A stretch of DNA of 64,000 nt from Candidatus Doudnabacteria bacterium (lineage in GTDB: Bacteria > Patescibacteriota > Doudnabacteria > UBA920). The translations under genes and the position numbers were made by a program. The notes beneath the pieces were generated by a model that worked only from the letters and a program-made list of their open reading frames with translations, did not search any database and was not told where the DNA came from. This document shows positions 1-64,000 of the stretch, piece by piece. Each line of letters begins with the position of its first letter. Within the stretch, counting starts at the first letter, position 1. The DNA lies in the NCBI GenBank assembly GCA_020850635.1, contig JADZEH010000032.1:11421-75420 (forward strand), in the 5' to 3' direction.

Positions 1-161
1 GCAAGGAAGAAATTGAAGCCGCTTGGAAATTTACCGACAGTCTGGTAAACAATTGGGATAACAAAAACGCGCCGATTCAAGCTTATGCTTCTGGAACTAC
101 CGGACCAAAACAAGCAGAGGCTATGATAGCAAAAGACGGCCGTAGGTGGTGGACTAAGTAA
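1..161 (+). CDS. zwf: glucose-6-phosphate dehydrogenase, C-terminal fragment (5' end outside the window)
   Basis: In-frame translation from position 3 gives KEEIEAAWKFTDSLVNNWDNKNAPIQAYASGTTGPKQAEAMIAKDGRRWWTK*. This matches the conserved G6PD C-terminus (Y..G(S/T)xGP...A..L....GR.W). The neighbouring gnd and pgl genes fit the same pathway. Confidence 0.7.
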   Translation, partial: KEEIEAAWKFTDSLVNNWDNKNAPIQAYASGTTGPKQAEAMIAKDGRRWWTK

Positions 162-173
162 TCAAAAAAATAT

Positions 174-758
174 ATGCAAAAGCGAGCTTTCATAATTCAC
201 GGATGGGAAGGCTTTCCTGAAGAAGGGTGGTTCCCATGGTTAAAGAATGAACTTGAGAAGCAGGGTTTTATAGTAGCAGTGCCTCAAATGCCCGATGCTG
301 AACAACCTAGAATTGAAAAGTGGATTCCCAAAATAGCCGAAGTAGTCGGTCAGCCCGATGATCAGACTTATTTCATTGGTCATAGCATGGGTTGCCAAGC
401 GATTGTTCGATACCTTGAGACTTTGCCACCAGAAGTAAAAGTTGGTGGTGCTGTCTTCGTTGCTGGATTTTTTAAACGCTTAACAAACATTGACGATGAT
501 CCTGCAAGCCAGGAAACTGAAAAGCATTGGTTACAGAGTCCTTTGGACTGGGAAAAGGTCATATCTCATATTGATAAAAGCGTAGCGATTTTTTCTGACA
601 ATGATCCATTCGTACCTTTGAATAATCAGGATGATTTTGTTCAGCACCTTAATTCAACAGTAATTATCGAACATGGCAAGGGTCATTTCAGTGGACCGAC
701 AGACAAAGTCACTGAGTTACCGGTGGCGTTAGAGGCATTATTAACCATATCTAAATAA
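174..758 (+). CDS. alpha/beta-fold serine hydrolase, YdeN/RBBP9-like family
   Basis: 194-aa ORF. It carries a GHSMG nucleophile-elbow motif (GxSxG), and its size and order fit the RBBP9/YdeN serine hydrolases. The start is within 5 nt of the gnd start. Confidence 0.7.
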   Translation: MQKRAFIIHGWEGFPEEGWFPWLKNELEKQGFIVAVPQMPDAEQPRIEKWIPKIAEVVGQPDDQTYFIGHSMGCQAIVRYLETLPPEVKVGGAVFVAGFFKRLTNIDDDPASQETEKHWLQSPLDWEKVISHIDKSVAIFSDNDPFVPLNNQDDFVQHLNSTVIIEHGKGHFSGPTDKVTELPVALEALLTISK

Positions 759-762
759 TCAT

Positions 763-1674
763 ATGCAACTCGCACTATTTGGGTTAGGGAAAATGGGGAT
801 GCAGATTGCTAAACGTCTGCATAAAAATGGCTTTGAGGTTTTGGCCTGGAATCGTTCGCCAGAGCCACGTCAAGCTTTTGTCGAATTTGGTGGAAAAGCT
901 TTTGAAACAGAAAAGGAAGTTATTGATGCGCTGACAGATTCACCGCGCGTGTTTTGGATAATGCTTCCCAACGATGTTGTCGAAGAATTTATTTTTGCTG
1001 ATCACGGTTTGCAACAATACCTACGTGAAGGTGATATTGTTATTGATGGTGGTAACTCGTTTTACAAAGACAGTGTGCGTCGGGCAAATACACTTCGTGA
1101 AAAAGGAATCCACTATTTTGATAGTGGAACTTCTGGGGGAGTGTGGGGCGAGAAAAATGGATTTGCTTTGATGGTTGGTGGTCCTGCCAATATTTGGCCA
1201 ACGGTTGAGCCAATTTTCAAAACCCTTTCTAGTGGAAGCAACTATGGTTTAGTCGGTGATAGTGGCGCTGGTCACTTTGTGAAAATGGTTCATAACGGGA
1301 TTGAATACGGCATGATGGAAGCCATTGCCGAAGGTTACAGCGTTATGCACGCTAGTCCGTTTAAAGTTGATCTACCTCAAGTCACCAAGATTTATCAGGA
1401 AGGTTCAGTTGTTCGTTCTTGGTTGATTGATTTGATGGCCAACATTTTTGCTAATGAAGATATTGAAAATACAACTGGCCTGGTGCGAGCAACTGGCGAA
1501 GGGGAGTGGACTATCAACGCTGGTAAAGAACTTGGGGTTGATGTCCGCGTAATTGAAGCATCACTTCAAGTTCGACGCGAGTCTGAACAACCAGAAAATC
1601 AAGACCAATTCCGTAACAAAATTTTAGCATTACTCCGTAAACAGTTCGGTGGTCATGCGGTTAATAAAAAGTAA
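763..1674 (+). CDS. gnd: 6-phosphogluconate dehydrogenase (decarboxylating), short NAD-binding form (YqeC/GndA-like)
   Basis: 303 aa with an N-terminal Rossmann motif GLGKMG and conserved 6PGDH blocks (GDSGAGHFVKMVHNGIEYGMMEAIAEGY). It is flanked by zwf and pgl. Confidence 0.85.
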   Translation: MQLALFGLGKMGMQIAKRLHKNGFEVLAWNRSPEPRQAFVEFGGKAFETEKEVIDALTDSPRVFWIMLPNDVVEEFIFADHGLQQYLREGDIVIDGGNSFYKDSVRRANTLREKGIHYFDSGTSGGVWGEKNGFALMVGGPANIWPTVEPIFKTLSSGSNYGLVGDSGAGHFVKMVHNGIEYGMMEAIAEGYSVMHASPFKVDLPQVTKIYQEGSVVRSWLIDLMANIFANEDIENTTGLVRATGEGEWTINAGKELGVDVRVIEASLQVRRESEQPENQDQFRNKILALLRKQFGGHAVNKK

Positions 1675-2284
1675 TATGGTAGCGTATTCTCCTCAAGAAA
1701 TCAAACTGTTTAAGAAGCTCAATAGTCCTGCGAAAATTCAGGACTATTTAAATACTTTAAAACACAATAAGAAAGATACGTGGCGATCTCCGCGAAACGT
1801 TATCAAACACAAAGAAGCCTATTGTATTGAAGGGGCCATTTTAGCTGCGGCAATCTTAGAGTTTCATGGCCATAAACCTTTGATTATGGACATTCGTGGC
1901 GCTCATCCTGATGTTGATCACGTTATTGCACCTTTCAAATTAAACGGTTATTGGGGAGCGATTAGTAAAACCAATTACGCCGTTCTGAGATATCGTGAGC
2001 CAATTTACAAAACACTCCGTGAATTAGTCATGTCATATTTCCATGAGTATTTCTTAGATAATGGCATTAAAACTTTACGCGATTATTCTGTGCCACTAAA
2101 CTTGAGAAAATTCAAGAAATACAACTGGCAAACTAGCGAACAAAGTTTGGAAGACATTGCGGAATACATCGATACAATCAAACACATCCCGATTATCAAT
2201 AAGAAGCAAATAAAAAATCTGCGTAAAGCAGATAGTTTAGAGATTGCGGTTGGTAAGCTCAGAGAGTGGCCAAAGAAACGTTAG
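1649..2284 (+). CDS. hypothetical protein with a possible transglutaminase-like Cys/His/Asp fold
   Basis: 211-aa ORF overlapping the gnd stop. The more likely start is the ATG at 1676 (MVAYSPQE...). Motifs YCIEGAILAAAIL ... HPDVDHVIAPF ... W are compatible with a papain/transglutaminase-like core. This reading is speculative. Confidence 0.55.
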   Translation: MVMRLIKSNMVAYSPQEIKLFKKLNSPAKIQDYLNTLKHNKKDTWRSPRNVIKHKEAYCIEGAILAAAILEFHGHKPLIMDIRGAHPDVDHVIAPFKLNGYWGAISKTNYAVLRYREPIYKTLRELVMSYFHEYFLDNGIKTLRDYSVPLNLRKFKKYNWQTSEQSLEDIAEYIDTIKHIPIINKKQIKNLRKADSLEIAVGKLREWPKKR

Positions 2285-3009
2285 TGCGAAAGCTTGAGTT
2301 CGCTACCGGCAGCATCATCGAGAAGCCAAATAACGTTGCCAGAGATTTGAGCAGCGGGAACGTTGACACTTTCGCCTTGGGTTAAAATTTTGTGAACCAT
2401 CTCAGCTTTGTCTTCTCCGGTAATGAGGAATATTACAATATAGGCGTTGTTGATAAGTTGAGAAGTAAATGACAGTCGTTCGGCTGGAGGCTTTGGTGAG
2501 TTTCGTTCAATGGCGATCATCCCCGTGCCTTCTGTAATTTCGTGATCGGGAAATAGGGAAGCGGTGTGACCATCAGGCCCCATGCCTAAATAGATAAGAT
2601 CAAGTTTTGGTAAATCACCACCAAAAACTTTTTGAATAGTTTTTGTGTAAGCATTAGCAGAATCTTCAAGTGTGGTCTCAGTTGGAATTGGGTGAACGTT
2701 TTCTGCTGGGATCGGAAGTTCATCTATAAATAGAGCTTTGGTTGAGCCGAAAGTGCTGTCGCTGTGGTCGTAGGGGACGAATCGTTCATCACTCCAAAAA
2801 ATATGAACAACACTCCAGTCAATCGCATCTTTATACTGCTGTTGTAGTAAATATTCATACATGGCTTTGGGAGTAGTGCCACCAGAAAGAGCGACTAAGA
2901 ATTTCCCTCGAGCTGCTATGGCTTCGATACCAATTTTCACGAAATGCTCAGCGCCATCACGGGCAACGCTATCGGGATTGGGGTGAAGAATGACAATTGG
3001 TCGGGCCAT
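2281..3009 (-). CDS. pgl: 6-phosphogluconolactonase
   Basis: 242 aa. The motifs LVALSGGTTPKAMYEYL and HIFWSDERFVP are hallmarks of the 6PGL/glucosamine-6-P deaminase family. It lies adjacent to gnd and zwf. Confidence 0.8.
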   Translation of the reverse strand: MARPIVILHPNPDSVARDGAEHFVKIGIEAIAARGKFLVALSGGTTPKAMYEYLLQQQYKDAIDWSVVHIFWSDERFVPYDHSDSTFGSTKALFIDELPIPAENVHPIPTETTLEDSANAYTKTIQKVFGGDLPKLDLIYLGMGPDGHTASLFPDHEITEGTGMIAIERNSPKPPAERLSFTSQLINNAYIVIFLITGEDKAEMVHKILTQGESVNVPAAQISGNVIWLLDDAAGSELKLSH

Positions 3010-3047
3010 GTGTTTTTAAATAAATATTGCTATAATAACTGTATTGT

Positions 3048-4238
3048 ATGCCATATATCCTTGCTTTGACAATTTTATTAGCACCGACTTATGTTCTTCG
3101 GTTTAATCTGTATGGACTTCCAACCAATGCGTTGATGGTTTGGCTAGGTTTGGTTTGGGTTTTCTTTGTTGTATGGTTGATGTTTACGAAGCGCGCCAAG
3201 AGTTTCTTTGCTAGTGTTTTGGGCCATGATCGACGTTTGTTGATAGCCATTGGGCTGTTCTTGTTGGCTGGACTCGTCTCACTATTTGTTGGTGGTTTCA
3301 CTGTTCCGAAGCTCGGTCAGTGTATTGTCTGGTTTATTCAGCCTATCGGCACGTACTTTATTGTAAGATTTGTGGTTACTGAAAAAGCTCGCACAAAAGA
3401 TTTACTGGTTAACGCGATGTACGCTGTTGTGGGATTGGCTGGAGCTTATGCCATCGCTCAATATTTTACTTTAGTCGGTTTGCCGTCTGATTGGTGGGGG
3501 AACAGCGCTGAGCCAAAACGAGCGATTAGTTTTTTTGCTCACCCTAATGCGTTCGCGCTTTTTATCACCCCTGTTCTTGCCTTTTTAATACCACATACGT
3601 TAGAAGCGTTTCAGCGCGTACGTCATCATAAAAATTCTGCATTTTTAGTCTTGGCTTGGGGGCTTGGTGCTGTGGGATTATTACTGTCACTGTCGCGTGG
3701 TGGTTGGCTGGGTTTACTGGCCGCCGCCGTTTTGTTCGTCATCATTAGTATGAACAAGCGCTTGATGCTTGCCGGCTTGGGTTTATTGATTGTCCTTGGG
3801 TTCATTGTGGTAGCTGTTCCGAATCTGCGCTATCGAGTCTTACTGCCGTTCCACGGTGAAAAATCTAGTGTAGCTCGTTTGAGTTTATGGGACACCGGTA
3901 CCAAGATGATTAAAGACAGTCCGCTAGTAGGGAAGGGCTTGCTTGGTTTTAATATGAACTGGGAGAAGTACAACACGGACCCAGGGCTTAATCCATACCC
4001 GGCGCCTCATAACATCTTCTTAAATTTTTGGATTGAAACTGGTCTTCTTGGTTTGATAAGTTTTTGCGCGATCTCGTTTTTTGCGTTTGTGAAGGGCGTG
4101 AAGAATCGTCGTAATTTGTTTGCGTTGGGACTCACATTGTCTATCGTGGCCATATTCGTTCATGGTCAGATTGATGTTCCTTACTTAAAGAATGACTTAG
4201 CTCTGCTGTTCTGGATTATGCTCGCAGCTTTCTTATGA
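3048..4238 (+). CDS. polytopic membrane protein, O-antigen ligase (Wzy_C/WaaL)-like
   Basis: 396 aa with at least 10 predicted TM helices. It has the characteristic LSLSRGGWLGLLAA loop motif of O-antigen polymerase/ligase family proteins. Confidence 0.55.
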   Translation: MPYILALTILLAPTYVLRFNLYGLPTNALMVWLGLVWVFFVVWLMFTKRAKSFFASVLGHDRRLLIAIGLFLLAGLVSLFVGGFTVPKLGQCIVWFIQPIGTYFIVRFVVTEKARTKDLLVNAMYAVVGLAGAYAIAQYFTLVGLPSDWWGNSAEPKRAISFFAHPNAFALFITPVLAFLIPHTLEAFQRVRHHKNSAFLVLAWGLGAVGLLLSLSRGGWLGLLAAAVLFVIISMNKRLMLAGLGLLIVLGFIVVAVPNLRYRVLLPFHGEKSSVARLSLWDTGTKMIKDSPLVGKGLLGFNMNWEKYNTDPGLNPYPAPHNIFLNFWIETGLLGLISFCAISFFAFVKGVKNRRNLFALGLTLSIVAIFVHGQIDVPYLKNDLALLFWIMLAAFL

Positions 4239-4960
4239 AATCAATTTCTAATACTGAAAAAGTTATTTATAGCGCTGGTGTGGTTTTGGCGATTATGGTT
4301 TATGTTATTACCATCCAGCAAAATCCAATTTTTGAGATAGCGTCATTACGTTTAGCTCGCAGTTTTGGTTTGATTTCTTTTGGCCTTTTGTTTTTGTCTT
4401 TAGTCGCATCGCCTTTGTACAAAGCTTTCCCCGAAGTTCCGGGCAAGCTGTGGTTTACCAAAGCGGCTAAACCTTTTGGAGTCTCTGCATTTTTCTTTGC
4501 TTTGCTTCACGGTCACTACGCGTTTTTCAAAGTTTTAAGAGGGTTTGAGGGACTATCATATCTCTCAACTCGGTATTTATTGGCAGTTGTAGTTTCAACT
4601 CTAACCTTAGGGTTGTTGGCAATTCTGACCGCAATCTCATTTGAGTTTGTGACTAAAAAACTTGGTGAAAGCTGGAAGTGGCTTCGCAAATTAGTGTATG
4701 TTGTGGCTTTCTTGGCACCATTGCATGCGTTGTTGATTGGAAGTCATTTCACGAGTGGAGATAGTCTAATCGGGCAGGTTTTTATTTTCTTGTGGTTGTT
4801 GTTGTTATTGCTTCAAGAGATTTGCTTACATCAGTATCTGTGTAAGCGGTATTCTCAAATCCATCCTAAAATTACCGGCGGTATTTTGATTATATTTTTC
4901 TCAGTAATATTTTATATAGTTCTCCTCACTGATACCTTTATTTCACATCATAATGTCTAA
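4235..4960 (+). CDS. integral membrane protein, possibly a ferric-reductase/MsrQ-like heme-binding TM domain
   Basis: 241 aa with 5-6 TM helices. Conserved His residues sit inside the helices (LLHGHYAFF, PLHALLIGSHF). The start overlaps the stop of the upstream gene (ATGA). Confidence 0.45.
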   Translation: MKSISNTEKVIYSAGVVLAIMVYVITIQQNPIFEIASLRLARSFGLISFGLLFLSLVASPLYKAFPEVPGKLWFTKAAKPFGVSAFFFALLHGHYAFFKVLRGFEGLSYLSTRYLLAVVVSTLTLGLLAILTAISFEFVTKKLGESWKWLRKLVYVVAFLAPLHALLIGSHFTSGDSLIGQVFIFLWLLLLLLQEICLHQYLCKRYSQIHPKITGGILIIFFSVIFYIVLLTDTFISHHNV

Positions 4961-5495
4961 TCAGAAACTGTCGTTATTACTTATCTGTGCTCTATTGTTT
5001 CTTCCAAACAACCTCTCGGCTCATACTCTGGAAAATGTTAGTAGTATTGGGGCAGTGTTACATATTAATCCCGATGATAACCCTGTGGTGAGACAGCCAG
5101 CGACTTTAGTTTTCTCGATGTCGGATCAAGAGAACCTTTTTAATGCAAAGCAGTGTGCTTGTACTTTAAGCATTAAGAGAGGAGAAGATGATTTAGGGAG
5201 TTTAGACGTTAGTGCTATTTCGCTTGATAAACTTGAATTGGTTTATACGTTTCCCGAAGTGGGTCTATACACTTTAACTTTAAACGGGATTCCAAAAGAT
5301 GGCGCAATTTTTGAACCATTTAATTTGGATTTTGATTTGCAAGTAGAGCGCACTGAGGCTGCTGTCGGTACAGATTTTAAAACTTTTTTACTCACGCATG
5401 GGCTTCACATTATTTTGTTTGGCGGAGCGTTTGCTGTAGTCTTTGCTATCCATTTGCGCGACTTGTATCGTAAACGAAAGCAGTCAAAACTCTAA
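4953..5495 (+). CDS. secreted protein with a C-terminal TM anchor, possibly a His-brace copper-binding YcnI/DUF1775-like protein
   Basis: 180 aa with a signal peptide ending ...NLSA|HTLENV. The mature N-terminal His is the arrangement seen in YcnI-like proteins. A C-terminal hydrophobic helix plus KRK follows. The family assignment is speculative. Confidence 0.4.
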   Translation: MSNQKLSLLLICALLFLPNNLSAHTLENVSSIGAVLHINPDDNPVVRQPATLVFSMSDQENLFNAKQCACTLSIKRGEDDLGSLDVSAISLDKLELVYTFPEVGLYTLTLNGIPKDGAIFEPFNLDFDLQVERTEAAVGTDFKTFLLTHGLHIILFGGAFAVVFAIHLRDLYRKRKQSKL

Positions 5496-5576
5496 ACTTC
5501 AGCCTTGTCTTAGAGCTATTGCAAGAATGGGGAATATGTTAAAATAGGAAGTAGATTTATTATTCACTGTGTTTTT

Positions 5577-6002
5577 ATGAAAAACTTGATAAAGCAGTAT
5601 GGTCTGTATGCCGCTTGGGGAGTCGCCGCTTTAGCGGTTATCGGGAGCCTGTATTTTAGTGAATTTTTAGACTTACCGCCGTGTGTGTTGTGTTGGTATC
5701 AGAGAGCTATGATGTACCCTATGGCTATAATTTTATTGATCGGCATGATTCGCAAAGATTTGAAAGTTTGGGTTTATGCTTTGCCGTTAAGTATTATCGG
5801 TTTACTCGTAGCTATTTACCATAACTTGTTGTACTTTAAGATTTTGCCAGAGAGTGCTGCGCCATGTGTTGCAGGTATTTCGTGTACTACTCAGTTTCTT
5901 CAATTTTTCGGATTCATAGATATCCCATTAATGTCATTAATCGCGTTTGTCGTTATAACTGCATTGCTTTCGGCTTACGCTTGGATTCAAAAGCATGACT
6001 AA
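5577..6002 (+). CDS. disulfide bond formation protein B (DsbB/BdbC family)
   Basis: 141 aa with 4 TM helices. It has the periplasmic CxxC pair CVLCWYQR and a second Cys pair CVAGISC, typical of BdbC/DsbB. It is translationally coupled to the downstream DsbA-like gene. Confidence 0.75.
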   Translation: MKNLIKQYGLYAAWGVAALAVIGSLYFSEFLDLPPCVLCWYQRAMMYPMAIILLIGMIRKDLKVWVYALPLSIIGLLVAIYHNLLYFKILPESAAPCVAGISCTTQFLQFFGFIDIPLMSLIAFVVITALLSAYAWIQKHD

Positions 6003-6648
6003 AGAAGTAAAGATTATCATTGTTGTCGCTGCGTTAGTATTGTTAGGTGGGGCCGCATTATTTATGTTTGGTAACCCTCAGCCAAAAGAGGCGGGGCAAG
6101 CGGTGGATAGCCAGTCTCTGGTTCGCGAAAATAGCCGCATGACAGGGAAACGCGATGCGAAGGTGACGGTAGTTGAGTTTGGTGATTTTCAGTGTCCAGG
6201 ATGTGCTTATGCCGATCCAATTCTGAAAGAAGTTATAGCAGCTTACAAAGACAATCCCAACTTTAACTTCGTGTTTAGAAACTTTCCTTTAAATGGTATC
6301 CATCCAAATGCGCAAGTTGCGGCTGAAGCGGCTGAAGCAGCGGGTGGGCAAGGTAAGTATTGGGAAATGCACTATCGTATTTACGAAACTCAGACCGATT
6401 GGGCTTCAAGTCAAGATGCGAAAGGCTACTTTGTGAACCTTGCTCGTGAACTTGGTCTAGATGTTGGAAAGTTTGAAAGTGAATTGAATCAAGGAATTTA
6501 TCGAGAAATTGTTCGCACTGACACTGCTGATGGTGAGTCTATCGGTGTTAACAGTACCCCAACCTTCTTTATCAATGGGGTGAAACAAACAGAAATTCCT
6601 ACATTTGAAGAATGGAAAACTTTAATCGACGCTGAGCTAGCTAAGTAA
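5995..6648 (+). CDS. thioredoxin-fold thiol:disulfide oxidoreductase (DsbA/BdbD-like)
   Basis: 217 aa with an N-terminal membrane anchor and the DsbA-type active site FQCPGCAY. The start overlaps the dsbB stop. Confidence 0.8.
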   Translation: MTKEVKIIIVVAALVLLGGAALFMFGNPQPKEAGQAVDSQSLVRENSRMTGKRDAKVTVVEFGDFQCPGCAYADPILKEVIAAYKDNPNFNFVFRNFPLNGIHPNAQVAAEAAEAAGGQGKYWEMHYRIYETQTDWASSQDAKGYFVNLARELGLDVGKFESELNQGIYREIVRTDTADGESIGVNSTPTFFINGVKQTEIPTFEEWKTLIDAELAK

Positions 6649-6710
6649 GTGATTCAAATTTAAAAAACGCTCCAGATTGAGCGTTTTTTTTCAAAGGAAA
6701 TATTTTTAGA

Positions 6711-7271
6711 TTAACGCAACTTTTTTCTTAAAGTAAAGTTGGCGAGTAAGCTTCCACAAATAATTAGAGCAACATAAATTCCAAGGAAGATAAACACAGA
6801 AGGGCGAACGGTGCGGGGGAGAATGCTAATGATGAAAATGCTGTACCAGGAGACTATTGAAATAGTTCCGCTAATAGCTAGTAACCAAATATTTTTTCCA
6901 AGAAGTCCGAGTGATAAAGTTTGACCGACTGCAGACCGTAAGACCGGAAAAATCTTTTTCATAAATACAAAACCGTTGATCAAGACAACCGCGACCATAA
7001 TTAACTTGGCTTGCCAACGTGGTGAAGCGAGCATAGGAATTGAACCACGTTCCATGTAGATTAGGGTAAACATGGTTGCGCCAGAGACAATCAAAATAAT
7101 TAATCCAATCCAAATTACACGAGATAGAGTTTTGAGTGTGTTGAACTTTTCTTGAGTGATCGTTTTTTCATTCACGCTTTTTAGAAACATGACATCGCTA
7201 ATTGTGGCACCGCCAAGTCCTAAAGCAAAACCAAGTAAATGAGCTGTGAGAGCAATGAGTTCGTAGTCCAT
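6711..7271 (-). CDS. hypothetical integral membrane protein
   Basis: 186 aa with 5 predicted TM helices and no recognisable catalytic motif. It is convergent with dsbA across a bidirectional terminator. Confidence 0.5.
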   Translation of the reverse strand: MDYELIALTAHLLGFALGLGGATISDVMFLKSVNEKTITQEKFNTLKTLSRVIWIGLIILIVSGATMFTLIYMERGSIPMLASPRWQAKLIMVAVVLINGFVFMKKIFPVLRSAVGQTLSLGLLGKNIWLLAISGTISIVSWYSIFIISILPRTVRPSVFIFLGIYVALIICGSLLANFTLRKKLR

Positions 7272-7461
7272 CTGGTTATAAAAGTTAGTGATTATAGTAT
7301 AAGCATATCAAAAATTTGCTAAATATTCAGTTTATACCGCCTAAAATTATAAATCTGCGCATAAATACAACCAAAATCTAAGTTAGAGACTAGCGGATAA
7401 GCTCTAACTTTGGGTATAATTATCAATACTGATTCGTAAACGAAAAGAAACGGAAACAAAA

Positions 7462-8973
7462 ATGACAAAAAAACATAGTTATACTATTTTTACCGCGATA
7501 TTAGCATTATCACTGCTTTTCCCAGCCTCAACCCCGGTTCGTGCTCAACTTAGCACTATCCGTACGATTGTTTTTCCGGTAATTGGTGCTGCGACATATA
7601 GTGATGACTTTGGTGATGGACGTTCTGGTGGTCGTACCCATGAAGGTAATGATATCTTCGGTAAAAAAATGTGGCCATTAGTTGCTGCTGTCGATGGTAC
7701 TATTTCGACCGTGGTTTATCCGCAAGCGACATGGGGATATAGTGTCACCATCCGTGATGCTGATGGCTATCGTTACAACTATTTGCACATTAATAACGAC
7801 AACCCTGGAACTGATGATGGGCAAGGCGGTGGGTTTTTCGCTTATGCTCCAGACGTGATGCGTGGTAATAAAGTTGTGAAGGGTCAGCTCATTGGTTGGA
7901 TGGGTGATAGTGGAAATGCCGAAACGACAACAGCGCATTTGCATTTTGAAATTCGCACTCCTGACGGCCAACCATTTAGCCCTTATCAAAGTTTGCGCAA
8001 CGCAACGAAGATAGCCGTTCCTATAAATCATCCTGCGTTACCTCACGAAATTTTACCTTTTGAATCGTTCAGTGGTGGTGCTTCTATTGCTCTTGGAAAT
8101 TTAGATGATGATAGTAGTGTAGAAGTTGTTGCTGGTGCGAGGGTTGGGGGTGGTCCTCTTGTTCGCACATACGAAACTACAAACAAAGTTATCGATTCAT
8201 GGTACGCTTACGACCCTAATTTTTTTGGTGGAGTTGATGTCGCCACAGGAGATGTAGATGATGACGGAGTTGATGATGTAATAGTGGCGCCTGGTCCTGG
8301 CGGTGGCCCTCATATCAAAGTTTACGAAGCCGATGGCAAGAAAATAATTACTGAATTCATGGCCTACGACCCGTTATTCAGGGGTGGGGTAAATGTGACT
8401 TCGGCCGATGTTTTAGGTGACGATGACGCTGAGATTATTACTTCTCCCGCAAGCAAGGGTGGTCCTCACGTGAAAGTTTTCGATAGTAAAGGAAAGTTGT
8501 TGAAAGAGTTCATGGCCTACGACGGGAATTTCACCGCCGGGATTGATATTGCCGCAGCCAAAGGACGAACTAAAAACGTCATTGCTACCGCGCCAAACGC
8601 TGGTGGGGGCCCGCACGTTAAACTTTTCGATGAAGACGGAAAAATGACTGAAGAACTCATGGCATATGATGGTAATTTTCATGGGGGAGTTCGCATTGCC
8701 GCAAGTGCAAGTAGTGCTCGTACTGAACCAACGATCCATGTAATGCCAGCGAGTAAAGGTGGTCCACATCATAGAACAATTTCGATGAGTGGGACGTTGA
8801 GTGATGGTAGTTTGGTTGCTTTTGAGCCGTGGTGGAATGGTGGTTATGATATTGCCGTTCGTGGTACTACGGTCTTTGTCAGTTCAGTTGGTGGACGCCG
8901 AACTACAATACGAAATATAAATTTCAATAGTAGTTTTAGTGACGAAGAGCCTCGTCGTCGTAGAAGTTATTAG
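7462..8973 (+). CDS. secreted M23-family metallopeptidase with C-terminal FG-GAP/VCBS-like repeats
   Basis: 503 aa with a signal peptide. The M23 motifs are HEGNDIFG (HxxxD) and HLHFEIR (HxH). Five repeats of the type D[DG]D...GGGPH[IV]KV[FY]..DGK...EFMAYD follow, in an integrin-alpha FG-GAP-like pattern. Confidence 0.8.
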   Translation: MTKKHSYTIFTAILALSLLFPASTPVRAQLSTIRTIVFPVIGAATYSDDFGDGRSGGRTHEGNDIFGKKMWPLVAAVDGTISTVVYPQATWGYSVTIRDADGYRYNYLHINNDNPGTDDGQGGGFFAYAPDVMRGNKVVKGQLIGWMGDSGNAETTTAHLHFEIRTPDGQPFSPYQSLRNATKIAVPINHPALPHEILPFESFSGGASIALGNLDDDSSVEVVAGARVGGGPLVRTYETTNKVIDSWYAYDPNFFGGVDVATGDVDDDGVDDVIVAPGPGGGPHIKVYEADGKKIITEFMAYDPLFRGGVNVTSADVLGDDDAEIITSPASKGGPHVKVFDSKGKLLKEFMAYDGNFTAGIDIAAAKGRTKNVIATAPNAGGGPHVKLFDEDGKMTEELMAYDGNFHGGVRIAASASSARTEPTIHVMPASKGGPHHRTISMSGTLSDGSLVAFEPWWNGGYDIAVRGTTVFVSSVGGRRTTIRNINFNSSFSDEEPRRRRSY

Positions 8974-9032
8974 TGAGTAAAACACCCCTAGGCAAGGGGT
9001 GTTTTATTTTAGAAAGATTTTAACTTTTTCTA

Positions 9033-9062
9033 TTGACTGTGGTTGCAGGGAATTGATAAGAT
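9033..9062 (+). promoter_or_regulatory. candidate sigma70-type promoter for the 9093 gene
   Basis: TTGACT at 9033-9038, an 18-nt spacer, then TAAGAT at 9057-9062. It lies about 30 nt upstream of the ATG. Confidence 0.35.
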
Positions 9063-9092
9063 CAAATCTTGTATTATTAACAAACAACATAT

Positions 9093-9353
9093 ATGCAAGA
9101 AACAACAACAGAGGTTCAGTCAGTAGCGACAGCAGTTCAGCCAGCAATTTTTTCCACAGTGGTTCAAGGAAGTGGAAAAACTTATTTCTTTGATGTTCGC
9201 CAGGCTAAGTCTGGCAAACAAAGCAAATATATTCAGATTACTGAGACTCGTTTGCACGAAGGCCAAAGAATTCGTCATAGCGTTACCGTGTTTTCCGATC
9301 ACTTAGACGCTTTCCTTGATGCTCTAGCCGCCGCTAAAGAGAATATGGTCTAG
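9093..9353 (+). CDS. small nucleic-acid-binding protein, bacterial PUR-alpha-like (DUF3276-like)
   Basis: 86 aa. The block KTYFFDVRQAKSGKQSKYIQITETR resembles the PUR repeat of bacterial DUF3276 proteins. This is a pattern match only. Confidence 0.5.
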   Translation: MQETTTEVQSVATAVQPAIFSTVVQGSGKTYFFDVRQAKSGKQSKYIQITETRLHEGQRIRHSVTVFSDHLDAFLDALAAAKENMV

Positions 9354-9409
9354 GATATTTGACTAGAGGTTGGCAATAATTTATCCTGAATAAAAGTAAG
9401 GCTACTGAA

Positions 9410-9637
9410 ATGAACGAAGAAAAAATCCTCTCCAAATTAATAGAACACGATGAACGCTTGGATCGCATCGAGCAGAACATGGCTACGAAAAGCGAGCTTG
9501 GTGCGCTTAGTAATGCCATAGATAAAGTTCTAGTAATTGTCCAAAAGCTTGATCAAGAGAGAATCTTTACATACAAGTGGATAAGCAGGATAGAGGGTGA
9601 TATAGATCGAATTAAACGACGATTAGATATAGCATAA
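9410..9637 (+). CDS. small coiled-coil hypothetical protein
   Basis: 75 aa, highly charged, with heptad-like spacing. An intrinsic terminator (GCCCCCAGCTGGGGGC + T-run, 9644-9665) follows it. Confidence 0.4.
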   Translation: MNEEKILSKLIEHDERLDRIEQNMATKSELGALSNAIDKVLVIVQKLDQERIFTYKWISRIEGDIDRIKRRLDIA

Positions 9638-9735
9638 ACAAAAGCCCCCAGCTGGGGGCTTTTTACATTGACCAAACCATCAAAAATAGCTATAATACTA
9701 GCACATATTCCGCAAGTCGCGGTATTTTTTAATCC

Positions 9736-11199
9736 ATGGCCAACAACAACGTCATCTTAAGATTCTCCGATGTAAGCTTCGATTACGGACACGACAAACA
9801 AGTCCTCGATGAAGCTAGTTTCAGCGTGCACGCTGGTAGTCGTATCACCCTCATGGGTCAGAACGGTGCGGGTAAAAGCTCTCTGTTTAAAATGATCATG
9901 GGTGAGCTTCAGCCTAAAGAGGGAAGTATCAATCGTACGCCAAACGACATCTCTGTGGCCATCGCACATCAGGTTATGCCTAAAGACATGAACGGCTTAA
10001 CTGTTCGTGAATTCTTCGCTACGGCTTTCAAAGAAACTAAATATAATCTCGACAAACTCATCGCTGAAGTGTTGGAAGTTGTTCATCTTACTGTTGACCT
10101 TGAAAAGAAAATTAGTGATTTGTCTGGTGGTCAGCAAGCCCGCCTTTTGTTAGCTCACGCACTTATTCAAAACCCCGACATCTTGTTACTCGATGAGCCA
10201 ACTAACAATTTAGATCAGCAAGGCATCGAACACCTGACAGGGTTTCTCATGATGTACGAAAAAACTTGTATTGTCATTTCGCATGATGCCGATTTCCTTA
10301 ACGCTTTCTCAGACGGCGTGTTGTATCTCGACGTGTTCACTCACAAGATCGAGCAGTATCAAGGTAACTACTATGATGTAGTCGAACAGATTGAAGAACG
10401 TATTAAGCGTGAAAATTTGCAGAATGCTCGAATGCAAATGCAGATAAAAGAAAAGCGTTCACAAGCTGAAGTCTTTGCCCACAAAGGTGGGAAGCTTCGT
10501 GCTGTGGCGAAGCGCATGCGCGAGTCTGCGGAAGAAGCCGAAGAGAGTATTGTTAGTGTTCGTCAGGAAGACAAAGTCATTCGTGAGTTTACCATTCCGG
10601 CACAAGAGTTTGATATTCACTTCAATGGTAAAGTTGCTGAGTTTACATCTGTCACAGCTTTGAAGAATGGCAAACCAGAAACAAAAGATATTGCTGTAAC
10701 ACTGCGTAAAAATACCCACCTGTTAATTGCTGGTCCGAACGGCATTGGTAAGAGTACTTTGTTAGAACAGATTGCTAGCGGTAAAGGCGAAGGGTTTAAA
10801 TTGGAGAAAGATGTAAAGCTTGGCTATTACAAACAAGATTTTAGTAACTTTGATTATAATCAAACTGCGTACGATTGTTTACTTGAAGTTATGCAGATAA
10901 AAGATGAGCATACGCTTCGTTCTACAGCTGCAGGGTTTTTGTTAACAGGGAAGTTGCTCGCTAACAAAATCGAAGCGCTCTCAGAAGGTCAAAAAGGTCT
11001 ACTCGCGTTCTGTCGATTATTGTTGATGAAACCAGGCTTACTTATTCTCGATGAGCCAACTAACCATATTAATTTCCGACATTTGCCCATAATTGCTAAA
11101 GCGCTGGATGAATACCAAGGCGCGATGATAATGGTCTCGCACGTTCCCGACTTCGTCTCCCAGATACGCATAGATGAAGTCATAGACTTAGATGCTTAA
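9736..11199 (+). CDS. ABC-F family ATPase (two tandem ABC domains, no TMD), EttA/Uup-like translation factor
   Basis: 487 aa. Walker A GQNGAGKSS and signature LSGGQQ with Walker B LLLDEPTN in domain 1. Walker A GPNGIGKST, signature LSEGQKG and Walker B LILDEPTNH in domain 2. A charged inter-domain linker separates them. Confidence 0.85.
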   Translation: MANNNVILRFSDVSFDYGHDKQVLDEASFSVHAGSRITLMGQNGAGKSSLFKMIMGELQPKEGSINRTPNDISVAIAHQVMPKDMNGLTVREFFATAFKETKYNLDKLIAEVLEVVHLTVDLEKKISDLSGGQQARLLLAHALIQNPDILLLDEPTNNLDQQGIEHLTGFLMMYEKTCIVISHDADFLNAFSDGVLYLDVFTHKIEQYQGNYYDVVEQIEERIKRENLQNARMQMQIKEKRSQAEVFAHKGGKLRAVAKRMRESAEEAEESIVSVRQEDKVIREFTIPAQEFDIHFNGKVAEFTSVTALKNGKPETKDIAVTLRKNTHLLIAGPNGIGKSTLLEQIASGKGEGFKLEKDVKLGYYKQDFSNFDYNQTAYDCLLEVMQIKDEHTLRSTAAGFLLTGKLLANKIEALSEGQKGLLAFCRLLLMKPGLLILDEPTNHINFRHLPIIAKALDEYQGAMIMVSHVPDFVSQIRIDEVIDLDA

Positions 11200-11200
11200 A

Positions 11201-11226
11201 ACACCCTAAAGATAGGGTGTTTTTGT
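11201..11226 (+). terminator. intrinsic terminator after the ABC-F gene
   Basis: ACACCCTAAAGATAGGGTGT stem-loop followed by TTTTTG. Confidence 0.7.
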
Positions 11227-11231
11227 ATGTA

Positions 11232-11260
11232 TTGACAAAAAAGGAAAAATGTGATACAAT
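11232..11260 (+). promoter_or_regulatory. strong sigma70-type promoter with an extended -10
   Basis: TTGACA at 11232-11237, a 17-nt spacer, then TGaTACAAT with the -10 at 11255-11260. A structured leader of about 120 nt follows, with hairpins GGCTAGAAAA...TTTTCTAGCC and AAGCGCATAGCGCTT, then GGAGG and a GTG/TTG start. Confidence 0.6.
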
Positions 11261-11366
11261 ATATATTATTTTTTATGACTAGTTTGGCTAGAAAAGCATG
11301 GAAAAAGTTCTTTGTTTTTCTAGCCTTTAATTAGGCGAAAAGCGCATAGCGCTTTATTCTGGTGGA

Positions 11367-13211
11367 TTGGAGGATACTATCGTGAAGTACTTTCTCACGA
11401 TCGTAATCATGATCGCTTGTCTCAGAGTGGACGTTGTTGCTGAGCCGGCATGGCTCCTGTGGGGTGACCCTCAGAACGTTCAGTTCGACGAACAGCGGCA
11501 AGTCTATCTCAACGGCAACACTGCTGTTGAGACGTGGCGATTTCTCACCTCTGATCCAGAACTCCGCAAGGAGTTGCTGAAACCAGAGGAAGTTCCGGTA
11601 CAGAAGACGTTCGTGCTCGTGTTCAGGTGTCCGAAAGGACTCAAGCCCGAAGACTGTTACGCTGCGATCTTCGCGGGGACGCAGTCCAGAAAGAATCGGT
11701 TTGTCTTGATCAACGTCGAGCAAACCGCGAATTACGAACGACAGTATCGCGTATGGCCACACCTCGGCGTGCTCTACGTCGGGACCGCTGTTCATCAGCA
11801 GGGGTGGGACGTGGTACTGTGGGACGAACTCGTTCAAGGCCACGTTTCGCTTGAGGAGCTCGTAGAGCCGGGCGATATTGTCGGCCTGAGTCTCGTTGTC
11901 ACGGGAATCGAACGTGGTCTTGAGTTGGCGCGACAAGCGAAGAGTTTGGGCGCTCGATATGTGATCGCGGGTAACGACTCGGCGATCTTCAGATCGAACC
12001 AGATCCTTCGACTGCCGGGTAAGCCGATTGACGTGGTGTTCACTTCCAACAGTCTCACGGCCGTGCGCCGGTTCTTTCGTGCAATCGAGTACGGAGAAAT
12101 CGGCAGCGTCAGTATCTCTGACGTAGAGACTGAGCCAATTGCCGTCCAACGTTCGAACGAACGCCAGCAGTTGTATGTCGAGATTGGGCAGCGAAATGGG
12201 CAGAGACGAGACGGGACGTTCGATAACGACGACGTCTTCGTCGTTCCACAGTTCGATCTGTTTCCTGCGAGCTACTGGAATGAGGTTTGGTCGAACTACC
12301 GCGAGGTCTTCGGACACAAGCATTCCAATCCGGAAACCGTAAAAAACGCGATCGCCTTGTTCGCTCAAGGGTGTACTCGGACGAAAGGCAAGGATGCCTG
12401 TACCTACTGCAGTATTGCAGGGGTCGCAGACGTCCGCGTTCCTTCCGAGCAGTATCTTCGAGCGACGGTGGAAGCCTATCAACGTTTTGGCATTGATGCG
12501 GTGTTTAACACCACAGACTCTGCCTACGAAATGAAGAAGGTCGTCGATCAACTTCAGAACGTTGGGGCGCGCTTCAAGGCCCTGACTATCTACGGTCGGG
12601 CTCAGGGGATTACGGAGAAGCCGGAATTGTTGGACGAGTGGCAGAAGGTCGTCAACGATCGACTGCTCATAAACGTCGGTATGGACTCTGGCGATTCGGA
12701 GTCACTCCACGCTGGCATCATCAAGTCGTCACTCAAGACGGGATCGAGAGTCAGTGAGAATCATCTGGCGGTGCGGTATATCGCTGCAAGCGATGCTCAC
12801 CTCCATTACTCTCTGATATTCGGTTCTCCTGGAGAGACGACCGACTCGTGCGAACGAAGCATCGAGTTCTTGGAGTGGTCAACGGCTACGCTTAGGCAGC
12901 AGTTGGACTTGGTTGAGACGGACATCTTCTGGCTCAACTACGGTTCACCGGCAGCCCGCGTGTTCCATGACTACCGCTATGCCCAGGAGCTCGCTGCGCT
13001 AGCGAACAAGTCGATCTCTCGAGAAGAGTGGCGTTCTACCTTCGCTCAGTATGCTGAGGAACTCGTTGTTCCCCCGCAGGCTCAGGAAGGCTGGTTCCGA
13101 CACTTCACACGAATCGACATGGACACGGCGCAGAGCTACAACCGGCGCGCCGCCGAAATCATGGCTCGACACGAAGGAGGGATATCGGGCCGTGCATTCA
13201 AGCCCTCGTAA
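11367..13211 (+). CDS. putative cobalamin (B12)-binding domain / radical-SAM-like enzyme, high-GC foreign-looking gene
   Basis: About 610 aa. The N-terminal segment (VLINVEQTANYERQYRVWPHLGVLYVGTAVHQQGWDVVLWDE) resembles the B12-binding Rossmann module of B12-rSAM proteins. A Cys cluster CTRTKGKDACTYC follows, though it is non-canonical (Cx8Cx2C, not Cx3Cx2C). GC is about 55% against about 37% in the flanks. A GGAGG Shine-Dalgarno lies 8 nt before the in-frame GTG at about 11382. The function is tentative. Confidence 0.65.
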   Translation: MEDTIVKYFLTIVIMIACLRVDVVAEPAWLLWGDPQNVQFDEQRQVYLNGNTAVETWRFLTSDPELRKELLKPEEVPVQKTFVLVFRCPKGLKPEDCYAAIFAGTQSRKNRFVLINVEQTANYERQYRVWPHLGVLYVGTAVHQQGWDVVLWDELVQGHVSLEELVEPGDIVGLSLVVTGIERGLELARQAKSLGARYVIAGNDSAIFRSNQILRLPGKPIDVVFTSNSLTAVRRFFRAIEYGEIGSVSISDVETEPIAVQRSNERQQLYVEIGQRNGQRRDGTFDNDDVFVVPQFDLFPASYWNEVWSNYREVFGHKHSNPETVKNAIALFAQGCTRTKGKDACTYCSIAGVADVRVPSEQYLRATVEAYQRFGIDAVFNTTDSAYEMKKVVDQLQNVGARFKALTIYGRAQGITEKPELLDEWQKVVNDRLLINVGMDSGDSESLHAGIIKSSLKTGSRVSENHLAVRYIAASDAHLHYSLIFGSPGETTDSCERSIEFLEWSTATLRQQLDLVETDIFWLNYGSPAARVFHDYRYAQELAALANKSISREEWRSTFAQYAEELVVPPQAQEGWFRHFTRIDMDTAQSYNRRAAEIMARHEGGISGRAFKPS

Positions 13212-13247
13212 CGGGGGAGTCGAGCAACCGACTAGATAGTTTTGCTG

Positions 13248-13280
13248 AGGAACAAGTTGCTTTGTTCCTCCCTTTTTTTA
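13248..13280 (+). terminator. intrinsic terminator after the high-GC gene
   Basis: GAGGAACAAGTTGCTTTGTTCCTC hairpin plus CCTTTTTTTT. A second hairpin (ACACTAGCTTAAGGCTAGTGT + T7) lies at 13321-13347. Confidence 0.65.
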
Positions 13281-13363
13281 ACTGATAACTTGGTTGTCAT
13301 TTGAAATACGGGACTTAAAAACACTAGCTTAAGGCTAGTGTTTTTTTGTTGAAGATTTTTATT

Positions 13364-13606
13364 TCAGAAGTTTCGATAAGTCTTCTCAGAACGTAAACCT
13401 ACTTGCAGGACTAGTAGTTTATCGTCGTCAATTTTAAAAATTATTCTTAGTTTCCCATGACGTACTCGAAATACATTTTTCTGACCTTTTAGATGTACTA
13501 TGTCTAAGCCCGAATAGTTTCTCGCTAACAATCTAACAATAAGATAATCAAAAGCTGTCTTATATTCTTTTGGTAGTTTTGCGAGAGCTTTTTTTATCTT
13601 GTCCAT
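13364..13606 (-). CDS. type II toxin, RelE/ParE superfamily
   Basis: 80 aa. The pattern LAKLPKEYK..F...I..L......LKG...FRVRHGKLRIIFKIDDDKLLVLQVGLRSEKTY matches RelE/StbE-type mRNA interferases. It sits downstream of a Phd/YefM-like gene. Confidence 0.7.
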   Translation of the reverse strand: MDKIKKALAKLPKEYKTAFDYLIVRLLARNYSGLDIVHLKGQKNVFRVRHGKLRIIFKIDDDKLLVLQVGLRSEKTYRNF

Positions 13607-13823
13607 TTCGTAGAGCGTTAGCTATGTCTTCTACAGGAATACCATCTTTTTTGATTTCTGTAAAATCGATGATAGTTTTCCAGTTTAGTTCGTCGCTAAT
13701 AGGGGATATTCTAAACAATGGCTTAGATTTTTTGAGCACTATAAATGACTGACCAGAATTAACTTTTTTGGTCACAGCTTCAACGTTTTCTCTAAATTCT
13801 TTTAATCCAATGAGTTTTTCCAT
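13560..13823 (-). CDS. type II antitoxin, Phd/YefM family
   Basis: 87 aa. The N-terminus LKEFRENVEAVTKKVNSGQSFIVLKKSKPLFRISP is typical of Phd/YefM antitoxins. Its 3' end overlaps the toxin ORF by 47 nt. Confidence 0.7.
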   Translation of the reverse strand: MEKLIGLKEFRENVEAVTKKVNSGQSFIVLKKSKPLFRISPISDELNWKTIIDFTEIKKDGIPVEDIANALRNGQDKKSSRKTTKRI

Positions 13824-13972
13824 ATATGGTACTTAATTATTTTAAGTTTATCTTAAGATTAACTTAGTGTCAAGTTGTTATTTTATAAAGATTTTAGAAA
13901 ATCTTTAGAATTTCTTGATTTGTTGTGGATTAGTATGCTAGGGTATTAAGATTTAACAATTTATCGAAATAT

Positions 13973-16900
13973 ATGAAAAGGACTCAATACCTTGGTTTGC
14001 GCAGGTTAGTAGTTAGTTTCCTAGTATTTTTGGTTATTGTAATGCCTTTAAGGCCAGTATTCGCTCAGGAAGTGGAAGCATCTGTTCCTGTGACCACAGA
14101 ACCCGTTCAGCAAGAACCTCAGGCGATTAGTGAGCCTGAGCCAACTTCTATGGCAGATGAAACTCCTATCCCAACTGAGCAAGCAGACGAATTAGGCACA
14201 GATAAAACCGAGGCTCCTATTGGAGACGAAGATCCTGTGTCAGAAGAAGCTGTGGTTAAAGAAGATGAACCAAAGCCGGAAGAAGAAGTCGCTAAAATCT
14301 TTGGAGGTACCCAGGGTGTTGGATTACAATTTAAAATTCCTTCTGAACCTCAAAACTCTGTTGATGAATCAACGGGAGCTTTGATTTATGAGTATCCAAT
14401 AGTGATGCCAGAGGGTCGTTTAGGTATGACCCCAGCGGTGTCATTAAAATATAATTCTCAGAATATTACCAAGGTAGATTCGATCGTTGGATTAGGCTGG
14501 GAGCTGACTATTCCTTACATTCAACGTGAACGTGCTAAGGGAGTAGAAGGTATTTATACAAAAGCTAATTTCGTAACGTCTTTTTCGGGGAATCTTGTCC
14601 CCACAACAGATATTAGTTCTAGCCCGTACACCGTGTATTATTCTGAGGTTGACGATGGAAGCTTTCAAAAGCACACATTCAATTCTGATAATACATGGAC
14701 AATGACAGATAAATCTGGAAGGGTTTATACTTTTGGCGCCACAGCTGCCTCACGGCAGGATAACCCTGTTGATACTAGTCAGGTTTATAAGTGGATGATC
14801 TCCAAGATTAGTGATGTTCATGGTAATGAGATTCAGTATTCTTACACAAAGGACAATGGCCAAATTTATCCCAGTCAAATAGTCTATACATATCATTCCA
14901 CTTCACCAGCTATTCACAACGTCTCGTTTACTTATAATTCTCCAAGTAGTTACGGAGCCACTACATATAATGCGGCTTTCCCAGTTGTTACTAGTAAGGT
15001 TTTGGCTACGATTGATGTCACTACAACGGCTATTAATGGTGTTAGTACAAACAGTTATTCTTTGGTAAATACCAATGCCCAATTTATTAAGCAAAAATTA
15101 GTTACACGCATTGACAGAAGCTACACAAGTACTATCACCGAATCAGTTCCATATAGTGAATCTACTAGTTTTTCTTACTCAACTAAAACTCCAGGGTGGC
15201 AGCAAGGTACTCATTCCTTAGAAGGGTATTTAGTAAGAAATTCAGATTATATTTACAAAGATATTTTTACTGCTGATTTTGATGCCAATGGGTTTACTGA
15301 TGTGTTAATTTCTCATCACGATATTCCCAGTCAAAAATATAATAGATTGATGATGAACAATGGCTCAACTTTCACTGAGTCTAGCTCCGCATGGTCTTTG
15401 CCCACACACGATTTGAGTTCAAATGCATTTATTGCAGATATTAATGGAGATAAGTACCCAGATTTATTACCTAGGCAGTCTGATCCAAACCCTGTTTATT
15501 TAAATACAGGAAGTGGTTTTTCCGTTGATAATTCAAATAATTGGAAAATTTCGACATATGTGCCTGAGGCGCTTATTTGTGGTGCCAATGTCGGTGATTC
15601 AAATTCATTTGATACCAATTCTTTCTTACATGATATTAATGAAGATGGAAAAAACGACATCGTATTCTTTGGGGGAAGTTCCGACTTCAGGGTTTTTCTA
15701 AATAATGGAAACGGTTTTACTCTCTCAAATAACTACACCTTTACTCCACAATCAGGAGCTAATTTTACTATCCCCACGGTGTGTACCGGGGATTTAGATG
15801 CGGACGGCTATCAGACATTGATAGATGTCAATAACGACGGATTAAAAGATTACTTCCATGTAACCCATGGTACTTACTTAAATACTGGTTCTGGCTTTGC
15901 TTACGCAGCATCTTACCAGATTGATACCGCGGAGATGGATCGGACTGGTTTGGGGGATGTGAATGGTGACGGATTATTAGATTATATAGGTTTTAAATGG
16001 ACAAGCGGGGGAAATTATTGCGCTCGCTTGTTATTTAATGATGGAAATGGTTTTAAACAAATCAACCCCACAAACTATCCAACAAATTGCGACAATTCCG
16101 GTGTTTGGGATTTTTCAAATCTTAGCTACACCGGGGGAAATTCCAGTTTTTTCGGTACTTTAATGGATCTCACCGCGGACGGTTTACCAGATATCGTTGG
16201 TAGATTCTCTTCTTATGATATAAGGGGAAAAGTAAGGGCTGTTAATGACGGGGTGAGTTCCTGGGTTAATAATTCAAATGCTGGAGATCAATGGGTTGAT
16301 GTTATAGCGCCCTCTTATGGAAAATATTTTGATATTAACTCTGATGGAGTATTGGATTTTATTACACCATTAACTAGTTGGGGTTATGGTACTATGCCTG
16401 CCTCGATGACGTATATGGGTAAGCCAAGTATCCCAAACAGACTTACTCAGATTACCAATAGACTTGGAGCTCAGACAGTTGTCGATTTTGATACTGCCCC
16501 CACAGATCTTTATGATCGAGATAGTGCGCCAATGCCTGTAGTAAAGAAAATTACGACTCAGAATCTTGGTAGTGGGCAACCTGATATGGTAACCCAGTAT
16601 GATTATGAAAAAGGTCATTACTCTACCAATCCACTTACTAGCCAAGTAAAATTTGCGGGATTCAGCAAAGTTACCGCCACTGAATCCGGAATTGATTTAA
16701 CACCTCTTCGTGTTACAGATACATATTTTCATCAAGGTGACAATTCTGATTCTGGAAATAGCGAATATCAAGATCACATCTCAAAAATTGGTAAAGCTTA
16801 CAGAATTGAGATAAAAGATGGAAGCGGAAATCTATATTCTAAAACCCTGAATACATGGGAGCATGATCAAATATATGAGGGTCGTGATTTTGTTAAGCTT

Positions 16901-19900
16901 GCTCAAACAATGGAATTTAGTTTTGATGGTAATACAAATCACAGAGATAAAGCTGTGAGTTATGAATATGATAACTTTCTTGGAAATACTACTAAGCGGA
17001 TAGATTGGGGTGAGGTTACTGGTTCAGCGGATGGGACGTTTACTGATGTAGGTAACGACAAAATAGTTACTGATTTAATATATGCCACTGGTAGTTCCCA
17101 CGACGTAGTAGAGATGATTTCCTCCGAAATATCTACCGACCAGTCTCTAAACAAAGTAAGCGAGACTCATTATTACTATGATAATTTGTCTCTAGGTTCG
17201 ATTGATAAAGGAAATGAAACAAAAGTAGAAAAGTGGAAATCTGGCTCTGATTATATTAACGAACAGAAGGCATATAACTCTCTTGGATTAGTAACGCAAA
17301 CAACTGATCCAAGAGGAAAGAATTTAGTTTATGCATATGATAGTCATAACCTGTTTCCAGCAACGGTTACAAATCATTTAAGTCAGGCAACGCAGTATCA
17401 ATACCATTATTTCTTTGGTAAGCCACTTCAAGTGACCGATGTAAATAACAGGGTATTTAAAACGCTTTATGATGGCGCGGGTCGTATAATTGAGCAAAGA
17501 GAGCCAGATTTAAGCAACCCTACAGCGTTGGTTTCTAAATTTGTAAACACTTATTCAACTTTTGCAGGTGGAGAATTGACACGTCATGTTGAGTACATGA
17601 GTGCTTCTGAATACATAGATTCGTATACTTACTCTGATGCCTTGGGACGTGAAGTTCAGCAACGACTAGCTACCGAAGATAGTGGTAACTATAGAGTAAA
17701 CGATAAAGCTTATGATGCGTTGGGACGTCTGCAAAAAGAGTCATCGCAGTATTTTTCATCCGGAGATGCTAAGACTGTAGCGACAACGACAACTAATCTT
17801 TACACAACCACCTCATATGATCCTCTTGATCGCGTTACTGCAATTGCCAATAATATTGGGATCATAACCAACACTTTCGATGATTGGACTACCACAGTAA
17901 CAGATGCAAGGGGTAAGGTTAAGGTTTTGTACAACGATGCTCGCGGTAATTTAGTTAAAGTTGATGAAAGTAATTCAGGTGCTGTATATACTACTAATTA
18001 CGAATACAATTCAAATAATAATCTTGTTAAAATCACAGATGCTTTGGGTAACGTCCGTAACTTTACCTATGATGCCTTAGGACGTCGTTTAACTGCTCAG
18101 GATTTACATGCCCCGACTGATGTTACTTTTGGTACTTGGACCTACACTTATGATAACAACGGTAATATTACGTCTGTTGTCGATCCTAATAATCAAACCA
18201 TTAATTATACCTACGACGATTTAGGTCGCCTACTTACAGAAGATTTTACTGGTCAGTCGGAAACAGAACTAACTTATACTTATGATTCAGGTACGGATGG
18301 TATGGGTCGGTTGTCTTCTGTAGTTTCTCCCGGAGCTAATACTAGTTACTTATACAACGCACATGGTGGCGTTAAGCAGGAGATAAAAACCATAAATTCC
18401 ACTTCGTATCAGACAGACTATACTTATGATCGTCAGGGAAATCAGCTAGAGATTACTAACCCAGATGGGTCGAAAGTTAAGTATACCTATAATTTCGGAG
18501 GACAACTGGAAACGGTGCAACGTAAAGAAACTACAGATACTTCATTTATAAATGTTGTAAATGATTTTGATTATGGTCCTCATGGAAAAATCACCCTTCA
18601 AGTAAACCAAAATGGTTCTCAAACCAGCAACATTTATGACGCTACTAAGCTTTATCGGCTATCCTCTAAAATAACTACTATTAGTGGCGGTTCTAAGGTG
18701 CAAGGACTTACATATAGTTATGATAATAATAGTAATATTACTCAGGCCGTAGATAATTCAAATACTAATTCAGTAAAAACTGTTGCATATACCTATGATG
18801 ATTTAAACCGGTTACTTAGTTCAACAGCAACAGGGGTTGCTGCTGGTCAGTCGACTTATACCGAAGTTTATAGTTACGATGCTATTGGAAACATTCTGAC
18901 TAAAGCTACTACCGTTGGGGGAGGGGCTACGATAAATACCACGTATTCTTATGCAGGAAGTGCAGGGTCAAGTTATGCAAATCCTCACGCAGTTACTAGT
19001 ATTTCCGATGGAATAAATACTACCAACTTTACGTATGACAATAATGGTAATATGATTGGAGAAGGAAGTAAGACCTTTGCGTTTGATTATAATAATCGTA
19101 TGACGCAGTCAGTTGGCGTAAGTGGTAGTGGTCCGACAACCGTTAGTTTTAATTCTCTAGCTGGCGATGGTGCTATTTATCATCAAAGTTCTTCTTGGGA
19201 TACCGCTCACGATGCTTCGGTGGGTTCGTATGCGTCGTTTACTGTTAATAATTTTTACGTTAGAGCTGGTAAGAATACAAGCACTTCAAATCGTATTGAG
19301 CGTGGGTTCTTACCTTTCGACACATCTTCGTTGCCAGACAGTGCAAATATTACGAGCGCAAAACTTAAAGTCTATGTTTATTCTAAATTGAATAATGATA
19401 ATGACGGTACAGATTGGGTAACTGTGACTCAAGCCACTCAACCCAGTACAACCGTTCTAACAACAGGGGACTACGATTTAGCAGGAAGTATAAATAATCC
19501 GGTTGAAGGGGTTGATGCAGGGCAGCGTAAAGATATTACCAATGTAAGTGTAGGTGGTTACTTAACCTTTGATCTAAATGTAACCGGCCGAGGTTGGGTA
19601 AACACCAGTGGTTCGACAAAGCTTAGTTTGCGTGAAGGCCATGACGCTACAGATAGCGCTTTTGTGGGAACTTCTGGTCAGTATAACGAGCTACGTATTA
19701 TATCATCAGAATATACGGGAACCAGCGTTGATCCAATTTTGGAAGTTACTTATGGCAGTGCCCCTCAGGTCGTTACAACAAATTATAAGTATGATCACAC
19801 TGGCCAGAGAGTTAGCTTATCCAATGGTACGAAAACGGATGTTTATCCGTCAGCTGACTACAATACGGACGGAACGACACCTGTAAAGCACATTTTTGGT

Positions 19901-20911
19901 GCTGGTCAGACCGTAGCTACAATAAAGGGTTCTGGTGTTGGCGCCACTGCGTACTTAGTTCACACTGATCACCTCACTGGGTCTAGTGCTGTAACTAACA
20001 GCGGCGGTACGCTTGAAGAATTGATGGATTACTTCCCATTTGGGAATATTCGTCTCGACCAAAAAGTAGGAAGTTTTGATGAACAGCGTAAATACACGGG
20101 GCATGAGTATGACGTGGATACCGGACTTTCCTATATGGAAGCGAGGTATTATAATCCAAATATCGGAAGATTCCTTAGCCAAGATCCGGTCTTTCTTGCT
20201 TTGGGAAATGAAGAGGGAGTACAACAGAAAACCCAACAAGAATTACAAGAAATATTATCTGATCCTCAGTTATTGAATAGTTATTCTTACGCACGAAATA
20301 ATCCGTTAGCCTACATTGACGAAAACGGAGAGTGGCCATCTTGGAGTCAAATCAAAACTGGCTTCCAGACAGCATGGAATGTAGCCAAGCCGTTTGTACA
20401 GAACAAGATCAACCAAGTACAAAACTCTTGGAACTCATACAATGCTTATATGGACACTCCCGAGGCGCAGCAGAAGTCTCGAGATGCAGCAATGGGTGGT
20501 ATGGCTTACCTTGGACCTATTGGCGGAACTGATAGATACTTTGGATTCGGAGTAGGAAGTATTAATTCTGTAGGTAGTGGCGTGAACCTAACGTCCAGAG
20601 GAGCACTCCATATACAGAAGGGTCATACTTTATCTGGCCAAGCGCCGGGTAATAATAAAAGTTACTTCTTTAATGATGTTGATTATAAAGGTATAATAAC
20701 TAAGTATGGCAATCAAGCTAAGGGTGCAATTCAGGGCAATGGCAATGTGCAAAGAATTCTTGATATGGGCCGTCCAGTAGGATGGGATGCTACTACCGGT
20801 GGAGCAACTTCATTTATGACTATTATTACCGATAAAGCAGGTACTGTAATTACAAGCCATCCTGGCTTACCAACAACAATCAAAGCTATAGTTAAAACCA
20901 TTAAAAAGTAG
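13973..20911 (+). CDS. RHS/YD-repeat polymorphic toxin (TcB/TcC-like), 2312 aa, secreted
   Basis: Signal peptide, then an acidic Pro/Glu-rich linker. An SpvB-like N-domain follows (YEYPIVMPEGRLGMTPAVSLKYNSQ). Several FG-GAP/VCBS-like Asp-rich repeats come next (DINGDKYPDLL, DINEDGKNDIVF, DLDADGY..DVNNDGLKDY, DVNGDGLLDY). A long YD-repeat shell contains many YxYDxxGRL units (YTYDDLGRLL, YDALGRL, YTYDDLNRLL). A non-YD domain of about 170 aa is inserted at about aa 1640-1800 (...YNELRIISSEY..., DNRLRE-like). The RHS core is YTGHEYDVDTGLSYMEARYYNPNIGRFLSQDPV...YSYARNNPLAYIDENGE. A C-terminal extension of about 190 aa, Cys-free, is of unknown family. Confidence 0.9.
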   Translation: MKRTQYLGLRRLVVSFLVFLVIVMPLRPVFAQEVEASVPVTTEPVQQEPQAISEPEPTSMADETPIPTEQADELGTDKTEAPIGDEDPVSEEAVVKEDEPKPEEEVAKIFGGTQGVGLQFKIPSEPQNSVDESTGALIYEYPIVMPEGRLGMTPAVSLKYNSQNITKVDSIVGLGWELTIPYIQRERAKGVEGIYTKANFVTSFSGNLVPTTDISSSPYTVYYSEVDDGSFQKHTFNSDNTWTMTDKSGRVYTFGATAASRQDNPVDTSQVYKWMISKISDVHGNEIQYSYTKDNGQIYPSQIVYTYHSTSPAIHNVSFTYNSPSSYGATTYNAAFPVVTSKVLATIDVTTTAINGVSTNSYSLVNTNAQFIKQKLVTRIDRSYTSTITESVPYSESTSFSYSTKTPGWQQGTHSLEGYLVRNSDYIYKDIFTADFDANGFTDVLISHHDIPSQKYNRLMMNNGSTFTESSSAWSLPTHDLSSNAFIADINGDKYPDLLPRQSDPNPVYLNTGSGFSVDNSNNWKISTYVPEALICGANVGDSNSFDTNSFLHDINEDGKNDIVFFGGSSDFRVFLNNGNGFTLSNNYTFTPQSGANFTIPTVCTGDLDADGYQTLIDVNNDGLKDYFHVTHGTYLNTGSGFAYAASYQIDTAEMDRTGLGDVNGDGLLDYIGFKWTSGGNYCARLLFNDGNGFKQINPTNYPTNCDNSGVWDFSNLSYTGGNSSFFGTLMDLTADGLPDIVGRFSSYDIRGKVRAVNDGVSSWVNNSNAGDQWVDVIAPSYGKYFDINSDGVLDFITPLTSWGYGTMPASMTYMGKPSIPNRLTQITNRLGAQTVVDFDTAPTDLYDRDSAPMPVVKKITTQNLGSGQPDMVTQYDYEKGHYSTNPLTSQVKFAGFSKVTATESGIDLTPLRVTDTYFHQGDNSDSGNSEYQDHISKIGKAYRIEIKDGSGNLYSKTLNTWEHDQIYEGRDFVKLAQTMEFSFDGNTNHRDKAVSYEYDNFLGNTTKRIDWGEVTGSADGTFTDVGNDKIVTDLIYATGSSHDVVEMISSEISTDQSLNKVSETHYYYDNLSLGSIDKGNETKVEKWKSGSDYINEQKAYNSLGLVTQTTDPRGKNLVYAYDSHNLFPATVTNHLSQATQYQYHYFFGKPLQVTDVNNRVFKTLYDGAGRIIEQREPDLSNPTALVSKFVNTYSTFAGGELTRHVEYMSASEYIDSYTYSDALGREVQQRLATEDSGNYRVNDKAYDALGRLQKESSQYFSSGDAKTVATTTTNLYTTTSYDPLDRVTAIANNIGIITNTFDDWTTTVTDARGKVKVLYNDARGNLVKVDESNSGAVYTTNYEYNSNNNLVKITDALGNVRNFTYDALGRRLTAQDLHAPTDVTFGTWTYTYDNNGNITSVVDPNNQTINYTYDDLGRLLTEDFTGQSETELTYTYDSGTDGMGRLSSVVSPGANTSYLYNAHGGVKQEIKTINSTSYQTDYTYDRQGNQLEITNPDGSKVKYTYNFGGQLETVQRKETTDTSFINVVNDFDYGPHGKITLQVNQNGSQTSNIYDATKLYRLSSKITTISGGSKVQGLTYSYDNNSNITQAVDNSNTNSVKTVAYTYDDLNRLLSSTATGVAAGQSTYTEVYSYDAIGNILTKATTVGGGATINTTYSYAGSAGSSYANPHAVTSISDGINTTNFTYDNNGNMIGEGSKTFAFDYNNRMTQSVGVSGSGPTTVSFNSLAGDGAIYHQSSSWDTAHDASVGSYASFTVNNFYVRAGKNTSTSNRIERGFLPFDTSSLPDSANITSAKLKVYVYSKLNNDNDGTDWVTVTQATQPSTTVLTTGDYDLAGSINNPVEGVDAGQRKDITNVSVGGYLTFDLNVTGRGWVNTSGSTKLSLREGHDATDSAFVGTSGQYNELRIISSEYTGTSVDPILEVTYGSAPQVVTTNYKYDHTGQRVSLSNGTKTDVYPSADYNTDGTTPVKHIFGAGQTVATIKGSGVGATAYLVHTDHLTGSSAVTNSGGTLEELMDYFPFGNIRLDQKVGSFDEQRKYTGHEYDVDTGLSYMEARYYNPNIGRFLSQDPVFLALGNEEGVQQKTQQELQEILSDPQLLNSYSYARNNPLAYIDENGEWPSWSQIKTGFQTAWNVAKPFVQNKINQVQNSWNSYNAYMDTPEAQQKSRDAAMGGMAYLGPIGGTDRYFGFGVGSINSVGSGVNLTSRGALHIQKGHTLSGQAPGNNKSYFFNDVDYKGIITKYGNQAKGAIQGNGNVQRILDMGRPVGWDATTGGATSFMTIITDKAGTVITSHPGLPTTIKAIVKTIKK

Positions 20912-20914
20912 TAT

Positions 20915-21226
20915 ATGCAACATATAGGAATTGAAATTGATAATGAGACATTTAGCAAAGAAAAAAGTAGTGAGAATAACTTTGCTAAGGTATTAGGGTA
21001 TGTGTGGGAGAATACTCAGAAAGAAGATTATCCGTGGATATGGGGCATAGATGCTTATGGTTTAACAGTATTTAATATTCAGCAAACCCCAAATCTCGTA
21101 AACGAGTTATCAAAACTGAAAGATAAAGTGCAAGAAGAAGATATTAAAGCAGATATTCAAAGTTTAATAGACTTTATTACAGAGAATATGGAGCAGCACT
21201 TATATTTAAAGTTTATTGGAGATTAA
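20915..21226 (+). CDS. putative immunity protein for the RHS C-terminal toxin
   Basis: 103-aa acidic protein. It starts 4 nt after the RHS stop and has no signal peptide. This is the usual position of the cognate immunity gene. Confidence 0.5.
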   Translation: MQHIGIEIDNETFSKEKSSENNFAKVLGYVWENTQKEDYPWIWGIDAYGLTVFNIQQTPNLVNELSKLKDKVQEEDIKADIQSLIDFITENMEQHLYLKFIGD

Positions 21227-21294
21227 TAGATTATAGATTGGTAAAGCAAACCACTCCGCACTATGTGCGGAGTGGTTTGACTCATGCAGAGCTT

Positions 21295-21678
21295 ATGGAT
21301 AAAAAGAAATATGTAATTGATGGAAATAATTTCGACACCTTAGAAGGGTTTTATGATGAGGTAAGTAATGTCTTAATCCCCGGTGCTTCTTGGGGAAGAA
21401 ACTTTGATGCATTTAATGACATATTATATGGTGGATTTGGTACCCCAGATGAAGGCTTTATCCTAATATGGAAAAATGTAAAGAGATCAAAGTCTGACTT
21501 GGGAGATACCGCAACCCTTAAATGGTTAGAAGGAAAATTGCATAATATTCATCCTTCAAATATACCGATATGGAAACAAAGAATAGCTATGCATAAATTA
21601 AGGTACGGCGAAACACTCTTTATGATACTAGTAGATATTATCTTAAACCATGAAGATATAGAGCTGAGATTTCAATAA
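21295..21678 (+). CDS. barstar-like immunity protein (barnase-inhibitor family)
   Basis: The tracked ORF begins at 21238, but a perfect hairpin (CCACTCCGCACTATGTGCGGAGTGG, 21251-21277) occupies its first codons, so the ATG at 21295 (MDKKKYVIDG) is the likely start. The block YVIDGNNFDTLEGFYDEVSNVLIPGASWGRNFDAFNDIL...ILIW parallels the barstar core (INGEQI..ISDLHQTL...LPEYYGENLDALWDCL...LVLEW). Confidence 0.6.
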   Translation: MDKKKYVIDGNNFDTLEGFYDEVSNVLIPGASWGRNFDAFNDILYGGFGTPDEGFILIWKNVKRSKSDLGDTATLKWLEGKLHNIHPSNIPIWKQRIAMHKLRYGETLFMILVDIILNHEDIELRFQ

Positions 21679-21681
21679 ATT

Positions 21682-21715
21682 AAAAACAGCTATCGTGATG
21701 TAATAGCTGTTTTTA
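21682..21715. terminator. bidirectional intrinsic terminator / left edge of the recombinase element
   Basis: AAAAACAGCTAT-CGTGATGTA-ATAGCTGTTTTT hairpin with A and T runs on both sides. It lies between the convergent barstar-like and recombinase genes. Confidence 0.55.
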
Positions 21716-23410
21716 ATTTGATTTTTTGCGGCCCATCCATTTATTCCCTCGTTTTATTTTACCTTCAATTTTGAATTGAATTGCGCTAGCATCAGATGTC
21801 TGATCGGGATCGTCGTATGCTTTTAGTTTTATTGGGATTGAGCCAATTACTTTCACTTCAGTGTTGTTATAAATTACTTCTTTAATGTAATCTTTTAAAA
21901 ATTCACGAGTCTTGTCGCTGTTGTTACAAAGATTTAATCTTGATCTTACTGATTCGCAATATCTTTTTATACTAGCTTCTATAACTTCTTCTTTATGAAG
22001 ACTAGGCACCTGATTAAGCAGCTTTGCTTTATTGACATTGTGATTAGTAAGTTCACTATCATAGCTTAAGCACCTTTTTACATATTCGGCTCTATTAATT
22101 TTACCGCTGGCATATTGATCAATTGTTTGTTTTCTTTTAGTAGCAAGATCAGCTATTCGCTTTCCATTCTCTTTCAGCTTAGATTCAATTTGTTTTCGGT
22201 TTTTCAATTGACCTACATTAGTAGTTAGGCATAACTCTAGTTTGCTCGAGTCAGTCATGCTTTCTTCGATCATATTCATTACGCAAGTGTCTAGTAGCTG
22301 AGTTAGTACCTCGGGATTGTTGCATCTCACCAACCCAGTATTCGCAGTTTGTGAATGCATTCGTTGTAAAGAAATTTGGCTACATCTGTAAGCAGTCTTA
22401 TGAAATATTTTATTTGGATCCGCAACTCTGCGCTTGTCTTTATAAGTCCGGAAGTATGAGGTGAAAAATCTACCACATATTCCGCAGTTAACTAAACCTG
22501 AAAGTAACTGTGTTTGCTTCGGGTTTCTATACTGTTCGCTGTTATATTTAATTCTTGCTTGTACCTTATTAAAAAGTTCCTGCGAGATGATCGCAGGAAC
22601 TTTCACTGGTATCCATTCAGATTTATTTTTGTAAACCTTCTTGCCGTACTTCAGTCCTCTTAGGGGACTATTTGGCTCTTTCACATAAGATCTCGTATTA
22701 TAGTATTTAATTCCGGTATAAGTGTGGTTTTGCAAAATGTTTTTTAGTTTAGAGGTATCCCAAAGTTTTCGACCCATCTTAGTAATAGCACCAATATTTT
22801 CCAGAGTTCGCACTAATTTTGCCCAACTAAATCCAGCAGCGTAGCTTTTGAAAATATATCTAACTGTTTTCGCTTCCTTTTCATTGATTATAAATTTACC
22901 TGGCTGAGTGTCGGTTCTGCGAATATATTCATACCCTAAAGCATTGTAACCGTAGTTTAATGGGATGCCTTGCCGTAGCTTGTGTAGCTTTCCTCGCTGG
23001 CTGCGTTCAATAATTTTAGCTCTTTCTAATTCTGATACTGCACCAAGTACTGTTAAGGTAAACTTGTTCTCAGGGTTATGGATGTAATCTTTGCCATTAA
23101 TTATTATTTGCTTTTTGTATTTGAGTATTTCCGCGATAATTAAGTTTTGGTAAGTAACATCTCTGGCTATGCGATCTGAATTTAAGAAGTAGATAGTATC
23201 AAACAGGGGAGTCTTAAGATCACTGCGTAGCTGATCAAGTGCAGGTCTGTCGATCTTGGCTCCACTATACCCATCGTCAATGTATTCTTTCGTTAACACA
23301 TCGCCACTTTTAGAAACTTGCTTTTTAAGTTCCTCAATTTGGCTTTCAATGGTTCGCTCTTTTTCTTGCAGAGCTGTACTTACTCTGGCATAGATCGCTG
23401 CTTTCTTCAT
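21713..23410 (-). CDS. large serine recombinase (resolvase/invertase catalytic domain + recombinase domain + zinc ribbon)
   Basis: 565 aa. The N-terminus MKKAAIYARVSTALQ carries the catalytic Ser. A long recombinase domain and a Cys-rich ribbon (CGICGRFF...C) follow. It overlaps the upstream paralogue by 4 nt (ATGA). Confidence 0.85.
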   Translation of the reverse strand: MKKAAIYARVSTALQEKERTIESQIEELKKQVSKSGDVLTKEYIDDGYSGAKIDRPALDQLRSDLKTPLFDTIYFLNSDRIARDVTYQNLIIAEILKYKKQIIINGKDYIHNPENKFTLTVLGAVSELERAKIIERSQRGKLHKLRQGIPLNYGYNALGYEYIRRTDTQPGKFIINEKEAKTVRYIFKSYAAGFSWAKLVRTLENIGAITKMGRKLWDTSKLKNILQNHTYTGIKYYNTRSYVKEPNSPLRGLKYGKKVYKNKSEWIPVKVPAIISQELFNKVQARIKYNSEQYRNPKQTQLLSGLVNCGICGRFFTSYFRTYKDKRRVADPNKIFHKTAYRCSQISLQRMHSQTANTGLVRCNNPEVLTQLLDTCVMNMIEESMTDSSKLELCLTTNVGQLKNRKQIESKLKENGKRIADLATKRKQTIDQYASGKINRAEYVKRCLSYDSELTNHNVNKAKLLNQVPSLHKEEVIEASIKRYCESVRSRLNLCNNSDKTREFLKDYIKEVIYNNTEVKVIGSIPIKLKAYDDPDQTSDASAIQFKIEGKIKRGNKWMGRKKSN

Positions 23411-25119
23411 AATTTTTCAATTACTAATTTCCCATATTCCTTCTTTGGAATTTCTTTGCCGTTAATGGTTTGATCATCTGTATTTAATTGCTTCACTCTA
23501 TTCAGTGCTTCTATTCGGTTGATTACTTGTTCAATCTTGAATTCAATTGGAACTGTTTCATCTTTTGAGACTTCAATCGCAATAGCACCTATCAGTTTGA
23601 TTTTGTCATCGGATTTGCCGTTTTTGCGGTATTCCACCTTGGCGATGTAGTCCAGTAAGAATTGTCGTTTAGAATTAAAATCTCCACATCTAGTAAATTG
23701 AGACTTTAAAGTTTTACAGTATTGTTCAGTACTCGCTTTGATAACTTCCGGTTTTTGAAATAGAGGTAGATATTTTAATAATTCAGCTCGCTTAGTTTGC
23801 AGGTTGCCAACTTCTTCATCATAGATAGAGATTCTCTTAACATATTCTTCTCGTTCCAAATCCCCAAAAGAGTAGAGATCAATTATCCGTTCTTTTTGTT
23901 TGCTAACTGTTTTGATTTTACTCTCCACATCTTTAATCTGTTTATCTAGTTTAGATTGATTCTTTTGATTATTGCCTAAGCTAATATAATTTCGGAGCTC
24001 ATTAGGTTTAAGTAATATACTCGTGACCATTTCAACTACCGTTGAATCTAGTACCCTGGTATCAATCTCAGGGTTATGGTTTATGCCTTTAGTTCTGCAT
24101 CGGTATACCGCTTTTTGATATAGCTTAATTCCAGACTTTCTTTCGACTTTGTAATACCTTCGATAGGCGAAGCATCTCAGTTTGCATTTACCGCAGAACA
24201 CTAGATTAGATAGTAGCTGGGTTCGCTGTGCATTTCTAAAACATTCATAGTTATATTTCATCCTTGCTTGCACTTGGTCAAATAATTTCTTTGGTACAAT
24301 TTGCGGTATTTTTATTCCAACCCATTCCGAGCGGTCTCTGTGGATTTTCTTGCCGCGCTTAGTTCTGCGGATTACATTTCCAACCGCATTCGTATCCGTC
24401 ATGGTATTGAAATACTTTGTGCCTGTATAGGTCTCGTTTTGTAGAATGTATTTTAGATGCCCATCACCAAGTTTGTTTCTTTGCTCTTTGGCTAGACCCT
24501 TCGTTTTTAGCTGTCTCGCTAATTCTTTCAGTCCAATATTTCCTTTTGCATACGTTTCAAAAATATACCTTACTATTTTTGCCTCGTGTTCGTTGATTGC
24601 ATAAGAGGGGGAAGAGTCTGTTGTTCTTGGCGTGTATATATAACCATAAATATGACAACCGTTGCTTAACAGATATCCTTGTTTTAATCTGTGCTGCGAT
24701 CCGCGCCTTGTTCTCTCTAACGTTTTAGCTCGCTCCAATTCTGATACCGCACCTAATACCGTGAGTGTGAATTTGTTTTCTGGGTTATTTACATAATCCT
24801 TCCCATTGATAATGATCTGCTTTTTGTAATGCAGAAATTCGCTGATAATAATATTCTGGTAAGTTACATCTCTGGCAATGCGATCAGCATTCAAAATGTA
24901 GATAGTCTGAAATCCCAGAGTTCTAATATCTCTCCTCAGGTCATTCATAGCTGGTCTATCCAGCAAGCATCCGCTGAATCCATCGTCGATGTATTTTTTT
25001 ACCAAAACATCCCCAGAAGCTCTAATTTGCCTTTTAAGCTCCGATATTTGGCTTTCTATAGTTCGCTCCTTCTGCTGGGCATCGGAGCTTACTCTTGCAT
25101 AAAATACTGCTCTTTTCAT
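23407..25119 (-). CDS. large serine recombinase (paralogue of the downstream gene)
   Basis: 570 aa with N-terminus MKRAVFYARVSSDAQ. It is about 60-65% identical to the 21713-23410 product over the first 150 aa (…IARDVTYQN.II.E.L.YKKQIIINGKDY.NPENKFTLTVLGAVSELERAK…). This is a tandem pair reminiscent of CcrA/CcrB-type two-recombinase elements. Confidence 0.85.
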   Translation of the reverse strand: MKRAVFYARVSSDAQQKERTIESQISELKRQIRASGDVLVKKYIDDGFSGCLLDRPAMNDLRRDIRTLGFQTIYILNADRIARDVTYQNIIISEFLHYKKQIIINGKDYVNNPENKFTLTVLGAVSELERAKTLERTRRGSQHRLKQGYLLSNGCHIYGYIYTPRTTDSSPSYAINEHEAKIVRYIFETYAKGNIGLKELARQLKTKGLAKEQRNKLGDGHLKYILQNETYTGTKYFNTMTDTNAVGNVIRRTKRGKKIHRDRSEWVGIKIPQIVPKKLFDQVQARMKYNYECFRNAQRTQLLSNLVFCGKCKLRCFAYRRYYKVERKSGIKLYQKAVYRCRTKGINHNPEIDTRVLDSTVVEMVTSILLKPNELRNYISLGNNQKNQSKLDKQIKDVESKIKTVSKQKERIIDLYSFGDLEREEYVKRISIYDEEVGNLQTKRAELLKYLPLFQKPEVIKASTEQYCKTLKSQFTRCGDFNSKRQFLLDYIAKVEYRKNGKSDDKIKLIGAIAIEVSKDETVPIEFKIEQVINRIEALNRVKQLNTDDQTINGKEIPKKEYGKLVIEKL

Positions 25120-25388
25120 ACCAACATTGATGACGCAGCTTCTTGATCTAGTCTAGGCCAGCTGTTGGTAACTTTCGACTTTACTTTAACTCCAACCCAA
25201 GCTAGGATGGACTGGATTATGCGCCCTAAATATCGTATAATTGCATTAACAACTTAATGCCTAACCCCTCAGGAATGAGGATATGGCGCTAAAACCTATC
25301 ACAGATACTGAACCCTCCGTTCAGCTACTGTGATAGGTCGTATCTGGAAACAGGTACGGGACCGCAAGGTCCATGCTGGCGGGGGGCT

Positions 25389-25997
25389 TTGTGTTTTCTG
25401 CCAGCAAGAAAGCCTATCACAAACATGGACAATCAATCTGCCTCACCAGAGGCAAAACAACCTTCCATTCTATGGAAGCGTATTAAGACTATCGCTAAAG
25501 GTATAGCTATTTTCATAGTCGTACTTATAGTTGCAGCTGTGTGGCAAAGTATGAATCAACCACAGTCACAAACGCAGTCGCAAGGCACGGCTCAACAAGC
25601 AGAAGAACCAAAAGAAGAACAAACTCCTGCTAAAGAACCTCCCGTTGAACCATTCAATATTGAAGTTACCAGTCAGATAGTCAAAAAAGTAGACGGCAAA
25701 TACCGCTACTTCTTTGACATCAGAAACAAAGACACTAAGAACTTTGAGGGAGCAGTGACTATTAATTTGCTAAGAGCAAATAACAGTAGGCTTGGCTCAG
25801 ATACGTTTACTACTACAAGAGCTATTGAACCTAATCTTGGTTTTGCTCAATACATTGAAATTAATTCAGGACCAATGCCGATGTTTGATTCAGAATCAGC
25901 AATTACTAAATTCACATACGAAGTGAAGATAGATAAGAAATCCGTGAAGAGCGGAGAAGGAGTTATTACAGATAAGTTTGAGAACTTAGATTATTAA
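25389..25997 (+). CDS. hypothetical secreted/membrane-anchored protein
   Basis: 202 aa. The likely start is the internal Met (MDNQSAS, about 25431). It has one N-terminal TM helix, then a Gln/Glu/Pro-rich linker and a beta-rich domain. Confidence 0.45.
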   Translation: MCFLPARKPITNMDNQSASPEAKQPSILWKRIKTIAKGIAIFIVVLIVAAVWQSMNQPQSQTQSQGTAQQAEEPKEEQTPAKEPPVEPFNIEVTSQIVKKVDGKYRYFFDIRNKDTKNFEGAVTINLLRANNSRLGSDTFTTTRAIEPNLGFAQYIEINSGPMPMFDSESAITKFTYEVKIDKKSVKSGEGVITDKFENLDY

Positions 25998-26560
25998 ATT
26001 GCATCTTCTTCCGTTTCTAGGCCACCAGACTCTAAATAACCTTTAACTGGTTTATCTGAGTATCTATCTTCATCATCTACATAATCAGGGTGAGTTGTAT
26101 CGTACCTATGAACTACCGCATTTGCAGCTCTAGTGAATAAATCAAAGACATTATCAATTTGCTCTTTAACTTCTTCTGTAACCTCTGGATGTTTGGCCTG
26201 TACCTTGAATTCATTAATCACAGTCCTGCGATCAGAAAATTTTGGATCACGACTCTTAAGCCAAAATATGGCAGCCGTCATATTGCCTTTACTCATTTCC
26301 TCAATGAGTTTTGATTGAGCAAGTTCATTAATAACCATAGAACCTTCACGGACTGCTTCTGTCGCAACTCTATCAAACTCAGCATCTTCCTCGCACCAGC
26401 GATAGTATGTAGACCTAGCTATGCCAACTTTCTTCACTGCTACTTGCACCACAGGCATCTTTAAAAGCACTTCTACTAATTGAAGTTTTTGTTCAGCGAT
26501 ACGCTTGGCAATCTTTTCTAGTTCCTTTTTATTCTTTGGAGTTTTGCTGGTCTTTACCAT
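25994..26560 (-). CDS. HTH DNA-binding protein, possibly a phage terminase small-subunit-like regulator
   Basis: 188 aa with the helix-turn-helix segment VGIARSTYYRWCEED and a charged N-terminus. Its context next to a phage-type methyltransferase suggests phage origin. Confidence 0.45.
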   Translation of the reverse strand: MVKTSKTPKNKKELEKIAKRIAEQKLQLVEVLLKMPVVQVAVKKVGIARSTYYRWCEEDAEFDRVATEAVREGSMVINELAQSKLIEEMSKGNMTAAIFWLKSRDPKFSDRRTVINEFKVQAKHPEVTEEVKEQIDNVFDLFTRAANAVVHRYDTTHPDYVDDEDRYSDKPVKGYLESGGLETEEDAI

Positions 26561-27893
26561 AGTCTTTATCGCTACTGATCTTAACCGCTTTAGAACCAGT
26601 TAACTTTTCCCAGCGTTTGATAATCACTTCAGTGTAAGTGGGAACTTTCTCCATTGTGTAGCAACGGCGAGCCATTTTCTCACAGGCTATGAGTGTACTG
26701 CCAGAGCCGCCATATGGTTCGACTACAAGCCCTCCGCGTTCAGTGAGTACTTTGATGTAGGGAATAAGGATTTCCACTGGTTTAGTACCAAAGATAATAC
26801 CTTGACCAGAAGACTTCTCGTCACTGGCTTTGTATTCAATAAAGTCAGTAGGACAAATCTTTTTACCTTTCTCATAGTTCTCCCAGTGCGGTTTTCCTGA
26901 AATGGCAAATAAAGCTGTTTCGTATTCTTCTTGAAGCAAAGCTTCTTCCTCAGCAGTATTAAGATGGGCATCGCCAGAAGTGCCAACCATAGCAATATCA
27001 TGCTTGTTAAAGAATTTATGTTTAGCTGCAAATCCTTGAGTACGATTGGGCAAGTGCCAGACAATCATGTTTTTCACTTTCCAATACTTTTCCATCTCAG
27101 ACCAAATGGTGCGAAGATTTTTCCAGTTCTCATATACGATGATACTGAAATCTTCTTTGGCGAATTTAGCAATGTTGGTCATCCAAAGCTCGGTGAAGTT
27201 ATCTGGCAATTCATCTGTTTCCATATACCTACGGTCGCGCTTCAAACCAAAGCCACTCTTGTCCTGACCTTTCTTTTTACCTTTCAGGTAATCCAAGATG
27301 TATGGCGGATCTGTTAAACACAAATCTGCTTTCTCGTTGTTCATCAAGCGGAGAAAATCTTTTTCAATGGTAGAGTCGCCGCACATCAGGCGGTGTTTGC
27401 CTAATTGATAAATATCTCCCTTTTGAACTTTCACTTCAGTGATATCCAACTTCTTGAGCTCTTTTTCCAGATCAAAGACTTCTGGATTTTCCTCAACAGC
27501 AAAGATCTCATCAAGTTCCTCGCTGATAAAGCCGATATCGCTCAGTAGCGATTCGTCAAAAGCAGAGAGGAGTTCCAAATCAAACTCACCACGGTTTTTA
27601 TTTAAGCGCAGGTTAAGTTCTTTTTCTTTTGTTTCATCAGGAATATTCAGATACACCACTGGTGCTTCTGTTTTCCCAAGTTCTTTTAATGCCGCAATGC
27701 GCATGTGTCCGCCGATGAGAATGTTCTTGCGGGTTTCTGCACTGTTCACGAGCAGTGCTTCTACTGTACCGAAGCGCTTAATGCTTTCCTTAAGCTGACT
27801 AAGTGCTTCTTTTGACCACTTGCGTGGGTTGTAGGTGGCAGTAATGAGCTCCTCAATTGGCACATACTGCACCTGAAGTTTTTCGTTTTTCAT
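26529..27893 (-). CDS. ParB-like nuclease domain fused to an N6-adenine/N4-cytosine DNA methyltransferase
   Basis: 454 aa. The N-terminal ParB/Srx-like segment is IEELITATYNPRKWSKEALSQLKESIKRFGTVEALLVN. The MTase motif IV is DPPY (LCLTDPPYILDY), and the C-terminal SAM-binding region is EPYGGSGST. This architecture is common in phage and plasmid orphan methyltransferases. Confidence 0.8.
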   Translation of the reverse strand: MKNEKLQVQYVPIEELITATYNPRKWSKEALSQLKESIKRFGTVEALLVNSAETRKNILIGGHMRIAALKELGKTEAPVVYLNIPDETKEKELNLRLNKNRGEFDLELLSAFDESLLSDIGFISEELDEIFAVEENPEVFDLEKELKKLDITEVKVQKGDIYQLGKHRLMCGDSTIEKDFLRLMNNEKADLCLTDPPYILDYLKGKKKGQDKSGFGLKRDRRYMETDELPDNFTELWMTNIAKFAKEDFSIIVYENWKNLRTIWSEMEKYWKVKNMIVWHLPNRTQGFAAKHKFFNKHDIAMVGTSGDAHLNTAEEEALLQEEYETALFAISGKPHWENYEKGKKICPTDFIEYKASDEKSSGQGIIFGTKPVEILIPYIKVLTERGGLVVEPYGGSGSTLIACEKMARRCYTMEKVPTYTEVIIKRWEKLTGSKAVKISSDKDYGKDQQNSKE

Positions 27894-28072
27894 GAACGTA
27901 AAGTTAATTATTTAACCTTTACAGTTCAATTTAAGTACAAGTTTAGTTCAGTCTTAGACAATTTAGGTACAAAAAAACCGCGAGCTGGGATAATCCAGTA
28001 TTCACAGTTAAGGTTCAAATAAAACAGTACTTAAAGTATATCACCATCGTCCTTTTATTGCCTGTGGAAAAG

Positions 28073-28081
28073 TGGTAAAAT
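28073..28081 (+). promoter_or_regulatory. extended -10 promoter element upstream of the 1132-aa gene
   Basis: TGgTAAAAT at 28073-28081, about 40 nt upstream of the TTG start at 28123. The preceding intergenic region carries direct repeats AATTTAAGTACAAG and AATTTAGGTACAAA plus a small hairpin CTGGGATAATCCAG. Confidence 0.4.
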
Positions 28082-28122
28082 ATAGATATTTATTGTTTTT
28101 TCCAGCATAAATTTTATAGATT

Positions 28123-31100
28123 TTGAACCCTGATCAAGAACAAAATATTGGCTCTAATGAGCCAACCCCAGTTGAAGATTTGCTATCTTCTGCTTCAGAT
28201 AAGCAGAAGAAAATTAGAGATGCCTTAATTAACCTTGACCCTGAGTTTGGAAAAAGATTGTCCCAGGTTTATGAGGGTTTAATCTTAGGATTTAATTATA
28301 AAGTTAATCCTGAGAGAATACCACAAGTTTGTCATTCTGCAAGAGAGTTATCGTCGATTCTGCCCAGGTATTTTCCTGGACTTCCAATATTAGAGCGCGT
28401 TGATAATAGAAAAAATCCTGATGAACCTAGACAAAGAGAATTACTGAAAGGGATTTTAGGCAATCATCCTGAGCGAAGCGCTTTGCCTGAATACCTCCAA
28501 GAGACATTTGTAGATGAGTGGATGAATGTTCATGACTATTTTAATAAATATTCAAAACACGATGATATCAAAAATAAAAATGGTTTAGAAATTTCAGAAC
28601 AAGAATTTGAAGCTAATGTTTGGAAGTTTGAGGACCTGCTTTACAGAACTTTAGTTGAGATACCATTCTTTGATTCGCTGGATGAGATCGAATCATTGTT
28701 AAAAATAGAAAACCCTACTGATTCTAATGTAGCAACATTATCACAGCTCATCGCTCAGCCTCAACACAACAGATATTTTTTTGAAAAATGTAACAACCCA
28801 GAATGGTTGGCACCTCTTAATAAAAGAGGGGCCTTTTCTAAACCCCAAGAGCCCCTTAAGCAGGATGGGTATGTACGTTTTATAGGATGGCCTGAATCGC
28901 AGTACTTAGTTCGTATTGTAGACAGGAAATCAAACGAGGTCTACGAGATCATAAAAACCCTAGATTCAGAAAATCAATCTGTCTTAGATGATTTTATTGA
29001 TGCAGCACTTAAGTCTCCAGTAGAAATCGCTGCTAAGTACGTGGAGTTAATAATAAAGAAGAAGTGGTTACAGAATCCGTATAATCTTTTACTGCCAGAC
29101 AAGGTCGCGGAATTAATGGAAAAGTTAGCAGCGGCTGGAAAAGTTGACGAAGCAATAAAATTAGCTAGGGTATTATTTGATGTCCATATTGTAAAACCAG
29201 TCAGTGAAACAAACGAAGAAATTCCATTGTCATGGATTCGACCCGAAGCGAAGCCTTACTTTGATGAGTGGAGATACAAAGAAGTAATTACCAAGAAAAC
29301 AAAAGAGATTGCTAAAGCAAGCCCAGTTTTATTATTTCAAACTTTGGCTACAATCCTTCATCAAGCTTTAGATTTGGAAAAAAGAGAAAATGTATCTGAT
29401 GATTTTTATGAGTATTCCCACATTTGGAGACCAAACCTCGGGCATACTAGAAACCCTAATAGAGAAGATGCTAAAAACGTTTTAATCGACGGTTTGATTG
29501 AGTTAATCGAAAATAATAAAAATGACACTACAGTTATGGAAGGATTTGTGGAAATTTTAAGTAAACATAATCAAGGTTTCTTCAGAAGGTTGGAGATGTT
29601 TCTTCACCTGAATGCAACTGAGCCGCAAACCGAAGCAATTGAAAAATTGCTTACCGAAAAAAAGATTATTACTTCGTATAATCTAAGACGTGAATATTTG
29701 CCATTGTTAGAGAAGTTCTTCTCAACAATAACCTCTCAAGGACAAAATACAATTCTTGAAGCCATAGATTCAGGCCCCAATCTAACAAAAACAGATGATA
29801 CTACAACTGAGCAATTTGATGCTATGAATAACCGATGGCGTAGTATGTATTATGGGTCAATAAAACAGGTATTGCTTTCACCGCACAAAGAAAAGTATGA
29901 AGAATTGCAGATATTAACTGGTCCAGTAGTAATTGATGATGGAGAGCTCAAAGTTACCGGTGGGTGGATTGGGGACGAAAGTCCTTTGTCTATGGAAGAT
30001 ATGAAAAGTATGAAACCAGATAAGGTAATTGATTACCTGAGAGATTTCAAGGATTCAGGCGACTTTTCTGAAAGAATGTCTTCCTCGGGGTTAGGCATTA
30101 TTTTTGGAAATGTGGTTGCAGAAAATCCAGAAACGTACATTTCAGTTGCCGGTGATTTACTAAGTAACAAATTAAAACCACTGTACATCTATCATTTTTT
30201 GAATGGCATTAAGCAAACCCTAAAAGAACCTAGGGTTTTAGATTGGAAACCTGTTATTGATTTGTGCTACTCAATTATCTTCGTTAAGTCAGGGGAATCG
30301 CTTACGAAACCTGGTAATGACAGTGAACAAAATTGGGATTCTGTGCATATGGCTATTGCTGATCTTTTAGGAGCAGCTTTGGGTGATAAAAATACTTCCG
30401 TTTCAGTAGACTTACAAAGTCCTATTTGGGATATTATTTTAGAATTGACCAAAAATGAAGAACCTACTATTGAAGATGAAGAACGGGATAATGGGGGAAA
30501 CCTTGATCCTATGACTCTCTCAATCAATACTGTGAGAGGAGAGGCATTGCATGCAGTGGTTAATTATGCACTGTGGTTAGATAGGTTTAGCGTAGATATT
30601 AAAAAACTGGGATCGAAAATTCCTAAAATTGTCGAGGATGTATTAGATTTTCATTTAGACACTAACAATGATCCTTCGCTAGCAATTAGATCTGTTTACG
30701 GATGGAGACTGCCCAACCTGTCTTACCTAAGTATGGAATGGGTTAAGTCTAGAAAAGATAAAATTTTCCCAAAAGAAAAAGGATCAGAAAAATTATTTTT
30801 ATCTGCTTTTGAAAGTTATCTGACTAATAATGTGTACCATGATCTGTTCGATCTGTTTATCGAAGAGTATCGTATTGGTATATCTCTGCTTGGAACGGTC
30901 GAAAAGGAAGGATATCATGGCGCTGATATAAACGAAAAATTACCTCAACATTTAATGATTACTTATGTGCATGATGCTAAGCACGATGATCTTATTCGTC
31001 ATTTTTTTGATGTGGCGCCTGTTAAGTCTAGAATACAAGCTATTAATTTTGTAGGAAGAGTAATCTTTGGAGAACTATCAAAATTAGATAATCCTAAATA

Positions 31101-31521
31101 CGCAATTGAACGGTCACTAAAATTATGGGATGATAGACTATCCGCAACAAATGCAAATATTGCAGAAGAGTTACAAGAATTTGGGTGGTGGTTTAAGCGT
31201 AGCCCTTTCTCTCGTCAGGATAACATTACCAGACTTGTAAAAACTCTAGAGCTCACCAATGGTTTAATTGATGCTCCTTATGAGGTGGCAGAAGAACTTC
31301 AGGAGTACTCAGCAACCTTTCCTCTGGAAGTAATTACGGCCTTGTCATTAATTGCGCATGGCATAAAAGAAGGTCATGAGATTTCTTATAAAATGAATGA
31401 GTACAGAGAAATTATTACTAAAGTAAAAGAATCTGGTAATACAGAAGCAGTCAACAAAGCAAATGAATTAATAAACTATCTTGGTTCCAGAGGCTTCATT
31501 GATTTTAGGGATTTACTCTAA
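28123..31521 (+). CDS. large hypothetical protein (1132 aa), predicted soluble and helical, no recognisable domain
   Basis: The long ORF has a TTG start, and the first in-frame ATG is more than 100 codons in. It has no signal peptide or TM segment, and no Walker, HExxH, DEAD, GxSxG or Cys-cluster motif. It is rich in Leu, Glu and Lys with heptad-like stretches, consistent with HEAT/ARM or TPR-like solenoids. It is translationally coupled to the next gene (TAATG). Confidence 0.6.
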   Translation: MNPDQEQNIGSNEPTPVEDLLSSASDKQKKIRDALINLDPEFGKRLSQVYEGLILGFNYKVNPERIPQVCHSARELSSILPRYFPGLPILERVDNRKNPDEPRQRELLKGILGNHPERSALPEYLQETFVDEWMNVHDYFNKYSKHDDIKNKNGLEISEQEFEANVWKFEDLLYRTLVEIPFFDSLDEIESLLKIENPTDSNVATLSQLIAQPQHNRYFFEKCNNPEWLAPLNKRGAFSKPQEPLKQDGYVRFIGWPESQYLVRIVDRKSNEVYEIIKTLDSENQSVLDDFIDAALKSPVEIAAKYVELIIKKKWLQNPYNLLLPDKVAELMEKLAAAGKVDEAIKLARVLFDVHIVKPVSETNEEIPLSWIRPEAKPYFDEWRYKEVITKKTKEIAKASPVLLFQTLATILHQALDLEKRENVSDDFYEYSHIWRPNLGHTRNPNREDAKNVLIDGLIELIENNKNDTTVMEGFVEILSKHNQGFFRRLEMFLHLNATEPQTEAIEKLLTEKKIITSYNLRREYLPLLEKFFSTITSQGQNTILEAIDSGPNLTKTDDTTTEQFDAMNNRWRSMYYGSIKQVLLSPHKEKYEELQILTGPVVIDDGELKVTGGWIGDESPLSMEDMKSMKPDKVIDYLRDFKDSGDFSERMSSSGLGIIFGNVVAENPETYISVAGDLLSNKLKPLYIYHFLNGIKQTLKEPRVLDWKPVIDLCYSIIFVKSGESLTKPGNDSEQNWDSVHMAIADLLGAALGDKNTSVSVDLQSPIWDIILELTKNEEPTIEDEERDNGGNLDPMTLSINTVRGEALHAVVNYALWLDRFSVDIKKLGSKIPKIVEDVLDFHLDTNNDPSLAIRSVYGWRLPNLSYLSMEWVKSRKDKIFPKEKGSEKLFLSAFESYLTNNVYHDLFDLFIEEYRIGISLLGTVEKEGYHGADINEKLPQHLMITYVHDAKHDDLIRHFFDVAPVKSRIQAINFVGRVIFGELSKLDNPKYAIERSLKLWDDRLSATNANIAEELQEFGWWFKRSPFSRQDNITRLVKTLELTNGLIDAPYEVAEELQEYSATFPLEVITALSLIAHGIKEGHEISYKMNEYREIITKVKESGNTEAVNKANELINYLGSRGFIDFRDLL

Positions 31522-32114
31522 TGCCACGGCAACAAGTTAAAGATATGTATATAGTACTTAAGGATTTTGAACCAATGGTAAAAGATCCGCGGTTCTTGAG
31601 GAATGGCCGTCCTATTCCTAACTTTTCTGTTTTACCTCGAGAGGCTTGGGCTAACTGGCTTTTGTGTGTGGTACTTAGAGATTTTTTTCAACATGATATT
31701 ACTTTCGCGGAAGATGATGAAACTGATGGAGTAATTTATGATAAGGATACTAACCAATGGTTTTTTACTGAACATGTCTGTGCGCTGCAAACTCCTGGAC
31801 CTCATGCTAGTCTAAAAGGCGAAGATCGGGTAATGTATGCAATACAACATAAAATAGATAGAGGTGTTGATTATGCTCGTGGAAAAAGGTTGGTTGTATT
31901 TATAGAAGATGCTGGTGAGTGGTTTCCTAATAGAGTAGGGAGGTCTATTCATGGAACGCATAGCTTTGATGCAGTGTACTGCATTGGTATTAGCTCGCTA
32001 ACAGATGATGGCTATACGTACTTCGTTACTCAGTTAGATCACCAAAATTCTCCAGCTTGGAAAGTTTTTATCAATATGGATTTCACTGATTGGCAAGTAA
32101 TCAGACTTCAATAA
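31521..32114 (+). CDS. hypothetical protein (197 aa), coupled to the upstream large protein
   Basis: Its start overlaps the stop of the 1132-aa ORF, and there is no recognisable motif. Confidence 0.5.
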   Translation: MPRQQVKDMYIVLKDFEPMVKDPRFLRNGRPIPNFSVLPREAWANWLLCVVLRDFFQHDITFAEDDETDGVIYDKDTNQWFFTEHVCALQTPGPHASLKGEDRVMYAIQHKIDRGVDYARGKRLVVFIEDAGEWFPNRVGRSIHGTHSFDAVYCIGISSLTDDGYTYFVTQLDHQNSPAWKVFINMDFTDWQVIRLQ

Positions 32115-32133
32115 TACTAAATTTTGATTCTAA

Positions 32134-32496
32134 ATGGACATTAATAGCTTATTAGATCAAATAATACATAATACAATATTAAATTTTTGGGCAATAATAA
32201 AAACAAGCTGGTCTTCACTTTGGCCTTATGTTTTAGGGCTTGCAGTACTTATACTTGGCGGTATAATTCTACAAATTATTATGCTACGCAGTGGTAGTCA
32301 TAATAAACTTTCTGCTGGTTTTAATAGTCTTGTTGGCAGCCTATTTTGGTTCATCTTCTTTGCCATCTTGTTAGGTATAGCTTACGTAGTATTTGGTCCT
32401 CAGGTTATTGATGAAATATGGTTCGGATTACTTAGCATGATCGCATTTTTTCTAGCAGGCGGGTTCCTCAGACTAATCGGCTTCTGGTATTATTAA
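32134..32496 (+). CDS. small integral membrane protein (3 TM)
   Basis: 120 aa and hydrophobic. It is the third gene of the cassette, 20 nt after the previous stop. Confidence 0.5.
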   Translation: MDINSLLDQIIHNTILNFWAIIKTSWSSLWPYVLGLAVLILGGIILQIIMLRSGSHNKLSAGFNSLVGSLFWFIFFAILLGIAYVVFGPQVIDEIWFGLLSMIAFFLAGGFLRLIGFWYY

Positions 32497-32763
32497 CCAG
32501 CCCTTTTTATACTGTCTCATTTGTCTCATTTTGGTGCTATACTAATCCTGAAAGCACATTCAAAATCTCTATATATTGTCTTCGGAGGATTGCAGGAATG
32601 GATCAACCCAAAATTCGGATTGCGAACCTCAAAAATGTCCTCACAGGGTCTCAAATTTCTTTCCAAGTTTGCGTTCTATGTCTCACTTTTACTCTTGCAG
32701 GAATGCGGAGCAGGTGAAGGGTAGTGTGGTTACGCAGGCTCAGAGCTAGATGCAGATACAGGC

Positions 32764-33585
32764 TTGAACTATATGCAAGCTAGGTACTATAATTCTAGTA
32801 TTGGTAGATTTATCAGCCAGGATCCAGCTTACTTGAATCTAAATAGATTAGATGTGCAGTTAAGTGATCCACAAAGTTGGAATAGTTATGCTTATGCCAG
32901 GAACAACCCACTTGCATTAGCTGATCCAACAGGGGAATTCTGGGATACTTTTATAGATGGTATATCTCTTGGGTACAGTCTGCATCAGACTTTATACAAT
33001 GGAACCAAAGCTTTGGGTGGATATGCTTCCATCGGTGCTGGGAAGGTGTTTAACAATCAGTATGCCATAAATGCTGGTAGAGCAGATGTAGCTCGGTATG
33101 GGGCAAAGACAGCCAATAGTGCTCAGGGTTTAGCGATTGATGCAGTTGGTACTGCAGTTCCTTTTGTTCCTGCTGCTGGTATTAAAGCGGCGGCTAAGGC
33201 TGATGCAGTTATAGATATAGCAAAATCTGTCAAACAGGCTGGGGTTGCTGAGGTGTCTCCACTTCTTCGTTCAGGGGATTCTTTTACACAGGCAGGAGAG
33301 CATGTGCTTAGAGATCACCCAAATCGATATCCTGGCATGTCAGCTGAGGATGTAGCAAACTTGGCAAGACAAACTCAGAAGACCGCGAATACAAAGGGAA
33401 CCATCAGAGGTATTGACCCAAGAACTGGACAACCAGTGAATAAAAATTATTATGGGAGTAAGTCTACTGGTCAAATGTTCATAAAAACTAACTTAGGGAA
33501 TTCAACTATTTTTCCTAAGCAAAATATTGGTAGTTATATATATAGACACATATCGAAAGATATTGGTAAATTTGGAAGGAGATAG
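32764..33585 (+). CDS. orphan RHS C-terminal toxin module (RHS core tail plus alternative toxin tip)
   Basis: The tracked start is TTG, but homology to the main RHS core begins at an in-frame stop near 32713. The conceptual translation there is YAGSELDADTGLNYMQARYYNSSIGRFISQDPAYL...SYAYARNNPLALADPTGE, against YTGHEYDVDTGLSYMEARYYNPNIGRFLSQDPVFL...SYSYARNNPLAYIDENGE in the main gene. A toxin domain of about 200 aa follows, Ala/Gly-rich and unlike the main tip. Confidence 0.7.
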   Translation: MNYMQARYYNSSIGRFISQDPAYLNLNRLDVQLSDPQSWNSYAYARNNPLALADPTGEFWDTFIDGISLGYSLHQTLYNGTKALGGYASIGAGKVFNNQYAINAGRADVARYGAKTANSAQGLAIDAVGTAVPFVPAAGIKAAAKADAVIDIAKSVKQAGVAEVSPLLRSGDSFTQAGEHVLRDHPNRYPGMSAEDVANLARQTQKTANTKGTIRGIDPRTGQPVNKNYYGSKSTGQMFIKTNLGNSTIFPKQNIGSYIYRHISKDIGKFGRR

Positions 33586-33586
33586 T

Positions 33587-33916
33587 ATGATTAAGTTTGA
33601 TCAATATACTTGGTTAGTTATAATTGAAGCTATCGATTCATGTTCAGAAGCTGATCCTGAGTTAATTGAAAAAGAAACTGGTTTTCAGTTACAACAATTT
33701 GAAGACTTTAAAGAAAAATACGTAAATTCTATTCAAAAGAGCATGAATCAAGATGATTTACCAATAGTAGTAGCAGCTTTAGAATGGATGTTGGTGACCA
33801 AGAATGATTCGGACATATTACAGATTCATAAGGAAGATGGATTACGTCTTCTTGAATTACTAAGTCAGAAAAGGGGTGAAATAAGAGAAGCGGCATGGTC
33901 ATTGCATTCTGTATAG
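33587..33916 (+). CDS. putative immunity protein for the orphan RHS toxin
   Basis: An ATG sits 1 nt after the orphan toxin stop, preceded by GGAAGGAG. It encodes about 109 acidic residues. The track gives a longer 33527 start that overlaps the toxin. Confidence 0.5.
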   Translation: MIKFDQYTWLVIIEAIDSCSEADPELIEKETGFQLQQFEDFKEKYVNSIQKSMNQDDLPIVVAALEWMLVTKNDSDILQIHKEDGLRLLELLSQKRGEIREAAWSLHSV

Positions 33917-34057
33917 TGATTGGATATAGTTAACCATAAAACAGGCCGTATGGCCTGTTTTAGTTTGCATCAAATAATAAAAGCCGCCGTGTCTATTTCT
34001 CCCGAGGGAAAATTAGAACACGGCGTTGTTCTGCTTGGTTCCCGAACAGTAGCGGGG

Positions 34058-34855
34058 TCATCGCTGTTTCAGTCCCTGTGTGAGACGGAAAACAGACAGT
34101 ATGCGGATGACGTACCAGTTGACGTCAAATTCGAACCACTTCCTCCCATGCTTGGCCGAAGTCGGCTGGTGATGATGGTTGTTGTGCCATCCTTCTCCGT
34201 GCGTGATCAGTGCAACCCACCAGTTGTTGCGGGAGTCGTCGTGGGTAGGGTATCGACGATAGCCCCAGCGGTGTGCTGCCGAGTTGACCAACCACGTCGA
34301 GTGCCAACAGCAGACCGTAGGTACACATATGCCCCAGCATATCGCTTGCCATCCACCGATGCTCCAGAGCATCATTGTAAGGAGCGCTGTCGGCGTCATC
34401 CAGTAGTGGTTGAGCAGGCGATAGAATGTACTTTTGAAAAGGTCGGGGGAGTACTTTTGCATCAGTGCGTGACTGTGCATAATGGCCGGTGGCTTTATGA
34501 TCCACCCTACGTGAGCCCACAGGACACCGTCCCGTGGTGTATGAGGGTCCTTGCCTGGCTTTTCTGTGGTGTTGTGATGTCTGCGGTGTGAGGTCACCCA
34601 CTTAAGCGGAGGACCTTGTAGTGCAAGGCATCCGCATAGGGCTAGGGTGTATTCAAACCACCTTGGTGTTTTGAAACCTCGGTGGGTGAGGAGTCGGTGA
34701 TAGCCTATCCCGATACCAAGACATGATATGGAAAACCACACGGTGCCCGCGATGATCAGCAGGCGAAGTTCGAAAGAGAAAAGAGCGATCACTGCTCCAA
34801 CGTGGAACAGGAGAAGAAAGAACGCGGTGAAGTAATTCACCTTGTATTTCATCAC
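34058..34855 (-). CDS. acyl-CoA/acyl-lipid delta-9-type fatty-acid desaturase (membrane di-iron)
   Basis: 265 aa. It has three His boxes, HRLLTH, HRRHH and HNNHHH, with the expected spacing and 4 TM helices. GC is about 58%, far above the flanks, and there is a strong SD (AAAGGAGG). Confidence 0.8.
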   Translation of the reverse strand: MMKYKVNYFTAFFLLLFHVGAVIALFSFELRLLIIAGTVWFSISCLGIGIGYHRLLTHRGFKTPRWFEYTLALCGCLALQGPPLKWVTSHRRHHNTTEKPGKDPHTPRDGVLWAHVGWIIKPPAIMHSHALMQKYSPDLFKSTFYRLLNHYWMTPTALLTMMLWSIGGWQAICWGICVPTVCCWHSTWLVNSAAHRWGYRRYPTHDDSRNNWWVALITHGEGWHNNHHHQPTSAKHGRKWFEFDVNWYVIRILSVFRLTQGLKQR

Positions 34856-34923
34856 AGAAGGCCTCCTTTGACCTTGGGGACTAAGTATACCAGTGAATTG
34901 GTTATTTAGTAATGGTTGGCCTT

Positions 34924-35601
34924 TTAGTCGTCTCTATGGCGTATTTTTCCAGTGATCTTGGCAGGAATTTGGCCTTTGGGGTCAATCCATAGCAGGAAAC
35001 GCATCACAAACTCTTTAGCCTTGTGAATTGTGACGTGAGCTGATGATGAGTATTCTTCCAAAAATCTTTTGTAGTGTTTGTTTCTTTCGATGAGATAGTC
35101 TTCGGCGGGGAAGGCTTTTGCGGAAATGCCTTCGTTCTCAAAAAGTCTTCTCGCTCGTTCGAGTTGGTAGCCAATGGCCATCAGTGCTACTTTTCCAGTA
35201 ATATTTTTGTCTTCTAACATCTTGGCGATGTTCTCAGCGTTCTGCACAGTGTCTGTAGCTTGCTCTTCCAAGATGAGGGAGTCATCCAGAGTAAACTTAC
35301 CGGCTTCTTCAGGATATTTTTGTAAAAGATATTCCATCATCTCATGAGACTCTGATGGTTTGTTAGCCCCAGCAGTTTTACCTCCTGTGATGATAATTTT
35401 GTCGGCCATATCTGCTTTAATCATTTCACCAATGGCCAAAGTCACCATTTTTGATTCCATACTTAATTTCAAAGGCTCGTCACCTTCATGTTTGGAGAGA
35501 TAGTCTTTCCAACCCTTGGCTAAAACTATCAGGGCGTCAAAATGTTCTGGGACTTCATGTTCTTCACGATTTGGGTCGCGTTCAAATGATCGTTCGTTCA
35601 T
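34924..35601 (-). CDS. DUF218 (YdcF/SanA/ElyC-like) domain protein
   Basis: 225 aa with the blocks IIITGGK...SESHEMMEYL...TDTVQNAENI, typical of DUF218. Confidence 0.65.
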   Translation of the reverse strand: MNERSFERDPNREEHEVPEHFDALIVLAKGWKDYLSKHEGDEPLKLSMESKMVTLAIGEMIKADMADKIIITGGKTAGANKPSESHEMMEYLLQKYPEEAGKFTLDDSLILEEQATDTVQNAENIAKMLEDKNITGKVALMAIGYQLERARRLFENEGISAKAFPAEDYLIERNKHYKRFLEEYSSSAHVTIHKAKEFVMRFLLWIDPKGQIPAKITGKIRHRDD

Positions 35602-35999
35602 GCGGTTGTGTGGTAAAAATCATCTTTAGCTTCCTCGGGTTCGTTTAAACTATTGTAATCAATGGTGATTTCTTCGCCTGCTTTGATATCTCGTGCCGCA
35701 TACCATTTATAATCCTCGTCATTGATAGCGTTAGCATTACTTGAGTGATTAAGATACCAACCCACTGGCATAGCAGAGAAGTCTTTAGGACAAATAAGTT
35801 TGTTGCCACGATTCATACAGTAGTCTTGGAATATCGTTGGAACATCATTAGAGTTTCTTTCTAAAGACCTTAGTTCCATGGTGTCTTCTGGTCCAAATAG
35901 GGCAAGGTGAGTATCTTTGGAAATATCGTGTGTTGCAAAAACCCCTACACCATGTTGAGCGGGTTTTAAAAGAAAAGAAAATTCGTTGGTTGTATTCAT
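35598..35999 (-). CDS. SET-domain protein (putative protein lysine methyltransferase)
   Basis: 133 aa. It has the SET core motifs NHSSNANA (the NHSxxPN class) and EEITIDY (ELxxDY class). Its stop is coupled to the downstream DUF218 start. Confidence 0.65.
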   Translation of the reverse strand: MNTTNEFSFLLKPAQHGVGVFATHDISKDTHLALFGPEDTMELRSLERNSNDVPTIFQDYCMNRGNKLICPKDFSAMPVGWYLNHSSNANAINDEDYKWYAARDIKAGEEITIDYNSLNEPEEAKDDFYHTTA

Positions 36000-36055
36000 G
36001 CTGTTATAGTATCAAATTATAGGGGTCTTGAAAAAGAAAAATGCCCCGATTTGTA

Positions 36056-36781
36056 TCAGGGCGGAGTCGTCGTAGTGGCCAGTTCTTTCAGGGCTTTCTC
36101 TCGGTAAGCCTTAGCACCTTCTCGAAGATTATCGTAGTGATACTCGATCGGGTGGGTGATGATGTAAACAAGCCCTTGTTCGCCGTACTGTTTGATGATC
36201 GGGGCAACAATCCACCTACCTCCCATGTACGAATAATGGATATTGTCCCAGGCCAGATCTTCGGGCCCACTTGGTAGCCAGTTGAAGCCATATTGGTCAT
36301 CGTCCTTGTAGGGTGGCTGTCCTTTGTACTCAAAATAGGTTCCGACTCCTTCCGACCTGATCTTTACTGAGACTTTCTCTTTGATGGTCATGTATATGAC
36401 ACACTCGTAGTCGGGCCATGGTCGGTTAGCAGATCTTCTGCTAACTTGGTCCATCAGGGCGTGTCCAAGCTCATGATCGAGTAACGATATCTCTTTTCCA
36501 TATCGATGCATTGGAGCAAAGAGAAATGATTGAGTTTCTGGTAAGTAACACCCATCCCAATCACTTCTTTCAGACATGCTCAGGTCGTCTGGAAATCCGA
36601 ATGACACTCGTGGTTTCCAGTTGTCATCGAATTCGATGCAGTGAAGTTCTTCGATGACGGCCATCCGTTCTATCATCAAAGACTCCATGGCGTCCTCAGC
36701 TGATGCACGCTGTGTGGTTTGGCCAAGGCCCAGAGTAGACACACACAGGGCCAAGAACAGTGCGAAGAGTAGCTTGGGCAT
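36056..36781 (-). CDS. secreted HExxH zinc metallopeptidase-like protein
   Basis: 241 aa with a signal peptide (MPKLLFALFLALCVSTLGLG) and an HELGHALMD zinc-binding motif. GC is elevated at about 50%, with a GGAGGA SD. Confidence 0.6.
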   Translation of the reverse strand: MPKLLFALFLALCVSTLGLGQTTQRASAEDAMESLMIERMAVIEELHCIEFDDNWKPRVSFGFPDDLSMSERSDWDGCYLPETQSFLFAPMHRYGKEISLLDHELGHALMDQVSRRSANRPWPDYECVIYMTIKEKVSVKIRSEGVGTYFEYKGQPPYKDDDQYGFNWLPSGPEDLAWDNIHYSYMGGRWIVAPIIKQYGEQGLVYIITHPIEYHYDNLREGAKAYREKALKELATTTTPP

Positions 36782-36847
36782 GATTTCCTCCTGCCGTCGA
36801 GATTGGGGTTATCATAACAAAAAATCGCCTTGGGGGCGATTGTACTG

Positions 36848-36876
36848 TTGACTTTTATTCAGAAATATGGTACTAT
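36848..36876 (+). promoter_or_regulatory. sigma70-type promoter with an extended -10 for the small zinc-ribbon ORF
   Basis: TTGACT at 36848-36853, a 17-nt spacer, then TGgTACTAT with the -10 at 36871-36876. GGTGGAGG lies 5 nt before the ATG at 36905. Confidence 0.45.
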
Positions 36877-36904
36877 GAGCAAATCCTGACGGTGGAGGAA
36901 AGTC

Positions 36905-37072
36905 ATGCCACGAATTCATTCGGCGAATTGCCGCTTTTGCGGTTATCCGAACGACGTGACAGGGATGGCACGTGGTTACAAGTTCAGATGTGACTACTGC
37001 AATGGAAAAACACCAGTGCCGAAGTACGTCAGCGTCATGAAAGTCTCAAAGAAGTACAAGAAGAAAAAGTGA
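36905..37072 (+). CDS. small zinc-ribbon protein (55 aa), absent from the ORF track because it is under 60 aa
   Basis: MPRIHSANCRFCGYPNDVTGMARGYKFRCDYCNGKTPVPKYVSVMKVSKKYKKKK. It has two CxxC pairs (CRFC...CDYC), a basic tail, and a clear promoter and SD. Confidence 0.45.
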   Translation: MPRIHSANCRFCGYPNDVTGMARGYKFRCDYCNGKTPVPKYVSVMKVSKKYKKKK

Positions 37073-37174
37073 CGTTAGCTTCGGCCGTTAGTCATCGAAT
37101 CAGAGGGGGACATAGTTTCGAATCAACGAAGGATGGTATACAGACTCGCGGCGCCAAACGGTTCCGCGGTCTTT

Positions 37175-37480
37175 TTATATATTAAGTCCTAAAGCTAGAA
37201 CAATCAAAGCAAAAACTATTAGCCAACCAATCGTGTAAATAAAGAGCTTGATAGCTTCTACCTTTTGTCCCTCAACGTACATTAATATTGGCTTACCCAG
37301 GACTAGTCCGCTGGTGATAGAAGCAGAAATAACAAAGACTAACAAAAATGCAATGGGGGCAAACATGTTATTTATCGTACCAAAGATTTTTTCGCCATTT
37401 AGCATAAGAGTTACTAGTGTTGCTACGTAAGCTCCAGTGCCTAAAGCATTTAAGAAACTGCGTTTGATAAGTTTTTTCAT
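37175..37480 (-). CDS. small membrane protein (3 TM)
   Basis: 101 aa and hydrophobic. It is preceded on the minus strand by an extended -10, TGTTATAAT. Confidence 0.45.
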   Translation of the reverse strand: MKKLIKRSFLNALGTGAYVATLVTLMLNGEKIFGTINNMFAPIAFLLVFVISASITSGLVLGKPILMYVEGQKVEAIKLFIYTIGWLIVFALIVLALGLNI

Positions 37481-37518
37481 ATGGTTAAATTAATTATAGT
37501 AGTATTATAACAAAAATT

Positions 37519-37923
37519 TTATTCTGCTAGCAGATCGTGGGGGAAATAGTTTGCGACTGGACGTTCGTTTAAAGTACCAAATCCGCAACCACCAGCTACA
37601 GGATCTGTAAGCACAACGCCGTTATTAACGGCAGTGACGGGTTCGTCAGTATGCCAGTGCTTTTCTGGACAGCCGGGGCCATCAGCGTGCTTAGGGTGAG
37701 GTTCACCAATGCGTAATTTATTGATCAACAAGTAATTGCCTTCATAGTCGATAATTTCAACAGCTTTACCGTCGCTAAAATCAACCCCGTGTTGGACCAT
37801 GCTTTTTACGGCTGGGGTTGGTTGTTCTGTCGATTCAACTCCCTTTTTGGAATTTGAAAAATAGATTATGCCAAGGATGATAATTACAACCAAGGGCATA
37901 AAAATCAATAGCATTTTTCTCAT
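37519..37923 (-). CDS. secreted/anchored hypothetical protein, possibly metal-binding
   Basis: 134 aa with an N-terminal TM/signal and a His/Cys-containing segment HPKHADGPGCPEKHWHTDEP. It is adjacent to the copper operon. Confidence 0.45.
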   Translation of the reverse strand: MRKMLLIFMPLVVIIILGIIYFSNSKKGVESTEQPTPAVKSMVQHGVDFSDGKAVEIIDYEGNYLLINKLRIGEPHPKHADGPGCPEKHWHTDEPVTAVNNGVVLTDPVAGGCGFGTLNERPVANYFPHDLLAE

Positions 37924-38098
37924 AGTTGTTTTTTAATGTCGTAGATTAATTGGTTTGATTATAACAAAAACGAGCCTAGTTTACGAGATTTTTTATTGAG
38001 CCGCTCCTTAAGCTGGGGAATGGAGGATTTGGGAATAGAAACCAGAAATAATCCAAAAGGACTTGACAGATACCCCCAGGGGGGTATAGACTTGAAAT

Positions 38099-38365
38099 AT
38101 GATAAATCCCAACAAAGAAAAGCTTGTACGCAGGCTCAAAATTATTGAAGGTCAAATTCGAGGTCTTCAAGACTTGGTAAACAAAGATACTTATTGTATC
38201 GACGTTATCACTCAAACTTCTGCAGTTAAACAAGCCTTAACTAACGTCGAGGATATTTTAATGGAAAGTCATTTAAGTACTTGTGCTATTGATCAGGTTA
38301 AAAGTGGTCAAGAGAAAAAAGCTATTGCTGAAATTTTGAAAGTCTACCGCGTAAAACGAAAGTAA
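38099..38365 (+). CDS. csoR: CsoR/RcnR-family metal-sensing transcriptional repressor
   Basis: 88 aa with the DUF156 pattern RLKIIEGQIRGLQ..V......C.DVI.Q..AV..AL......L...HL..C. It lies directly upstream of copA. Confidence 0.75.
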   Translation: MINPNKEKLVRRLKIIEGQIRGLQDLVNKDTYCIDVITQTSAVKQALTNVEDILMESHLSTCAIDQVKSGQEKKAIAEILKVYRVKRK

Positions 38366-38392
38366 TTTATCTAATTTTAAATAGTTAAAATT

Positions 38393-40714
38393 ATGGAAAA
38401 TTCACAAACGTATCGAGTTAAAGGAATGCACTGCGCATCTTGTGCTGGTATTATTGAGAAAACACTGAAGAAAACAGCAGGAGTAGATTCGGTGGAAGTT
38501 AATTATGGTACTGAAACTTGCAAGATTGCATTTGATGAAAATAAAATCAATCCCCAAGACCTTTCTCAGAAAATTGAAAAGTTTGGATACTCTTTGGCTA
38601 CGCCAGCAGAGCAGGGGATGAACCATGAGATGACCGCAGAACAAATGGGTCATAGCCCATCAGAGCATGCCGAGCATTTAGGTTTGAATCAATCAAAAGA
38701 AGAAAAGCTTGCTGAGCTCAAAGATTTAAAGTATAAAATTATTTCTGTAATCCCATTAGCGGTTTTTAGTATCGTGTTAATGAGTTGGGATATTTTAGTG
38801 CAGTTTGGGTATGTCGGAGAAATGTCTTACACGATGAAAGAGTTTTTCCATCATCTCTTGCCAATTTTCGCGACTTATACTTTGTTTGTGGTAGGCAAAC
38901 CTTACTTACTTGGTTTTTATCGATTTCTTCGATACGGAGTTGCTAATATGGAAAGTTTGATTGGGATTGGGACTACGGCCGCATTTGTCTACAGTTTCGC
39001 TGTCACTGCTTTTGAAGAAGTCCTAGCTCCTTACCTTAACGTTGAACACACATACTATGATGTCACGATTGTTGTCATCGCTTTTATTACTCTAGGTAAA
39101 TACCTTGAAGTTCGTTCCAAGATGAAAACTGGTGATGCAATTGAGCAATTACTTAATCTTCAAGCAAAAACCGCGTTAGTAATTCGTGATGGAAAAGAGA
39201 TCGAAATTCCAGCTGACCAGGTTGTGATCGGAGATTTAGTTGTTGTTAAGCCGGCTGGGAAGTTACCAGTAGACGGTATCATTACAGACGGATCGTCCTT
39301 TGTAGATGAGGCCATGGTAAGCGGAGAACCCATTCCAGTGGAGAAACAGGTTGGTGACAAGGTTGTAGCCGGGACGGTTAATACTAGCGGTACGTTTACT
39401 TTTAAAGCTACTGGTGTTGGTTCTGAAACTTTACTTGCCCATATTGTCAAAATGGTTCAGGAAGCCCAAGGCAGCAGGGCACCAATTCAGGCTTTGGCAG
39501 ATAAAATTTCTGCGGTGTTTGTGCCGATAGTGATTGTCTTGGCATTTGTTTCACTAGGGCTATGGTTAGTGATTGGTACTCAGTATCTTGGCTTTTCCCA
39601 AGCCTTATCGTATGGTTTAGTTTCCTTTGTTGGGATTCTAGTTATTGCTTGTCCTTGTGCTTTGGGTTTGGCTACGCCAACGGCAATTATTGTCGGTGTT
39701 GGCAAAGGTGCTAAAGAAGGCATCTTAATTAAAGATGCAGGTACACTACAAAAGTTACATAAAGTAAATACTGTGGTGGTTGATAAAACAGGCACTATAA
39801 CAAAAGGAAAACCAGAATTAGGAGCTATTAAGAATTACTCTGCTGAAAGCGATAATGATCTGATTGCAATTCTAGCAACTTTGGAAAATAAATCTGAACA
39901 TCCAATTGCTCACGCAGTAGTCCAATACGCTAAAGCACATTCTGTGGAACTATTAAAACTAGATAAATTTGAAGCGATTAAAGGTAAGGGTTTGCGAGGA
40001 GTGGTAGCTGGAGAAGAATATTTTGCTGGTAGTTTGAAGTTAATTTCTGATTTAGGTTTAGAATTTAATTCTGCCGAAATTGAATCGGAAACACTTACTG
40101 GTAAAACTCCTGTGGTTTTGGCGACTAAGACTGGTGTGGTGGGTGTGGTGTTCGTGGCAGATCCAATTAAGCCAGAAGCAGTGGCCGCGGTTGCAAAGCT
40201 TCATCAGCTTGGTATAGATGTTGTTATGCTTACCGGTGACAACAAAAATACAGCAGAATTTATTGCAAAACAGGTTGGTATTGATCAAGTCCAAGCAGAG
40301 GTGTCGCCTGAAGATAAATTGAACAAGATAAAAGCACTGCAAGCTGAAGGTAAAATAGTCGCAATGGCAGGGGATGGTGTGAATGACGCACCGGCACTCG
40401 CGCAAGCCGATGTTGGTATCGCTATGGCAACTGGTACAGACGTTGCTATTGAAAGTGCTGGAATCACCTTGCTTCATGGTGATATCAGTAAACTAGTAAA
40501 AGCAATTCGCTTGTCTAAATTAACCATGCGTGGGATTAAGCAGAATTTGTTTTGGGCGTTTTTCTACAATGTTGTTGGTATACCGCTAGCAGGTGGGGCT
40601 TTCTTCCCATTGTTTGGGTGGTTATTAAATCCAATTTTTGCTGGACTGACTATGGCCTTTTCTAGTGTTTCGGTGGTCGCCAACTCACTGCGATTAAAAG
40701 TTAAGAAATTATAA
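38393..40714 (+). CDS. copA: copper-translocating P1B-type ATPase
   Basis: 773 aa. It has an N-terminal HMA domain (GMHCASCAG), a CPC transmembrane metal site ([11 protein letters not shown]), the phosphorylation motif DKTGTITKG, and hinge motifs [10 protein letters not shown] and MLTGDN. Confidence 0.9.
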
Positions 40715-40718
40715 ATCC

Positions 40719-41741
40719 ATGAATAAAACCTACACCTTTCATGTTAAGGGGATGCACTGTAAAGCTTGCGTGTTAATGATTGATAGTGAGTTAGAAGATT
40801 TGCCGAATGTAGAGAGTGTTAGCGCAAGCCTCCAAAAACATCAGGTTGAAGTGAGTGGTGATTTTGGTGAAAAAACCCCTGAGCAAATTGCAGAGGAGTT
40901 AAGTCTTCCACTCGCAAATCGTGGTTATAATCTCACCGTTGAAAAGCATGCCACGAAAAAGAATTGGTCAGAATTTATTTATGCGGTGCCAATTGCTGCA
41001 GTCTTCGCTCTGTTGTTCGTGTTGTTGCAAAAATCTGGAGTTGTAAATTTAGTAGATGCTAGTGAAATGTCTTACGGCACTGCGTTTTTAATTGGCGTGA
41101 TCGCTTCGGTTTCTACTTGTATGGCAGTGGTTGGTGGGCTAATTCTTTCCATGTCCGCCAGTTATGCAAAAACAGGTGACACGATGAAACCTCAAATTTT
41201 ATTTCACATTGGCCGAATCGTATCTTTTTTTAGTCTTGGTGGAATTATTGGGGCGATAGGTTCAGCTTTTGCATTGAATCAAGCAAGCACCTTTGTTCTA
41301 GGCTTAGTAATCGGTCTTGTGATGTTAGTGCTCGGTCTTAATTTGTTAGAAGTATTTCATTTTACCAAGAAACTTCAACCAGCTATGCCCAAGTTTATCT
41401 CTAGGCATGTTATGGGAATTTCGAAGTTTAATCATCGCTTTACGCCAATCGTGGTAGGTGTCGCGACCTTCTTCTTACCCTGTGGATTTACTCAATCCAT
41501 GCAGATTTATACTTTATCAACTGGTAACTTTTTAAGTGGTGGTTTGACGATGCTAGCTTTTGCTTTAGGAACCTTGCCGGTATTGGCATTGATCAGTTTT
41601 AGCTCTTTCAGCATCAAAAATAGTTCGAAGTCAGGAATATTCTTCAAAACTGCAGGTTTGATAGTTATATTATTTGCGTTATTTAATCTCATCAGCAGTT
41701 TTGTCGCAATTGGCTGGATACAACCTGTATTTAATTTTTAA
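40719..41741 (+). CDS. HMA-domain protein fused to a polytopic membrane domain (DsbD/CcdA- or TauE-like)
   Basis: 340 aa. The N-terminal HMA domain has GMHCKACV, and a 6-TM hydrophobic domain follows. Confidence 0.6.
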   Translation: MNKTYTFHVKGMHCKACVLMIDSELEDLPNVESVSASLQKHQVEVSGDFGEKTPEQIAEELSLPLANRGYNLTVEKHATKKNWSEFIYAVPIAAVFALLFVLLQKSGVVNLVDASEMSYGTAFLIGVIASVSTCMAVVGGLILSMSASYAKTGDTMKPQILFHIGRIVSFFSLGGIIGAIGSAFALNQASTFVLGLVIGLVMLVLGLNLLEVFHFTKKLQPAMPKFISRHVMGISKFNHRFTPIVVGVATFFLPCGFTQSMQIYTLSTGNFLSGGLTMLAFALGTLPVLALISFSSFSIKNSSKSGIFFKTAGLIVILFALFNLISSFVAIGWIQPVFNF

Positions 41742-41755
41742 TTTAGAGTATTCTT

Positions 41756-42229
41756 ATGAAGAAGTGGAAATTAAAACATCAGTACAAAATGGAACAACCA
41801 GTAGAAAATAATAAAAAAACTATTGCCGTATTAGTCTCAATTACGGTGCTTGTTATTGGCCTATTTGGAATGATAATATTTCTTAGTAAAGATAAGTCAA
41901 ATCCTAGTAGTTCTAATCAAACAAAATCAGAAACTTCAGTGAATAATGTATCTATTATAGACGGCAAACAAGTTATTGAAATTTTTGCTAAGGGAGGATA
42001 TTCTCCCAAGCAAAGCGTTGCTAAAGCGGGTGTACCCACGATTCTAAAATTTAAAACCAATGGAACTTACGATTGCTCTTCTTCATTACGAATTCCTAGT
42101 TTGAATATCAGTAAAAATTTGCCAGGCACAGGTGAGACAGAGATTGAGATTGGACCGCAGGAAGTAGGAAAATTTGCAGGAACTTGCAGCATGGGCATGT
42201 ATTTTTTTGAAATCAATTTTCAAGCCTAG
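41756..42229 (+). CDS. membrane-anchored cupredoxin-like protein
   Basis: 157 aa with an N-terminal TM helix. The C-terminal beta-domain has the motif Cys...Met (GTCSMGMYFF), which resembles type-1 copper sites. This reading is tentative. Confidence 0.45.
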   Translation: MKKWKLKHQYKMEQPVENNKKTIAVLVSITVLVIGLFGMIIFLSKDKSNPSSSNQTKSETSVNNVSIIDGKQVIEIFAKGGYSPKQSVAKAGVPTILKFKTNGTYDCSSSLRIPSLNISKNLPGTGETEIEIGPQEVGKFAGTCSMGMYFFEINFQA

Positions 42230-42247
42230 CTAAGTACTATTAAAAAA

Positions 42248-42271
42248 ATCGCCAGAAGGGCGGTTTTTTTT
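42248..42271. terminator. bidirectional intrinsic terminator
   Basis: A7 + CGCCAGAAGGGCG + T8. Confidence 0.7.
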
Positions 42272-42272
42272 G

Positions 42273-42301
42273 TGGGGTCGCATAGTGGAGGATGTTCGCA
42301 C
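42273..42301 (+). repeat. conserved 29-nt intergenic motif, copy 1 (TGGGGTCGCATAGTGGAGGATGTTCGCAC)
   Basis: Near-identical copies occur at 46891-46919 and 49564-49592. Each is directly adjacent to an intrinsic-terminator hairpin, and all three are in the same orientation. Confidence 0.7.
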
Positions 42302-42374
42302 TGCGGTTATGTCGATAATTTAATTTAGGAAGCCATATTATTTAATTCTTTTAGGGAGGGTGGTTTATAATGAT

Positions 42375-42403
42375 TTGACATGTACAGAAGAACGGTGTAT
42401 TGT
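42375..42403 (+). promoter_or_regulatory. candidate promoter of the 42469 operon
   Basis: TTGACA at 42375-42380, a 17-nt spacer, then TATTGT at 42398-42403 preceded by TG. The SD AAAGGAGG lies upstream of the TTG start. Confidence 0.4.
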
Positions 42404-42468
42404 ACAAAGATTTCTCAGTTATATAGGATATAACGAGAAGTTAGGTTGCTGAAAAGGAGGAAAAACCC

Positions 42469-42954
42469 TTGGAAAAGTTATATTTTACCAAGAAAGGGTA
42501 TGTATCGCTCAGGCAAAAAGGGCTTGAAATGGAAAAGAAGCTTTCTGAGTTGCAAGCTCAAACGGCGCACGTAGCTGACGTTGGGGGTAATCAGTATCAT
42601 GATAATTCATCCTATGAGATGTTAATTATCGATATACGAGCTGCGGACTTCCAATTGAAGCAAATACGCAACACCCTAAACAAGGCGGTAATCGTCGAGC
42701 TTCCCAGGGATAACTCGTTTGTTACTTTAGGGACTCGTGTAACCTGTGTAGTCAACGGCGAGACCAGAGTTTACACAGTAGTGGGCTATGAGGAATCGAA
42801 CCCAGAAAAAAATCGAATTGCCTACAATACTCCACTAGCCAAACTGATGTTGCGTTGCGCAGTGGGGGATGAGATAGAAGGGTCTATTTCTGGGAGACCT
42901 GTTTGCATTGAGATACTGAAAATCGAGGTCTTAGAGGAGGAAGGTGATGCATAA
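42469..42954 (+). CDS. GreA/GreB-family protein (Rnk-like regulator, nucleoside-diphosphate-kinase regulator type)
   Basis: 161 aa. It has an N-terminal coiled-coil segment and a C-terminal FKBP-like GreA domain (VVGYEESNPEKNRIAYNTPLAKLMLRCAVGDEIEG). Confidence 0.6.
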   Translation: MEKLYFTKKGYVSLRQKGLEMEKKLSELQAQTAHVADVGGNQYHDNSSYEMLIIDIRAADFQLKQIRNTLNKAVIVELPRDNSFVTLGTRVTCVVNGETRVYTVVGYEESNPEKNRIAYNTPLAKLMLRCAVGDEIEGSISGRPVCIEILKIEVLEEEGDA

Positions 42955-43507
42955 GATTGTGTGTCTAACAGGACCATCTGGAGTAGGAAAGACATCCTAT
43001 GCAAAGAGGTTGTGTCACATGAAAGGGTTTTCTGTACCAAGGGTCGCCACAACCAGACAGAGACGTGCTGATGACGGACCACAGTATGTATATGTTTGCA
43101 GGGATGTGTTTCTTAGAATGGTGGGCGATTCAACGTTTATTGAGCACGATGCATATTTGAGCTATTATTATGGGACTTTCAGAGAAGATGTAATTAGCCC
43201 CGTAATAGGTTCTCAAGCAGTTGTGCTTGATCTCACTCCGAGAGGTGTTGAGCAGGTAGTTCGAGTAATTCCTGATGCCATCGTGATTGTTATCCAGCCT
43301 GACGATCCTACCTGGTTGTTGACTCGATTGAGAGAACGTGGTACTCAAGAGGAGTCAGAGATTCTTGATAGGCAGAAAAACCTGATTGAATTTCTCAAAC
43401 AACTCGATAGACTTCCAGGCACGAGAGTGAGCGCTAGTTACAGCCCAAGTTCTTGGGACCAAACGTTCCAGGAAATTCTTGACTCAATCGGGGTGGTAAC
43501 TTTTTAA
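42944..43507 (+). CDS. guanylate-kinase-like P-loop kinase
   Basis: 187 aa. P-loop GPSGVGKTS. The Gmk-like blocks are ATTRQRRADDGPQYVYVCRDVF ... FIEHDAYLSYYYGT. It overlaps the upstream gene by 11 nt. Confidence 0.6.
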   Translation: MMHKIVCLTGPSGVGKTSYAKRLCHMKGFSVPRVATTRQRRADDGPQYVYVCRDVFLRMVGDSTFIEHDAYLSYYYGTFREDVISPVIGSQAVVLDLTPRGVEQVVRVIPDAIVIVIQPDDPTWLLTRLRERGTQEESEILDRQKNLIEFLKQLDRLPGTRVSASYSPSSWDQTFQEILDSIGVVTF

Positions 43508-43535
43508 AGGAAACCACCCCATACAATTTTATTAT

Positions 43536-44276
43536 ATGAATACCATAGAATCTATAGAAAATTTAATAAATGAAAAGGGTTTTAAAGTTGACAGGAAGGA
43601 TTTAGAAAATATATGGAACAAGGTTTGGAAAGGTATCGAGCCTGATAATTATTCAAGTTTACGTTTATATAAAACTTTGGATAAAGTAAGAAATATTGAA
43701 AATTTAGGAGTGGATTTTACAAATAAAAATATTTTAGATATTGGTTGTGGTGATGGGACTTTGATTAAATACCTAAGTAGTAAATATCAGGCTCAGTGTG
43801 TTGGAATTGATATTTCTAAAGATGTGATAAATCAAAATAAAGAAAAAAGTCTTATTAACGTACAATTTTCTATTGGCGACCATAGAGATCTTAGAGATTT
43901 TGAGTCAGAAACATTTGATCTAGTAATTAGTTTAGGTGTGGTTGAACATTTTCAAGAATACGGCTTAGCTTTGTCTGAAGCTAGGAGGGTATTAAAAACT
44001 GGGGGGAAGCTTATTTTAATACAACCTCATCTATTATCGTTTGGTGTTATCCAAGAGTTTTTGTTAAGATTAACTCAAAAATGGAAGTTTGGTAAACAGT
44101 ATGATTTTAGTTATTTCTATTATCGAAAACTATTAAAAATTTTAGGTTTTAGATTTATTCAAACGCAAACACAACCACCCTATTTTGATATGAGGGTGGT
44201 AAGAACGTTAGATATTCTTATAAAAAGATTCATCGTTAGTTGGGGACACTATCTATATATAATTGCTCAAAAATAA
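43536..44276 (+). CDS. class I SAM-dependent methyltransferase
   Basis: 246 aa. Motif I is ILDIGCGDGTL, with an acidic residue at the end of beta-2 (GIDIS) and motif IV LVISLGVVEH. It is very AT-rich. Confidence 0.7.
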   Translation: MNTIESIENLINEKGFKVDRKDLENIWNKVWKGIEPDNYSSLRLYKTLDKVRNIENLGVDFTNKNILDIGCGDGTLIKYLSSKYQAQCVGIDISKDVINQNKEKSLINVQFSIGDHRDLRDFESETFDLVISLGVVEHFQEYGLALSEARRVLKTGGKLILIQPHLLSFGVIQEFLLRLTQKWKFGKQYDFSYFYYRKLLKILGFRFIQTQTQPPYFDMRVVRTLDILIKRFIVSWGHYLYIIAQK

Positions 44277-44613
44277 TATGGAAATTTCAAAAGCCCAAGA
44301 AAATTTAAAATCTTTATTATCAAGGGTCGCTTACCCTAGAATCGGCACAATTATTGGATTACAAGAAGAGGTCGGAAAGCTTTCTAAGGTTATCATGGAT
44401 ATCGAAATTTATAATAGGGAATTAAATAAAGCAGAGTTGGACAAGAGATGTGCTAATGTCTTTGTTGCTGTTATGGATATGTGTAATTCTTATGATATAG
44501 ATTTGGAGTTAGTTATAGAAAAACGTATAGAAGAAGTTAATTCTAAAATAAAAATGTGGGAAAGTCAGTACGGTGAAGAGTTAAGAAACAAAAGAGAAAG
44601 ATTCGATGAATAG
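44263..44613 (+). CDS. MazG-like nucleoside triphosphate pyrophosphohydrolase (small all-alpha NTP-PPase)
   Basis: 116 aa. It has the EExxE/K motif in helix 1-2 (GLQEEVGKLSKVIMDIE) and a second acidic cluster (DMCNSYDIDLE). The start overlaps the upstream stop. Confidence 0.55.
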   Translation: MLKNNMEISKAQENLKSLLSRVAYPRIGTIIGLQEEVGKLSKVIMDIEIYNRELNKAELDKRCANVFVAVMDMCNSYDIDLELVIEKRIEEVNSKIKMWESQYGEELRNKRERFDE

Positions 44614-45328
44614 ACAAAACCAGAAAATATATAAGAACTCTTTCAGCCTTTTTTTAAAAAGTACTAACGAAAAGAAGGTAATTTTGGATTTTGTTAAAAA
44701 AAATATATCATTGGGAAAAGTTAAGAATGTATTAGATATTGGTGGTGGAAATGGTGCCTTGGCTTTACCGCTAGCCCGTTTAAAAAAAAATGTTACCGTA
44801 GTGGAACCCAATAAACAACTAGCTGGTAAATTAAATTCACGACGAATTAAGTATGTAAACAAAACATGGGAGAACTATAAATCATCTAAAAAATTTGATC
44901 TTGTTGTGGCTGCATACGTAGTCACTTATTTTAAAAAGAAAGATTTGCCTAAGTTAATAGATAAGATGTATGAGTTAGTTTTACCGGGAGGATGCTTGAT
45001 TATTTTTACTATTGATCCTAAAAGGGGTTCGTGGCGAGGAATACACACCTATTTTTACCAGTTGTTAGGGATTGAGCATAAATCTTCTACGTATTTACTC
45101 AAATCATATCTTTCTAAATATAAGCATGTATGTTCAAGATCAATAAAAACTCTAGTAAAGACTAAAAATATTTCTGAAATGCTCAAGATTTTAGCGTTTG
45201 ATTTTTATCAATATGAACCAAATTTTACTAAATATAAAATTGAACTTGAGAAGTACTTAAAGAAACATCTTGTAGGCAAGGGTGTGGTACTAAAAATGGT
45301 ACACGAGGTATTTATTATCAAAAAATAA
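44606..45328 (+). CDS. class I SAM-dependent methyltransferase (second)
   Basis: 240 aa. Motif I is VLDIGGGNGALALPLA and the post-I acidic residue is VVEPN. The start overlaps the upstream stop. Confidence 0.65.
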   Translation: MNRQNQKIYKNSFSLFLKSTNEKKVILDFVKKNISLGKVKNVLDIGGGNGALALPLARLKKNVTVVEPNKQLAGKLNSRRIKYVNKTWENYKSSKKFDLVVAAYVVTYFKKKDLPKLIDKMYELVLPGGCLIIFTIDPKRGSWRGIHTYFYQLLGIEHKSSTYLLKSYLSKYKHVCSRSIKTLVKTKNISEMLKILAFDFYQYEPNFTKYKIELEKYLKKHLVGKGVVLKMVHEVFIIKK

Positions 45329-45331
45329 TAT

Positions 45332-45940
45332 ATGAATAAAAATATTGAATTAGAGTTTCGTGCGAATTTGACAAAAAAACTAGCAGAGAGAGTAGATCGC
45401 CAACTGACCGCCCTAGCAAAGAGAAAAGAAGTTACAAAAAGGATTTCATTTATGTCCTTTGGTTCTCAGGGTTCAAATAATATTGACATTAGAGTGCGTT
45501 TAACAAATGGAAAATCAGAGGTCGTTATAAAGACGGGTGAATTACATTCTCATAAACGAATCGAGCTTTCACAAACCATTGGGACTGAACAATTTATGGG
45601 ATTTGTTAAACTATTTACATTATTCAATTATGAAACTAAAATAGCTGAACGGGTAACAACTAATTATTATTTGAAAAATAATATCGTAGTATCTATTGTA
45701 CAAGCTAAAAGCATTTTTTATCTAGAAATAGAAAAATTAAGTCATATAAGTGAAATTGAAAAAAACACAAAAATTTTAAAAGATATTTTGAAGAAGCTTG
45801 GCTTGAGTGATCATATAATTAATACCAAGGCAGCGTTTGATCAACTCTGCTCTTTACTATCGAAGAAAACCGATTGGACGTATAAGGGGTCCATGAGAGA
45901 TGAAAAAAGATTAAAAATGTTAATTAAGAGGTTTATTTAG
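45332..45940 (+). CDS. CYTH-like (CyaB/thiamine-triphosphatase fold) triphosphate tunnel metalloenzyme, putative
   Basis: 202 aa. The N-terminus has the ExExK/R motif (IELEFRANL), and the C-terminus has the acidic ExE cluster (FYLEIEKL). These are the two signature motifs of CYTH domains. Confidence 0.45.
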   Translation: MNKNIELEFRANLTKKLAERVDRQLTALAKRKEVTKRISFMSFGSQGSNNIDIRVRLTNGKSEVVIKTGELHSHKRIELSQTIGTEQFMGFVKLFTLFNYETKIAERVTTNYYLKNNIVVSIVQAKSIFYLEIEKLSHISEIEKNTKILKDILKKLGLSDHIINTKAAFDQLCSLLSKKTDWTYKGSMRDEKRLKMLIKRFI

Positions 45941-46048
45941 AAAAATAAAAGACATCTTTAACTAATAGATGTCTTTTATCGGTGCAGCTAGTCTAATTGG
46001 TGGAATTGAGGATACTTTAATTACCACACTTTTAGAAAATTGGTTACA

Positions 46049-46816
46049 TTAATTTAGTAGTTCTTTCAGCGCTACTCGGTACTGTTCTCTTACTACTTCT
46101 TCTTTACGCTCTTTTCCATGTTTAAAATTTTCATCTAGTACTGTTTCTTCTTTAATGAGGTTGTCGGTCATATAAATTAGACCTGCGCTTGGAACACCAA
46201 AATGCTCCGACACCGCAAAAACTGTTGAGGCTTCCATTTCGACTCCCAAAAACCCTTCCTCCGACCACTTTTTAATGTGCTCTAAAGTTTCGCCCATCAT
46301 AGCTTGTGATGTAGTAGTCGCTCCTCGATGTACTTTAAAATCTGGTTTAATCTTTTCCTGCAGACTTTGTGAAAGCTCTTCGTCGGGAAAGTGTTTATTA
46401 TCTGTCTCATCAGGACCATACATTCGTGTTGAGCTTTCATTACCAAAGCTATATGTGGGAATGATTAAGTCACCAGGGTTTACGTCTAGTGAAAGTCCGC
46501 CACAACTCCCGAGTACAATATTTTTCTTTGAGCCGAATAAACAGGCGAGGTGTAAATATTCTGACAACAAGGCACCGCCGTATGAGATGTCAAACCAATA
46601 ACGCTTACCGTCTATAACAAACTCAGTCATGCGCCCCAAGAATTCAGGTAGGGAATTAAATTCGGCTTGCTTGCCTAAGTCTGTCATGGCTTGTTTGAAA
46701 ATGGGAATTTGTTTTTGTTTGTTCCAAGTACCATAACAAAGCATGCCCTCGATCTGATAGTCTTCAGAAAAACCTAAGTATTTTTTGTAATCACTAGCGC
46801 TGAATGTTTTATACAT
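46049..46816 (-). CDS. nucleoside phosphorylase (PNP/UDP family 1)
   Basis: 255 aa. The conserved segment is IVLGSCGGL, followed by an acidic/Met-rich region typical of purine/uridine phosphorylase and MTA nucleosidase family proteins. Confidence 0.65.
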   Translation of the reverse strand: MYKTFSASDYKKYLGFSEDYQIEGMLCYGTWNKQKQIPIFKQAMTDLGKQAEFNSLPEFLGRMTEFVIDGKRYWFDISYGGALLSEYLHLACLFGSKKNIVLGSCGGLSLDVNPGDLIIPTYSFGNESSTRMYGPDETDNKHFPDEELSQSLQEKIKPDFKVHRGATTTSQAMMGETLEHIKKWSEEGFLGVEMEASTVFAVSEHFGVPSAGLIYMTDNLIKEETVLDENFKHGKERKEEVVREQYRVALKELLN

Positions 46817-46890
46817 AGCAGTATTATATCTGAAAGATTAGCGGTTTAAAAGCTTACGAAAAACACCCAGCAAAAGCTGGGTGAAATTCG

Positions 46891-46919
46891 TGGGGTCGCA
46901 TAGTGGAGGATGTCCGCAC
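46891..46919 (+). repeat. conserved 29-nt motif, copy 2 (TGGGGTCGCATAGTGGAGGATGTCCGCAC)
   Basis: 28 of 29 positions are identical to copy 1. It sits between the trmH-like stop (46922) and the hairpin CACCCAGCAAAAGCTGGGTG. Confidence 0.7.
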
Positions 46920-46921
46920 TA

Positions 46922-47746
46922 TCATTCAGTGTTCCGTCTCTGGCGGTCAATCTCATAAAGTACTATAGAGGAAGCAGCTGTTACGTTGAGGGAAGAGGCG
47001 GAACCATACATTGGTATTTTTACTATTGTATCGGCAATTTCTCGATAAGCTTCACTTAGACCTTTTGTTTCATTTCCTACTAACAATATGGTTGGCTTTT
47101 TAAAATCGTGTTGATCAATTGCGACTTTACCATTTTCGTCAGTAGCAATCACTTGGAGTGTTGTATACTGCTTTTTTAATTTATCAATCCATGGTAGTAG
47201 CTCCTTATGGGAGGGGAGTCGGACAGTTGGGACAACAAAGCTTGAACCACGTGATGCGCTAATGACCTCAGGATCGTATAAATCTGCAGCGTGACCTGTA
47301 ACAATTAGACTGTTAACTTTTAGAGCGTCCGCAGATCTAATGAGACTTCCTAAGTTACCTGGGCTTACTGGACGGTCAAAAACAATGACTAGTAAATCTT
47401 TGCTTACTGGAATTTTATCTAAGTTATCTTTAGGTATCGTGAGAACTGCTAGCAGTTCAGAGCCTTCTTCTTTTAAGCTTAGTTTATGCAGAAGGGTAGA
47501 GGAGAGCTCATAATGAATTTCTGCTTTAGAGCTATGTAAGATATCATGTGCCCAACTTGATAACTTGGAAGGGTTGTAAATAAAGGCGTGGATGTTCCAG
47601 TCGTGAGCTAGAGCTTGATTAATCGGACGCACGCCTTCAACAAAAAACAAACCTTGTTTACTCCGCTTTTCACGATTGCGTCTCAAGGTTTCAATTAATT
47701 GAAAGTCGCTATTCTCGCTATATATCTTTTTAATTTTGGGCTTCAT
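46922..47746 (-). CDS. TrmH/SpoU-family RNA 2'-O-methyltransferase (RlmB-like)
   Basis: 274 aa. The SPOUT motifs are LVIVFDRPVSPGNLGSLIRSADALKVNSLIV, IPMYGSASSLNVTAASSIVLYEI, and an N-terminal substrate-binding domain. Confidence 0.8.
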   Translation of the reverse strand: MKPKIKKIYSENSDFQLIETLRRNREKRSKQGLFFVEGVRPINQALAHDWNIHAFIYNPSKLSSWAHDILHSSKAEIHYELSSTLLHKLSLKEEGSELLAVLTIPKDNLDKIPVSKDLLVIVFDRPVSPGNLGSLIRSADALKVNSLIVTGHAADLYDPEVISASRGSSFVVPTVRLPSHKELLPWIDKLKKQYTTLQVIATDENGKVAIDQHDFKKPTILLVGNETKGLSEAYREIADTIVKIPMYGSASSLNVTAASSIVLYEIDRQRRNTE

Positions 47747-47749
47747 ATT

Positions 47750-48299
47750 CTAAGAAAGTTTTTTGATGGTTTCAATAACTCGCTCTGCTACTCGCGATGG
47801 TTCTAAGTCGCTGGTATTAATCACTTCGTATCCGTGTTTTTGAGCTTCCTCTCGGAGAATCCGAGCAAAGTTAATACTGTCTCCAATAAATTGTTCAACT
47901 GGCTTACCAGTAACCATCACTTCCGATTCAACTCCACTTCGGACCTGATACCGTCTTTCAAGTCTACTTCGAAGTACTTCGGGATTGGCGTCTAAAAGAA
48001 AGGCTCCCACCATATCTGTACTTACTTGTAGTTTGTCTAAGGCAGCATGAAGTTCCTCTGGGCGCGTGATGCCAAAGATAATTGTTTTTGATATGATGCT
48101 CAGAGTTTTTAGTACCTTCCTTGATCCAATTTTCTGTTTGTTCGATTCTCCATTGCTCATCAACGTCGTCAGGTACCCCTACTTCATCCATATCGTGGAT
48201 GTGGTACTCGGAATGGGGAAGTTTGTTTTTCACAAGATCCATAACCGTTGATTTTCCCGCCCCAGAACCCCCTGATATAAAGAAAATTTGTTTGTTCAT
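47750..48299 (-). pseudogene. P-loop nucleoside/nucleotide kinase split by a frameshift into two overlapping ORFs
   Basis: ORF 47964-48299 begins MNKQIFFISGGSGAGKSTVMD (Walker A) but degenerates after about 70 aa. ORF 47750-48163 encodes the remaining kinase body (…IIFGITRPEELHAALDKL…). The frame switch lies near 48080-48130. The cause could be a genuine mutation, a sequencing error, or programmed frameshifting. Confidence 0.5.
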
Positions 48300-48386
48300 A
48301 GACTTAGGATAACAAAAAACACCTGCTATTAACAGGTGTCTTTTGCTTGGATCATAGGGTGGGGGATGTGGAAACCATAGTTCGTT

Positions 48387-48926
48387 CTAAACACCTGATA
48401 ACTGATTTGGCAGATCACTAATCTTATTTAGAATTTTAATTCTACTAGCTTTGCTGTCTGGAATTTCTAAATATGAAGTACTCAACAGCATGCATTCAAT
48501 ACCTACAGTTTTTGCTGAAAGGTAATCATAAGTGTAATTGTCTCCAATTAAGATAGCCCTAGATTTAGGGATGTGTAATCTCTTCAGCACAGAAACCATT
48601 ACTTTTCCTTTTCCCCAAGGATATGGCCTAGCTGTATAAATGGCATCAAACAGTTTGTTAAGTTTTAGATGTTCCATTTTTGCATTCATATGAATATCCG
48701 CTTCAAGTCGAGGATGGGGATGGGTGGAGAGGGCGATTAGAGTTTTGCCCTGAGACTTTAATTTTTTGAGAGTGGCAATAATTGAAGGTGTTGCTTTTAG
48801 ATGGGGGATGTATTTTACGAATTTAGGGTGCTCCTTGTAAATCCAGTGAGGCTTCATTTTCCACTTAGTACTCTTGGGGTACCAGAGTGTTCCATCACCA
48901 TCAAAAAATATTACTTCTTTTTTCAT
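48387..48926 (-). CDS. HAD-superfamily hydrolase
   Basis: 179 aa. Motif I is FFDGDGTLW (DxDxT), and a motif IV-like segment is ILIGDNYTYD. Confidence 0.7.
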   Translation of the reverse strand: MKKEVIFFDGDGTLWYPKSTKWKMKPHWIYKEHPKFVKYIPHLKATPSIIATLKKLKSQGKTLIALSTHPHPRLEADIHMNAKMEHLKLNKLFDAIYTARPYPWGKGKVMVSVLKRLHIPKSRAILIGDNYTYDYLSAKTVGIECMLLSTSYLEIPDSKASRIKILNKISDLPNQLSGV

Positions 48927-49018
48927 GAGTTAAGTTTAACAAAAAAACATCGCAAAGGCGATTAATCGCTGGGTCGCTCCGCCAACTGGCGGGGTGGAAG
49001 ACGTGTGCACCATTGTTA

Positions 49019-49510
49019 TCAATTCACCTCACTTAGTATCTTATCTATGACCGTCTGTAACGGCTTGGTGGCATCCACTAAAATAGTTCCTGTGTCTTTG
49101 GAATGCTGTTCAGCTATTTGATTCATTTTTAGCTGAAAAGCTAACTCCTCTGGCTTTTTACCGTAGTCGTTATTGGTTCGAGTTGCAAGTCTATGTTTTA
49201 AAGTTTCGTCGTCAAGGTGTAAAGTGAAAACTTTGGTAAAATTATGCAAGAAGTCTGGCTTATTCATTGCCCCACCGCAGATAAATATTATACCGTCATC
49301 AGCTTGCTCAACAGCGTGATAGAATTTTTCTTCATTCCACAACCAGTTTTTATAATTATGGTCATCAGTAGGTAGCCCTGTTTCTGGGTCTGTGAAGCTT
49401 GCCAGTTCTTCATCTGCATCGATTACTGTATATCCTAATTTGTGCAATTCTTCACCAACCGTTGTTTTACCAGCTCCTGATACACCTTCAACAAGATAAA
49501 TCTTTTTCAT
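49019..49510 (-). CDS. P-loop kinase (AAA_33/deoxynucleoside- or adenylate-kinase-like)
   Basis: 163 aa with Walker A VEGVSGAGKTTV. Its small size and order fit nucleoside/nucleotide monophosphate kinases. Confidence 0.6.
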   Translation of the reverse strand: MKKIYLVEGVSGAGKTTVGEELHKLGYTVIDADEELASFTDPETGLPTDDHNYKNWLWNEEKFYHAVEQADDGIIFICGGAMNKPDFLHNFTKVFTLHLDDETLKHRLATRTNNDYGKKPEELAFQLKMNQIAEQHSKDTGTILVDATKPLQTVIDKILSEVN

Positions 49511-49563
49511 GAATATATTCTAACAAAAAACTGCCCAAAAGGGCAGTTTCATCTTCCTATTCA

Positions 49564-49592
49564 TGGGGTCGCATTGTGGAGGATGTTCGTGC
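49564..49592 (+). repeat. conserved 29-nt motif, copy 3 (TGGGGTCGCATTGTGGAGGATGTTCGTGC)
   Basis: 26 of 29 positions are identical to copy 1. It sits next to the hairpin CTGCCCAAAAGGGCAG at 49533-49548. Confidence 0.65.
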
Positions 49593-49687
49593 TTATTTTA
49601 TAGCCTCAAATCGGGACATAAGTCCATTCGAGTTTGGTTTCCCTTCATAACCGTAGGCGTTCAGAATGCTCGTTATGATTGAGCGAG

Positions 49688-50341
49688 TTAGAAAATCGAC
49701 AATAAGTCATTAAGGGAGCGGATTTTATAATCAACAATATTAGCTTGCACATCACGATCTTCTAACTGATACCATACTGTAGTCATGCCAATTTGTTTTG
49801 CAGGAATTAAACTTCTTTCGATGTTATCATCAATCATGACTGAGTTTGAAGCATCTGCTCCTACCTCATTTAGCGTGATACGAAAAATCTCTGGGTTAGG
49901 CTTTTCCAATTTGTAATCATCGGAAATACTTGTATGTTGGAAGTATTTCAAAACACCAGCTGTGGTTAGTTTTTCTTTAATAGCATTATGTTGATTAGCG
50001 ATCAATCCCAGTTTATATTTTTTTGATAGTTCATACGCCACTGCAGCGGCTTCAGGTCTAATTTGTTGTTGTTCAGTATATGAAGGTCCCGATTGTTTCC
50101 TTTCTCTCATTTCTGCAATAGCTTCGTCAGCTGCTTCAGGTATAAACCATCTGAACACACTTTCATCTAGCTCTGATTGAATTGCGCTAATTTTAGGCCA
50201 TATATTTAGAATGTCTTGTCGGGTTACTTCGGGTTTATACTTCTTAATTATATCTAGATCAATATTTACCCTAAAGTTAAAATAACGACTTTCATCAGAC
50301 AATACACCACCAACGTCAAAAAATATCCAATTTATATTCAT
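49688..50341 (-). CDS. HAD-superfamily hydrolase (5'-nucleotidase/phosphatase-like)
   Basis: 217 aa. Motif I is FFDVGGV (DxGxV variant of DxDxT/V), motif II is LIAN, and motif IV is MIDDN. Confidence 0.65.
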   Translation of the reverse strand: MNINWIFFDVGGVLSDESRYFNFRVNIDLDIIKKYKPEVTRQDILNIWPKISAIQSELDESVFRWFIPEAADEAIAEMRERKQSGPSYTEQQQIRPEAAAVAYELSKKYKLGLIANQHNAIKEKLTTAGVLKYFQHTSISDDYKLEKPNPEIFRITLNEVGADASNSVMIDDNIERSLIPAKQIGMTTVWYQLEDRDVQANIVDYKIRSLNDLLSIF

Positions 50342-50409
50342 AGGTTAAGCATAACAAAAAACACCTGCGATTAACAGATGTCGTCTGCTGGGTTGGATTG
50401 TGAGAGTGT

Positions 50410-50898
50410 TTACAGTTGCTTAATCCAAGCTTTCAACATCTCTCTACCGTTTTTAAAAGCAATATCAGTAGGTAGTTCGTTGTAATTGAACCATTGTAGT
50501 TCCTCTATGTCATCTCCGGCAACAGGTTCTCCATCTGCAATTGTGACAATGTAACCAACGTTTAGAATTGAAATTTTATCTGGACCATATTCGTCCATAA
50601 AGATACCTAAAAACTTTTCTATTTTAACATTTAGACCTGTTTCTTCTTTTGCTTCCCTCTTGGCGCCATCTTCTGGGTGTTCGCCATACTCTAAGAATCC
50701 GCCTATTACATCCCATTTTCCTTTTTCTGGCTCATTACGTCTTTTGCCCAGCAAAATTCTATCGTCATCAATTATCAATGTGCTGGCAGTGGGTTTTGAG
50801 TTCAAATAAACAATATGTTTGCACTTTGAACAAATGAACATTTCGGTATCTGTTTTGTCATACTTATGACCGCATTTTGAACAATATTCGTAAATCAT
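50410..50898 (-). CDS. NUDIX hydrolase with an N-terminal zinc ribbon (NudC-like architecture)
   Basis: 162 aa. The zinc ribbon is CSKCGH...CSKCKH. The Nudix box is GGFLEYGEHPEDGAKREAKEETGL (Gx5Ex7REUxEExGU). Confidence 0.8.
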   Translation of the reverse strand: MIYEYCSKCGHKYDKTDTEMFICSKCKHIVYLNSKPTASTLIIDDDRILLGKRRNEPEKGKWDVIGGFLEYGEHPEDGAKREAKEETGLNVKIEKFLGIFMDEYGPDKISILNVGYIVTIADGEPVAGDDIEELQWFNYNELPTDIAFKNGREMLKAWIKQL

Positions 50899-51064
50899 AA
50901 TTACAGCATAACAAAAAACAATAATTGAAGCTAACGGCTTTAATGCCTAGACAAAATCAATTATTCTCGGTATACTGCTATATTCATCTTGAAGCTTGGC
51001 ATGTGCTTATGCAAAAAGATGTCCTGACCAGAGGAGCTGGATTTCGGATCAACGGAGGAGAGCT

Positions 51065-51334
51065 ATGAAATGGTTCATCGGATTTCTCAGCATCGTCGGT
51101 AGTCTTGTGGTTTTCTTCTGCGGGTTGCAAATCAAGGACTATTCAACTCCTGACGCGGATTTGATGTTCGTGACGGCATTGTTCAGTTTCATCGCGGGCC
51201 TGACCTTTCTGTTTTTGGCTTTCTCGGAGTATAGGGAAGAGCGACAGCGTGCTTCCCTGACTCCCGCGGAGCTGAGAGAGGCAACCATCGCTCAGAGACT
51301 TTCTGATCGGGATTCTATTCCACCGCAGGCGTAG
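51065..51334 (+). CDS. small membrane protein in a high-GC island
   Basis: About 90 aa from the ATG at 51065, preceded by GGAGGAG. It has two TM helices, and local GC is about 55%. Confidence 0.45.
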   Translation: MKWFIGFLSIVGSLVVFFCGLQIKDYSTPDADLMFVTALFSFIAGLTFLFLAFSEYREERQRASLTPAELREATIAQRLSDRDSIPPQA

Positions 51335-51400
51335 AATGGTCTTACGCGAGAAACTGATGGGCTGGCAAACCGGCGTGGAATCGCCAAGGAGGAATAAACG

Positions 51401-51868
51401 ATGATCCAGTGGATCAAACAGTTTTTCACGATCAAGCCGCGGTCTCTGGAGGAGTTCATGAGCATTCTCCAGCGCGAAGACTGCACATACGTCAACGCAG
51501 TTGCTGACCGCAGGCTGGCAACATGGAGGGAGCGTTGGATCTTCGGAGTCGCTGGTTCCATCAGAATCGGTAACTGGGAAGACTACAATCTCTATGGTTC
51601 GAGGGCGAGAGACGGGAGACCCATCATCTACAAGGAGAGCTTCGGAGTAAGCTTCTACAGCTTGAGTGGCTATGCTGACGCAGAGAAGCGTGGCAAGCTC
51701 ACCATGAAGTGTATGATTACGGCATGGGCTCGTTTGTCTTTGATCAAGCAATGCATCCCGACGATCACCTGCAATTACGTGGCCGGAGGAGTTTCCATGG
51801 ATGAAGTGACCAAGTGGCGCTTGTTTGAGGAAGCACACGAGCACGGAATCGAGCCATTTCCTTTGTGA
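51401..51868 (+). CDS. hypothetical protein (155 aa) in a high-GC island
   Basis: A strong SD, AAGGAGG, lies 7 nt before the ATG. There is no recognisable motif. High GC, and the opposite-strand 233-aa ORF looks like an artefact of composition. Confidence 0.55.
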   Translation: MIQWIKQFFTIKPRSLEEFMSILQREDCTYVNAVADRRLATWRERWIFGVAGSIRIGNWEDYNLYGSRARDGRPIIYKESFGVSFYSLSGYADAEKRGKLTMKCMITAWARLSLIKQCIPTITCNYVAGGVSMDEVTKWRLFEEAHEHGIEPFPL

Positions 51869-51954
51869 GGTAATTCTTTCAGGCTCAGATGCAGTATTCT
51901 CAGAGGCGCTCTACGGCGATTGGTAGTAGCACGAAAGTGTTTCCCGATCGCCGT

Positions 51955-52824
51955 TTATTTTTCTGCACCTGTGTTGATAAGTTCTTGTACTTTGTTTCTG
52001 ATTCCGAATATTTCTGGGATCGTATCCAATTCTTCAGGGTTACTCCTTACCATCCAGATAAGTTTGACCATCTGTCCTGAAGTATACGATTGATCTCTGT
52101 CATGGATAGGCCCCACTACTCTAATAATTTTGTGAAGAGCACTATACAGTTCTCTATATGACTGCACTTGAGATATTAATAAGTCAGGGTTTAATTCATT
52201 TATCTCTTGTTCTCTTTTTTGATTTTGTTGCTTTCGTCCATTAATTAATCGTTGTACATCTTCAATACGCATCAGATGCCCGTGTATCCACACTCGAACC
52301 TTATACTTTTCATTTTCATGGGAAAAAGGAATGTAGAATTCTGCACCAAGAGTAACTCCTTTTTTATAGTTTATATTCTGACTATATTTTATATTGAAAT
52401 TTTCAATTATTTTTTTAATTGATTCTAGGTCATTTTTGGAAGCGGCTTCTAAAATCTCGTCTTTGGCTGTGTAGAAGTCTTGTGTCTCTTGAGCGCTTTG
52501 AAATATTTCGTCGTTCTCATCGTCATCTAATCCACCTTCAGAAGTGTTGATATTTGAGGTTAGTGTATCGTAAGCGTCGTTGATTTTCTTTGAAATTTCT
52601 TCTGCTGAAGAATGACTATTGATGTCAGGGTGATATTGTTTGATTAATTGAAGATAAGCTTGTCTTAGTTCCTTCAAAGATGTATTACGGCTTACTCCTA
52701 AAATTTTGTAGGGATCAGTCTCTGTCTCAATGCTCCTGTGTTCTGAATCATGACTGCCACCTTCAAACCGGCTTCTATTTACCATATAAGAGATGTTAAT
52801 TGTGTTTATCATAACAAAAAACAC
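51955..52824 (-). CDS. J-domain (DnaJ-like) protein
   Basis: The J-domain is DPYKILGVSRNTSLKELRQAYLQLIKQYHPD, with the HPD motif. The rest is acidic and coiled-coil. The true start is probably the Met preceding VNRSRFE (about 52776) rather than the GTG inside the terminator T-run. Confidence 0.7.
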   Translation of the reverse strand: MFFVMINTINISYMVNRSRFEGGSHDSEHRSIETETDPYKILGVSRNTSLKELRQAYLQLIKQYHPDINSHSSAEEISKKINDAYDTLTSNINTSEGGLDDDENDEIFQSAQETQDFYTAKDEILEAASKNDLESIKKIIENFNIKYSQNINYKKGVTLGAEFYIPFSHENEKYKVRVWIHGHLMRIEDVQRLINGRKQQNQKREQEINELNPDLLISQVQSYRELYSALHKIIRVVGPIHDRDQSYTSGQMVKLIWMVRSNPEELDTIPEIFGIRNKVQELINTGAEK

Positions 52825-52848
52825 CTGCTATTAACAGATGTCTTTTGC

Positions 52849-52923
52849 TGGGGTGCCTAACGGGGATCGAACCCGTGATTACTCTGCCACAGAGAGTCGT
52901 GTTACCACTACACCATAAGCACC
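52849..52923 (-). tRNA. tRNA-His (anticodon GUG)
   Basis: The reverse complement folds as G(-1)-GTGCTTA acceptor / TAGGCAC-C-CCA, a D-arm GGTGTAGTGGTAACAC, an anticodon stem ACTCT/AGAGT with loop CTGTGGC (GTG), and a T-arm ACGGG-TTCGATC-CCCGT. The extra 5' G pairing with discriminator C and the encoded CCA are the His hallmarks. Confidence 0.85.
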
Positions 52924-52931
52924 ATGTTGTA

Positions 52932-53207
52932 TTATTTTCCTAGTCCGTTTACTAGATAATTATAGGCTTCCTCTGAAAGTAACTTACCTGATTGAATTCT
53001 TCTTAATCCTAATTCTTGTTTTTGCCTCGCTCTGCTTTTACTAGAGAGTTTTAACTCATCCGCAACTTCTTGCAAGGTCATTTTTTCTGAAAACCTCAAT
53101 TCTAAAACTTTTGCTTCGATCTCTGGTAAAGATTCAAATGCGGTTTTGATTTTTTCAATTGTTTCTTTTATCGCATACTCTTTTTCTGGCGATTCACCGT
53201 ATTCCAT
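52932..53207 (-). CDS. small sigma-70 region-4-like HTH protein
   Basis: 91 aa. EAKVLELRFSEKMTLQEVADELKLSSKSRARQKQELGLRRI resembles the region 4.2 HTH of sigma-70/ECF factors, but the protein lacks region 2. Confidence 0.55.
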   Translation of the reverse strand: MEYGESPEKEYAIKETIEKIKTAFESLPEIEAKVLELRFSEKMTLQEVADELKLSSKSRARQKQELGLRRIQSGKLLSEEAYNYLVNGLGK

Positions 53208-53311
53208 AACCTATGAAATTAAAAATCCCGCACAGAATGCAGGAGTGCTGATACCTGCTGTGTCAGGTAGGATTAAATCCAAACCAATTATAGCTTATTT
53301 TAGCCGTTTAG

Positions 53312-54283
53312 TCAATCTTGATTTCTTAGAAGTTTGTTAAAGACGGTCTTTACGATTTCTAGTTTTTTGAAATCTTTCTTATCAAAAGCGTAGTAATGCA
53401 TCTGTCTAACTTGGCGAAGTATTTGTAAAGTCTTTTCAGTATCTATGATTTGTTGTTCGGTAAACTTTGTTTTTCCGTAGCCTTGGAAAAAAGCGTTTCT
53501 GGCTCGTGTGGCGCGCGCAGGATTTGTGGACCAAGACTTATCAAATAACTGTCTTCGAGAGAGTTCGATAAAATCGGCTAACCAAATTCCAGATCGAGCA
53601 TTATCCCAGTCAATCAGTATAACTTTATTCTTTTTGGTTACAATAAGATTAGTTTCGCTCATGTCACCATGTAATAATACCGGGTGAATTTTGTTTCGTA
53701 GTGGTTTGAAAGTTTGTCTAATATTTCTTGCGATGGCGGGATAGGGATCTGAATCTAACAATTTTTTATTAATCAATTGTTTTAGCACCTTTTTTATGCC
53801 AAGCAGTTGCATTTTAATGTAATCATTAAATTCGCCTTTCCCATTATTAATTAGCCCATATCGTTTTATTCGAACTCGATGTATTTTACTTGCTAAGGAA
53901 CCGAGCTCGAAATAGAGTTTGGTTTCGGTGATGATTTTCTTTTTGATTGCCGTTGTCCCATCTATGCCTGGTATGAATTCAGAAATCATAAAACCGTTTG
54001 GGAAAAAAGTTTTACTTTTGGAATAGTAAACCATCTTGGCGTGGGGGACTTTGAGCTTGCTTAGTTGTTTTTCTATCCATTCCAATTTGCCGTTTTCTGG
54101 CCAATCATGGTAGCGGAAGACGCGAGCTATAAAAAGGCCCTTGGAAGTTGATATCTTGTAAACGTGATTGATTTCACCGCTTTTAATTTTGTGAGCGGTT
54201 AAGACTTTGGTATCAAGAACCTTGGCAACCGCCACTTTTATTTTTTTATCGATTGATTTATTGTATGGAAAAATATCAGGCAT
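53312..54283 (-). CDS. aminoglycoside-phosphotransferase/choline-kinase-like kinase (APH fold)
   Basis: 323 aa. The Brenner motif is HGDMSETNLIV and the metal-binding motif is IDWDNARSG. The N-terminal Lys-containing lobe fits the APH fold. Confidence 0.75.
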   Translation of the reverse strand: MPDIFPYNKSIDKKIKVAVAKVLDTKVLTAHKIKSGEINHVYKISTSKGLFIARVFRYHDWPENGKLEWIEKQLSKLKVPHAKMVYYSKSKTFFPNGFMISEFIPGIDGTTAIKKKIITETKLYFELGSLASKIHRVRIKRYGLINNGKGEFNDYIKMQLLGIKKVLKQLINKKLLDSDPYPAIARNIRQTFKPLRNKIHPVLLHGDMSETNLIVTKKNKVILIDWDNARSGIWLADFIELSRRQLFDKSWSTNPARATRARNAFFQGYGKTKFTEQQIIDTEKTLQILRQVRQMHYYAFDKKDFKKLEIVKTVFNKLLRNQD

Positions 54284-54327
54284 GAGATAAGCATATCAAA
54301 AAATCGCTTCAGGGGCGATTTAAATAA

Positions 54328-54681
54328 TTATCTTTGTAGTTTTTGATAGTGATTTAATTCAGGGATGATTATAACCTCTTCTCCTAGAGGTATTGTGACT
54401 GTAAAAAAGGAGTGATTGGCAGAAATTTTGGCTTCGACAGATTTGAGGTCCTTCGATTTTTCCAATCTAGCCATTGCGGTATGAAATTTTTTAGATATTT
54501 CTTCTATCTGATTTTTACCTAACCAATTGTCATAGATGTTATTAAGTAAGTCATCTAATCTTTGAATGTTCTCTTCAATTTCATTTGGATCATTACGGAT
54601 AATCCATTTTTCATGAATAGGTAGATGGACTAATTTTTCTTTCTCTTGCTCTGGAACGTGACCTTTTTCAGATTCGCTCAT
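54328..54681 (-). CDS. hypothetical protein
   Basis: 117-aa charged protein with no motif. It is preceded by an extended -10 after a hairpin. Confidence 0.4.
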   Translation of the reverse strand: MSESEKGHVPEQEKEKLVHLPIHEKWIIRNDPNEIEENIQRLDDLLNNIYDNWLGKNQIEEISKKFHTAMARLEKSKDLKSVEAKISANHSFFTVTIPLGEEVIIIPELNHYQKLQR

Positions 54682-54690
54682 ATATTCTAG

Positions 54691-57372
54691 TTAATGTTTT
54701 CTATGGATAGCGCGGTATACCAACTTTCTCATTTCTTCTACAAGTATAATAGAGCTGGCGACGGCGGTGCAAATAAGCCATTCATTTGATGTCAGGGGAG
54801 TAGTGTGGAGAAGCTTGTTCATAAATGGACTGTAAATCGCAAAGACTTGCAGTGAAATAACAATTGCAGTTGCAGCTAGAAGGTATAAATTAGAAAATGG
54901 ATTCATAGCGAAGACTGATTTAGTATCACTACGACTATTCCATGCGTTAAACCATTGGTAGATTGCTAAAGTAGTCATGGCGATGGTTCCAGCAAGCGCA
55001 GGTTGTGTCCCTAAGTAGTAGTTAAACAAAACCAGAGTACCCACGGCCATGGTTAGCGCCATGATGAGAATGCGTTTGCCCATGAGCCAATCAACCAATA
55101 ACTTAGAGCGTGAATTAAAAGTTGATTGAAGTAGTCCCGATTCTTTTGGCTCCATTCCTAATGCCACAACCAAAAATCCATCGGTGACAAAGTTTAGCCA
55201 AATAATTTGTGAGGGTGTAACTGGTAAGGGAAGAGCAAGAAGAAGTGCTCCGGTAATAGTAAAGACTTCACCGATGCCAGTGGAGAACAAGTATAGAATA
55301 ACTTTCTTGATAGTTTTGTAGATACTGCGACCTTCTTCAATGGCTGAGACAATGCTGCCAAAGTTGTCATCAAGAAGAATGATGTCTGAGGCTTCTTTGG
55401 CGACTTCGGTACCAATCAGTCCCATGGACACACCAAGGTCAGCCGCAACTAAAGACGGTGCATCGTTAACTCCATCACCAGTCATGGCGATGATTTTCCC
55501 AGAGTGACGGTAAGCTTCGATGATCTTTAATTTATGTTCTGGAGTCACCCGTGCGAATACCGAAGTCTTGCGAAGTTTTTGAGCGAGTTGTTTGGCTGTG
55601 AGTGTATCAAGTTCTGGGCCGGTGATAACGTTATCGCCCTTTTTGAATATTCCCGCTTCGGTAGCGATAGCCTCTGCGGTTACAACATGATCTCCAGTGA
55701 TCATAACCACACGAATCCCAGCATTACGGGCTTTGAATAGTGCCGCTTCGACTTCAGGACGGAGTGTATCACGAATCCCAAACAAACCAATGAATGACAG
55801 TTTTTCAACATCATTAATTTCAATGGTTTTGGTATTCTTTTTCAATTCTGCAGCTATGCCGAGAACGCGTAAACCTTTTTTGGAAAATTTGTGGATCTGG
55901 GCCTCAATAGCTCGCTTGTCTTTGGGGGTGAGGTTGTGGAAAGAGTGATTGCTAAAAAATCGATTTGATTTGTCGAGAATGACTTCAGGAGCACCAATGG
56001 CGATTAACAAGTTACCATTGTCTTGTTGATGAAGTGTGGCGTGGTATTTGGTTTTTGATGAGAATGGTAGTTCGGCAAGAAGAGGTGAGTGTTTTTCGAG
56101 TGTATCTTTGTAAATCCCAAGTTTTTCAGCAAAGACTAACATAGAAGCTTCAGTAGGATCTCCTGTAACTTGCCATTGTTTAGTGTCTTCATTAAACGAA
56201 GCTCTAGCGTTGGCACAGTAAGCGGCGTAGCGTGCGACGGCAGCTAAAGAAGAATCTTTGTTAATGTGTACTTCAGAGCCGTTTAATTCAATTGCGCCAA
56301 CTGGTTCGTAACCAGAGCCTTCTATGTCGTAAGTTTTACCATCAACAAAAACTTTTTGCACAGTCATTTCGTTTTTGGTAATCGTTCCAGTTTTGTCGAC
56401 CGCAATAATTTGCGCTTCACCTAAACTTTCCACGGCTTGGAGTTTTTTGACGAGTGCGTTTTGTTTACTCATGCGACGAACACCGGTGGCGAGCACTAAA
56501 GTAATGACAACTGGTAAACCCTCCGGAATTATTGAGACTGAGAGTGAAACAACCGTCGCTAAAATGGTTAGGAATGTTAAACCTTGAATCAAGCCGATTA
56601 TCATCAAAATAGAGGCGATACTGGCCGCGACGATAATTATCAGCCTAGAAAGTTTGGCAATGCTTTTTTTGAGGGGGTCTTCGGTATCGATATTGCTGAT
56701 GGTCTCAGAGATTTTCCCGATGACTGTATTCAGACCAGTTTCTACTACTATGGCGTGTCCGTTGCCAGCGACAACATGAGTGCCCTTAAAGATCATGTTG
56801 TGTTGTTCGGTGTCTGCTAAGTTTTTGCGAGTAATCGTCTCAACAGTTTTCTTTACTGGTTCAGATTCACCAGTTAAAGAAGCTTCATCAATTGTGAGGT
56901 TGTTAGAGAGGAAGAGGCGAGCATCAGCTGGAACTTTATCACCTTCGTGAAGGAGGATAATGTCACCAACCACCACTTCCGTGTCAGAAATAATGATGTC
57001 TTTGTCATCGCGTAAGACTGTGGCTTTGGTGCTGACGAATTGTTTGAGCGCGGCAAGAGCATTTTGAGCCCGGCCTTCTTGGAACGTGCCAATAACCGCG
57101 TTAATGCTTAGAACGGAGAGTACAACAATACTATCGCTGATATCACCGATGAAGTAGACAATAACTGAAGCGCTGAACAGCAAGTAGATTAAAGGACTTT
57201 GAAATTGACGCGCAAAAATTTTAAGCAGGCTATCTGCTTTGGGTTCTGGTAATGCGTTGGGGCCATTTTCGCGCAAACGTTTGCGAGCAATGGCGGCGCT
57301 TAAGCCTTTTTTGTTTGTTTCAAGTTCGCGAAAGATCTGCTGAGCAGATTTAGCGTACCAATTTGGTCTCAT
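54691..57372 (-). CDS. P-type cation-transporting ATPase (type II, Ca2+/Mg2+-like)
   Basis: 893 aa. The motifs are [22 protein letters not shown] and [10 protein letters not shown], and there are 10 predicted TM helices. Confidence 0.9.
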   Translation of the reverse strand: MRPNWYAKSAQQIFRELETNKKGLSAAIARKRLRENGPNALPEPKADSLLKIFARQFQSPLIYLLFSASVIVYFIGDISDSIVVLSVLSINAVIGTFQEGRAQNALAALKQFVSTKATVLRDDKDIIISDTEVVVGDIILLHEGDKVPADARLFLSNNLTIDEASLTGESEPVKKTVETITRKNLADTEQHNMIFKGTHVVAGNGHAIVVETGLNTVIGKISETISNIDTEDPLKKSIAKLSRLIIIVAASIASILMIIGLIQGLTFLTILATVVSLSVSIIPEGLPVVITLVLATGVRRMSKQNALVKKLQAVESLGEAQIIAVDKTGTITKNEMTVQKVFVDGKTYDIEGSGYEPVGAIELNGSEVHINKDSSLAAVARYAAYCANARASFNEDTKQWQVTGDPTEASMLVFAEKLGIYKDTLEKHSPLLAELPFSSKTKYHATLHQQDNGNLLIAIGAPEVILDKSNRFFSNHSFHNLTPKDKRAIEAQIHKFSKKGLRVLGIAAELKKNTKTIEINDVEKLSFIGLFGIRDTLRPEVEAALFKARNAGIRVVMITGDHVVTAEAIATEAGIFKKGDNVITGPELDTLTAKQLAQKLRKTSVFARVTPEHKLKIIEAYRHSGKIIAMTGDGVNDAPSLVAADLGVSMGLIGTEVAKEASDIILLDDNFGSIVSAIEEGRSIYKTIKKVILYLFSTGIGEVFTITGALLLALPLPVTPSQIIWLNFVTDGFLVVALGMEPKESGLLQSTFNSRSKLLVDWLMGKRILIMALTMAVGTLVLFNYYLGTQPALAGTIAMTTLAIYQWFNAWNSRSDTKSVFAMNPFSNLYLLAATAIVISLQVFAIYSPFMNKLLHTTPLTSNEWLICTAVASSIILVEEMRKLVYRAIHRKH

Positions 57373-57408
57373 CTATGTTATTATAGCAGGTCTTTAACAA
57401 AAAACCGC

Positions 57409-58275
57409 CTAAACAGAGGCGGAGTTTTGAGAGTTTTGTAATTCTTGAAGTTTTTGGGCAGCTTCAAGTGGTACCCAGCGATAATGCTGATGCCCAGCTT
57501 TATCTTTTATCTTGGTAAGAAAGAGGTCTTTGGCGCCAATTTGGAAAGAAAATACTAAAGTGTTGATCATAAACAAGATTAACTCTTGAGTAGCGCGGTT
57601 CATAAAGTTGAGTACTGGTTCTTGGTAACCATCGGAGTGGGTAAAGAGTTGAGGAATAACCGTGCGATGTTTTTGTTCAAAGACAAAGGGAGTAATTGCC
57701 GTTAAATTTCCTTGCTCATCTTTTTTGTCGACAACCGTGGTTAAGTAGCCGAGCCATCGAGTGTTGCTAGAAATAAATTGTTCTAAATCTTTACCGAACT
57801 GTAATTTATTTTCTGGAGTGTTGGCTTTAATGTATTCGCCAATGGCTTTACCGCTGTGGGGGATGCTGTCTTCACCGGTTGAAGTTTCCCATTCTTTGAA
57901 AGAACTACCGAGAATGACATTCATAGCTTTGCTTAATGCGTCGAGACTAGGCTTGATCTCAGAGAAAAAGCCAATAATGTATTGTTGCAATTCTGGAACG
58001 TTCTTGGAAATGTTTTCGTCTTTAGCTTTAGTCTTTTGGCCTTCGCGTTTAAACTCTTTCCACGACGCTTTTTCATTAATCTTGTAGTTACGACGATGCT
58101 CATTCATAGCAAAGAGTCCTGTGCCGAGAGCTTCGAGCGCTTCTTCGAGTGCGGTTTCTTGTTCTGGCTTGTCTTTGTACAGAGTTTCTTTAGTGTTGAG
58201 CTGGTCGGGTAAAGATAAAAGTTCGCCAACAATTAAAGCATCTGCTAAGTCGATAGGTTTTAAAGATGTGTTCAT
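57409..58275 (-). CDS. hypothetical protein
   Basis: 288 aa, soluble, with no recognisable motif. Confidence 0.45.
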   Translation of the reverse strand: MNTSLKPIDLADALIVGELLSLPDQLNTKETLYKDKPEQETALEEALEALGTGLFAMNEHRRNYKINEKASWKEFKREGQKTKAKDENISKNVPELQQYIIGFFSEIKPSLDALSKAMNVILGSSFKEWETSTGEDSIPHSGKAIGEYIKANTPENKLQFGKDLEQFISSNTRWLGYLTTVVDKKDEQGNLTAITPFVFEQKHRTVIPQLFTHSDGYQEPVLNFMNRATQELILFMINTLVFSFQIGAKDLFLTKIKDKAGHQHYRWVPLEAAQKLQELQNSQNSASV

Positions 58276-58445
58276 AGATTGATCTATTATATGGAAAAAT
58301 ATGGCTTAAGTCAATGCTCGCGATTGACGCGACCTCATCTTGGGCAGTACTATATAGTTATGAAAAAGTTTTTTAAAGCCGTGTGGCGACAATTGGAAGT
58401 TATCATCGGAGGCATCATCAATTTTATTGGAGATAAGTTGGGTTA

Positions 58446-59624
58446 ATGCGCGTCGCTAGCAATAAATTTTATATTGGGTTTGTCGTTGTGGTCACAGCAT
58501 TTTTAGCTGTGGCTTTTGTTAAACACGATACTTCTCGTTTTGCAGAGATTCCTTTAGAAGCAGTGGCCCCAAATGTTTCGCCATTTTCTGAATACGAACG
58601 AGGAAAGGTGGTGGAAATAATTGATGAACAACGCGATGACTTAGGTGATGATTCTTCATTAGAGCGAATTGTTCAAACGGCTAAAGTTGAATTAACCACA
58701 GGAGAAAAAGCAGGGGAGACAACCGAAGTTACTCATGAGGTTGTTGACCCACGACAGGTGTTAAAGGTTAACAGTAAGGTTGTGTTGGCGTATTTAGGTG
58801 AAGAACAGATTATCTCTGGAAACGAGTACGTGGTGATTGATATCTATCGACTTCCCGGCATTGGTATTTTTGTGTTACTGTTCATTGCCTTGGCGATTAT
58901 TTTTGGAAGATGGCATGGTTTGACTGCTATTTTGGGTTTGGCTTTCAGTTTAGTTGTCTTGTTGTATTATTTAGCTCCACAAATTTTGTCAGGAGCAAAT
59001 CCTGTTGTGGCAGCGATTATTGCTGCTGTGGTGATTGCTATCGTTTCAATTTATGTGGCGCATGGATTTAATAGACGAACGACTCTCGCTGTTGTTTCTA
59101 CTATAGTTGTATTATTTTTAGCTGAAGGCTTGGCTGCCGTTGCAGTTAAAATTTTTCATTTGTTTGGCAATGGTTCGGAAGAAGTCTTTTTACTACAAGC
59201 CACATCTTTAGGCGCACTCGACTTACAAGGGGTTCTCCTTGCTAGCATTATTATTGGTACTCTAGGAATTTTGGATGATATTACGACAGCGCAAAGTGCC
59301 GCAGTCGAAGAGCTTTATTTAGCAAATTCTAGCGTTAGTTTGCGCGAGCTTTATAATAAAGCTATGTCGATTGGTCGAGAACACATTGCGTCTTTGATCA
59401 ACACCTTAGTTTTAGTTTATGCCGGAGCGTTTTTCCCGCTATTCCTTGTGATCGTCTTAAACTTTCACCAGCCAATTTGGGTGGTTATGAATAGTGAATT
59501 CATTGCCGAAGAAATTGTCAGGGCGTTGGTGGGAAGCACTGCCTTAGTTCTAGCCGTGCCTTTATCTAGTATTTTAGCTTCGTGGTATTTTACTCGACGT
59601 CATAAAAAAACAACCCCAAGTTAG
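58446..59624 (+). CDS. YibE/F-like integral membrane protein
   Basis: 392 aa. It has an N-terminal TM, an extracytoplasmic domain of about 110 aa, then 6-7 TM helices. This architecture and composition are typical of the YibE/F family. Confidence 0.55.
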   Translation: MRVASNKFYIGFVVVVTAFLAVAFVKHDTSRFAEIPLEAVAPNVSPFSEYERGKVVEIIDEQRDDLGDDSSLERIVQTAKVELTTGEKAGETTEVTHEVVDPRQVLKVNSKVVLAYLGEEQIISGNEYVVIDIYRLPGIGIFVLLFIALAIIFGRWHGLTAILGLAFSLVVLLYYLAPQILSGANPVVAAIIAAVVIAIVSIYVAHGFNRRTTLAVVSTIVVLFLAEGLAAVAVKIFHLFGNGSEEVFLLQATSLGALDLQGVLLASIIIGTLGILDDITTAQSAAVEELYLANSSVSLRELYNKAMSIGREHIASLINTLVLVYAGAFFPLFLVIVLNFHQPIWVVMNSEFIAEEIVRALVGSTALVLAVPLSSILASWYFTRRHKKTTPS

Positions 59625-59652
59625 GGGTTGTTTTTTTATGACTTACATTACG

Positions 59653-60483
59653 TTACTCGTTAGAGTCTTCTGGGCTTTCGGGTTCACCCAAGGTGGCCTT
59701 TAGTGTATCACGAGCCGCTGTCGATTCGGTTTTAAATGTTTCGATAGCCGCTTTGATAGCAGCTTGTCTCGTGTTCTTAAGTTCTTCTAATTCTGAACTT
59801 GAGCTTTCAAAAGTTTTGCGTTCAGCTGCAAACTTTTCTTTAGCCGCTTTTATAGATGCTTGTAGAGTTTGAAATACAGTTTGCTTGTCGACACCAGAAG
59901 CACAGTCGGCTTTTGCTTGTGTCACGGCGGCGTCAATAGAAGCCTTCATAGTTGCTAAAGCTGAAGCCATTTTGTCTTGGCGGCTGCCCAAGATTTCTTG
60001 TACTCCTTGGAGGTAAGCTGTAAGTGCGGTATCAATTGCTGCACGTCGTTTTGCTACTGCGGCTTCGATTTGAGCCTGGAATACTTTTATAGCAGCTTGA
60101 TCATCGCTCTCAGGATATTTTTCTAAAAGCTTGGCGATAAGTTCTTCGCGATTGTCATCGGCTTTGCCACGAAAAGTATCAAGTTTTTCGCGACCATTAC
60201 CTTTGCGAGCGATAAGTTCCTCGCGACGATGAATTTTTCGTTCTTGCCATTCTGTGCGCTTACCTTCAAGTCGTTTCTTTATACTCTCAGCGCCTTGCTC
60301 AAGGCGTAAACAAGCTTGAGCATCTTTGGGGCGTTTTTCCTCAGAGTCTTTATTTTTTAGCTGTTCAAATCTTCTTCGTTCAAGATTGCTTTTATCATCA
60401 GTACTTTCTTCGTTGGCATAAGCCGGTAAAGCTAAAGCAAACAGGAATAGTCCGACAATAAGTTGTTTAGAAGTTGATGTCAT
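59653..60483 (-). CDS. secreted coiled-coil protein
   Basis: 276 aa with a signal peptide (MTSTSKQLIVGLFLFALALPAYA). It is highly charged with Ala/Lys/Glu repeats. Confidence 0.5.
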   Translation of the reverse strand: MTSTSKQLIVGLFLFALALPAYANEESTDDKSNLERRRFEQLKNKDSEEKRPKDAQACLRLEQGAESIKKRLEGKRTEWQERKIHRREELIARKGNGREKLDTFRGKADDNREELIAKLLEKYPESDDQAAIKVFQAQIEAAVAKRRAAIDTALTAYLQGVQEILGSRQDKMASALATMKASIDAAVTQAKADCASGVDKQTVFQTLQASIKAAKEKFAAERKTFESSSSELEELKNTRQAAIKAAIETFKTESTAARDTLKATLGEPESPEDSNE

Positions 60484-60787
60484 AGTTGTCGTTGCTTGTG
60501 CTGTTAATAATCTCTTGGTCTTTAGTCACGCTTTCGTTGGCATCGGTATCAGCGCTAGCGTTAGCTGTTTCTTGTTCTTTTACAGCATCATTTGTAATTT
60601 GATCGAGAGTGCTATCAATACTTATTGGTACATTATCTTCTGAAGATGCTTCAGTTGATGATTGTTTTGTAGAATCAGAAACTGTCGTGTCTGATGCTGT
60701 CTTTTGTTTGATAGAGAGCCCAATTGCTGTTGCGGTGATTAAAACCACAAGGATAATTGGTCCCCAGATCATCACTTTTTTGTTCAT
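60467..60787 (-). CDS. small membrane-anchored Ser/Thr/Asp-rich protein
   Basis: 106 aa with an N-terminal TM helix and a low-complexity tail. It overlaps the downstream gene by 17 nt. Confidence 0.4.
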   Translation of the reverse strand: MNKKVMIWGPIILVVLITATAIGLSIKQKTASDTTVSDSTKQSSTEASSEDNVPISIDSTLDQITNDAVKEQETANASADTDANESVTKDQEIINSTSNDNYDINF

Positions 60788-61008
60788 ATATATTTAGTTA
60801 ATTTTTCTAGGTGCAAAGCGCCTAGATACATTATACCGTACTTCCCAAGTATTTATTGATTCAATGGGGGATATGCCATAACTAACCCTAAAAATCTTTA
60901 ATTTTACTAATGAAAGGAAATATGCTATAATATACGCATATTACTACTGCGGAGGGGCATGTAGTTTTTTATTTTCGATATTTTAGATTTTGAGAAAGGG
61001 AATGTCTT

Positions 61009-61500
61009 ATGGTCAAAAAAGTTAAACCAGTTCCAACTGGCTTTCCAGCTATTTCTTTGAAGTTCACGAATTGGATCGGATCAGTGTCCTCACTTATTTT
61101 ACACACGATATTTTTTGTGGGTAGTTTTGTTTTGTATTTTTGGGGTGTTGATTTGGAGAAGATTTTATTAGTGTTAACAACTGTGGTCTCACTCGAAGCG
61201 ATTTATTTAGCAATCTTTATTCAAATGACGGTCAATCGTAATACTCAAAGTTTGGAAGAAGTTGAAGAAGACATCGATGAAATTCAAGAAGACGTTGAAG
61301 AAATTGAAAAAGATATTGATGAGATGGAAAAAGATATCGATGAAATTCAAGAAGACGTTGAAGAAATTGAAAAAGATGATGAAGAGGATGACAAGCATGA
61401 CAACGCCACGATGCAATCTCTAACCGAGATTCAAACAAACTTAGTGAGACTGATGGGTGATATTGAAGTTTTAAAACAAGAGAAACAAGAAAAGAAATAA
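61009..61500 (+). CDS. membrane protein with a tandemly repeated acidic coiled-coil tail
   Basis: 163 aa with two TM helices. The repeat is (EEDIDEIQEDVEEIEKDIDEM) x2, encoded by a 63-bp tandem repeat. Confidence 0.5.
   Translation: MVKKVKPVPTGFPAISLKFTNWIGSVSSLILHTIFFVGSFVLYFWGVDLEKILLVLTTVVSLEAIYLAIFIQMTVNRNTQSLEEVEEDIDEIQEDVEEIEKDIDEMEKDIDEIQEDVEEIEKDDEEDDKHDNATMQSLTEIQTNLVRLMGDIEVLKQEKQEKK
61273..61398 (+). repeat. 63-bp tandem repeat (2 copies) inside the 61009-61500 CDS
   Basis: ATCGATGAAATTCAAGAAGACGTTGAAGAAATTGAAAAAGAT recurs with a period of 63 nt. Confidence 0.7.
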
Positions 61501-61512
61501 TATATTTAAAAG

Positions 61513-61537
61513 GCCCCCAGCTGGGGGCTTTTATTTT
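61513..61537. terminator. bidirectional intrinsic terminator
   Basis: The hairpin GCCCCCAGCTGGGGGC + T-run is identical to the one at 9644-9659. Confidence 0.7.
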
Positions 61538-63285
61538 TAACTATCTCGGCTGGCAATTTGTTGACGCCATAGCGCAGCGTACAAACCTTTTTGCTCAAGG
61601 AGGTTGCTGTGACTTCCTTGTTCCACAATTTTTCCTTTTTCTAGAACAAAAATATTTTTGGCATGAATGATAGTTGAGAGACGATGAGCGACTAAGACTG
61701 TAATAAGCCCTGGTTTTAACTTTTCGATATCGCGGATAGTTGCGGTAATTTCTTCTTCCGTTAGGGAATCCAAACTGCTTGTGGCTTCGTCAAAAATAAT
61801 TAAGTCTGGATCACGAAGTAGGGCACGGGCAATAGCCAGTCGTTGCTTTTCACCACCGGAAAGTTTCAGGCCACCTTCGCCAATTTTAGTTTCCAATCCT
61901 TGTCCACCACGTTCAATTATGGTAGTAGCCGACGCCGCTTTGAGAGCGTTGAGGCAATCTGCATCGCTGGCATCTGGTGAGGCAAATAATAGGTTTTCTC
62001 GAATCGTTCCGGCGAATAACTGGGTGTCTTGGCTGACTAAACCAATTTGTTTACGGAAGTCAGCAATATCAATAGTTTGGTTATCGGTTCCATTGATTAA
62101 AATTTTACCAGTAGTTGGTTTATACAAGCCGACAAGTAATTTAATTAAAGTAGTTTTACCGCTGCCAGAAGGTCCGACAAAGGCAACAGTGTCTCCTGGA
62201 CAGATGTTAATGTTGATATCGTTCACAGCGATTTCTGGTCCCGACTCATATTTAAAGCTCACCGCATTAAAAGCGATGTTTTTGACATCACCAATACTTA
62301 CAGGATTTTCTGGCTTTGGTTCTTTTGGTGTGTTTAGAATTCCTTCCAATCTTTCCATGCTCGCTTTGGTTTCTTGGTAAGTCGTGGTTAAATTGCCAAA
62401 CTCAGAAAGCGGATTGAATATCATGAAAGAGTAAAACAATAAAGTGAAGAACTCACCCAAACTAATGGCTGTGGTGAAGACTAGCCATAACATGAGGAGC
62501 ATTAACACAGAGCGGAGAGCATTGATGAGGGTACCTTGAATAAACGAAAATTTTCGAATTAAGCGAATCTTCTTTAATTCCAGCTGTAAAATTGTTTCGT
62601 TGACGGTATTGAGGTGAGTAATTTCTTGCTGTTCTAACCCCAAAGATTTGACAAGCTCAACGTTACGCAAGGTTTCGGTAGTGGATCCCGCTAAACTCGA
62701 GGTTTCTTTGATAATGATTTCCTGAGCACCCTTAATTTTCTTAGAAATTAAATAGGTGGCAGTTCCTAAAATCGGAATAATTAAGATATAACCAACACCG
62801 ATTGACCAGTGAACAAAGAAAGCATAGCCAATTACAAAAATTATTCCTACGAGAGATAAAAATAAAATGCCAATACTTTGGCCGATTAAAAGTTGGCTAT
62901 CGTTACGAGCTTTTTGAAGTTTGTTTAAAAATTCGCCACTGCGCTGATCTTCAAACACGGCAAAAGGTAGAGAAAAAGAATGTTCAACGCTATGGTTGTA
63001 CATTCGTGCGCCAAGTCGTTGAGTGATGACGTTGACGAAATAGTCTTGAAAGTTTTTAGCAATGCGAGAGATAAAAGCGACTCCCATGGTTGCTAATAAG
63101 AGCAGCCCCACACCCTTTAAAAATTGGTTTTGAGGGATTTTATCAATCTGGGTAGCGTAATTATCAATAATGTATCGAAAAATCTGTGGGTCGAGCAAGG
63201 AAAATAATTGGTTGGTTGTGGCTAAAACCAAAGCAATAGCCAGCAGCTTTTTGTAGTTTTTGAGGTAATTCCAAAGTAATTTCAT
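61537..63285 (-). CDS. ABC exporter, fused permease and ATPase (MsbA/LmrA-like)
   Basis: The N-terminal 6-TM domain is followed by the NBD. Walker A is GPSGSGKTT, the signature is LSGGEKQR and Walker B is IIFDEATS. The start is set at the internal Met (MKLLWNYLKNY, 63285), because the longer tracked ORF overlaps the upstream gene. Confidence 0.8.
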   Translation of the reverse strand: MKLLWNYLKNYKKLLAIALVLATTNQLFSLLDPQIFRYIIDNYATQIDKIPQNQFLKGVGLLLLATMGVAFISRIAKNFQDYFVNVITQRLGARMYNHSVEHSFSLPFAVFEDQRSGEFLNKLQKARNDSQLLIGQSIGILFLSLVGIIFVIGYAFFVHWSIGVGYILIIPILGTATYLISKKIKGAQEIIIKETSSLAGSTTETLRNVELVKSLGLEQQEITHLNTVNETILQLELKKIRLIRKFSFIQGTLINALRSVLMLLMLWLVFTTAISLGEFFTLLFYSFMIFNPLSEFGNLTTTYQETKASMERLEGILNTPKEPKPENPVSIGDVKNIAFNAVSFKYESGPEIAVNDININICPGDTVAFVGPSGSGKTTLIKLLVGLYKPTTGKILINGTDNQTIDIADFRKQIGLVSQDTQLFAGTIRENLLFASPDASDADCLNALKAASATTIIERGGQGLETKIGEGGLKLSGGEKQRLAIARALLRDPDLIIFDEATSSLDSLTEEEITATIRDIEKLKPGLITVLVAHRLSTIIHAKNIFVLEKGKIVEQGSHSNLLEQKGLYAALWRQQIASRDS

Positions 63286-63350
63286 ATCTCTTAGTATGCA
63301 TTGCTTAGGAAATTTGGTCAAAAAATAGCCACCGAGCGTGAGCGAGGTGG

Positions 63351-63989
63351 CTATCGTAGCATTCTTTGCGTTTGCAGTGCTGTCTGATCTTCTGCCAGAA
63401 ATTTGCCGTGACTCTTGTCCGCGTTCCAAAACATGATCGAGTCTTCAGAGTTGTTGTGGTCAACTCCAAAGTAGTGGAGGATTTCATGCTTAAGTGTGCA
63501 AGTCGCGACATTTTTCAGTCCCGCATTTGATAGATTCGCTTGCAGGTTAAAGTCAAACATGGCAATAGTCCTTATGTCCTTTCTAGTCAGTCCATAGAAC
63601 CTTGTAGAGTTGTCGGCGTTTCTTTTCCATCCGCCAAAGAAATCAATAAGTTGCATAACTTTGACTTCAGTTGAAATTTCTGTTCGATTGCTTACAAACA
63701 GGTGACCATCCCACTTGATGATAGAGTTTCGCATGTCGGAGCGAAGTCGTATTTCATCAAGGCTTGACCATGGACTAACTCGCATAGGCTGTGGTTTTGT
63801 AAACAAGATCCTGTAGCCCGTCTCGGCTTCAAATTCTTGAGACCCTTGATCAAGAGTTTTTTGAAGCTTTTCAAGTGACAGTGGGTTTTGGACGTCGTAG
63901 TAGACCGCGAACAGAAATATGTCCGGTGTTGATTGGTTCACTCTAAAACCTTTCGAATGCGGAAAGGAAATAGAATTCGGTGTGCTCAA
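63351..63989 (-). CDS. metzincin-like zinc peptidase (archaemetzincin/M54-like)
   Basis: 212 aa. It has the extended zincin motif HEILHYFGVDH (HExxHxxGxxH) followed by a Met-turn candidate, SIMF. Confidence 0.65.
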   Translation of the reverse strand: MSTPNSISFPHSKGFRVNQSTPDIFLFAVYYDVQNPLSLEKLQKTLDQGSQEFEAETGYRILFTKPQPMRVSPWSSLDEIRLRSDMRNSIIKWDGHLFVSNRTEISTEVKVMQLIDFFGGWKRNADNSTRFYGLTRKDIRTIAMFDFNLQANLSNAGLKNVATCTLKHEILHYFGVDHNNSEDSIMFWNADKSHGKFLAEDQTALQTQRMLR

Positions 63990-64000
63990 CAGATAGAACA

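What the first reader, a model, noticed from the sequence alone, without database searches (positions are those of the whole stretch)
21700..27900. Mobile element with two tandem paralogous large serine recombinases inserted into the RHS immunity array
Two large serine recombinases of 565 and 570 aa are about 60-65% identical at their N-termini and overlap by ATGA. They resemble CcrA/CcrB-like two-recombinase systems. They sit with a ParB-nuclease/DNA-methyltransferase fusion and an HTH protein, which suggests a phage- or ICE-like element. Its position between the main RHS locus and the orphan tip suggests it targeted or rearranged the toxin array.
Basis: partly seen in the sequence, partly recalled or inferred. 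Interest (0 to 1): 0.55.

Follow-up and report, generated by a model that had tools for sequence, protein, structure and literature searches.

The report
Mobile element that swaps RHS toxin tips
A 12.6-kb mobile element carrying two paired serine recombinases has spliced itself in frame into a giant RHS toxin gene of a candidate-phyla-radiation bacterium, giving that gene a new toxin end and immunity genes, which supplies the integrase-bearing vehicle long proposed for how RHS toxins acquire new tips.

Summary
Two intact large serine recombinases (LSR-A 570 aa, LSR-B 565 aa) overlap by ATGA and sit beside a ParB-methyltransferase fusion and an HTH protein.

The element is twice as large as flagged, and it lies inside the RHS open reading frame, not between genes. 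A contig from a 99%-identical strain (L199) is the empty site. There the RHS core runs straight into the window's "orphan" tip. The three-way alignment places the crossover on a 3-nt core, TAC, at window 20093-20095 and 32731-32733.

The 12,638-bp element supplies:
- RHS residues 2042-2312, which are the new toxin tip
- two immunity-like genes
- LSR-B and LSR-A
- a LOOT RNA (Rfam RF03000)
- a small-terminase-like protein and the ParB-methyltransferase
- a Dsr1-like defence gene

The former tip and its immunity gene are displaced downstream.

The same architecture recurs across candidate-phyla-radiation lineages. RHS sequence flanks 16 of 19 independent close loci, against 4 of 61 distant recombinase loci. 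LSR-A and LSR-B form co-diverging clades, the element-side att arm is conserved, and the cargo is varied defence genes.

I found no published description of this. It provides the "integrase co-occurring with Rhs" that Jackson et al. (2009) said was unknown. Recombinase catalysis, the heteromer model and the RNA's role are inferred, not shown.

The parts
13973..20095 (+). Host-encoded part of the RHS gene (residues 1-2041: signal peptide, FG-GAP/YD-repeat shell), up to and including the att core codon TAC (Tyr2041)
   Evidence: ORF. L199 bases 1-2766 match window 17432-20198 at 98.8%.
20066..20125 (+). attL: host B arm ...GATGAACAGCGTAAA, core TAC (20093-20095), then element P' arm ACGGGGCATGAGTATGACGTGG
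   Evidence: Three-way alignment A4 of the empty site, attL and attR.
20096..20911 (+). Element-encoded C-terminal 271 residues of the RHS protein: the conserved core-end motif (TGHEYDVDTGLSYMEARYYNPNIGRFLSQDP) plus a new toxin tip
   Evidence: This segment is absent from the empty-site contig L199 and is in frame with the host core. It has a weak Ntox50 match, E=0.033, below threshold.
20915..21226 (+). 103-aa gene directly after the toxin tip; candidate cognate immunity protein
   Evidence: ORF. Assignment is by position only; there is no family match.
21238..21678 (+). 146-aa Barstar-like immunity protein
   Evidence: Pfam Barstar, E=1.9e-9, 37.8 bits against a cut-off of 23.4.
21677..21719 (.). 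Perfect 17-nt inverted repeat with a 9-nt spacer between the convergent Barstar-like and LSR-B genes; likely a bidirectional terminator, not an att site
   Evidence: Repeat I19; sequence. It lies inside the element as defined by the empty site.
21713..23410 (-). LSR-B, a large serine recombinase of 565 aa
   Evidence: Pfam Resolvase (8.5e-25) and Recombinase (1.3e-19). It falls in the B clade of the tree.
23407..25119 (-). LSR-A, a large serine recombinase of 570 aa, overlapping LSR-B by ATGA
   Evidence: Pfam. PHROG integrase match 8e-77. A clade. The closest solved structure is the TP901-1 integrase catalytic domain.
25244..25401 (+). LOOT RNA (Rfam RF03000 core 25258-25372) with a conserved promoter-like TATAAT upstream and a 3' tail that forms a covarying pseudoknot followed by a U-rich tract
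   Evidence: Rfam 83.6 bits against a gathering score of 46.4. Own model R1 scores 153.7 bits. Promoter-like box. Pseudoknot helix: 96% of cells paired and 8 of 12 pairs compensatory.
25389..25997 (+). About 190-202-aa single-pass membrane protein downstream of LOOT (likely start ATG at 25425); variable cargo gene
   Evidence: ORF. No family match. The genes downstream of LOOT differ between elements.
25994..26560 (-). 188-aa HTH protein resembling a phage small terminase subunit
   Evidence: Pfam HTH_Tnp_1_2, 2.8e-6. PHROG 309 terminase small subunit, 3.6e-13. Homologues are found in 12 of the 19 independent close loci (the 18 relatives plus the window).
26529..27893 (-). 454-aa ParB_N + N6/N4 DNA methyltransferase fusion
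   Evidence: Pfam. PHROG 498, 1.8e-85. PADLOC MTase_II. It co-occurs with the recombinases in 12 of 19 close loci and 0 of 61 distant ones.
28123..31521 (+). 1132-aa Dsr1-like defence protein (cargo); it matches the Dsr1 body but not its SIR2 N-terminus
   Evidence: PADLOC Dsr1, 3e-46: residues 183-1127 against model positions 291-1215 of 1227. The N-terminus has only a weak pP_pnuc_1 match, E=0.017.
31521..32496 (+). Two small cargo genes, of 197 aa and 120 aa (the latter a membrane protein), probably working with the Dsr1-like gene
   Evidence: ORFs. Homologues of the 120-aa and 1132-aa proteins sit next to a related recombinase pair in L014.
32513..32532 (+). Conserved terminal repeat cluster TGTCTCATT x2, followed by an extended -10-like TGCTATACT; candidate outward promoter or operator at the element's right end
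   Evidence: It is unique in the window; 0.03 matches are expected by chance. It occurs once per element at the same end in L003, L007, L008, L010, L011, L015, L016 and L084.
32707..32760 (+). attR: element P arm GGAGCAGGTGAAGGGTAGTGTGGT, core TAC (32731-32733), then host B' arm GCAGGCTCAGAGCTAGATGCAG
   Evidence: Alignment A4; coordinates. The P-arm motif GGAGnnGGTGT is conserved in L003, L005, L007, L008, L011 and L016.
32731..33916 (+). Displaced original RHS tip (orphan; annotated ORF 32764-33585) and its 109-aa downstream gene (33587-33916); host DNA, outside the element
   Evidence: In L199 this sequence is fused directly to the RHS core. It is identical over 1663 nt apart from a 10-N scaffold gap.

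Best explanation
Window ~20096-32733 is a 12,638-bp integrative mobile element of a Candidatus Doudnabacteria genome. It inserted by conservative site-specific recombination into the coding sequence of a 2312-aa RHS toxin gene. The insertion point is the Tyr codon (TAC) of the conserved core-end motif K-Y-T-G-H-E-Y-D.

**Shown**
- The element is precisely absent from a 99%-identical strain.
- attL and attR share only TAC.
- Insertion is in frame. RHS residues 2042-2312 (core-end motif plus toxin), a 103-aa gene and a Barstar-like immunity gene come from the element. The former tip and its downstream gene become a promoterless orphan 12.6 kb away.

**Inferred**
- The co-transcribed paralogues LSR-A and LSR-B catalyse attP x attB. 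They probably act as a heteromer in which each paralogue reads one arm of a non-palindromic site. Their catalytic domains are 70% identical, but their DNA-binding C-terminal parts are only 31-44% identical.
- The crossover dinucleotide lies within TAC, probably the non-palindromic AC.
- The new toxin and immunity genes are expressed from the host RHS promoter.
- attL x attR excision would restore the old toxin.

**Other contents and likely spread**
The element also carries a small-terminase-like gene, a ParB-methyltransferase, a structured LOOT RNA upstream of a variable membrane-protein gene, and a Dsr1-like anti-phage cargo. It has no capsid, tail, replication or conjugation genes. It most likely spreads as a phage-satellite-like island or by transformation.

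**Family**
It belongs to a family found across candidate-phyla-radiation lineages that uses the same RHS motif as its attachment site. The family acts as a vehicle for "C-terminal displacement" of RHS toxins.
For: **Empty site**
- P0121 is 99% identical to the orphan tip and lies on contig L199.
- L199 bases 1-2766 match window 17432-20198 at 98.8%. L199 bases 2662-4324 match window 32731-34388 at 99.4%. The only differences on that right flank are a 10-N scaffold gap.
- Alignment A4 shows attB following attL up to ...CGTAAATAC and following attR from TACGCAGGC....
- Flanking similarity is too low for homologous recombination: about 45% to the left of the core and about 60% to the right.
- The fusion is in frame at codon 2041.

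**Recombinases**
- Both are intact with catalytic motifs.
- They fall into A and B clades with congruent topologies across loci.
- Divergence differs by domain.

**Family-wide pattern**
- RHS sequence flanks 16 of 19 independent close loci against 4 of 61 distant recombinase loci. Fisher p=1.4e-10.
- Main RHS ORFs stay intact through the junction in L006, L007, L009, L010 and L015.
- The P arm GGAGnnGGTGT is conserved next to element-adjacent orphans.
- In the alternative gene order (L011, L016) the orphan's motif lies 150-280 bp from the LSR-A start.
- L003 begins and ends in the RHS repeat.

**Horizontal transfer**
- The LSRs are 82-85% identical between this Doudnabacteria window and an Anderseniibacteriota genome. 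The adjacent RHS core-end is only 53% identical there, and the tips and immunity genes are unrelated.

**Cargo and context**
- Cargo varies: Dsr1-like, CBASS, a Thoeris TIR protein, KAP NTPase and a caspase.
- The window's flanks are housekeeping genes.
Against: - No experiment or read-level data show that LSR-A and LSR-B catalyse the event.
- No circular attP junction was found.
- Only one empty site was recovered. L199 is a low-coverage scaffold (coverage 0.58) with an N-run 280 nt from the junction, although the junction itself lies in contiguous sequence.
- A search for a second empty site failed.
- Some loci deviate. L006's far-side orphan carries a 297-aa core fragment without a P arm. 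L010 keeps only about 56 nt of RHS motif and no displaced tip. L005 has two tandem tips, each with a P arm.
- Three of 19 close loci show no RHS.
- No recombination directionality factor, replication module or transfer module was recognised.
- The toxin family of the new tip is not established; Ntox50 scores below threshold.
Confidence: 0.85

Rival explanations
1. The tip was displaced by RecA-dependent homologous recombination between the conserved RHS core-end sequence on a circular DNA and the chromosomal gene, as in the Jackson et al. 2009 model. On this view the recombinases are passengers, or serve another site.
For: - Both junction copies encode the same conserved motif and are about 80% identical over about 100 nt.
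- In L015 the two copies are about 95% identical over about 215 nt. In L002/L003 they are 97% identical over the 33 nt visible. Homologous exchange is physically possible in those loci.
- The published model invokes homologous recombination with circular intermediates.
Against: - In the window, the empty site switches partner exactly at a 3-nt core. The longest flanking identities are under 10 nt, far below what RecA needs.
- Left of the core the orphan copy carries a non-coding, stop-containing arm that is conserved between elements at the DNA level.
- The left edge of homology is sharp and sits at a class-specific position in every locus.
- Recombinases of this family are linked to RHS in 16 of 19 loci.
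Confidence: 0.07
2. The region is a remnant of a complete temperate phage, a decayed prophage, that used the RHS gene as its attachment site. The toxin tip is an incidental moron.
For: - A small-terminase-like gene and a phage-type ParB-methyltransferase are present.
- Relatives L001 and L163 carry a large terminase.
- LexA/S24-type repressors occur in L003, L010, L015 and L165.
Against: - No locus examined has portal, capsid or tail genes between the two junctions. Where both junctions are defined, the span is 8-14 kb (12.6 kb in the window, about 10.4 kb in L003).
- IMG/VR holds no close relative of the recombinases.
- The recombinases, att arms and tip/immunity module are intact and conserved across phyla. 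That argues for a small functional element rather than independent decay to the same gene set.
Confidence: 0.06
3. The recombinase pair is a domesticated host system that switches RHS toxin tips among resident cassettes, a programmed variation system, rather than the integrase of a transmissible element.
For: - It is constantly associated with RHS arrays holding several orphan tips.
- Excision between attL and attR would switch the expressed toxin back.
Against: - The whole 12.6 kb, including the recombinases, is present in one strain and absent in a near-identical one.
- The recombinases are 82-85% identical across candidate phyla, while the adjacent RHS core-end is only 53% identical there.
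- The accompanying genes are typical mobile-element cargo: a methyltransferase, a terminase-like gene and defence systems.
- All tips share one orientation, so there is no inversion switch.
Confidence: 0.02

Closest known systems
CcrA/CcrB recombinases of staphylococcal SCC elements (e.g. SCCmec)
   Same: Both use two paralogous large serine recombinases encoded in tandem on a small non-conjugative, non-viral island. Both integrate at a short core inside the 3' part of a conserved chromosomal gene and keep that gene's reading frame. Both carry accessory cargo. (The SCC properties are from my own knowledge; the features of this element are.)
   Different: Sequence orthology to Ccr was not tested here. 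The target is an RHS toxin gene, not rlmH. The element replaces 271 codons with a functionally different end instead of merely restoring the gene. The hosts are candidate-phyla-radiation bacteria. This element also carries a terminase-like gene, a ParB-methyltransferase and a LOOT RNA.
C-terminal displacement of Rhs tips and orphan rhs-CT/immunity modules (Jackson et al. 2009, PMC2935791; Poole et al. 2011, PMC3150448)
   Same: The outcome is the same. An incoming tip joined to a short stretch of core sequence replaces the resident tip, and the resident tip stays downstream as a dissociated orphan with its immunity gene.
   Different: [quoted passage not shown] Here the tip rides on a defined element with its own serine recombinases and a 3-nt crossover core.
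Integrases that target the 3' end of tRNA/tmRNA or protein genes and carry a replacement 3' end in attP
   Same: attP contains a copy of the downstream part of the target gene, so integration leaves an intact gene and a displaced partial copy (own knowledge; the analogous geometry is shown).
   Different: The replacement here is deliberately non-identical: a new toxin and new immunity. Integration therefore changes the gene's function rather than conserving it.
Phage satellites (PICI-like islands) carrying anti-phage defence hotspots
   Same: The size is 8-14 kb. The element has an integrase, a repressor in some members, a small-terminase-like gene, and variable defence cargo: Dsr1-like, CBASS, Thoeris TIR and KAP NTPase.
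   Different: No replication or primase module and no capsid-remodelling genes were recognised, and no helper phage is known. The integrase is a serine-recombinase pair. Satellite status is a hypothesis only.
LOOT RNA motif (Rfam RF03000; Weinberg et al. 2017, PMC5737381)
   Same: The match is full length and above the gathering score, with the same four-hairpin core.
   Different: The family has no assigned function or genetic context in the sources I could read. Here it is placed inside a defined mobile-element family, and it shows an additional covarying pseudoknot helix just outside the Rfam model.

Membership tests
Large serine recombinase (serine integrase) | N-terminal resolvase catalytic domain with the serine nucleophile and conserved arginines | tested here: met
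   PF00239 matches at 8.5e-25 and 8.9e-23. YARVS and DRIAR motifs are present in both proteins. The closest solved structures are TP901-1 integrase and gamma-delta resolvase catalytic domains.
Large serine recombinase (serine integrase) | C-terminal recombinase domain plus zinc-ribbon domain | tested here: met
   PF07508 matches at 1.3e-19 and 2.6e-15. PF13408 scores 21-23 bits, just below its 25.3 cut-off, but the Cys motifs are present. Homologues carry PF13408.
Large serine recombinase (serine integrase) | Short att sites that share only a 2-3-nt crossover core, with no long direct repeats | tested here: met
   attB, attL and attR share only TAC.
Large serine recombinase (serine integrase) | Catalysis of attP x attB by the encoded protein(s) | not testable with these tools
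   This needs a recombination assay.
CcrAB-type two-recombinase system | Two paralogous large serine recombinases in one operon on the element | tested here: met
   ATGA overlap and 45% identity. A and B clades co-diverge.
CcrAB-type two-recombinase system | Both recombinases required, with different half-site binding | not testable with these tools
   This is only inferred, from the asymmetric att arms and from the stronger divergence of the DNA-binding parts.
CcrAB-type two-recombinase system | Integration into rlmH (orfX) and orthology with staphylococcal Ccr | tested here: not met
   The target is an RHS gene. Sequence orthology to Ccr was not tested. The resemblance is functional only, so this is not filed as a Ccr member.
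RHS/YD-repeat polymorphic toxin locus | Large YD-repeat core ending in the conserved core-end motif, then a variable toxin tip and a downstream immunity gene, with orphan tips | tested here: met
   A 2312-aa ORF containing the YMEARYYNPNIGRFLSQDP motif. RHS_repeat, TEN_YD-shell and SpvB domains are present in orthologous loci. Barstar-like immunity gene. Orphan tip.
Phage satellite (PICI-like) | Integrase, repressor, replication module, packaging-redirection gene(s), dependence on a helper phage | tested here: inconclusive
   An integrase pair and a small-terminase-like gene are present. A repressor is present only in relatives. No replication module was recognised. Helper dependence cannot be tested.
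Complete temperate prophage | Virion structural genes (portal, capsid, tail) between the att sites | tested here: not met
   No structural-gene matches among the element's ORFs. No close relatives in IMG/VR.
LOOT RNA (RF03000) | Score at or above the Rfam gathering threshold over the full model | tested here: met
   83.6 bits against a threshold of 46.4, model positions 1-121.
DSR1 (defence-associated sirtuin 1) | N-terminal SIR2 effector domain plus the large C-terminal sensor body | tested here: not met
   Only the body matches: model positions 291-1215 at 3e-46. There is no SIR2 match, and the N-terminus has a weak nuclease-like match. It is a Dsr1-like variant, not a canonical DSR1.

The most novel reading that the evidence does not exclude
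These elements are a lineage of satellite-like islands, spread across the candidate phyla radiation, whose main function is to write a new toxin-immunity module in frame into RHS genes. They would do this with an obligate LSR-A/LSR-B heterodimer that reads an asymmetric attachment site inside a protein-coding sequence. The pseudoknotted LOOT RNA would act as the element's own riboregulator. It might be a terminator/antiterminator switch or an immunity RNA that couples cargo expression, excision or packaging to a cellular or phage signal. On this reading, RHS tip diversity in these bacteria would be driven largely by site-specific integration rather than homologous recombination.
Probability: 0.3. 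Interest if true: 0.9.

Novelty: new variant of a known kind. Interest (0 to 1): 0.8.

Why it matters
**An open question about RHS toxins.** RHS and other polymorphic toxins diversify by swapping C-terminal tips. How new tips arrive has been open since the C-terminal displacement model. [quoted passage not shown] This locus gives a concrete, testable vehicle:
- a small element with its own serine recombinase pair
- a mapped 3-nt crossover
- an inferred attP
- a natural empty site

**A possibly useful recombinase pair.** The element performs a seamless in-frame gene fusion at a non-palindromic site within coding DNA. If the two paralogues do split the half-sites between them, they are a natural example of heteromeric site recognition. 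That is relevant to engineering serine integrases.

**Context for an orphan RNA and for candidate-phyla-radiation biology.** The finding gives the orphan LOOT RNA family a genetic context. It also shows that bacteria of the candidate phyla radiation, which have tiny genomes and poorly known mobile elements, exchange toxin, immunity and anti-phage defence genes on one shared platform.

Tried and rejected
**Boundary hypotheses rejected**
Only a perfect inverted repeat between convergent genes was found. It lies inside the element.
- A boundary right after the LSR-B stop, with the element in the spacer after the immunity genes. The empty site rejects this.
- The whole RHS gene as cargo of a larger element. 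This is rejected because L199 keeps the RHS core, and because the RHS core-end is far less conserved than the recombinases between the window and L001.
- The TGTCTCATT repeat cluster as the att site itself. No partner cluster exists at the other junction, and in the window the cluster lies about 200 nt from the crossover.

**Searches that gave little or nothing**
- IMG/VR search with the recombinase alignment found only distant hits of 35% identity or less.
- An exact search for the inferred attP junction in IMG/VR found none.
- The metagenome scan returned mostly short contigs; only L084 was useful.
- Exact-sequence look-ups of the 120-aa and 103-aa element proteins were not on record.
- A second empty site, sought with the L165 orphan tip, was not found.
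- Literature searches for LOOT and for recombinase-Rhs links found nothing describing this arrangement. The nearest statement is that XerC/D-type recombinases sit beside some polyimmunity loci (PMC3482391).
- The promoter and terminator consensus scan was uninformative: promoter-like sites were no more frequent than in shuffled sequence, and none of the terminator-like hits bore on the junctions.

**Unresolved**
- Toxin family of either tip. Ntox50 scores below threshold for the new tip. The orphan has no match, although a 51%-identical homologue carries an EndoU-type domain.

Full report
**1. Observation**

The window comes from a Candidatus Doudnabacteria genome of the candidate phyla radiation (CPR). 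LSR-A is 100% identical to an NCBI protein on a 77-kb contig. ORFs at 21713-23410(-) and 23407-25119(-) encode proteins of 565 and 570 aa.

Both carry Resolvase and Recombinase domains and a near-threshold zinc-ribbon match. Both keep the YARVS and DRIAR catalytic motifs. The genes overlap by ATGA.

| Residues | Identity between LSR-A and LSR-B |
|---|---|
| 1-150 | 70% |
| 151-300 | 44% |
| 301-570 | 31.5% |
| overall | 45% |

Next to the pair lie a 188-aa HTH protein that also matches phage small-terminase families, and a ParB_N + N6/N4 methyltransferase fusion.

**2.

Rfam finds a full-length LOOT RNA (RF03000, 83.6 bits against a gathering score of 46.4) at 25258-25372(+). It is divergent from LSR-A and sits upstream of a small membrane-protein gene. 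Beyond the methyltransferase, the 1132-aa ORF matches the body of the defence protein Dsr1 (3e-46) but not its SIR2 domain.

**3. The pair is a conserved, RHS-linked module**

Homologues of LSR-A are abundant in CPR metagenomes, and many occur as two hits on the same contig. I fetched contexts and mapped the window's proteins onto them by tblastn. The recurring architecture is:

- ParB-methyltransferase, then a small-terminase-like gene, then variable genes, then LSR-A and LSR-B
- the 3' end of LSR-B faces the C-terminal end of a large RHS gene, with 1.1-1.9 kb of tip plus immunity gene in between
- an orphan RHS tip lies on the far side of the cargo

After removing duplicate sequences there are 19 independent close loci, counting the window. 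The duplicates were L001=L004, L002/L003 overlapping, L006=L163=L164, L011=L165=L166 and L161=L162.

| Feature in the locus | Close loci (of 19) | Distant recombinase loci (of 61) | Fisher p |
|---|---|---|---|
| RHS sequence | 16 | 4 | 1.4e-10 |
| ParB-methyltransferase | 12 | 0 | 8e-10 |

A neighbour-joining tree gives an A clade, a B clade with congruent topology, and a third clade of single-recombinase elements. The duplication is therefore old, and both copies have been kept together.

**4. Where the element ends**

Two observations pointed to the conserved RHS core-end motif as the boundary. Contig L003 begins and ends in it. In an alternative gene order (L011, L016) the orphan's motif lies only 150-280 bp from the LSR-A start.

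The decisive result came from searching with the window's orphan tip. A 99%-identical protein (P0121) lies on contig L199.

- L199 bases 1-2766 match window 17432-20198, the RHS core, at 98.8%.
- L199 bases 2662-4324 match window 32731-34388, the orphan tip and downstream DNA, at 99.4%.
- The only differences on the right flank are a 10-N scaffold gap 280 nt from the junction.

In that strain the RHS core is fused directly to the "orphan" tip, and the intervening 12.6 kb is absent.

The three-way alignment shows the empty site following attL up to ...GAACAGCGTAAA-TAC. It then follows attR from TAC-GCAGGCTCAGAG.... The only sequence common to all three at the switch point is TAC, at window 20093-20095 and 32731-32733. 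Flanking similarity between the two junction copies is about 45% on the left and about 60% on the right, with no long identities.

This rules out an assembly collapse and makes RecA-type exchange very unlikely. It is the signature of a serine integrase. The inferred attP is GGAGCAGGTGAAGGGTAGTGTGGT-TAC-ACGGGGCATGAGTATGACGTGG.

**5. Consequence for the gene**

TAC is codon 2041 of the RHS ORF, and the fusion is in frame. Residues 1-2041 are encoded by the host. Residues 2042-2312 are encoded by the element. They comprise the core-end motif TGHEYDVDTGLSYMEARYYNPNIGRFLSQDP and a toxin domain.

The element-encoded tip is followed by a 103-aa gene and a Barstar-like gene. The tip itself has only a sub-threshold Ntox50 match. 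The earlier tip and its 109-aa downstream gene remain as a promoterless orphan.

So the element is not "inserted into the immunity array". It replaces the toxin end of the gene and creates the orphan.

**6. Generality of the site**

The element-side (P) arm next to orphans is conserved at the DNA level in other two-recombinase loci. It reads GGAG(C/A)nGGTGTnG, ending about 20 nt before a T(T/A/C)AC core, in L003, L005, L007, L008, L011 and L016. In the window it contains a stop codon, so this conservation is not coding.

The window and L001 have 82-85% identical recombinases, nearly identical P' arms and similar B arms (GAACAGCGTAARTAC). Their hosts belong to different candidate phyla, and their tips and immunity genes are unrelated.

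Single-recombinase elements (L010, L013, L015, L084) share the GGTGTnG arm motif. Their junction lies about 42 nt further downstream, immediately before xARYY.

Main RHS ORFs run intact through the junction in L006, L007, L009, L010 and L015.

**7. Nature of the element**

The flanks of the RHS locus are housekeeping genes. Between the att sites there are no virion, replication or conjugation genes.

Relatives add the following:

- a large terminase in L001 and L163
- LexA/S24-type repressors
- different defence cargo: CBASS, a Thoeris TIR protein, KAP NTPase and a caspase

IMG/VR holds no close relative. The best description is a small integrative island, possibly a phage satellite. Its route of transfer is unknown.

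**8. Proposed mechanism**

Steps shown by the data:

- precise presence/absence of the element
- a 3-nt crossover core
- an in-frame fusion
- conserved P arm
- co-diverging A and B clades
- stronger divergence in the DNA-binding parts of the two proteins

Steps inferred:

- LSR-A and LSR-B jointly catalyse integration. The attB and attP arms are not dyad-symmetric, which gives a reason to keep two recombinases with different DNA-binding domains but a similar catalytic core.
- AC is the likely crossover dinucleotide.
- The new toxin and immunity genes are expressed from the RHS promoter.
- Excision would restore the old toxin.
- A conserved TGTCWCWTT repeat cluster lies near the right end (window 32513-32532) and occurs once per element in nine loci. 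In several loci it is followed by an extended -10-like box. It may be an outward promoter for the promoterless tip and immunity genes in the circular form, and for the orphan after integration.

**9. LOOT RNA**

LOOT occurs inside 10 of the 19 close loci and in none of the 61 distant ones (Fisher p=5.6e-8). Its position within the element varies. It is always upstream of a variable ORF, usually one encoding a small membrane-anchored protein, and it has a conserved TATAAT box upstream.

On nine copies, a 3' tail just outside the Rfam model pairs with the apical part of hairpin 2. This 12-bp helix has 96% of cells paired and 8 of 12 pairs with compensatory changes. The Rfam inner stem has 65% paired and 1 of 6 compensatory. 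The helix forms a pseudoknot and is followed by a U-rich tract. The RNA's function remains unknown. A terminator/antiterminator leader or an element-specific small RNA are both possible.

**10. Comparison with what is known**

The closest functional analogue is the CcrA/CcrB pair of SCC elements: two paralogous serine recombinases on a small island that integrates in the 3' part of a conserved gene. Membership is not claimed, because the target differs and orthology was not tested.

The outcome matches "C-terminal displacement" of Rhs tips. [quoted passage not shown] The large survey of polymorphic toxins mentions only XerC/D-type recombinases beside some polyimmunity loci (PMC3482391). Full-text searches found no description of serine-recombinase elements targeting RHS genes, or of a context for LOOT.

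**11. Caveats**

- Only one empty site was recovered, on a low-coverage scaffold.
- No attP circle was seen.
- A second empty-site search failed.
- L006's far-side orphan has a long core fragment and no P arm.
- L010's attR has only about 56 nt of RHS motif next to HlyD and MFS genes.
- L005 has tandem tips each preceded by a P arm.
- Three close loci lack RHS.
- Catalysis, heteromery, the transfer route and the RNA's role are all untested.

**12. Verdict**

The finding is real and more interesting than first scored. It is a defined, recently mobile, 12.6-kb serine-recombinase element that performs in-frame replacement of an RHS toxin tip. It belongs to a family that spans CPR lineages and also carries the LOOT RNA and anti-phage defence cargo. 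I rate it a new variant of a known kind (serine-integrase islands), with interest 0.8.

Noticed in passing
window 25244-25401; alignment A5 of nine loci: The LOOT RNA has a conserved 3' tail (GCUGGCGKGRGGCUUUKUGUUU) outside the 121-nt Rfam model. The tail forms a 12-bp covarying pseudoknot with the top of hairpin 2 and is followed by a U-rich tract. This helix is better supported than the Rfam inner stem of hairpin 2 (96% against 65% of cells paired).
   Followed up: yes
window 32513-32532; L003 388-407, L007 2091-2110, L008 955-974, L010 5346-5365, L011 9803-9822, L015 3523-3542, L016 9815-9834, L084 5126-5145: A tandem 9-nt repeat, TGTCWCWTT x2, occurs exactly once per element. It is always near the end that abuts the displaced tip. 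Some loci have a third, inverted copy 20-30 nt away. Its function is unknown; it could be a promoter, an operator or a packaging site.
   Followed up: partly
window 28123-32496; L014 15350-18134: The 1132-aa cargo protein matches the Dsr1 body but lacks SIR2, and has a weak nuclease-like N-terminus. It is followed by 197-aa and 120-aa genes. Homologues of the 1132-aa and 120-aa proteins sit beside a related recombinase pair in a genome bin labelled Gammaproteobacteria. This suggests a portable three-gene defence module.
   Followed up: partly
L010 5080-5135, L013 ~21392, L015 ~3299, L084 ~4926: Single-recombinase relatives form a separate clade. Their junction with the RHS gene lies about 42 nt downstream of the two-recombinase crossover, right before xARYY. 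In L010 only about 56 nt of RHS motif remains at the far junction, next to host HlyD and MFS genes, and there is no displaced tip.
   Followed up: partly
L005 14809-16575: Two tandem RHS tips are each preceded by an element-type P arm (GAGGGTGTCGG...). They could come from nested or repeated integrations into an existing attR, or from an element carrying two tip cassettes.
   Followed up: no
L012, L013, L014, L017: Close homologues of these recombinases (43-58% identity) occur in genome bins labelled Alpha- or Gammaproteobacteria, without the ParB-methyltransferase. L012 also has a group II intron match at 15307-15445. This is either transfer beyond the candidate phyla radiation or mis-binned contigs.
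   Followed up: no
window 11331-13211, 34058-34855, 51143-51868: Three patches have much higher G+C (0.51-0.55, against 0.40 for the window). The first holds a B12-binding/radical-SAM-like gene with a long antisense ORF. The second holds a fatty-acid desaturase. The third was not examined. They are possibly recent horizontal acquisitions.
   Followed up: partly
L161 11692-14596: This is a decayed relative. LSR-B is broken into fragments of 469 aa and about 105 aa. The adjacent RHS tip has neither a core nor a P arm upstream. A 1763-aa Peptidase_S74/Ig-like protein lies nearby.
   Followed up: no
window 21677-21719: A perfect 17-nt AT-rich inverted repeat with a 9-nt spacer overlaps the stop codons of the convergent Barstar-like and LSR-B genes. 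It is probably a bidirectional terminator.
   Followed up: partly

Follow-up and report, generated by a model that had tools for sequence, protein, structure and literature searches.

What is the cluster of inverted repeats that separates two recombinase genes from a short open reading frame (ORF) in this Candidatus Doudnabacteria genome? The first-pass annotation of the window, by which we mean the whole 64,000-nucleotide stretch of contig JADZEH010000032.1 that was analysed, described four inverted repeats near 25240-25420 and offered two readings: an attachment (att) site for the neighbouring large serine recombinases, or a structured 5' leader or sRNA for a gene that it began at 25389. All four repeats are present in the sequence. 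The region does adjoin the recombinase pair, as described, but both recombinase genes lie on the minus strand and are transcribed away from it, so that it is a divergent intergenic region. Each recombinase carries the Pfam domains Resolvase, Recombinase and Zn_ribbon_recom. The genes around the repeats are:

21713-23410 and 23407-25119, minus strand: two tandem large serine recombinase genes (565 aa and 570 aa, respectively), with a 4-nt overlap
25425-25997, plus strand: cargo ORF (190 aa) whose N-terminus holds a hydrophobic segment
25994-26560, minus strand: terminase-small-subunit-like (TerS) gene, by Pfam/PHROG, convergent with the LOOT-cargo unit
26529-27893, minus strand: ParB-N6/N4 DNA methyltransferase gene, by Pfam/PHROG, convergent with the LOOT-cargo unit

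The segment 25258-25372 on the plus strand is a LOOT RNA (Rfam RF03000), scored by cmscan at 83.6 bits against a gathering score of 46.4 (E 1.3e-15). The alignment spans the whole covariance model (positions 1-121 of 121), and no second LOOT match occurs in the 64-kb window. Our own covariance model, R1, gives 82.5 bits on this core. R1 was built with RNAalifold on a MAFFT alignment and holds 23 base pairs, helices P2 and P4 having been lost, and was therefore used for detection only. Folding of 25250-25440 as RNA yields -80.7 kcal/mol, against -49.5 +/- 4.1 for shuffled sequences (z = -7.6; 0 of 200 shuffles as good), and the minimum free energy (MFE) fold of the window returns exactly P1/P1a, P2/P2a, P3 and P4. 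By the LOOT match and the fold energy, the palindrome cluster is far beyond chance. The LOOT motif has been on record since 2017 (Rfam RF03000; Weinberg et al., 2017, PMC5737381), is listed among metagenome-based families (PMC7779021), has about 43 base pairs in six helices (PMC7657543) and is typed in Rfam as Gene; sRNA. No function is reported for it in the literature that we searched. In the window the core consists of:

25258-25372, plus strand: LOOT RNA core (Rfam RF03000), found by cmscan, R1 and the MFE fold
25258-61 with 25285-88, plus strand: P1 (outer pairing TGCC/GGCG), with a receptor-like internal loop UAAC/UAU
25266-71 with 25276-81, plus strand: P1a, loop GGAA
J1/2, plus strand: CUAAAA, part of the LOOT core
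25295-25305, 25306-25326 and 25327-25337, plus strand: P2, made up of arm A, an apical part and arm B
25339-46 with 25351-58, plus strand: P3, loop GAAA
25359-63 with 25368-72, plus strand: P4, loop GCAA

The repeats described earlier fall on elements of this RNA. The repeat CCTCAGGAATGAGG at 25267-25280 falls in P1a; the nested CCTATCACAG palindrome at 25296-25337 is P2, for which a repeat search returns arms 25294-25313 and 25319-25338 (85% complementary) and the MFE fold a P2a loop of CCUCC; and GGACCGCAAGGTCC at 25359-25372 is P4. The fourth palindrome, GCTGGC-N19-GCCAGC at 25375-25405, lies inside a further hairpin, P5, and belongs, like the extra half-site noted beside it, to a 3' extension that is absent from the Rfam LOOT model. 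A fifth hairpin, CGTATCTG-GAAA-CAGGTACG at 25339-25358 (P3), and the outer P1 pairing had been missed. The helices P1/P1a, P2/P2a, P3 and P4 and the loops GGAA, GAAA and GCAA are those of Rfam LOOT; what the window and about 120 listed relatives add to that model is a 5' motif, the strands Y, X' and A', and a U tract.

Comparative evidence comes from a sample of at least 122 LOOT loci, selected by a strict pattern in which CCUAA, AUGG and GAAA are obligatory, and belonging almost entirely to one clade. All 23 of the pattern-selected loci that were checked (L001-L003 and L004-L023) score above the Rfam LOOT gathering threshold. One locus, L135, was found by covariance model only and not by the sequence pattern; its features include a -10 box, a ACAACTGAATA motif, X:Y pairing, a U tract and, 3 nt ahead of the ATG, an A' copy. 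In alignment A1, pairing reaches 99.6% in P1 and 98.8% in P3, where each of the eight pairs shows changes on both sides; the pairing signal of P2 and P4 is diluted by MAFFT misalignment in stems of variable length. The helices carry G-U pairs and covary on one strand only. The search for covariation across homologous loci that the first-pass annotation had proposed finds that the LOOT helices covary as RNA, and this, with the LOOT match and the leader position described below, bears out its reading of a structured 5' leader or sRNA. LOOT is said to have come from marine metagenomes with an unclassified host, and its describers reportedly guessed that it acts in trans. The loci among the matches listed here come overwhelmingly from Patescibacteria (CPR) genomes, with a few IMG/VR viral contigs; a blastn search of 25100-25450 against GenBank phages gave no match.

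The core has features that suggest a tertiary contact. The GAAA tetraloop and its 11-nt receptor (CCUAAG...UAUGG) occur in group I introns, RNase P and the c-di-GMP-I riboswitch. LOOT P1 displays CCUAA(C/A)...(U/C)AUGG around its internal loop and P3 a conserved GAAA loop, whereas a covarying C/U or A/C takes the place of the G-U that closes the classic receptor. The base that follows CCUAA and the one that precedes AUGG covary (A/C in 62, C/U in 52 and other combinations in 6 of the matches listed), and the window carries CCUAAC...UAUGG in P1 together with GAAA in P3. Because our search pattern forced CCUAA, AUGG and GAAA, their conservation rests on the Rfam consensus, in which the GAAA of P3 is upper case. 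We propose that the P3 loop may dock on the receptor-like loop in P1, either within one molecule or between two.

Two elements lie upstream of the core:

25217-25241, plus strand: promoter-like region with a -10 box, TATAAT at 25236-25241, read from the sequence
25250-25259, plus strand: unpaired 5' motif ACAACTTAAT (family consensus ACAAYTKAATA), outside the Rfam model

The TATAAT box had been recognized in the first-pass annotation, where it was placed at about 25230. It forms the downstream half of an inverted repeat, ATTATGCG-N9-CGTATAAT, and at other LOOT loci, too, the -10 box typically makes up the 3' arm of an inverted repeat that covaries. A consensus promoter scan of the window did not call TATAAT at 25236-25241, owing to its weak -35 element. 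Of the 122 listed loci, 90 have the ACAAYT motif no more than 45 nt upstream of LOOT, and in 69 of these 90 a TAnnnT box precedes it at 3-18 nt. The motif keeps its distance to the -10 box also in loci with an additional GNRA hairpin ahead of P1. Judged from the sequence, the motif at 25250-25259 may be the 5' end of the transcript.

Beyond P4, where the Rfam LOOT model stops, a conserved 3' extension runs on to the start codon. Its parts, and the strand of P2 with which it pairs, are:

25313-25325, plus strand: X, loop and 3' side of the apical P2 hairpin, CCCTCCGTTCAGC, complementary to Y
25375-25386, plus strand: Y, GCTGGCGGGGGG, directly after P4, pairing with X (long range) or X' (P5)
25388-25398, plus strand: U-rich tract TTTGTGTTTTC after Y (family consensus GCUUUUUGU)
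25374-25406, plus strand: P5 hairpin of Y with X' (25374-87 with 25393-406, G-U pairs included), from the MFE fold
25409-25421, plus strand: A', AAAGCCTATCACA, a copy of the P2 5' arm with an A-rich prefix

In the window the X:Y pairing has an energy of -23.1 kcal/mol for the extended regions and -19.6 kcal/mol for the 12-pair core. The family median over the listed loci is -24.2 kcal/mol, against -12.5 kcal/mol when Y is taken from other loci, and X:Y reaches -18 kcal/mol or lower in 89% of listed loci, compared with 17% for other-locus Y and 1% for shuffled Y. On A1, 85% of X:Y cells are paired (38-62% in slid controls), both sides change at 15 of the 17 pairs, double-change cells number 218 against 78 expected, and the covariation score is reached by none of 500 shuffles. 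An origin of X:Y as a by-product of a P2a/P5 duplication was rejected, since most loci pair Y with the P2a 5' arm and loop too, and loci that lack X' keep X:Y.

The X:Y stem is G+C-rich, encloses about 55 nt (arm B, P3 and P4) and abuts the U-rich tract. At least 5 T occur in the 9 nt after the last X:Y pair in 83% of 108 listed loci, and columns T133 and T135 of A1, within the tract, are nearly invariant. The combination of X:Y and U tract resembles a terminator and may act as one; the enclosure of about 55 nt is atypical for intrinsic terminators, and a consensus terminator scan of the window called none on the plus strand and none between LOOT and ATG 25425. By eye, the 5' ACAAYU motif can form just 3-4 bp with the UUGU of the U tract. 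The Y:X' pairing of P5 amounts to -20.4 kcal/mol in the window, and P5-like hairpins of -12 kcal/mol or lower occur in 60% of the 122 listed loci, against 29% of permuted and 14% of shuffled controls. P5 was itself considered as a terminator and rejected, as no U tail follows it and the scan called no terminator on its strand.

At the end of the extension, the extra half-site CCTATCACA of the first-pass annotation is confirmed at 25413-25421, where it is exactly complementary to 25329-25337. It is contained in AAAGCCTATCACA, a 12-of-13 direct copy of 25291-25303, and the remark on this additional copy proved apt, as it marks a conserved alternative pairing beside the start codon: A' ends 3 nt before ATG 25425 and can pair with arm B. 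Copies matching at least 9 of 11 nt are present in 40 of 121 listed loci, compared with 3.5% of permuted controls. Among the matches listed, this class represents more than 20 different arm sequences, and the copies end 0-6 nt before the ATG in nearly all loci that have one. Duplexes of -16 kcal/mol or lower between the start region and LOOT are found in 42% of listed loci against 14.5% of permuted controls, and among the matches listed they fall mostly on arm B. A', present in about a third of loci, and P5, in about 60%, are optional parts of the platform.

All four pairings, A:B, B:A', X:Y and Y:X', covary and are close in energy. A:B excludes B:A' and X:Y excludes Y:X'; each is supported by covariation or permutation, with matched energies, all in silico and with folding tools that ignore pseudoknots and tertiary contacts. 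In the window, A:B has -16.3 and B:A' -15.3 kcal/mol. When arm A is blocked, B:A' closes a four-way junction that becomes the MFE fold at -75.1 kcal/mol, compared with -80.7 kcal/mol without the constraint; for the nascent window RNA, the P2 fold has -63.5 and the X:Y fold -57.3 kcal/mol. Among 108 listed loci, the nascent RNA has X:Y as its MFE fold in 56%, and in 93% the X:Y fold lies within 5 kcal/mol of the MFE. In the A' class, the full-leader MFE contains A:B in 17 and B:A' in 11 of 32 listed loci.

The RNA in the window is a member of the LOOT family and stands in the position of a gene's leader. Its cargo ORF more likely starts at ATG 25425 than at the in-frame TTG 25389. A same-strand ORF starts soon after LOOT in 114 of 114 listed loci, the first ORF-opening ATG standing at a median of 71 nt past the end of the search pattern (interquartile range 62-77 among the matches listed). 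These 114 downstream proteins of the matches listed form 94 sequence clusters, and 65 of them have a TM-like N-terminal segment; the kinds of cargo include DNA methylases, secreted nucleases, membrane and zinc-ribbon proteins and a peptidase, and the ORF at 25425-25997 has neither a Pfam nor a PHROG match. Genes so unrelated in function suggest no common ligand that could be proposed. SD-like motifs are uncommon, with 1 case among 32 listed loci that have A' and 11 among 59 that lack such a copy.

The unit sits in a phage-like element. In the window, cellular genes flank both sides of a contiguous block of recombinase, LOOT, TerS and ParB-methylase genes, and the contiguity of recombinase, LOOT and packaging genes is kept inside CPR contigs of about 100-590 kb (L044, L036, L107, L084 and L112). 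The ParB-methylase of the window is 60-68% identical to LOOT-adjacent ones in CPR genomes, a similarity that points to Patescibacteria, and 65% identical to those of the viral loci L001 and L002. In the search for related loci, the single ParB-methylase sequence as query gave distant relatives only, and an alignment was used instead. A tRNA-adjacent boundary as a general feature was rejected, with a tRNA within 200 nt upstream of LOOT at only two of 120 listed loci (L014 and L029).

From these observations we propose that the region is probably the leader of a variable cargo gene of phage-like elements, in which the LOOT core and an expression-platform-like extension together act as a multi-state element in cis; the extra conserved pairings suggest an RNA switch and not a recombinase attachment site. 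In this model, transcription would run rightwards from the promoter with the -10 box at 25236-41, and LOOT would not be free-standing, being the 5' leader of the gene at ATG 25425 on an element that also carries the large serine recombinases, the TerS-like gene and the ParB-methyltransferase. Arm B would pair either with arm A, giving the LOOT fold, or with A' abutting the start codon, and Y either with the top of P2 (X) or with its downstream mimic X' in hairpin P5. The LOOT fold is envisaged as P2 closed with the P3 GAAA loop docked on the receptor-like loop of P1. When it forms, X would be sequestered and A' left free, permitting read-through and translation of the SD-less ORF; when P2 is open, X:Y could cause premature termination and the B:A' four-way junction could mask the start region, one or both turning the gene off. 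The direction of this regulation, with the LOOT fold as the on state, is putative. P2, as a long local hairpin, should form first during transcription, and something must then open it; no obvious ligand pocket was seen in LOOT. A:B and the 12-bp X:Y might also coexist as a static pseudoknot. More tentatively, and with less than even confidence, we suggest that LOOT serves as the sensor-like domain of multi-state switches of a new class in temperate-phage-like elements of Patescibacteria, braced by a tetraloop-receptor contact and gating termination and translation of any cargo (defence, surface or nuclease) in response to a cellular or phage cue.

Two other RNA readings deserve consideration. 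LOOT could be a free-standing, trans-acting sRNA that ends at the U tract after Y, with the 5' motif ACAAYUKAAUA or arm B as target seed and the ORF a mere neighbour, expressed by leak-through or independently. Its typing in Rfam as an sRNA, the conserved single-stranded 5' motif and the terminator-like X:Y stem with its U-rich tract, predicted as nascent MFE in 56% of listed loci, are all consistent with this, as is the absence of an A' copy from two thirds of the listed loci. The tightly constrained distance to a same-strand ORF in 114 of 114 listed loci argues against it; the 40-60 nt from U tract to ATG leave no room for a separate promoter, and none was seen; the ORFs are without SD sequences of their own; and A' and X', although beyond the proposed 3' end, track the locus-specific A and X. 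We regard a trans-acting sRNA as unlikely. Alternatively, LOOT and Y might form a static, pseudoknotted domain, braced by the tetraloop-receptor contact and working constitutively, for example as a stabilizer against 5' exonucleases or an enhancer of SD-less translation. The conserved features are indeed architectural (GNRA loops, a receptor-like loop, long helices) and not of the ligand-pocket type, X:Y is nearly universal while P5 and A' are optional, and functionally unrelated cargo genes lead one to expect no common metabolite. Such a domain would nevertheless give the mimic strands A' and X' no role, yet they covary with A and X; the competing helices in the window are matched within about 1 kcal/mol; and X:Y, which in many loci covers the whole P2 apex with linkers of 0-2 nt, is hard to fit with a closed A:B. 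A purely static domain appears rather improbable.

The reading of the palindromes as DNA sites, either attP, attL or attR of the adjacent recombinases or operators for DNA-binding proteins, we consider very improbable, and the proposal that the CCTATCACAG palindrome is an att site is not supported: the palindrome corresponds to P2 of a catalogued RNA family and covaries, with G-U pairs, on one strand only. The region does lie 141 nt upstream of a recombinase start codon, and the inverted repeat over the -10 box, upstream of LOOT, could be an operator. A divergent recombinase lies within 700 nt at 14 of the 83 listed loci with at least 2 kb of upstream sequence; the other 69 have no adjacent recombinase, and the close relatives L130 and L134 possess the recombinase layout and the cargo slot without LOOT. 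Compensatory changes, GNRA loops and a receptor-like loop are marks of RNA, and the many G-U pairs would read as A-C mismatches on the opposite strand. In integrated copies the run of recombinase, LOOT, TerS and ParB-methylase is unbroken, and the crossover point is therefore not in LOOT. The phiC31/Bxb1-type attP/attB sites are similar in being imperfect inverted repeats near a large serine recombinase gene, whereas LOOT comprises five hairpins with RNA-type covariation, is not at an element boundary and is not tied to recombinases. The palindromes tell us nothing about where the recombinases act.

The proposed leader resembles several known regulatory systems. With translational ON riboswitches, such as the add adenine riboswitch, and transcription attenuators, such as terminator/antiterminator leaders, it shares a helix strand that can pair instead with a mimic on the start-codon side, a second strand that belongs to an internal helix or to a stem followed by a U tract, and competing helices matched in energy. 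In contrast to these systems, LOOT has no evident binding pocket or known ligand, its downstream genes are mutually unrelated, its switching helix of 11 bp and an apical hairpin far exceeds a riboswitch P1 in length, and the putative terminator stem encloses two hairpins. The unit of autonomous promoter and gene between backbone genes like those of temperate phages is reminiscent of phage morons and lysogenic-conversion cassettes, with the same hypervariable content and the same presence in some close relatives and absence from others. To our knowledge, morons do not share a conserved, complex RNA leader.

Our analysis places LOOT, an orphan RNA with strong covariation, in Patescibacteria genomes and phage-like elements, where it stands, among the matches listed, invariably in leader position before a hypervariable cargo gene and carries a 3' extension with two mimic-strand pairs. 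Taken together, these features make LOOT testable, specifying concrete compensatory mutations and predicting transcript ends. If the proposed mechanism is correct, LOOT would be a portable, gene-independent cassette and not a metabolite-specific riboswitch or a trans-acting sRNA. Almost nothing is known of gene regulation and lysogeny in the CPR, and a true switch would represent a regulatory RNA specific to CPR mobile elements, a portable RNA controller independent of the gene that it precedes.

The palindrome-dense region at 25240-25420 is a further member of a known RNA family, LOOT. An Rfam scan gives a single LOOT match in the window, a full-length match to RF03000 at 25258-25372 on the plus strand, with 83.6 bits (E 1.3e-15) against a gathering score of 46.4 bits. 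All of the inverted repeats, the extra copy and the TATAAT box named in the first-pass annotation are present in the window sequence, and they map onto the LOOT core (P1, P1a, P2, P3 and P4) and its surroundings as follows.

Elements of the LOOT region (window positions)
25236-25241: TATAAT box, read from the sequence
25258-25261 with 25285-25288: outer pairing, previously overlooked
25267-25280: inverted repeat CCTCAGGAATGAGG, LOOT P1a
25296-25337: nested palindrome, LOOT P2
25339-25358: fifth hairpin with a GAAA loop, previously overlooked, LOOT P3
25359-25372: inverted repeat GGACCGCAAGGTCC, LOOT P4
25375-25405: fourth palindrome, GCTGGC-N19-GCCAGC, hairpin P5
25413-25421: extra copy CCTATCACA, read from the sequence

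Folding of 25250-25440 as RNA reproduces the LOOT helices, and the fourth palindrome forms a further hairpin of 14 bp (P5), at -80.7 kcal/mol in total (z = -7.6 against shuffles).

LOOT was reportedly known from marine metagenomes only, and is said to have been guessed to act in trans. It entered the literature as a metagenome-derived motif of the Weinberg 2017 screen (PMC5737381), has served as an example family in Rfam papers (PMC7779021, PMC11701678) and is described as having six helices and about 43 base pairs (PMC7657543). These are its only three roles in the searchable literature, where we found no published function and no description of its host range, its mobile-element context or a 3' extension with two mimic strands.

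A strict search pattern drawn from the Rfam consensus, which biases the sample of loci towards that pattern, gave one match in the window, three contigs in IMG/VR, all confirmed as LOOT by Rfam, and at least 120 stretches in the species-representative genome collection. The genome matches listed are nearly all Patescibacteria/CPR MAGs (Saccharibacteria, Paceibacterota, Levy-, Gottesman- and Nomurabacteria, and others), with a few under other labels; 20 of the 20 checked passed the Rfam threshold, at 53.8-100 bits, and many loci lie deep within contigs of 100 kb to 1.2 Mb. A tblastn search with proteins of the window and the viral loci, over 123 loci including blocks not centred on LOOT, found among the matches listed a large serine recombinase in 54, a ParB-N6/N4 methyltransferase in 23 (about ten of them 60-68% identical to that of the window), a small terminase (TerS) in about 20 and a large terminase (TerL) in ten. 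The commonest layout, in LOOT orientation, is an opposite-strand recombinase starting 130-290 nt upstream, LOOT, a variable ORF, and convergent packaging/methylase genes, either TerL-TerS-ParB-methylase or, as in the window, TerS-ParB-methylase. At one locus the ParB-methyltransferase homologue (L094, 5511-6866, minus strand; 68% identical to that of the window) carries two in-frame stop codons and is thus either a pseudogene or a sign that its MAG uses an alternative genetic code. Only two loci (L014, 4244-4319; L029, 2830-2903) have a tRNA gene some 150 nt upstream of LOOT, and these copies may sit at an element boundary.

The window is cellular chromosome, probably patescibacterial, with genes for 6-phosphogluconate dehydrogenase, O-antigen ligase, ABC-F, P-type ATPases and SpoU methylase. 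Upstream of LOOT it carries two recombinase genes.

Recombinase genes of the window element
21713-23410, minus strand: large serine recombinase (Resolvase, Recombinase, Zn ribbon)
23407-25119, minus strand: large serine recombinase (Resolvase, Recombinase, Zn ribbon)

These genes (565 aa and 570 aa) look like one operon because they are in tandem with a 4-nt overlap; most related LOOT loci have a single recombinase of about 440 aa, whereas the window element has these two longer ones. Since both lie on the minus strand, the palindrome region is the divergent intergenic region before a plus-strand ORF, whose listed start, TTG 25389, is in frame with ATG 25425, most plausibly the true start. On the far side of LOOT, 25994-27893 (minus strand) holds the TerS-like gene and the ParB-methyltransferase. 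Among the ORFs at 25994-34591, a Pfam and PHROG scan recognised neither a large terminase gene nor genes for capsid or tail; within 28123-34591 (plus strand), a 1132-aa ORF and the ORFs at 31521-32114, 32134-32496 and 33920-34591 had no Pfam or PHROG match, and the 273-aa ORF at 32764-33585 had weak PHROG matches only. The element may be a degraded prophage or satellite-like element. Beyond the recombinases, 13973-21678 (plus strand) holds a 2312-aa ORF, then one of 103 aa, then a barstar-like (barnase-inhibitor) gene at 21238-21678, with 35 nt between its end and the stop codon of the recombinase; this looks like a polymorphic toxin-immunity module.

The position of LOOT relative to the plus-strand ORF that starts at ATG 25425 recurs throughout the family. 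A structured 5' leader had been offered as a fallback reading of the palindromes, and it is supported and sharpened: among the matches listed, a same-strand ORF follows LOOT in all 114 loci with enough sequence, and the first ATG that opens such an ORF lies a median of 71 nt past the core, with an interquartile range of 62-77. Clustering splits the 114 products into 94 groups; 65 products have an N-terminal TM-like segment, and those with a Pfam match are DNA methyltransferases, secreted staphylococcal-type nucleases, a HARE-HTH protein, zinc-ribbon membrane proteins and a trypsin-like peptidase. With a constant downstream ORF and variable products, LOOT therefore heads a moron-like cargo cassette. 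SD-like motifs are rare ahead of these ORFs; many loci lacking the downstream copy A' described below have an RTTAYCAA-like motif between P5 and the start codon (for example L023, L039, L110 and L111; columns ~223-232 of the leader alignment A1).

Upstream, the loci share a -10-like box, which typically doubles as the 3' arm of an inverted repeat that covaries. An unpaired motif, ACAAYTKAATA, lies 6-9 nt past it in 90 of 122 loci among the matches listed (25250-25259 in the window) and is taken as the probable 5' end of the transcript. Some copies (L003, L023, L055, L070, L110, L114) have an extra hairpin, outside the Rfam model, between this motif and P1, with a GNRA tetraloop in all but L055; the motif keeps its spacing to the -10 box even there. 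The inverted repeat at the box has an A/T-rich loop, and about 36 nt upstream of the -10 box some 25 loci have a conserved motif, TAAGCTARGGTAC (window version CCAAGCTAGGATGGAC; motif and repeat lie in 25197-25241), replaced by GCGATACAAT in loci with an adjacent recombinase. Motif and repeat may serve the cassette as an operator or as part of its promoter. Within the cargo ORF of the window, minus-strand terminator-like hairpins with T tails at 25437-25478 and 25693-25706 might stop ParB-methylase/TerS transcription before antisense passage through LOOT into the recombinase genes.

The palindromes had been read primarily as a candidate attachment site of the large serine recombinases, which they adjoin in the window. 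This reading is not supported. The helices show compensatory changes and many G-U pairs, and the constraint therefore acts on the plus-strand RNA. Of the 83 loci among the matches listed whose upstream sequence spans 2 kb or more, only 14 have a divergent recombinase within 700 nt. In integrated copies (the window, L044 on a 591-kb contig, L036, L107, L084 and L112) recombinase, LOOT and packaging genes are contiguous, so the crossover site must lie elsewhere. Among 80 IMG/VR loci gathered via ParB-methylase alignment and searched with a covariance model built here, LOOT occurs in three of six close relatives (59-70% identity) and in none of 74 distant ones. Two recombinase-bearing close relatives, L130 and L134, share the layout ParBMT-TerS-TerL-[opposite-strand ORF]-recombinase, with only 45-80 nt between that ORF (10580-11410 and 3303-4187, respectively, both minus strand, without a LOOT leader) and the recombinase gene, and yield no LOOT even when search filters are switched off. 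The cargo slot can therefore do without LOOT, and the recombinase evidently has no need of its DNA.

Comparison of the 130 nt after P4 across all loci revealed a 3' extension beyond the Rfam model. Directly after P4, segment Y (GCTGGCGGGGGG, 25375-25386) is complementary to X (25313-25325) at the top of P2, and the two covary by class, for example CCUGGUGGCGGG with CCCGUCAUCAGG, CUGGCGGCGAGCU with AGCUCGUCGUCAG, and CCGACGUGAGACC with GGUCUCAUGAUCGG. The X:Y duplex has a median energy of -24.2 kcal/mol over 122 loci among the matches listed, and reaches -18 kcal/mol or lower in 89% of them, versus 17% when Y is taken from another locus and 1% when Y is shuffled. When 86 leaders are aligned with MAFFT, 85% of cells are paired (slid controls, 38-62%), both partners have changed at 15 of 17 pairs, and double-change cells number 218 against 78 expected, with none of 500 shuffles as high. 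Among the matches listed, a U-rich tract follows Y in 83% of loci (at least 5 T in 9 nt), and in about 60% Y can pair instead with X', a downstream mimic of X, forming P5. The second mimic, A', copies the 5' arm of P2 (arm A) with its AAAAYC prefix in 40 of 121 loci among the matches listed, at a threshold of at least 9 of 11 nt that 3.5% of permuted controls reach. It ends 0-6 nt before the start codon in nearly all 40, and over 20 distinct arm sequences are represented. The window has such a copy (25409-25421, 10-of-11 match), and L135, found by the covariance model only, has all features from the upstream elements to A'. A' and P5 are optional across the family.

Energies from folding tools, which ignore pseudoknots, show the competing helices of the window to be matched: -16.3 kcal/mol for the two arms of P2 (A:B), -15.3 for B:A', -19.6 for X:Y and -20.4 for Y:X'. 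The full leader folds at -80.7 kcal/mol, forming P2 and P5 and leaving the start region free. Blocking arm A makes a four-way junction at -75.1 kcal/mol the best fold; there B:A' encloses P3, P4 and P5, and 25411-25421 is covered. When the nascent window RNA is truncated in the U tract, energies are -63.5 kcal/mol for the P2 fold and -57.3 kcal/mol for the X:Y three-way junction. Among the matches listed, nascent RNAs of 108 loci have the X:Y fold as their nested-only MFE in 56% of cases and within 5 kcal/mol of it in 93%. For the 32 loci of the A' class, the full-leader MFE contains A:B in 17 and B:A' in 11 (for example L005, L002 and L036).

The simplest reading of these data is that LOOT would be a cis-acting, multi-state leader. 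In the LOOT fold, P2 would be closed, holding X and B, and the GAAA loop of P3 presumably docks on the receptor-like CCUAA(C/A)...(U/C)AUGG loop of P1 and braces the fold; the variable receptor pair covaries (A/C in 62 loci and C/U in 52, among the matches listed). This state would permit read-through and leave the start region accessible. Opening of P2 would allow X:Y to form a terminator-like stem beside the U tract, and B:A' to mask the start region. Between the strands of this putative terminator stem lie about 55 nt of RNA that is itself structured. Alternatively, A:B may coexist with a 12-bp X:Y in a static pseudoknot, a kind of fold that the folding tools ignore. For the multi-state leader, the trigger may be a signal of phage or host state, a protein, Mg2+ or temperature; no ligand pocket is obvious in the LOOT leader, and the cargo genes have no function in common. 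What this analysis adds to the searchable literature on LOOT is its host range, its setting in mobile elements and a 3' extension with two mimic strands, through which its function becomes experimentally testable.

Follow-up and report, generated by a model that had tools for sequence, protein, structure and literature searches.

The large gene of a three-gene cassette in a Candidatus Doudnabacteria genome very probably encodes an anti-phage defense protein, in which a C-terminal sensor of the Dsr1/Avs7 type follows an N-terminal all-α putative effector domain on one polypeptide chain. The cassette lies within a 64,000-nucleotide stretch of DNA (the window). Taken as a whole, it is probably best explained as a single-chain Dsr1/Avs7-family anti-phage sensor-effector accompanied by independent cargo genes. 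What had been supposed to be an orphan three-gene system can be interpreted instead: this Candidatus Doudnabacteria genome encodes a phage-protein sensor of the Dsr1/Avs7 type, and the recently defined sensor family extends into the candidate phyla radiation (CPR). These results extend current understanding without overturning it, and they define no new three-gene system.

A mobile element carries the cassette as cargo

The element that carries the cassette has serine recombinases, a ParB-methylase, and a TerS-like gene (Table 1). A reading made from the sequence only (the sequence-only reading) had placed the cassette inside a mobile region, and this placement is supported by the recombinases, by the ParB-methylase, and by a block of DNA that is common to the window and a related element and ends at position 32526. 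Related elements also contain a large-terminase-like gene. The proposal that the genes are defense-island cargo is supported as far as mobile-element cargo is concerned, and the very probable anti-phage role of the large protein agrees with it. The window documents a compact recombinase/ParB-methylase/LOOT-RNA element with variable defense cargo.

Table 1. Positions of features of the element and its cassette in the window
Feature	Position	Strand	Remarks
Two tandem large serine recombinases	21713-25119	-	Left element end; Pfam Resolvase + Recombinase + Zn_ribbon_recom
Conserved element backbone	25162-27893	mixed	LOOT RNA, 202-aa ORF, TerS-like HTH, ParB-methylase
LOOT RNA	25258-25372	+	Backbone
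202-aa ORF	within 25162-27893	+	Backbone
TerS-like HTH gene	25994-26560	-	Backbone
ParB_N + N6_N4 DNA methylase fusion	26529-27893	-	Backbone
Direct repeat CAATTTA[A/G]GTACAA, two copies	27927 and 27959 (span 27927-27972)		14 nt; spacing 32 nt
Extended -10-like element TGgTAAAAT	28073-28081	+	41 nt 5' of TTG start; putative function
ORF 1, large gene	28123-31521	+	1132 aa; TTG start, identical to start of NCBI protein P0001
N-terminal all-α domain, putative effector	28123-28722	+	~200 aa; hhalign, conservation, AF2 model
C-terminal α-solenoid sensor, Dsr1/Avs7 type	28723-31521	+	~930 aa; PADLOC Dsr1 match, AF2 model, tblastn
ORF 2, p197	31521-32114	+	197 aa; PD-(D/E)xK-fold protein
ORF 3, p120	32134-32496	+	120 aa; three TM segments
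Terminator-like hairpin, then T-run	32484-32500	+	End of third ORF

All three ORFs that had been described (1132, 197, and 120 aa) are present. The proposed extended -10 element was also found by reading the sequence directly; it has no -35 match and is hence absent from a consensus promoter scan. The upstream direct repeats correspond to one 14-nt pair in the intergenic region that separates the divergently oriented ParB-methylase and Dsr1-like genes, and with two copies this repeat could have arisen by chance. Because the third ORF ends in a terminator-like hairpin, the large gene, p197, and p120 look like a single transcription unit. The stop and start codons of the large gene and p197 overlap (cTAATGc, 31519-31523), which suggests co-translation of the two proteins in the window's element. 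This junction, earlier read as translational coupling, is present as described in the window, but the overlap is not kept in an 82%-identical relative, where the junction is TAAccattATG.

The large protein contains a sensor homologous to those of Dsr1 and Avs7

The large protein had been called unannotatable, with no recognizable motif, no match to a described system, and an anticipated PADLOC null result. Instead, the PADLOC Dsr1 model PDLC04166 matches residues 183-1127 of the 1132-aa protein (E=3e-46; profile positions 291-1215 of 1227), and the protein fits the family of systems that share the Dsr1/Avs7 sensor. The match is confined to the C-terminal α-solenoid of ~930 aa. The non-STAND branch of the Avs7/Dsr1 superfamily is characterized by a bilobed, sharply bent TPR architecture. 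In the AF2 model (pLDDT 83.8), the large protein is all-α with a long α-solenoid; a Foldseek search with this model returned generic importin/CRM1-like matches (TM about 0.2), with no solved Dsr1/Avs7 sensor among them.

When the large protein was used as a tblastn query, plasmid genes labeled "SIR2 family protein" and "AAA/ATP-binding protein" were found. Homologs from other phyla that consist of a stand-alone sensor match the PADLOC Dsr1 model with E=7e-51 to 1e-53. The SIR2 genes that overlap such sensor genes upstream match the Dsr1 N terminus, which identifies these loci as split Dsr1 systems; one RefSeq case lies on Vibrio coralliilyticus plasmid pOCN014 (WP_040122581/WP_040122582). A Pfam search of the large protein detected no NTPase domain at E<1 and no SIR2 or SIR2_2 match, although true SIR2 partners at other loci are readily detected. 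The large protein thus combines a homologous sensor, no STAND NTPase, and an N-terminal effector position that is fused or adjacent to the sensor, as in the non-STAND branch of the Avs7/Dsr1 superfamily.

The sensors of Dsr1 (defense-associated sirtuin 1; Gao et al. 2020; Garb et al. 2022; Nature 2026, PMC13581612) and Avs7 are homologous, and the phage major capsid protein (MCP) is their trigger (PMC13581612). Many effectors, a "HEPN-like RNase" among them, are found with this sensor family, and split proteins also occur (PMC13581612). By analogy, the window sensor would bind a conserved phage protein, possibly MCP. MCP-triggered anti-phage activity is known solely for EcDsr1 and SeAvs7 (PMC13581612), proteobacterial proteins with ~20-25% identity to the window sensor, from which the trigger is extrapolated. 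CPR-clade sensors are ~25-30% identical to non-CPR sensors. DSR2, in which SIR2 is joined to an α-solenoid whose target is the phage tail tube protein, likewise pairs an N-terminal effector with a large helical-repeat sensor of a phage structural protein, but its sensor family and its effector are both different, and the PADLOC DSR2 models have no sequence match to the large protein.

The possibility that the large protein is itself a phage structural protein, such as a tail or tape-measure protein, had been named among the outcomes that would refute the sequence-only reading. It was rejected, as the protein has no PHROG match, no tblastn match in 50,697 phage genomes, and no relatives in IMG/VR. 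The same searches bear on the idea that the cassette serves the element itself, through anti-defense or superinfection exclusion, or by packaging or maintaining a satellite-like element. The adjoining TerS-like, ParB-methylase, and recombinase genes and the large-terminase-like gene of related elements are consistent with such a role. We nevertheless consider it very improbable: the sensor has a homolog whose role as a defense sensor has been validated by experiment, phage genomes and IMG/VR contain no homologs, and the non-CPR homologs reside in chromosomal and plasmid defense contexts, with SIR2 partners and with toxin-antitoxin (TA) and R-M genes nearby.

A non-SIR2 domain occupies the effector position

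Like Dsr1, the window protein has an N-terminal effector position and a homologous ~930-aa C-terminal sensor on one chain, and both occur in defense or mobile contexts. It differs from Dsr1 in its CPR host and in its lack of a SIR2 NADase: the first ~290 positions of the Dsr1 profile are unmatched, and an unrelated helical domain of ~200 aa is present instead. A SIR2 or NAD-degrading reading of the N terminus was therefore rejected, given the absence of a Pfam SIR2 match, the start of the Dsr1 alignment at profile position 291, and the membership of this region in another domain family. Without a SIR2 domain, NAD+ depletion is not expected.

The N-terminal domain aligns by hhalign with the partner proteins that are encoded by separate genes upstream of stand-alone sensor genes (probability 99.6%, E=8e-24). 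At 22 non-CPR loci its homolog is a separate gene for a protein of 205-340 aa that overlaps the 5' end of the sensor gene, and at 2 more loci it is fused. These helical partner genes are placed, and overlap the sensor gene, exactly as SIR2 does in split Dsr1. The window protein has the sensor of split Dsr1, but its partner domain is joined to that sensor on one chain and is not SIR2. A tightly linked 3' gene is present at just 6 of the 24 non-CPR partner-sensor loci, so the minimal unit consists of the partner and the sensor. This non-SIR2 head represents a large domain family (944 representative clusters at 50% identity, hence at least that many) that is dedicated to the sensor, either fused to it or as an overlapping upstream gene; all 35 long representatives also carry the sensor.

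Conserved residues delimit a putative active-site motif (R-x5-H-x2-R-E, H, E). In the window these are N62, P63, R65-x5-H71-x2-R74-E75, then H146 and E170, and the segment R65-IPQVC-H71 is an Rx4-6H motif. Across the domain family, conservation is 100% for R74, 95% for E170, 94% for E75, 87% for H71, and 78% for R65, and 70 of 107 members contain R-x(4-6)-H-x2-R-E. Some split partners have Y, C, or N in place of H71, which would be unusual if H71 were catalytic.

The sole recurrent Pfam family in these domains is pP_pnuc_1 (PF18165), found in 10 of 12 CPR domains and 9 of 16 split partners, in all cases below threshold. For the window domain the score is 15.4 bits (E=0.015), below the gathering cut-off of 26.3, and the best relative reaches 25.6 bits. 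A weak PADLOC "Aga_Nuclease" match was also obtained, and the domain is helical in the AF2 model. The weak Pfam signal hints at a distant pP_pnuc_1 relative with a HEPN-like signature. The N termini of Streptomyces-type proteins, including the NBC_00212 fusion, align with the window domain in hhalign at a probability of 98.2% and belong to the same superfamily. A non-STAND protein with the Avs7/Dsr1 sensor from Streptomyces sp. NBC_00271 is labeled "HEPN-like RNase" in Extended Data Fig. 2 of PMC13581612; the window head would probably be of its "HEPN-like" or "Unk" class. The window protein resembles such proteins in its alternative effector, its common sensor in fused or split form, and its Rx5H signature, and differs in the ~25-30% identity of its clade to non-CPR sensors and in its lineage-specific 3' neighbors.

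From these results we infer that the N-terminal domain is the effector, most likely an RNase or another nuclease. In the mechanism that we propose, the C-terminal α-solenoid would bind a conserved phage protein, possibly MCP, as EcDsr1 and SeAvs7 do. Binding of the target would release or assemble the helical head domain, with the effect that replication of the phage or growth of the host would stop. The genes for p197 and p120 would share a promoter and terminator with the large gene through a common cargo slot, not a common machine.

The small genes belong to independent families

The three genes had been read as one cassette system, and co-occurrence across genomes was proposed as a check. 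By BLASTP and family HMMs, all three occur together solely at L001, L002, and L009, a single element lineage with 82% identity; the triad is absent from the other ~155 loci examined. A triad that does not recur elsewhere had been named among the outcomes that would refute the sequence-only reading, and apart from this one near-identical element that is what was observed. A large-protein homolog with 64% identity already has a different 3' neighbor. Each gene belongs to its own family with an independent distribution, and a conserved three-gene system was rejected on these grounds: the triad is confined to one lineage and lost by 64% identity, and the small genes roam separately.

We are confident that p197 has a PD-(D/E)xK fold of the PD-EXX-K variant and represents a new orphan CPR family that roams CPR defense loci. 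The α-β-β-β-α-β restriction-endonuclease-like core is present, and E41, D69, E84, and K111 are invariant. These four residues fit the PD-EXX-K variant described for PDB 1y0k, and p197 is probably a nuclease with a site of this type (D69, E84, K111). Its nearest structures are PA4535/DUF1780 (1y0k) and the CdiA-CT PD-(D/E)xK tRNase toxins; p197 has no detectable sequence similarity to either and has an extra N-terminal helical region. DUF1780 is specific to Pseudomonadales and has a conserved gene context, whereas p197 is restricted to CPR and distributed over defense loci.

Members of the p197 family are 43-84% identical across very different gene contexts. They follow at least 36 unrelated genes, among them RecQ-like, pseudouridine-synthase-like, and GNAT genes. 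They are often inside Type I R-M operons (precisely between hsdM and hsdS in ~20 loci), directly behind hsdM without a partner, or beside housekeeping-type genes. Beyond the window lineage, p197 is present at 84 loci, and neither the sensor nor the N-terminal domain occurs at any of them. This distribution argues that p197 is an independent gene roaming CPR defense loci and not part of a large-gene machine.

A related reading bears on the role of p197 alone and does not conflict with the best explanation of the large protein: p197 could be a homing-endonuclease-like selfish gene, or else a solitary Type IV-like restriction nuclease, that inserted by chance behind the Dsr1-like gene and adds nothing to its function. 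The fold with its invariant D69, E84, and K111, the 43-84% identity over such different contexts, the exact hsdM/hsdS placement, and the housekeeping-type neighbors are in keeping with it. Enrichment in defense loci also fits a true defense gene, and p197 was not found on viral contigs in IMG/VR; we regard this reading as tentative and somewhat unlikely.

The 3' neighbors in the CPR clade leave room for a two-component mechanism. Every large gene of the clade is followed by a same-strand 3' gene at a spacing of -26 to +16 nt. The partners vary (p197, an HNH_5 nuclease, a 597-aa protein, a SEC-C protein, and others), and in one subclade the 597-aa partner co-diverges with the large protein across 52-85% identity. 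In a two- or three-component system, the head would be an adaptor, the large protein would activate a swappable downstream product, and p120 might serve as a further effector or as an anchor. The constant 3' gene, the nuclease-like nature of two such genes (p197 and HNH_5), the co-diverging partner, and the TAATG overlap in the window speak for this arrangement, as does the existence of an effector-associated domain (EAD) category within the sensor family (PMC13581612). We consider it unlikely, since p197 follows so many unrelated genes and also stands after hsdM without a partner, its 84 loci outside the lineage lack the sensor and the N-terminal domain, 18 of the 24 non-CPR partner-sensor loci have no tightly linked 3' gene, and the overlap is missing in the 82%-identical relative. 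In addition, CPR genomes are compact, so tight gene spacing is weak evidence of linkage.

A broader version, in which CPR Dsr1-type sensors use interchangeable downstream plug-in genes and p197 serves many unrelated defense genes as a universal trans-effector or guard nuclease, seems quite improbable to us. The defense genes that would recruit p197 in that case are Type I R-M, Shedu-like, AbiU2-like, and Dsr1-like. If true, one effector module would be common to unrelated immune sensors in minimal-genome bacteria.

The third gene was correctly read as encoding a 3-TM protein: the hydropathy profile of p120 has hydrophobic segments at ~31-52, 66-88, and 96-117. In other recombinase/methylase islands its homologs are never beside p197 or Dsr1-like genes and stand instead behind unrelated genes, from which we infer that p120 is independent roaming cargo. 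With 29 homologs, p120 represents a small CPR family.

The window's large protein has a Dsr1/Avs7-type sensor with a different N-terminal domain

What had been noticed from the sequence is largely real. The three open reading frames (ORFs), encoding the large protein, p197, and p120, were found where the sequence-only reading had placed them, and the NCBI record of the same MAG holds identical proteins, all three labelled "hypothetical" (see table). The reported TAATG junction of the large gene and p197 is present as a stop/start overlap (cTAATGc), an extended -10-like element and direct repeats are also found upstream of the cassette, and p120, which had been called a 3-TM protein, has three strongly hydrophobic segments. 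Because this -10-like element precedes the cassette and a hairpin and T-run follow at its 3' end, the three genes look like one transcription unit. An Rfam scan found no families within the cassette.

The large protein had no significant match in Pfam, NCBIfam, or PHROGs. The cassette had been described as unannotatable, with a null result from PADLOC, a description contradicted by the match of the PADLOC Dsr1 model to the large protein (E = 3e-46), in which residues 183-1127 align with profile positions 291-1215 of 1227, or all but the SIR2 head. An AF2 model of the large protein (28 homologues, pLDDT 83.8) is wholly helical and, when compared with the PDB by Foldseek, matched generic importin/CRM1-type solenoids only (TM about 0.2); a PDB sequence search gave nothing meaningful and so no solved relative by sequence. 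When plasmids were searched by tblastn, residues ~180-1132 matched genes annotated "SIR2 family protein" in Bacillus and Vibrio, as well as haloarchaeal genes annotated "AAA/ATP-binding protein."

A TPR/solenoid sensor is common to Dsr1 and the STAND protein Avs7, is found in about 9,100 proteins (some of them "split"), has the phage major capsid protein as its trigger in E. coli, and is paired with effectors that include NADases, nucleases, kinases, a "HEPN-like RNase," and several unknowns (bioRxiv PMC12803255; Nature PMC13581612, 2026). The C-terminal region of the large protein is homologous to the Dsr1 sensor, whereas the SIR2 head of Dsr1 is absent. We rejected its assignment as Dsr1 proper, as it is without SIR2, the defining domain, and as a STAND/Avs protein, as it is without an NTPase. 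A phage tail or tape-measure protein was also rejected, with no relatives in PHROGs, phage-genome tblastn, or IMG/VR. From these results, we assign the large protein to the wider family of Dsr1/Avs7-type sensors, described only recently, as one with an alternative effector; the earlier statement that it matched no described system does not hold. Its homology and architecture are close to certain and a function in defence is likely; the major capsid protein is a doubtful candidate for its trigger.

The sensor is paired with different N-terminal modules across phyla

A scan of GTDB species representatives, with ORFs called by a simple longest-ORF caller, yielded 76 loci. Within the CPR clade (45-82% identity) the large protein is found at full length, and in other phyla, among them Solirubrobacterales, Bdellovibrio, NC10, gammaproteobacteria, and some archaea, conservation is limited to residues ~180/218-1132. 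The non-CPR sensor is usually a stand-alone gene (925-990 aa) whose start is overlapped by the upstream gene by 4-29 nt. These upstream partners, or N-termini fused to the sensor, form three groups. The first consists of SIR2_2 proteins at 7 loci (Pfam E = 1e-12); since the PADLOC Dsr1 models also match them with their N-terminal part, these loci are split Dsr1, of which Vibrio plasmid pOCN014 provides a RefSeq-annotated example. The second is one family of 24 members, of which 22 are encoded separately (205-340 aa) and 2 are fused to the sensor as its N-terminus. The third has five members, all but one of them fused N-termini and the remaining one a separate gene.

By profile-profile comparison, the first ~200 residues of the window's large protein, its N-terminal domain, share homology with the 24-member family (probability 99.6%, E = 8e-24, 178 columns). 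The third group, together with a fusion from Streptomyces NBC_00212, belongs to the same superfamily (98.2%, E = 5e-14); the Streptomyces N-terminus was undetected by HMMs of the N-terminal domain and was found by profile-profile comparison only. When the N-terminal profile was used in an exhaustive HMM search, 944 representative clusters were found. Among the best 146 of these, 88 are stand-alone proteins of 150-300 aa, and the sensor is present in 35 of 35 proteins of at least 1000 aa, so the N-terminal domain is dedicated to the Dsr1/Avs7-type sensor. A helical domain family with an R-x5-H-x2-R-E motif and this dedicated pairing is new.

Across 107 members of the domain family, the most conserved positions are R74 (100%), E170 (95%), E75 (94%), and N62 (89%), with histidines at H71 (87%) and H146 (79%); position 145 is H in 89% of members and K in the window. 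The motif R-x(4-6)-H-x2-R-E, present in 70 of the 107, takes the form R65-IPQVC-H71-SA-R74-E75 in the window. The sole recurrent Pfam match was pP_pnuc_1 ("predicted pPIWI-associating nuclease"), always just below threshold, and PADLOC gave a weak "Aga_Nuclease" match; a literature search for pP_pnuc_1/PF18165 found no papers. Because the domain is in the position of SIR2, and because a tightly linked 3' gene is found in only 6 of the 24 non-CPR loci of the partner family, we read it as the effector, which would probably be an RNase or other nuclease. The narrower assignment as an RNase-type effector is tentative.

The genes downstream of the sensor change between lineages

The sequence-only reading had proposed an unmatched three-gene system. 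Co-occurrence analysis by BLASTP and by HMMs of each family found the three genes together only in the window and in L001, L002, and L009, loci of one element lineage whose large protein is 82% identical and in which a 5-nt spacer takes the place of the overlap between the large gene and p197. Next to a 64%-identical large protein the 3' gene encodes a 443-aa SEC-C-motif protein, and at 45-52% identity it encodes a 341-aa protein, a 365-aa HNH_5 protein, a member of a 597-aa family, or a 526-aa or 162-aa protein; PADLOC matched none of these alternative CPR genes. On this distribution, a conserved triad was rejected. A two-component system of large protein and 3' partner in the CPR clade is still a live reading because, in one CPR subclade, the large protein has a stable 3' partner that co-diverges with it, the 597-aa family (unmatched in Pfam and PADLOC); tight gene spacing is expected in compact CPR genomes anyway.

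The p197 protein has 118 homologues (43-84% identity), none with a Pfam domain, and every source-named one is from a Patescibacteria (CPR) lineage. The invariant residues of the family are D69-G70, E84-H85, and K111, of which K111 is located on the second core helix; this set fits the "PD-EXX-K" lysine-migration variant described for PA4535 (Steczkiewicz et al.). Searches of PDB sequences with p197 and its profile gave nothing meaningful, and p197 had no match in Pfam, NCBIfam, PHROGs, or PADLOC.

In its genomic behaviour p197 is an autonomous gene. Of 84 loci surveyed, about 22 place it in a Type I R-M operon, in the gap from hsdM to hsdS (in three of these, directly after hsdM), and six have it next to the same kind of ParB-methylase as the window's. 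A same-strand gene lies no more than 30 nt upstream at 52 loci, and these genes form 36 unrelated clusters that include SduA_C, RhuM, MvaI/BcnI, AbiU2-HEPN, AAA_15, HerA, RecQ-like, pseudouridine-synthase-like, and GNAT genes. In the p197 loci surveyed, neither the sensor nor its N-terminal domain was found. Judged by sequence, p197 represents a new, putative family of roaming PD-EXX-K nucleases. At least 12 loci (L085, L088, L094, L116, L129, L134, L140, L145, L146, L152, L155, and L167) show an overlap of exactly 28 nt between the p197-family gene and the ORF that follows it, even though different genes follow. The constant length may reflect a conserved junction or be an artefact of an out-of-frame start codon within a conserved 3' end.

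For p120, which had no match in Pfam, NCBIfam, PHROGs, or PADLOC, 29 homologues were found; outside the window's own MAG, a source is named for only one of them, Candidatus Paceibacterota. Three diverged homologues, all within serine-recombinase/methylase islands and none near p197 or Dsr1-like genes, are preceded by a 1583-aa unknown protein, an AAA_13 ATPase, or small unknown genes. The 1583-aa protein (L170:234-4985), immediately before its p120 homologue and beside an N6_Mtase/Eco57I-type gene, is without a Pfam domain and is another large unannotated CPR island protein.

The cassette is cargo of a mobile element with a LOOT RNA

The DNA common to the window and a related element (25162-32526, 76.5% identity) ends just past the terminator. 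The backbone consists of a LOOT RNA, a small ORF, a TerS-like HTH gene, a ParB_N + N6_N4 methylase fusion, and two serine recombinases at the left, and the same backbone is found with different cargo in other CPR genomes. As the recombinases lie outside the common block, the recombinase and cargo modules differ in history.

The window's LOOT RNA lies within the conserved block, close to its left end. This RNA was detected in five of six related Dsr1-like CPR loci scanned (undetected in L010), always on the cargo-gene strand and directly before the first + strand ORF, and in L003 and L176 it heads the operon containing the Dsr1-like gene. The ORFs downstream of it are not conserved between elements. 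LOOT RNA is not known to have a function; it seems to be a backbone component of the serine-recombinase/ParB-methylase element, and a CPR mobile element bearing it is new.

The ParB-methylase/TerS-like pair, also present in L001, L003, L005, L137, L146, and L176, is a recurrent CPR backbone. Across its divergent promoter lies a variable cargo slot, which is occupied by a Dsr1-like gene (alone or together with a Type III-like R-M system) or by p197 and an unrelated gene. A Terminase_6C gene in some relatives suggests that the element is satellite- or prophage-derived. The window's copy, flanked by an RHS toxin/Barstar pair on the left and by an orphan RHS C-terminal cassette on the right, appears to be a ~10.8-kb mobile element inserted into an array of rhs toxin and orphan modules.

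Phage anti-defence cargo had been offered as an alternative. Phage-genome tblastn and a pattern-based IMG/VR scan gave no relatives of the large protein or p197, which, although absence is not proof, argues against phage-borne anti-defence cargo. Defence cargo on a mobile element is the part of the earlier interpretation that stands, and the unmatched three-gene system is the part that falls.

Coordinates of features in the window and in related loci
Feature	Position	Strand	Details
RHS/SpvB/FG-GAP polymorphic toxin + Barstar-like immunity gene	13973-21678		toxin 2312 aa; left of element
Two tandem large serine recombinases	21713-25119	-	565 and 570 aa, 4-nt overlap
LOOT RNA	25258-25372	+	Rfam RF03000, 83.6 bits (gathering score 46.4)
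ParB_N + N6_N4 methylase fusion + small TerS-like HTH gene	25994-27893	-
14-nt repeat, two copies	27927 and 27959		upstream of cassette
Extended -10-like TGgTAAAAT	28073-28081		upstream of cassette
Large-protein ORF	28123-31521		1132 aa, TTG start; ORF calling; NCBI locus tag IT410_04055
p197 ORF	31521-32114		197 aa; ORF calling
p120 ORF	32134-32496		120 aa; ORF calling
Hairpin, then T-run	32484-32500
Orphan RHS C-terminal cassette + overlapping small ORF	32764-33916		Rhs_assc_core, residues 2-57; right of element
LOOT RNA in other loci	L001:3169-3292, L003:4196-4314, L005:216-338, L013:3643-3768, L176:1201-1325
597-aa 3' partner family	L007:9374-11167		also in L012, L013, L014, L016

Two further observations were made. 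A group I intron match (RF00028, 68 bits) is present at L146:2207-2438, ~3.7 kb upstream of the ParB-methylase/p197 island on that CPR contig, and window positions 44001-46000 have a markedly low GC content (0.30 vs about 0.40 window-wide).
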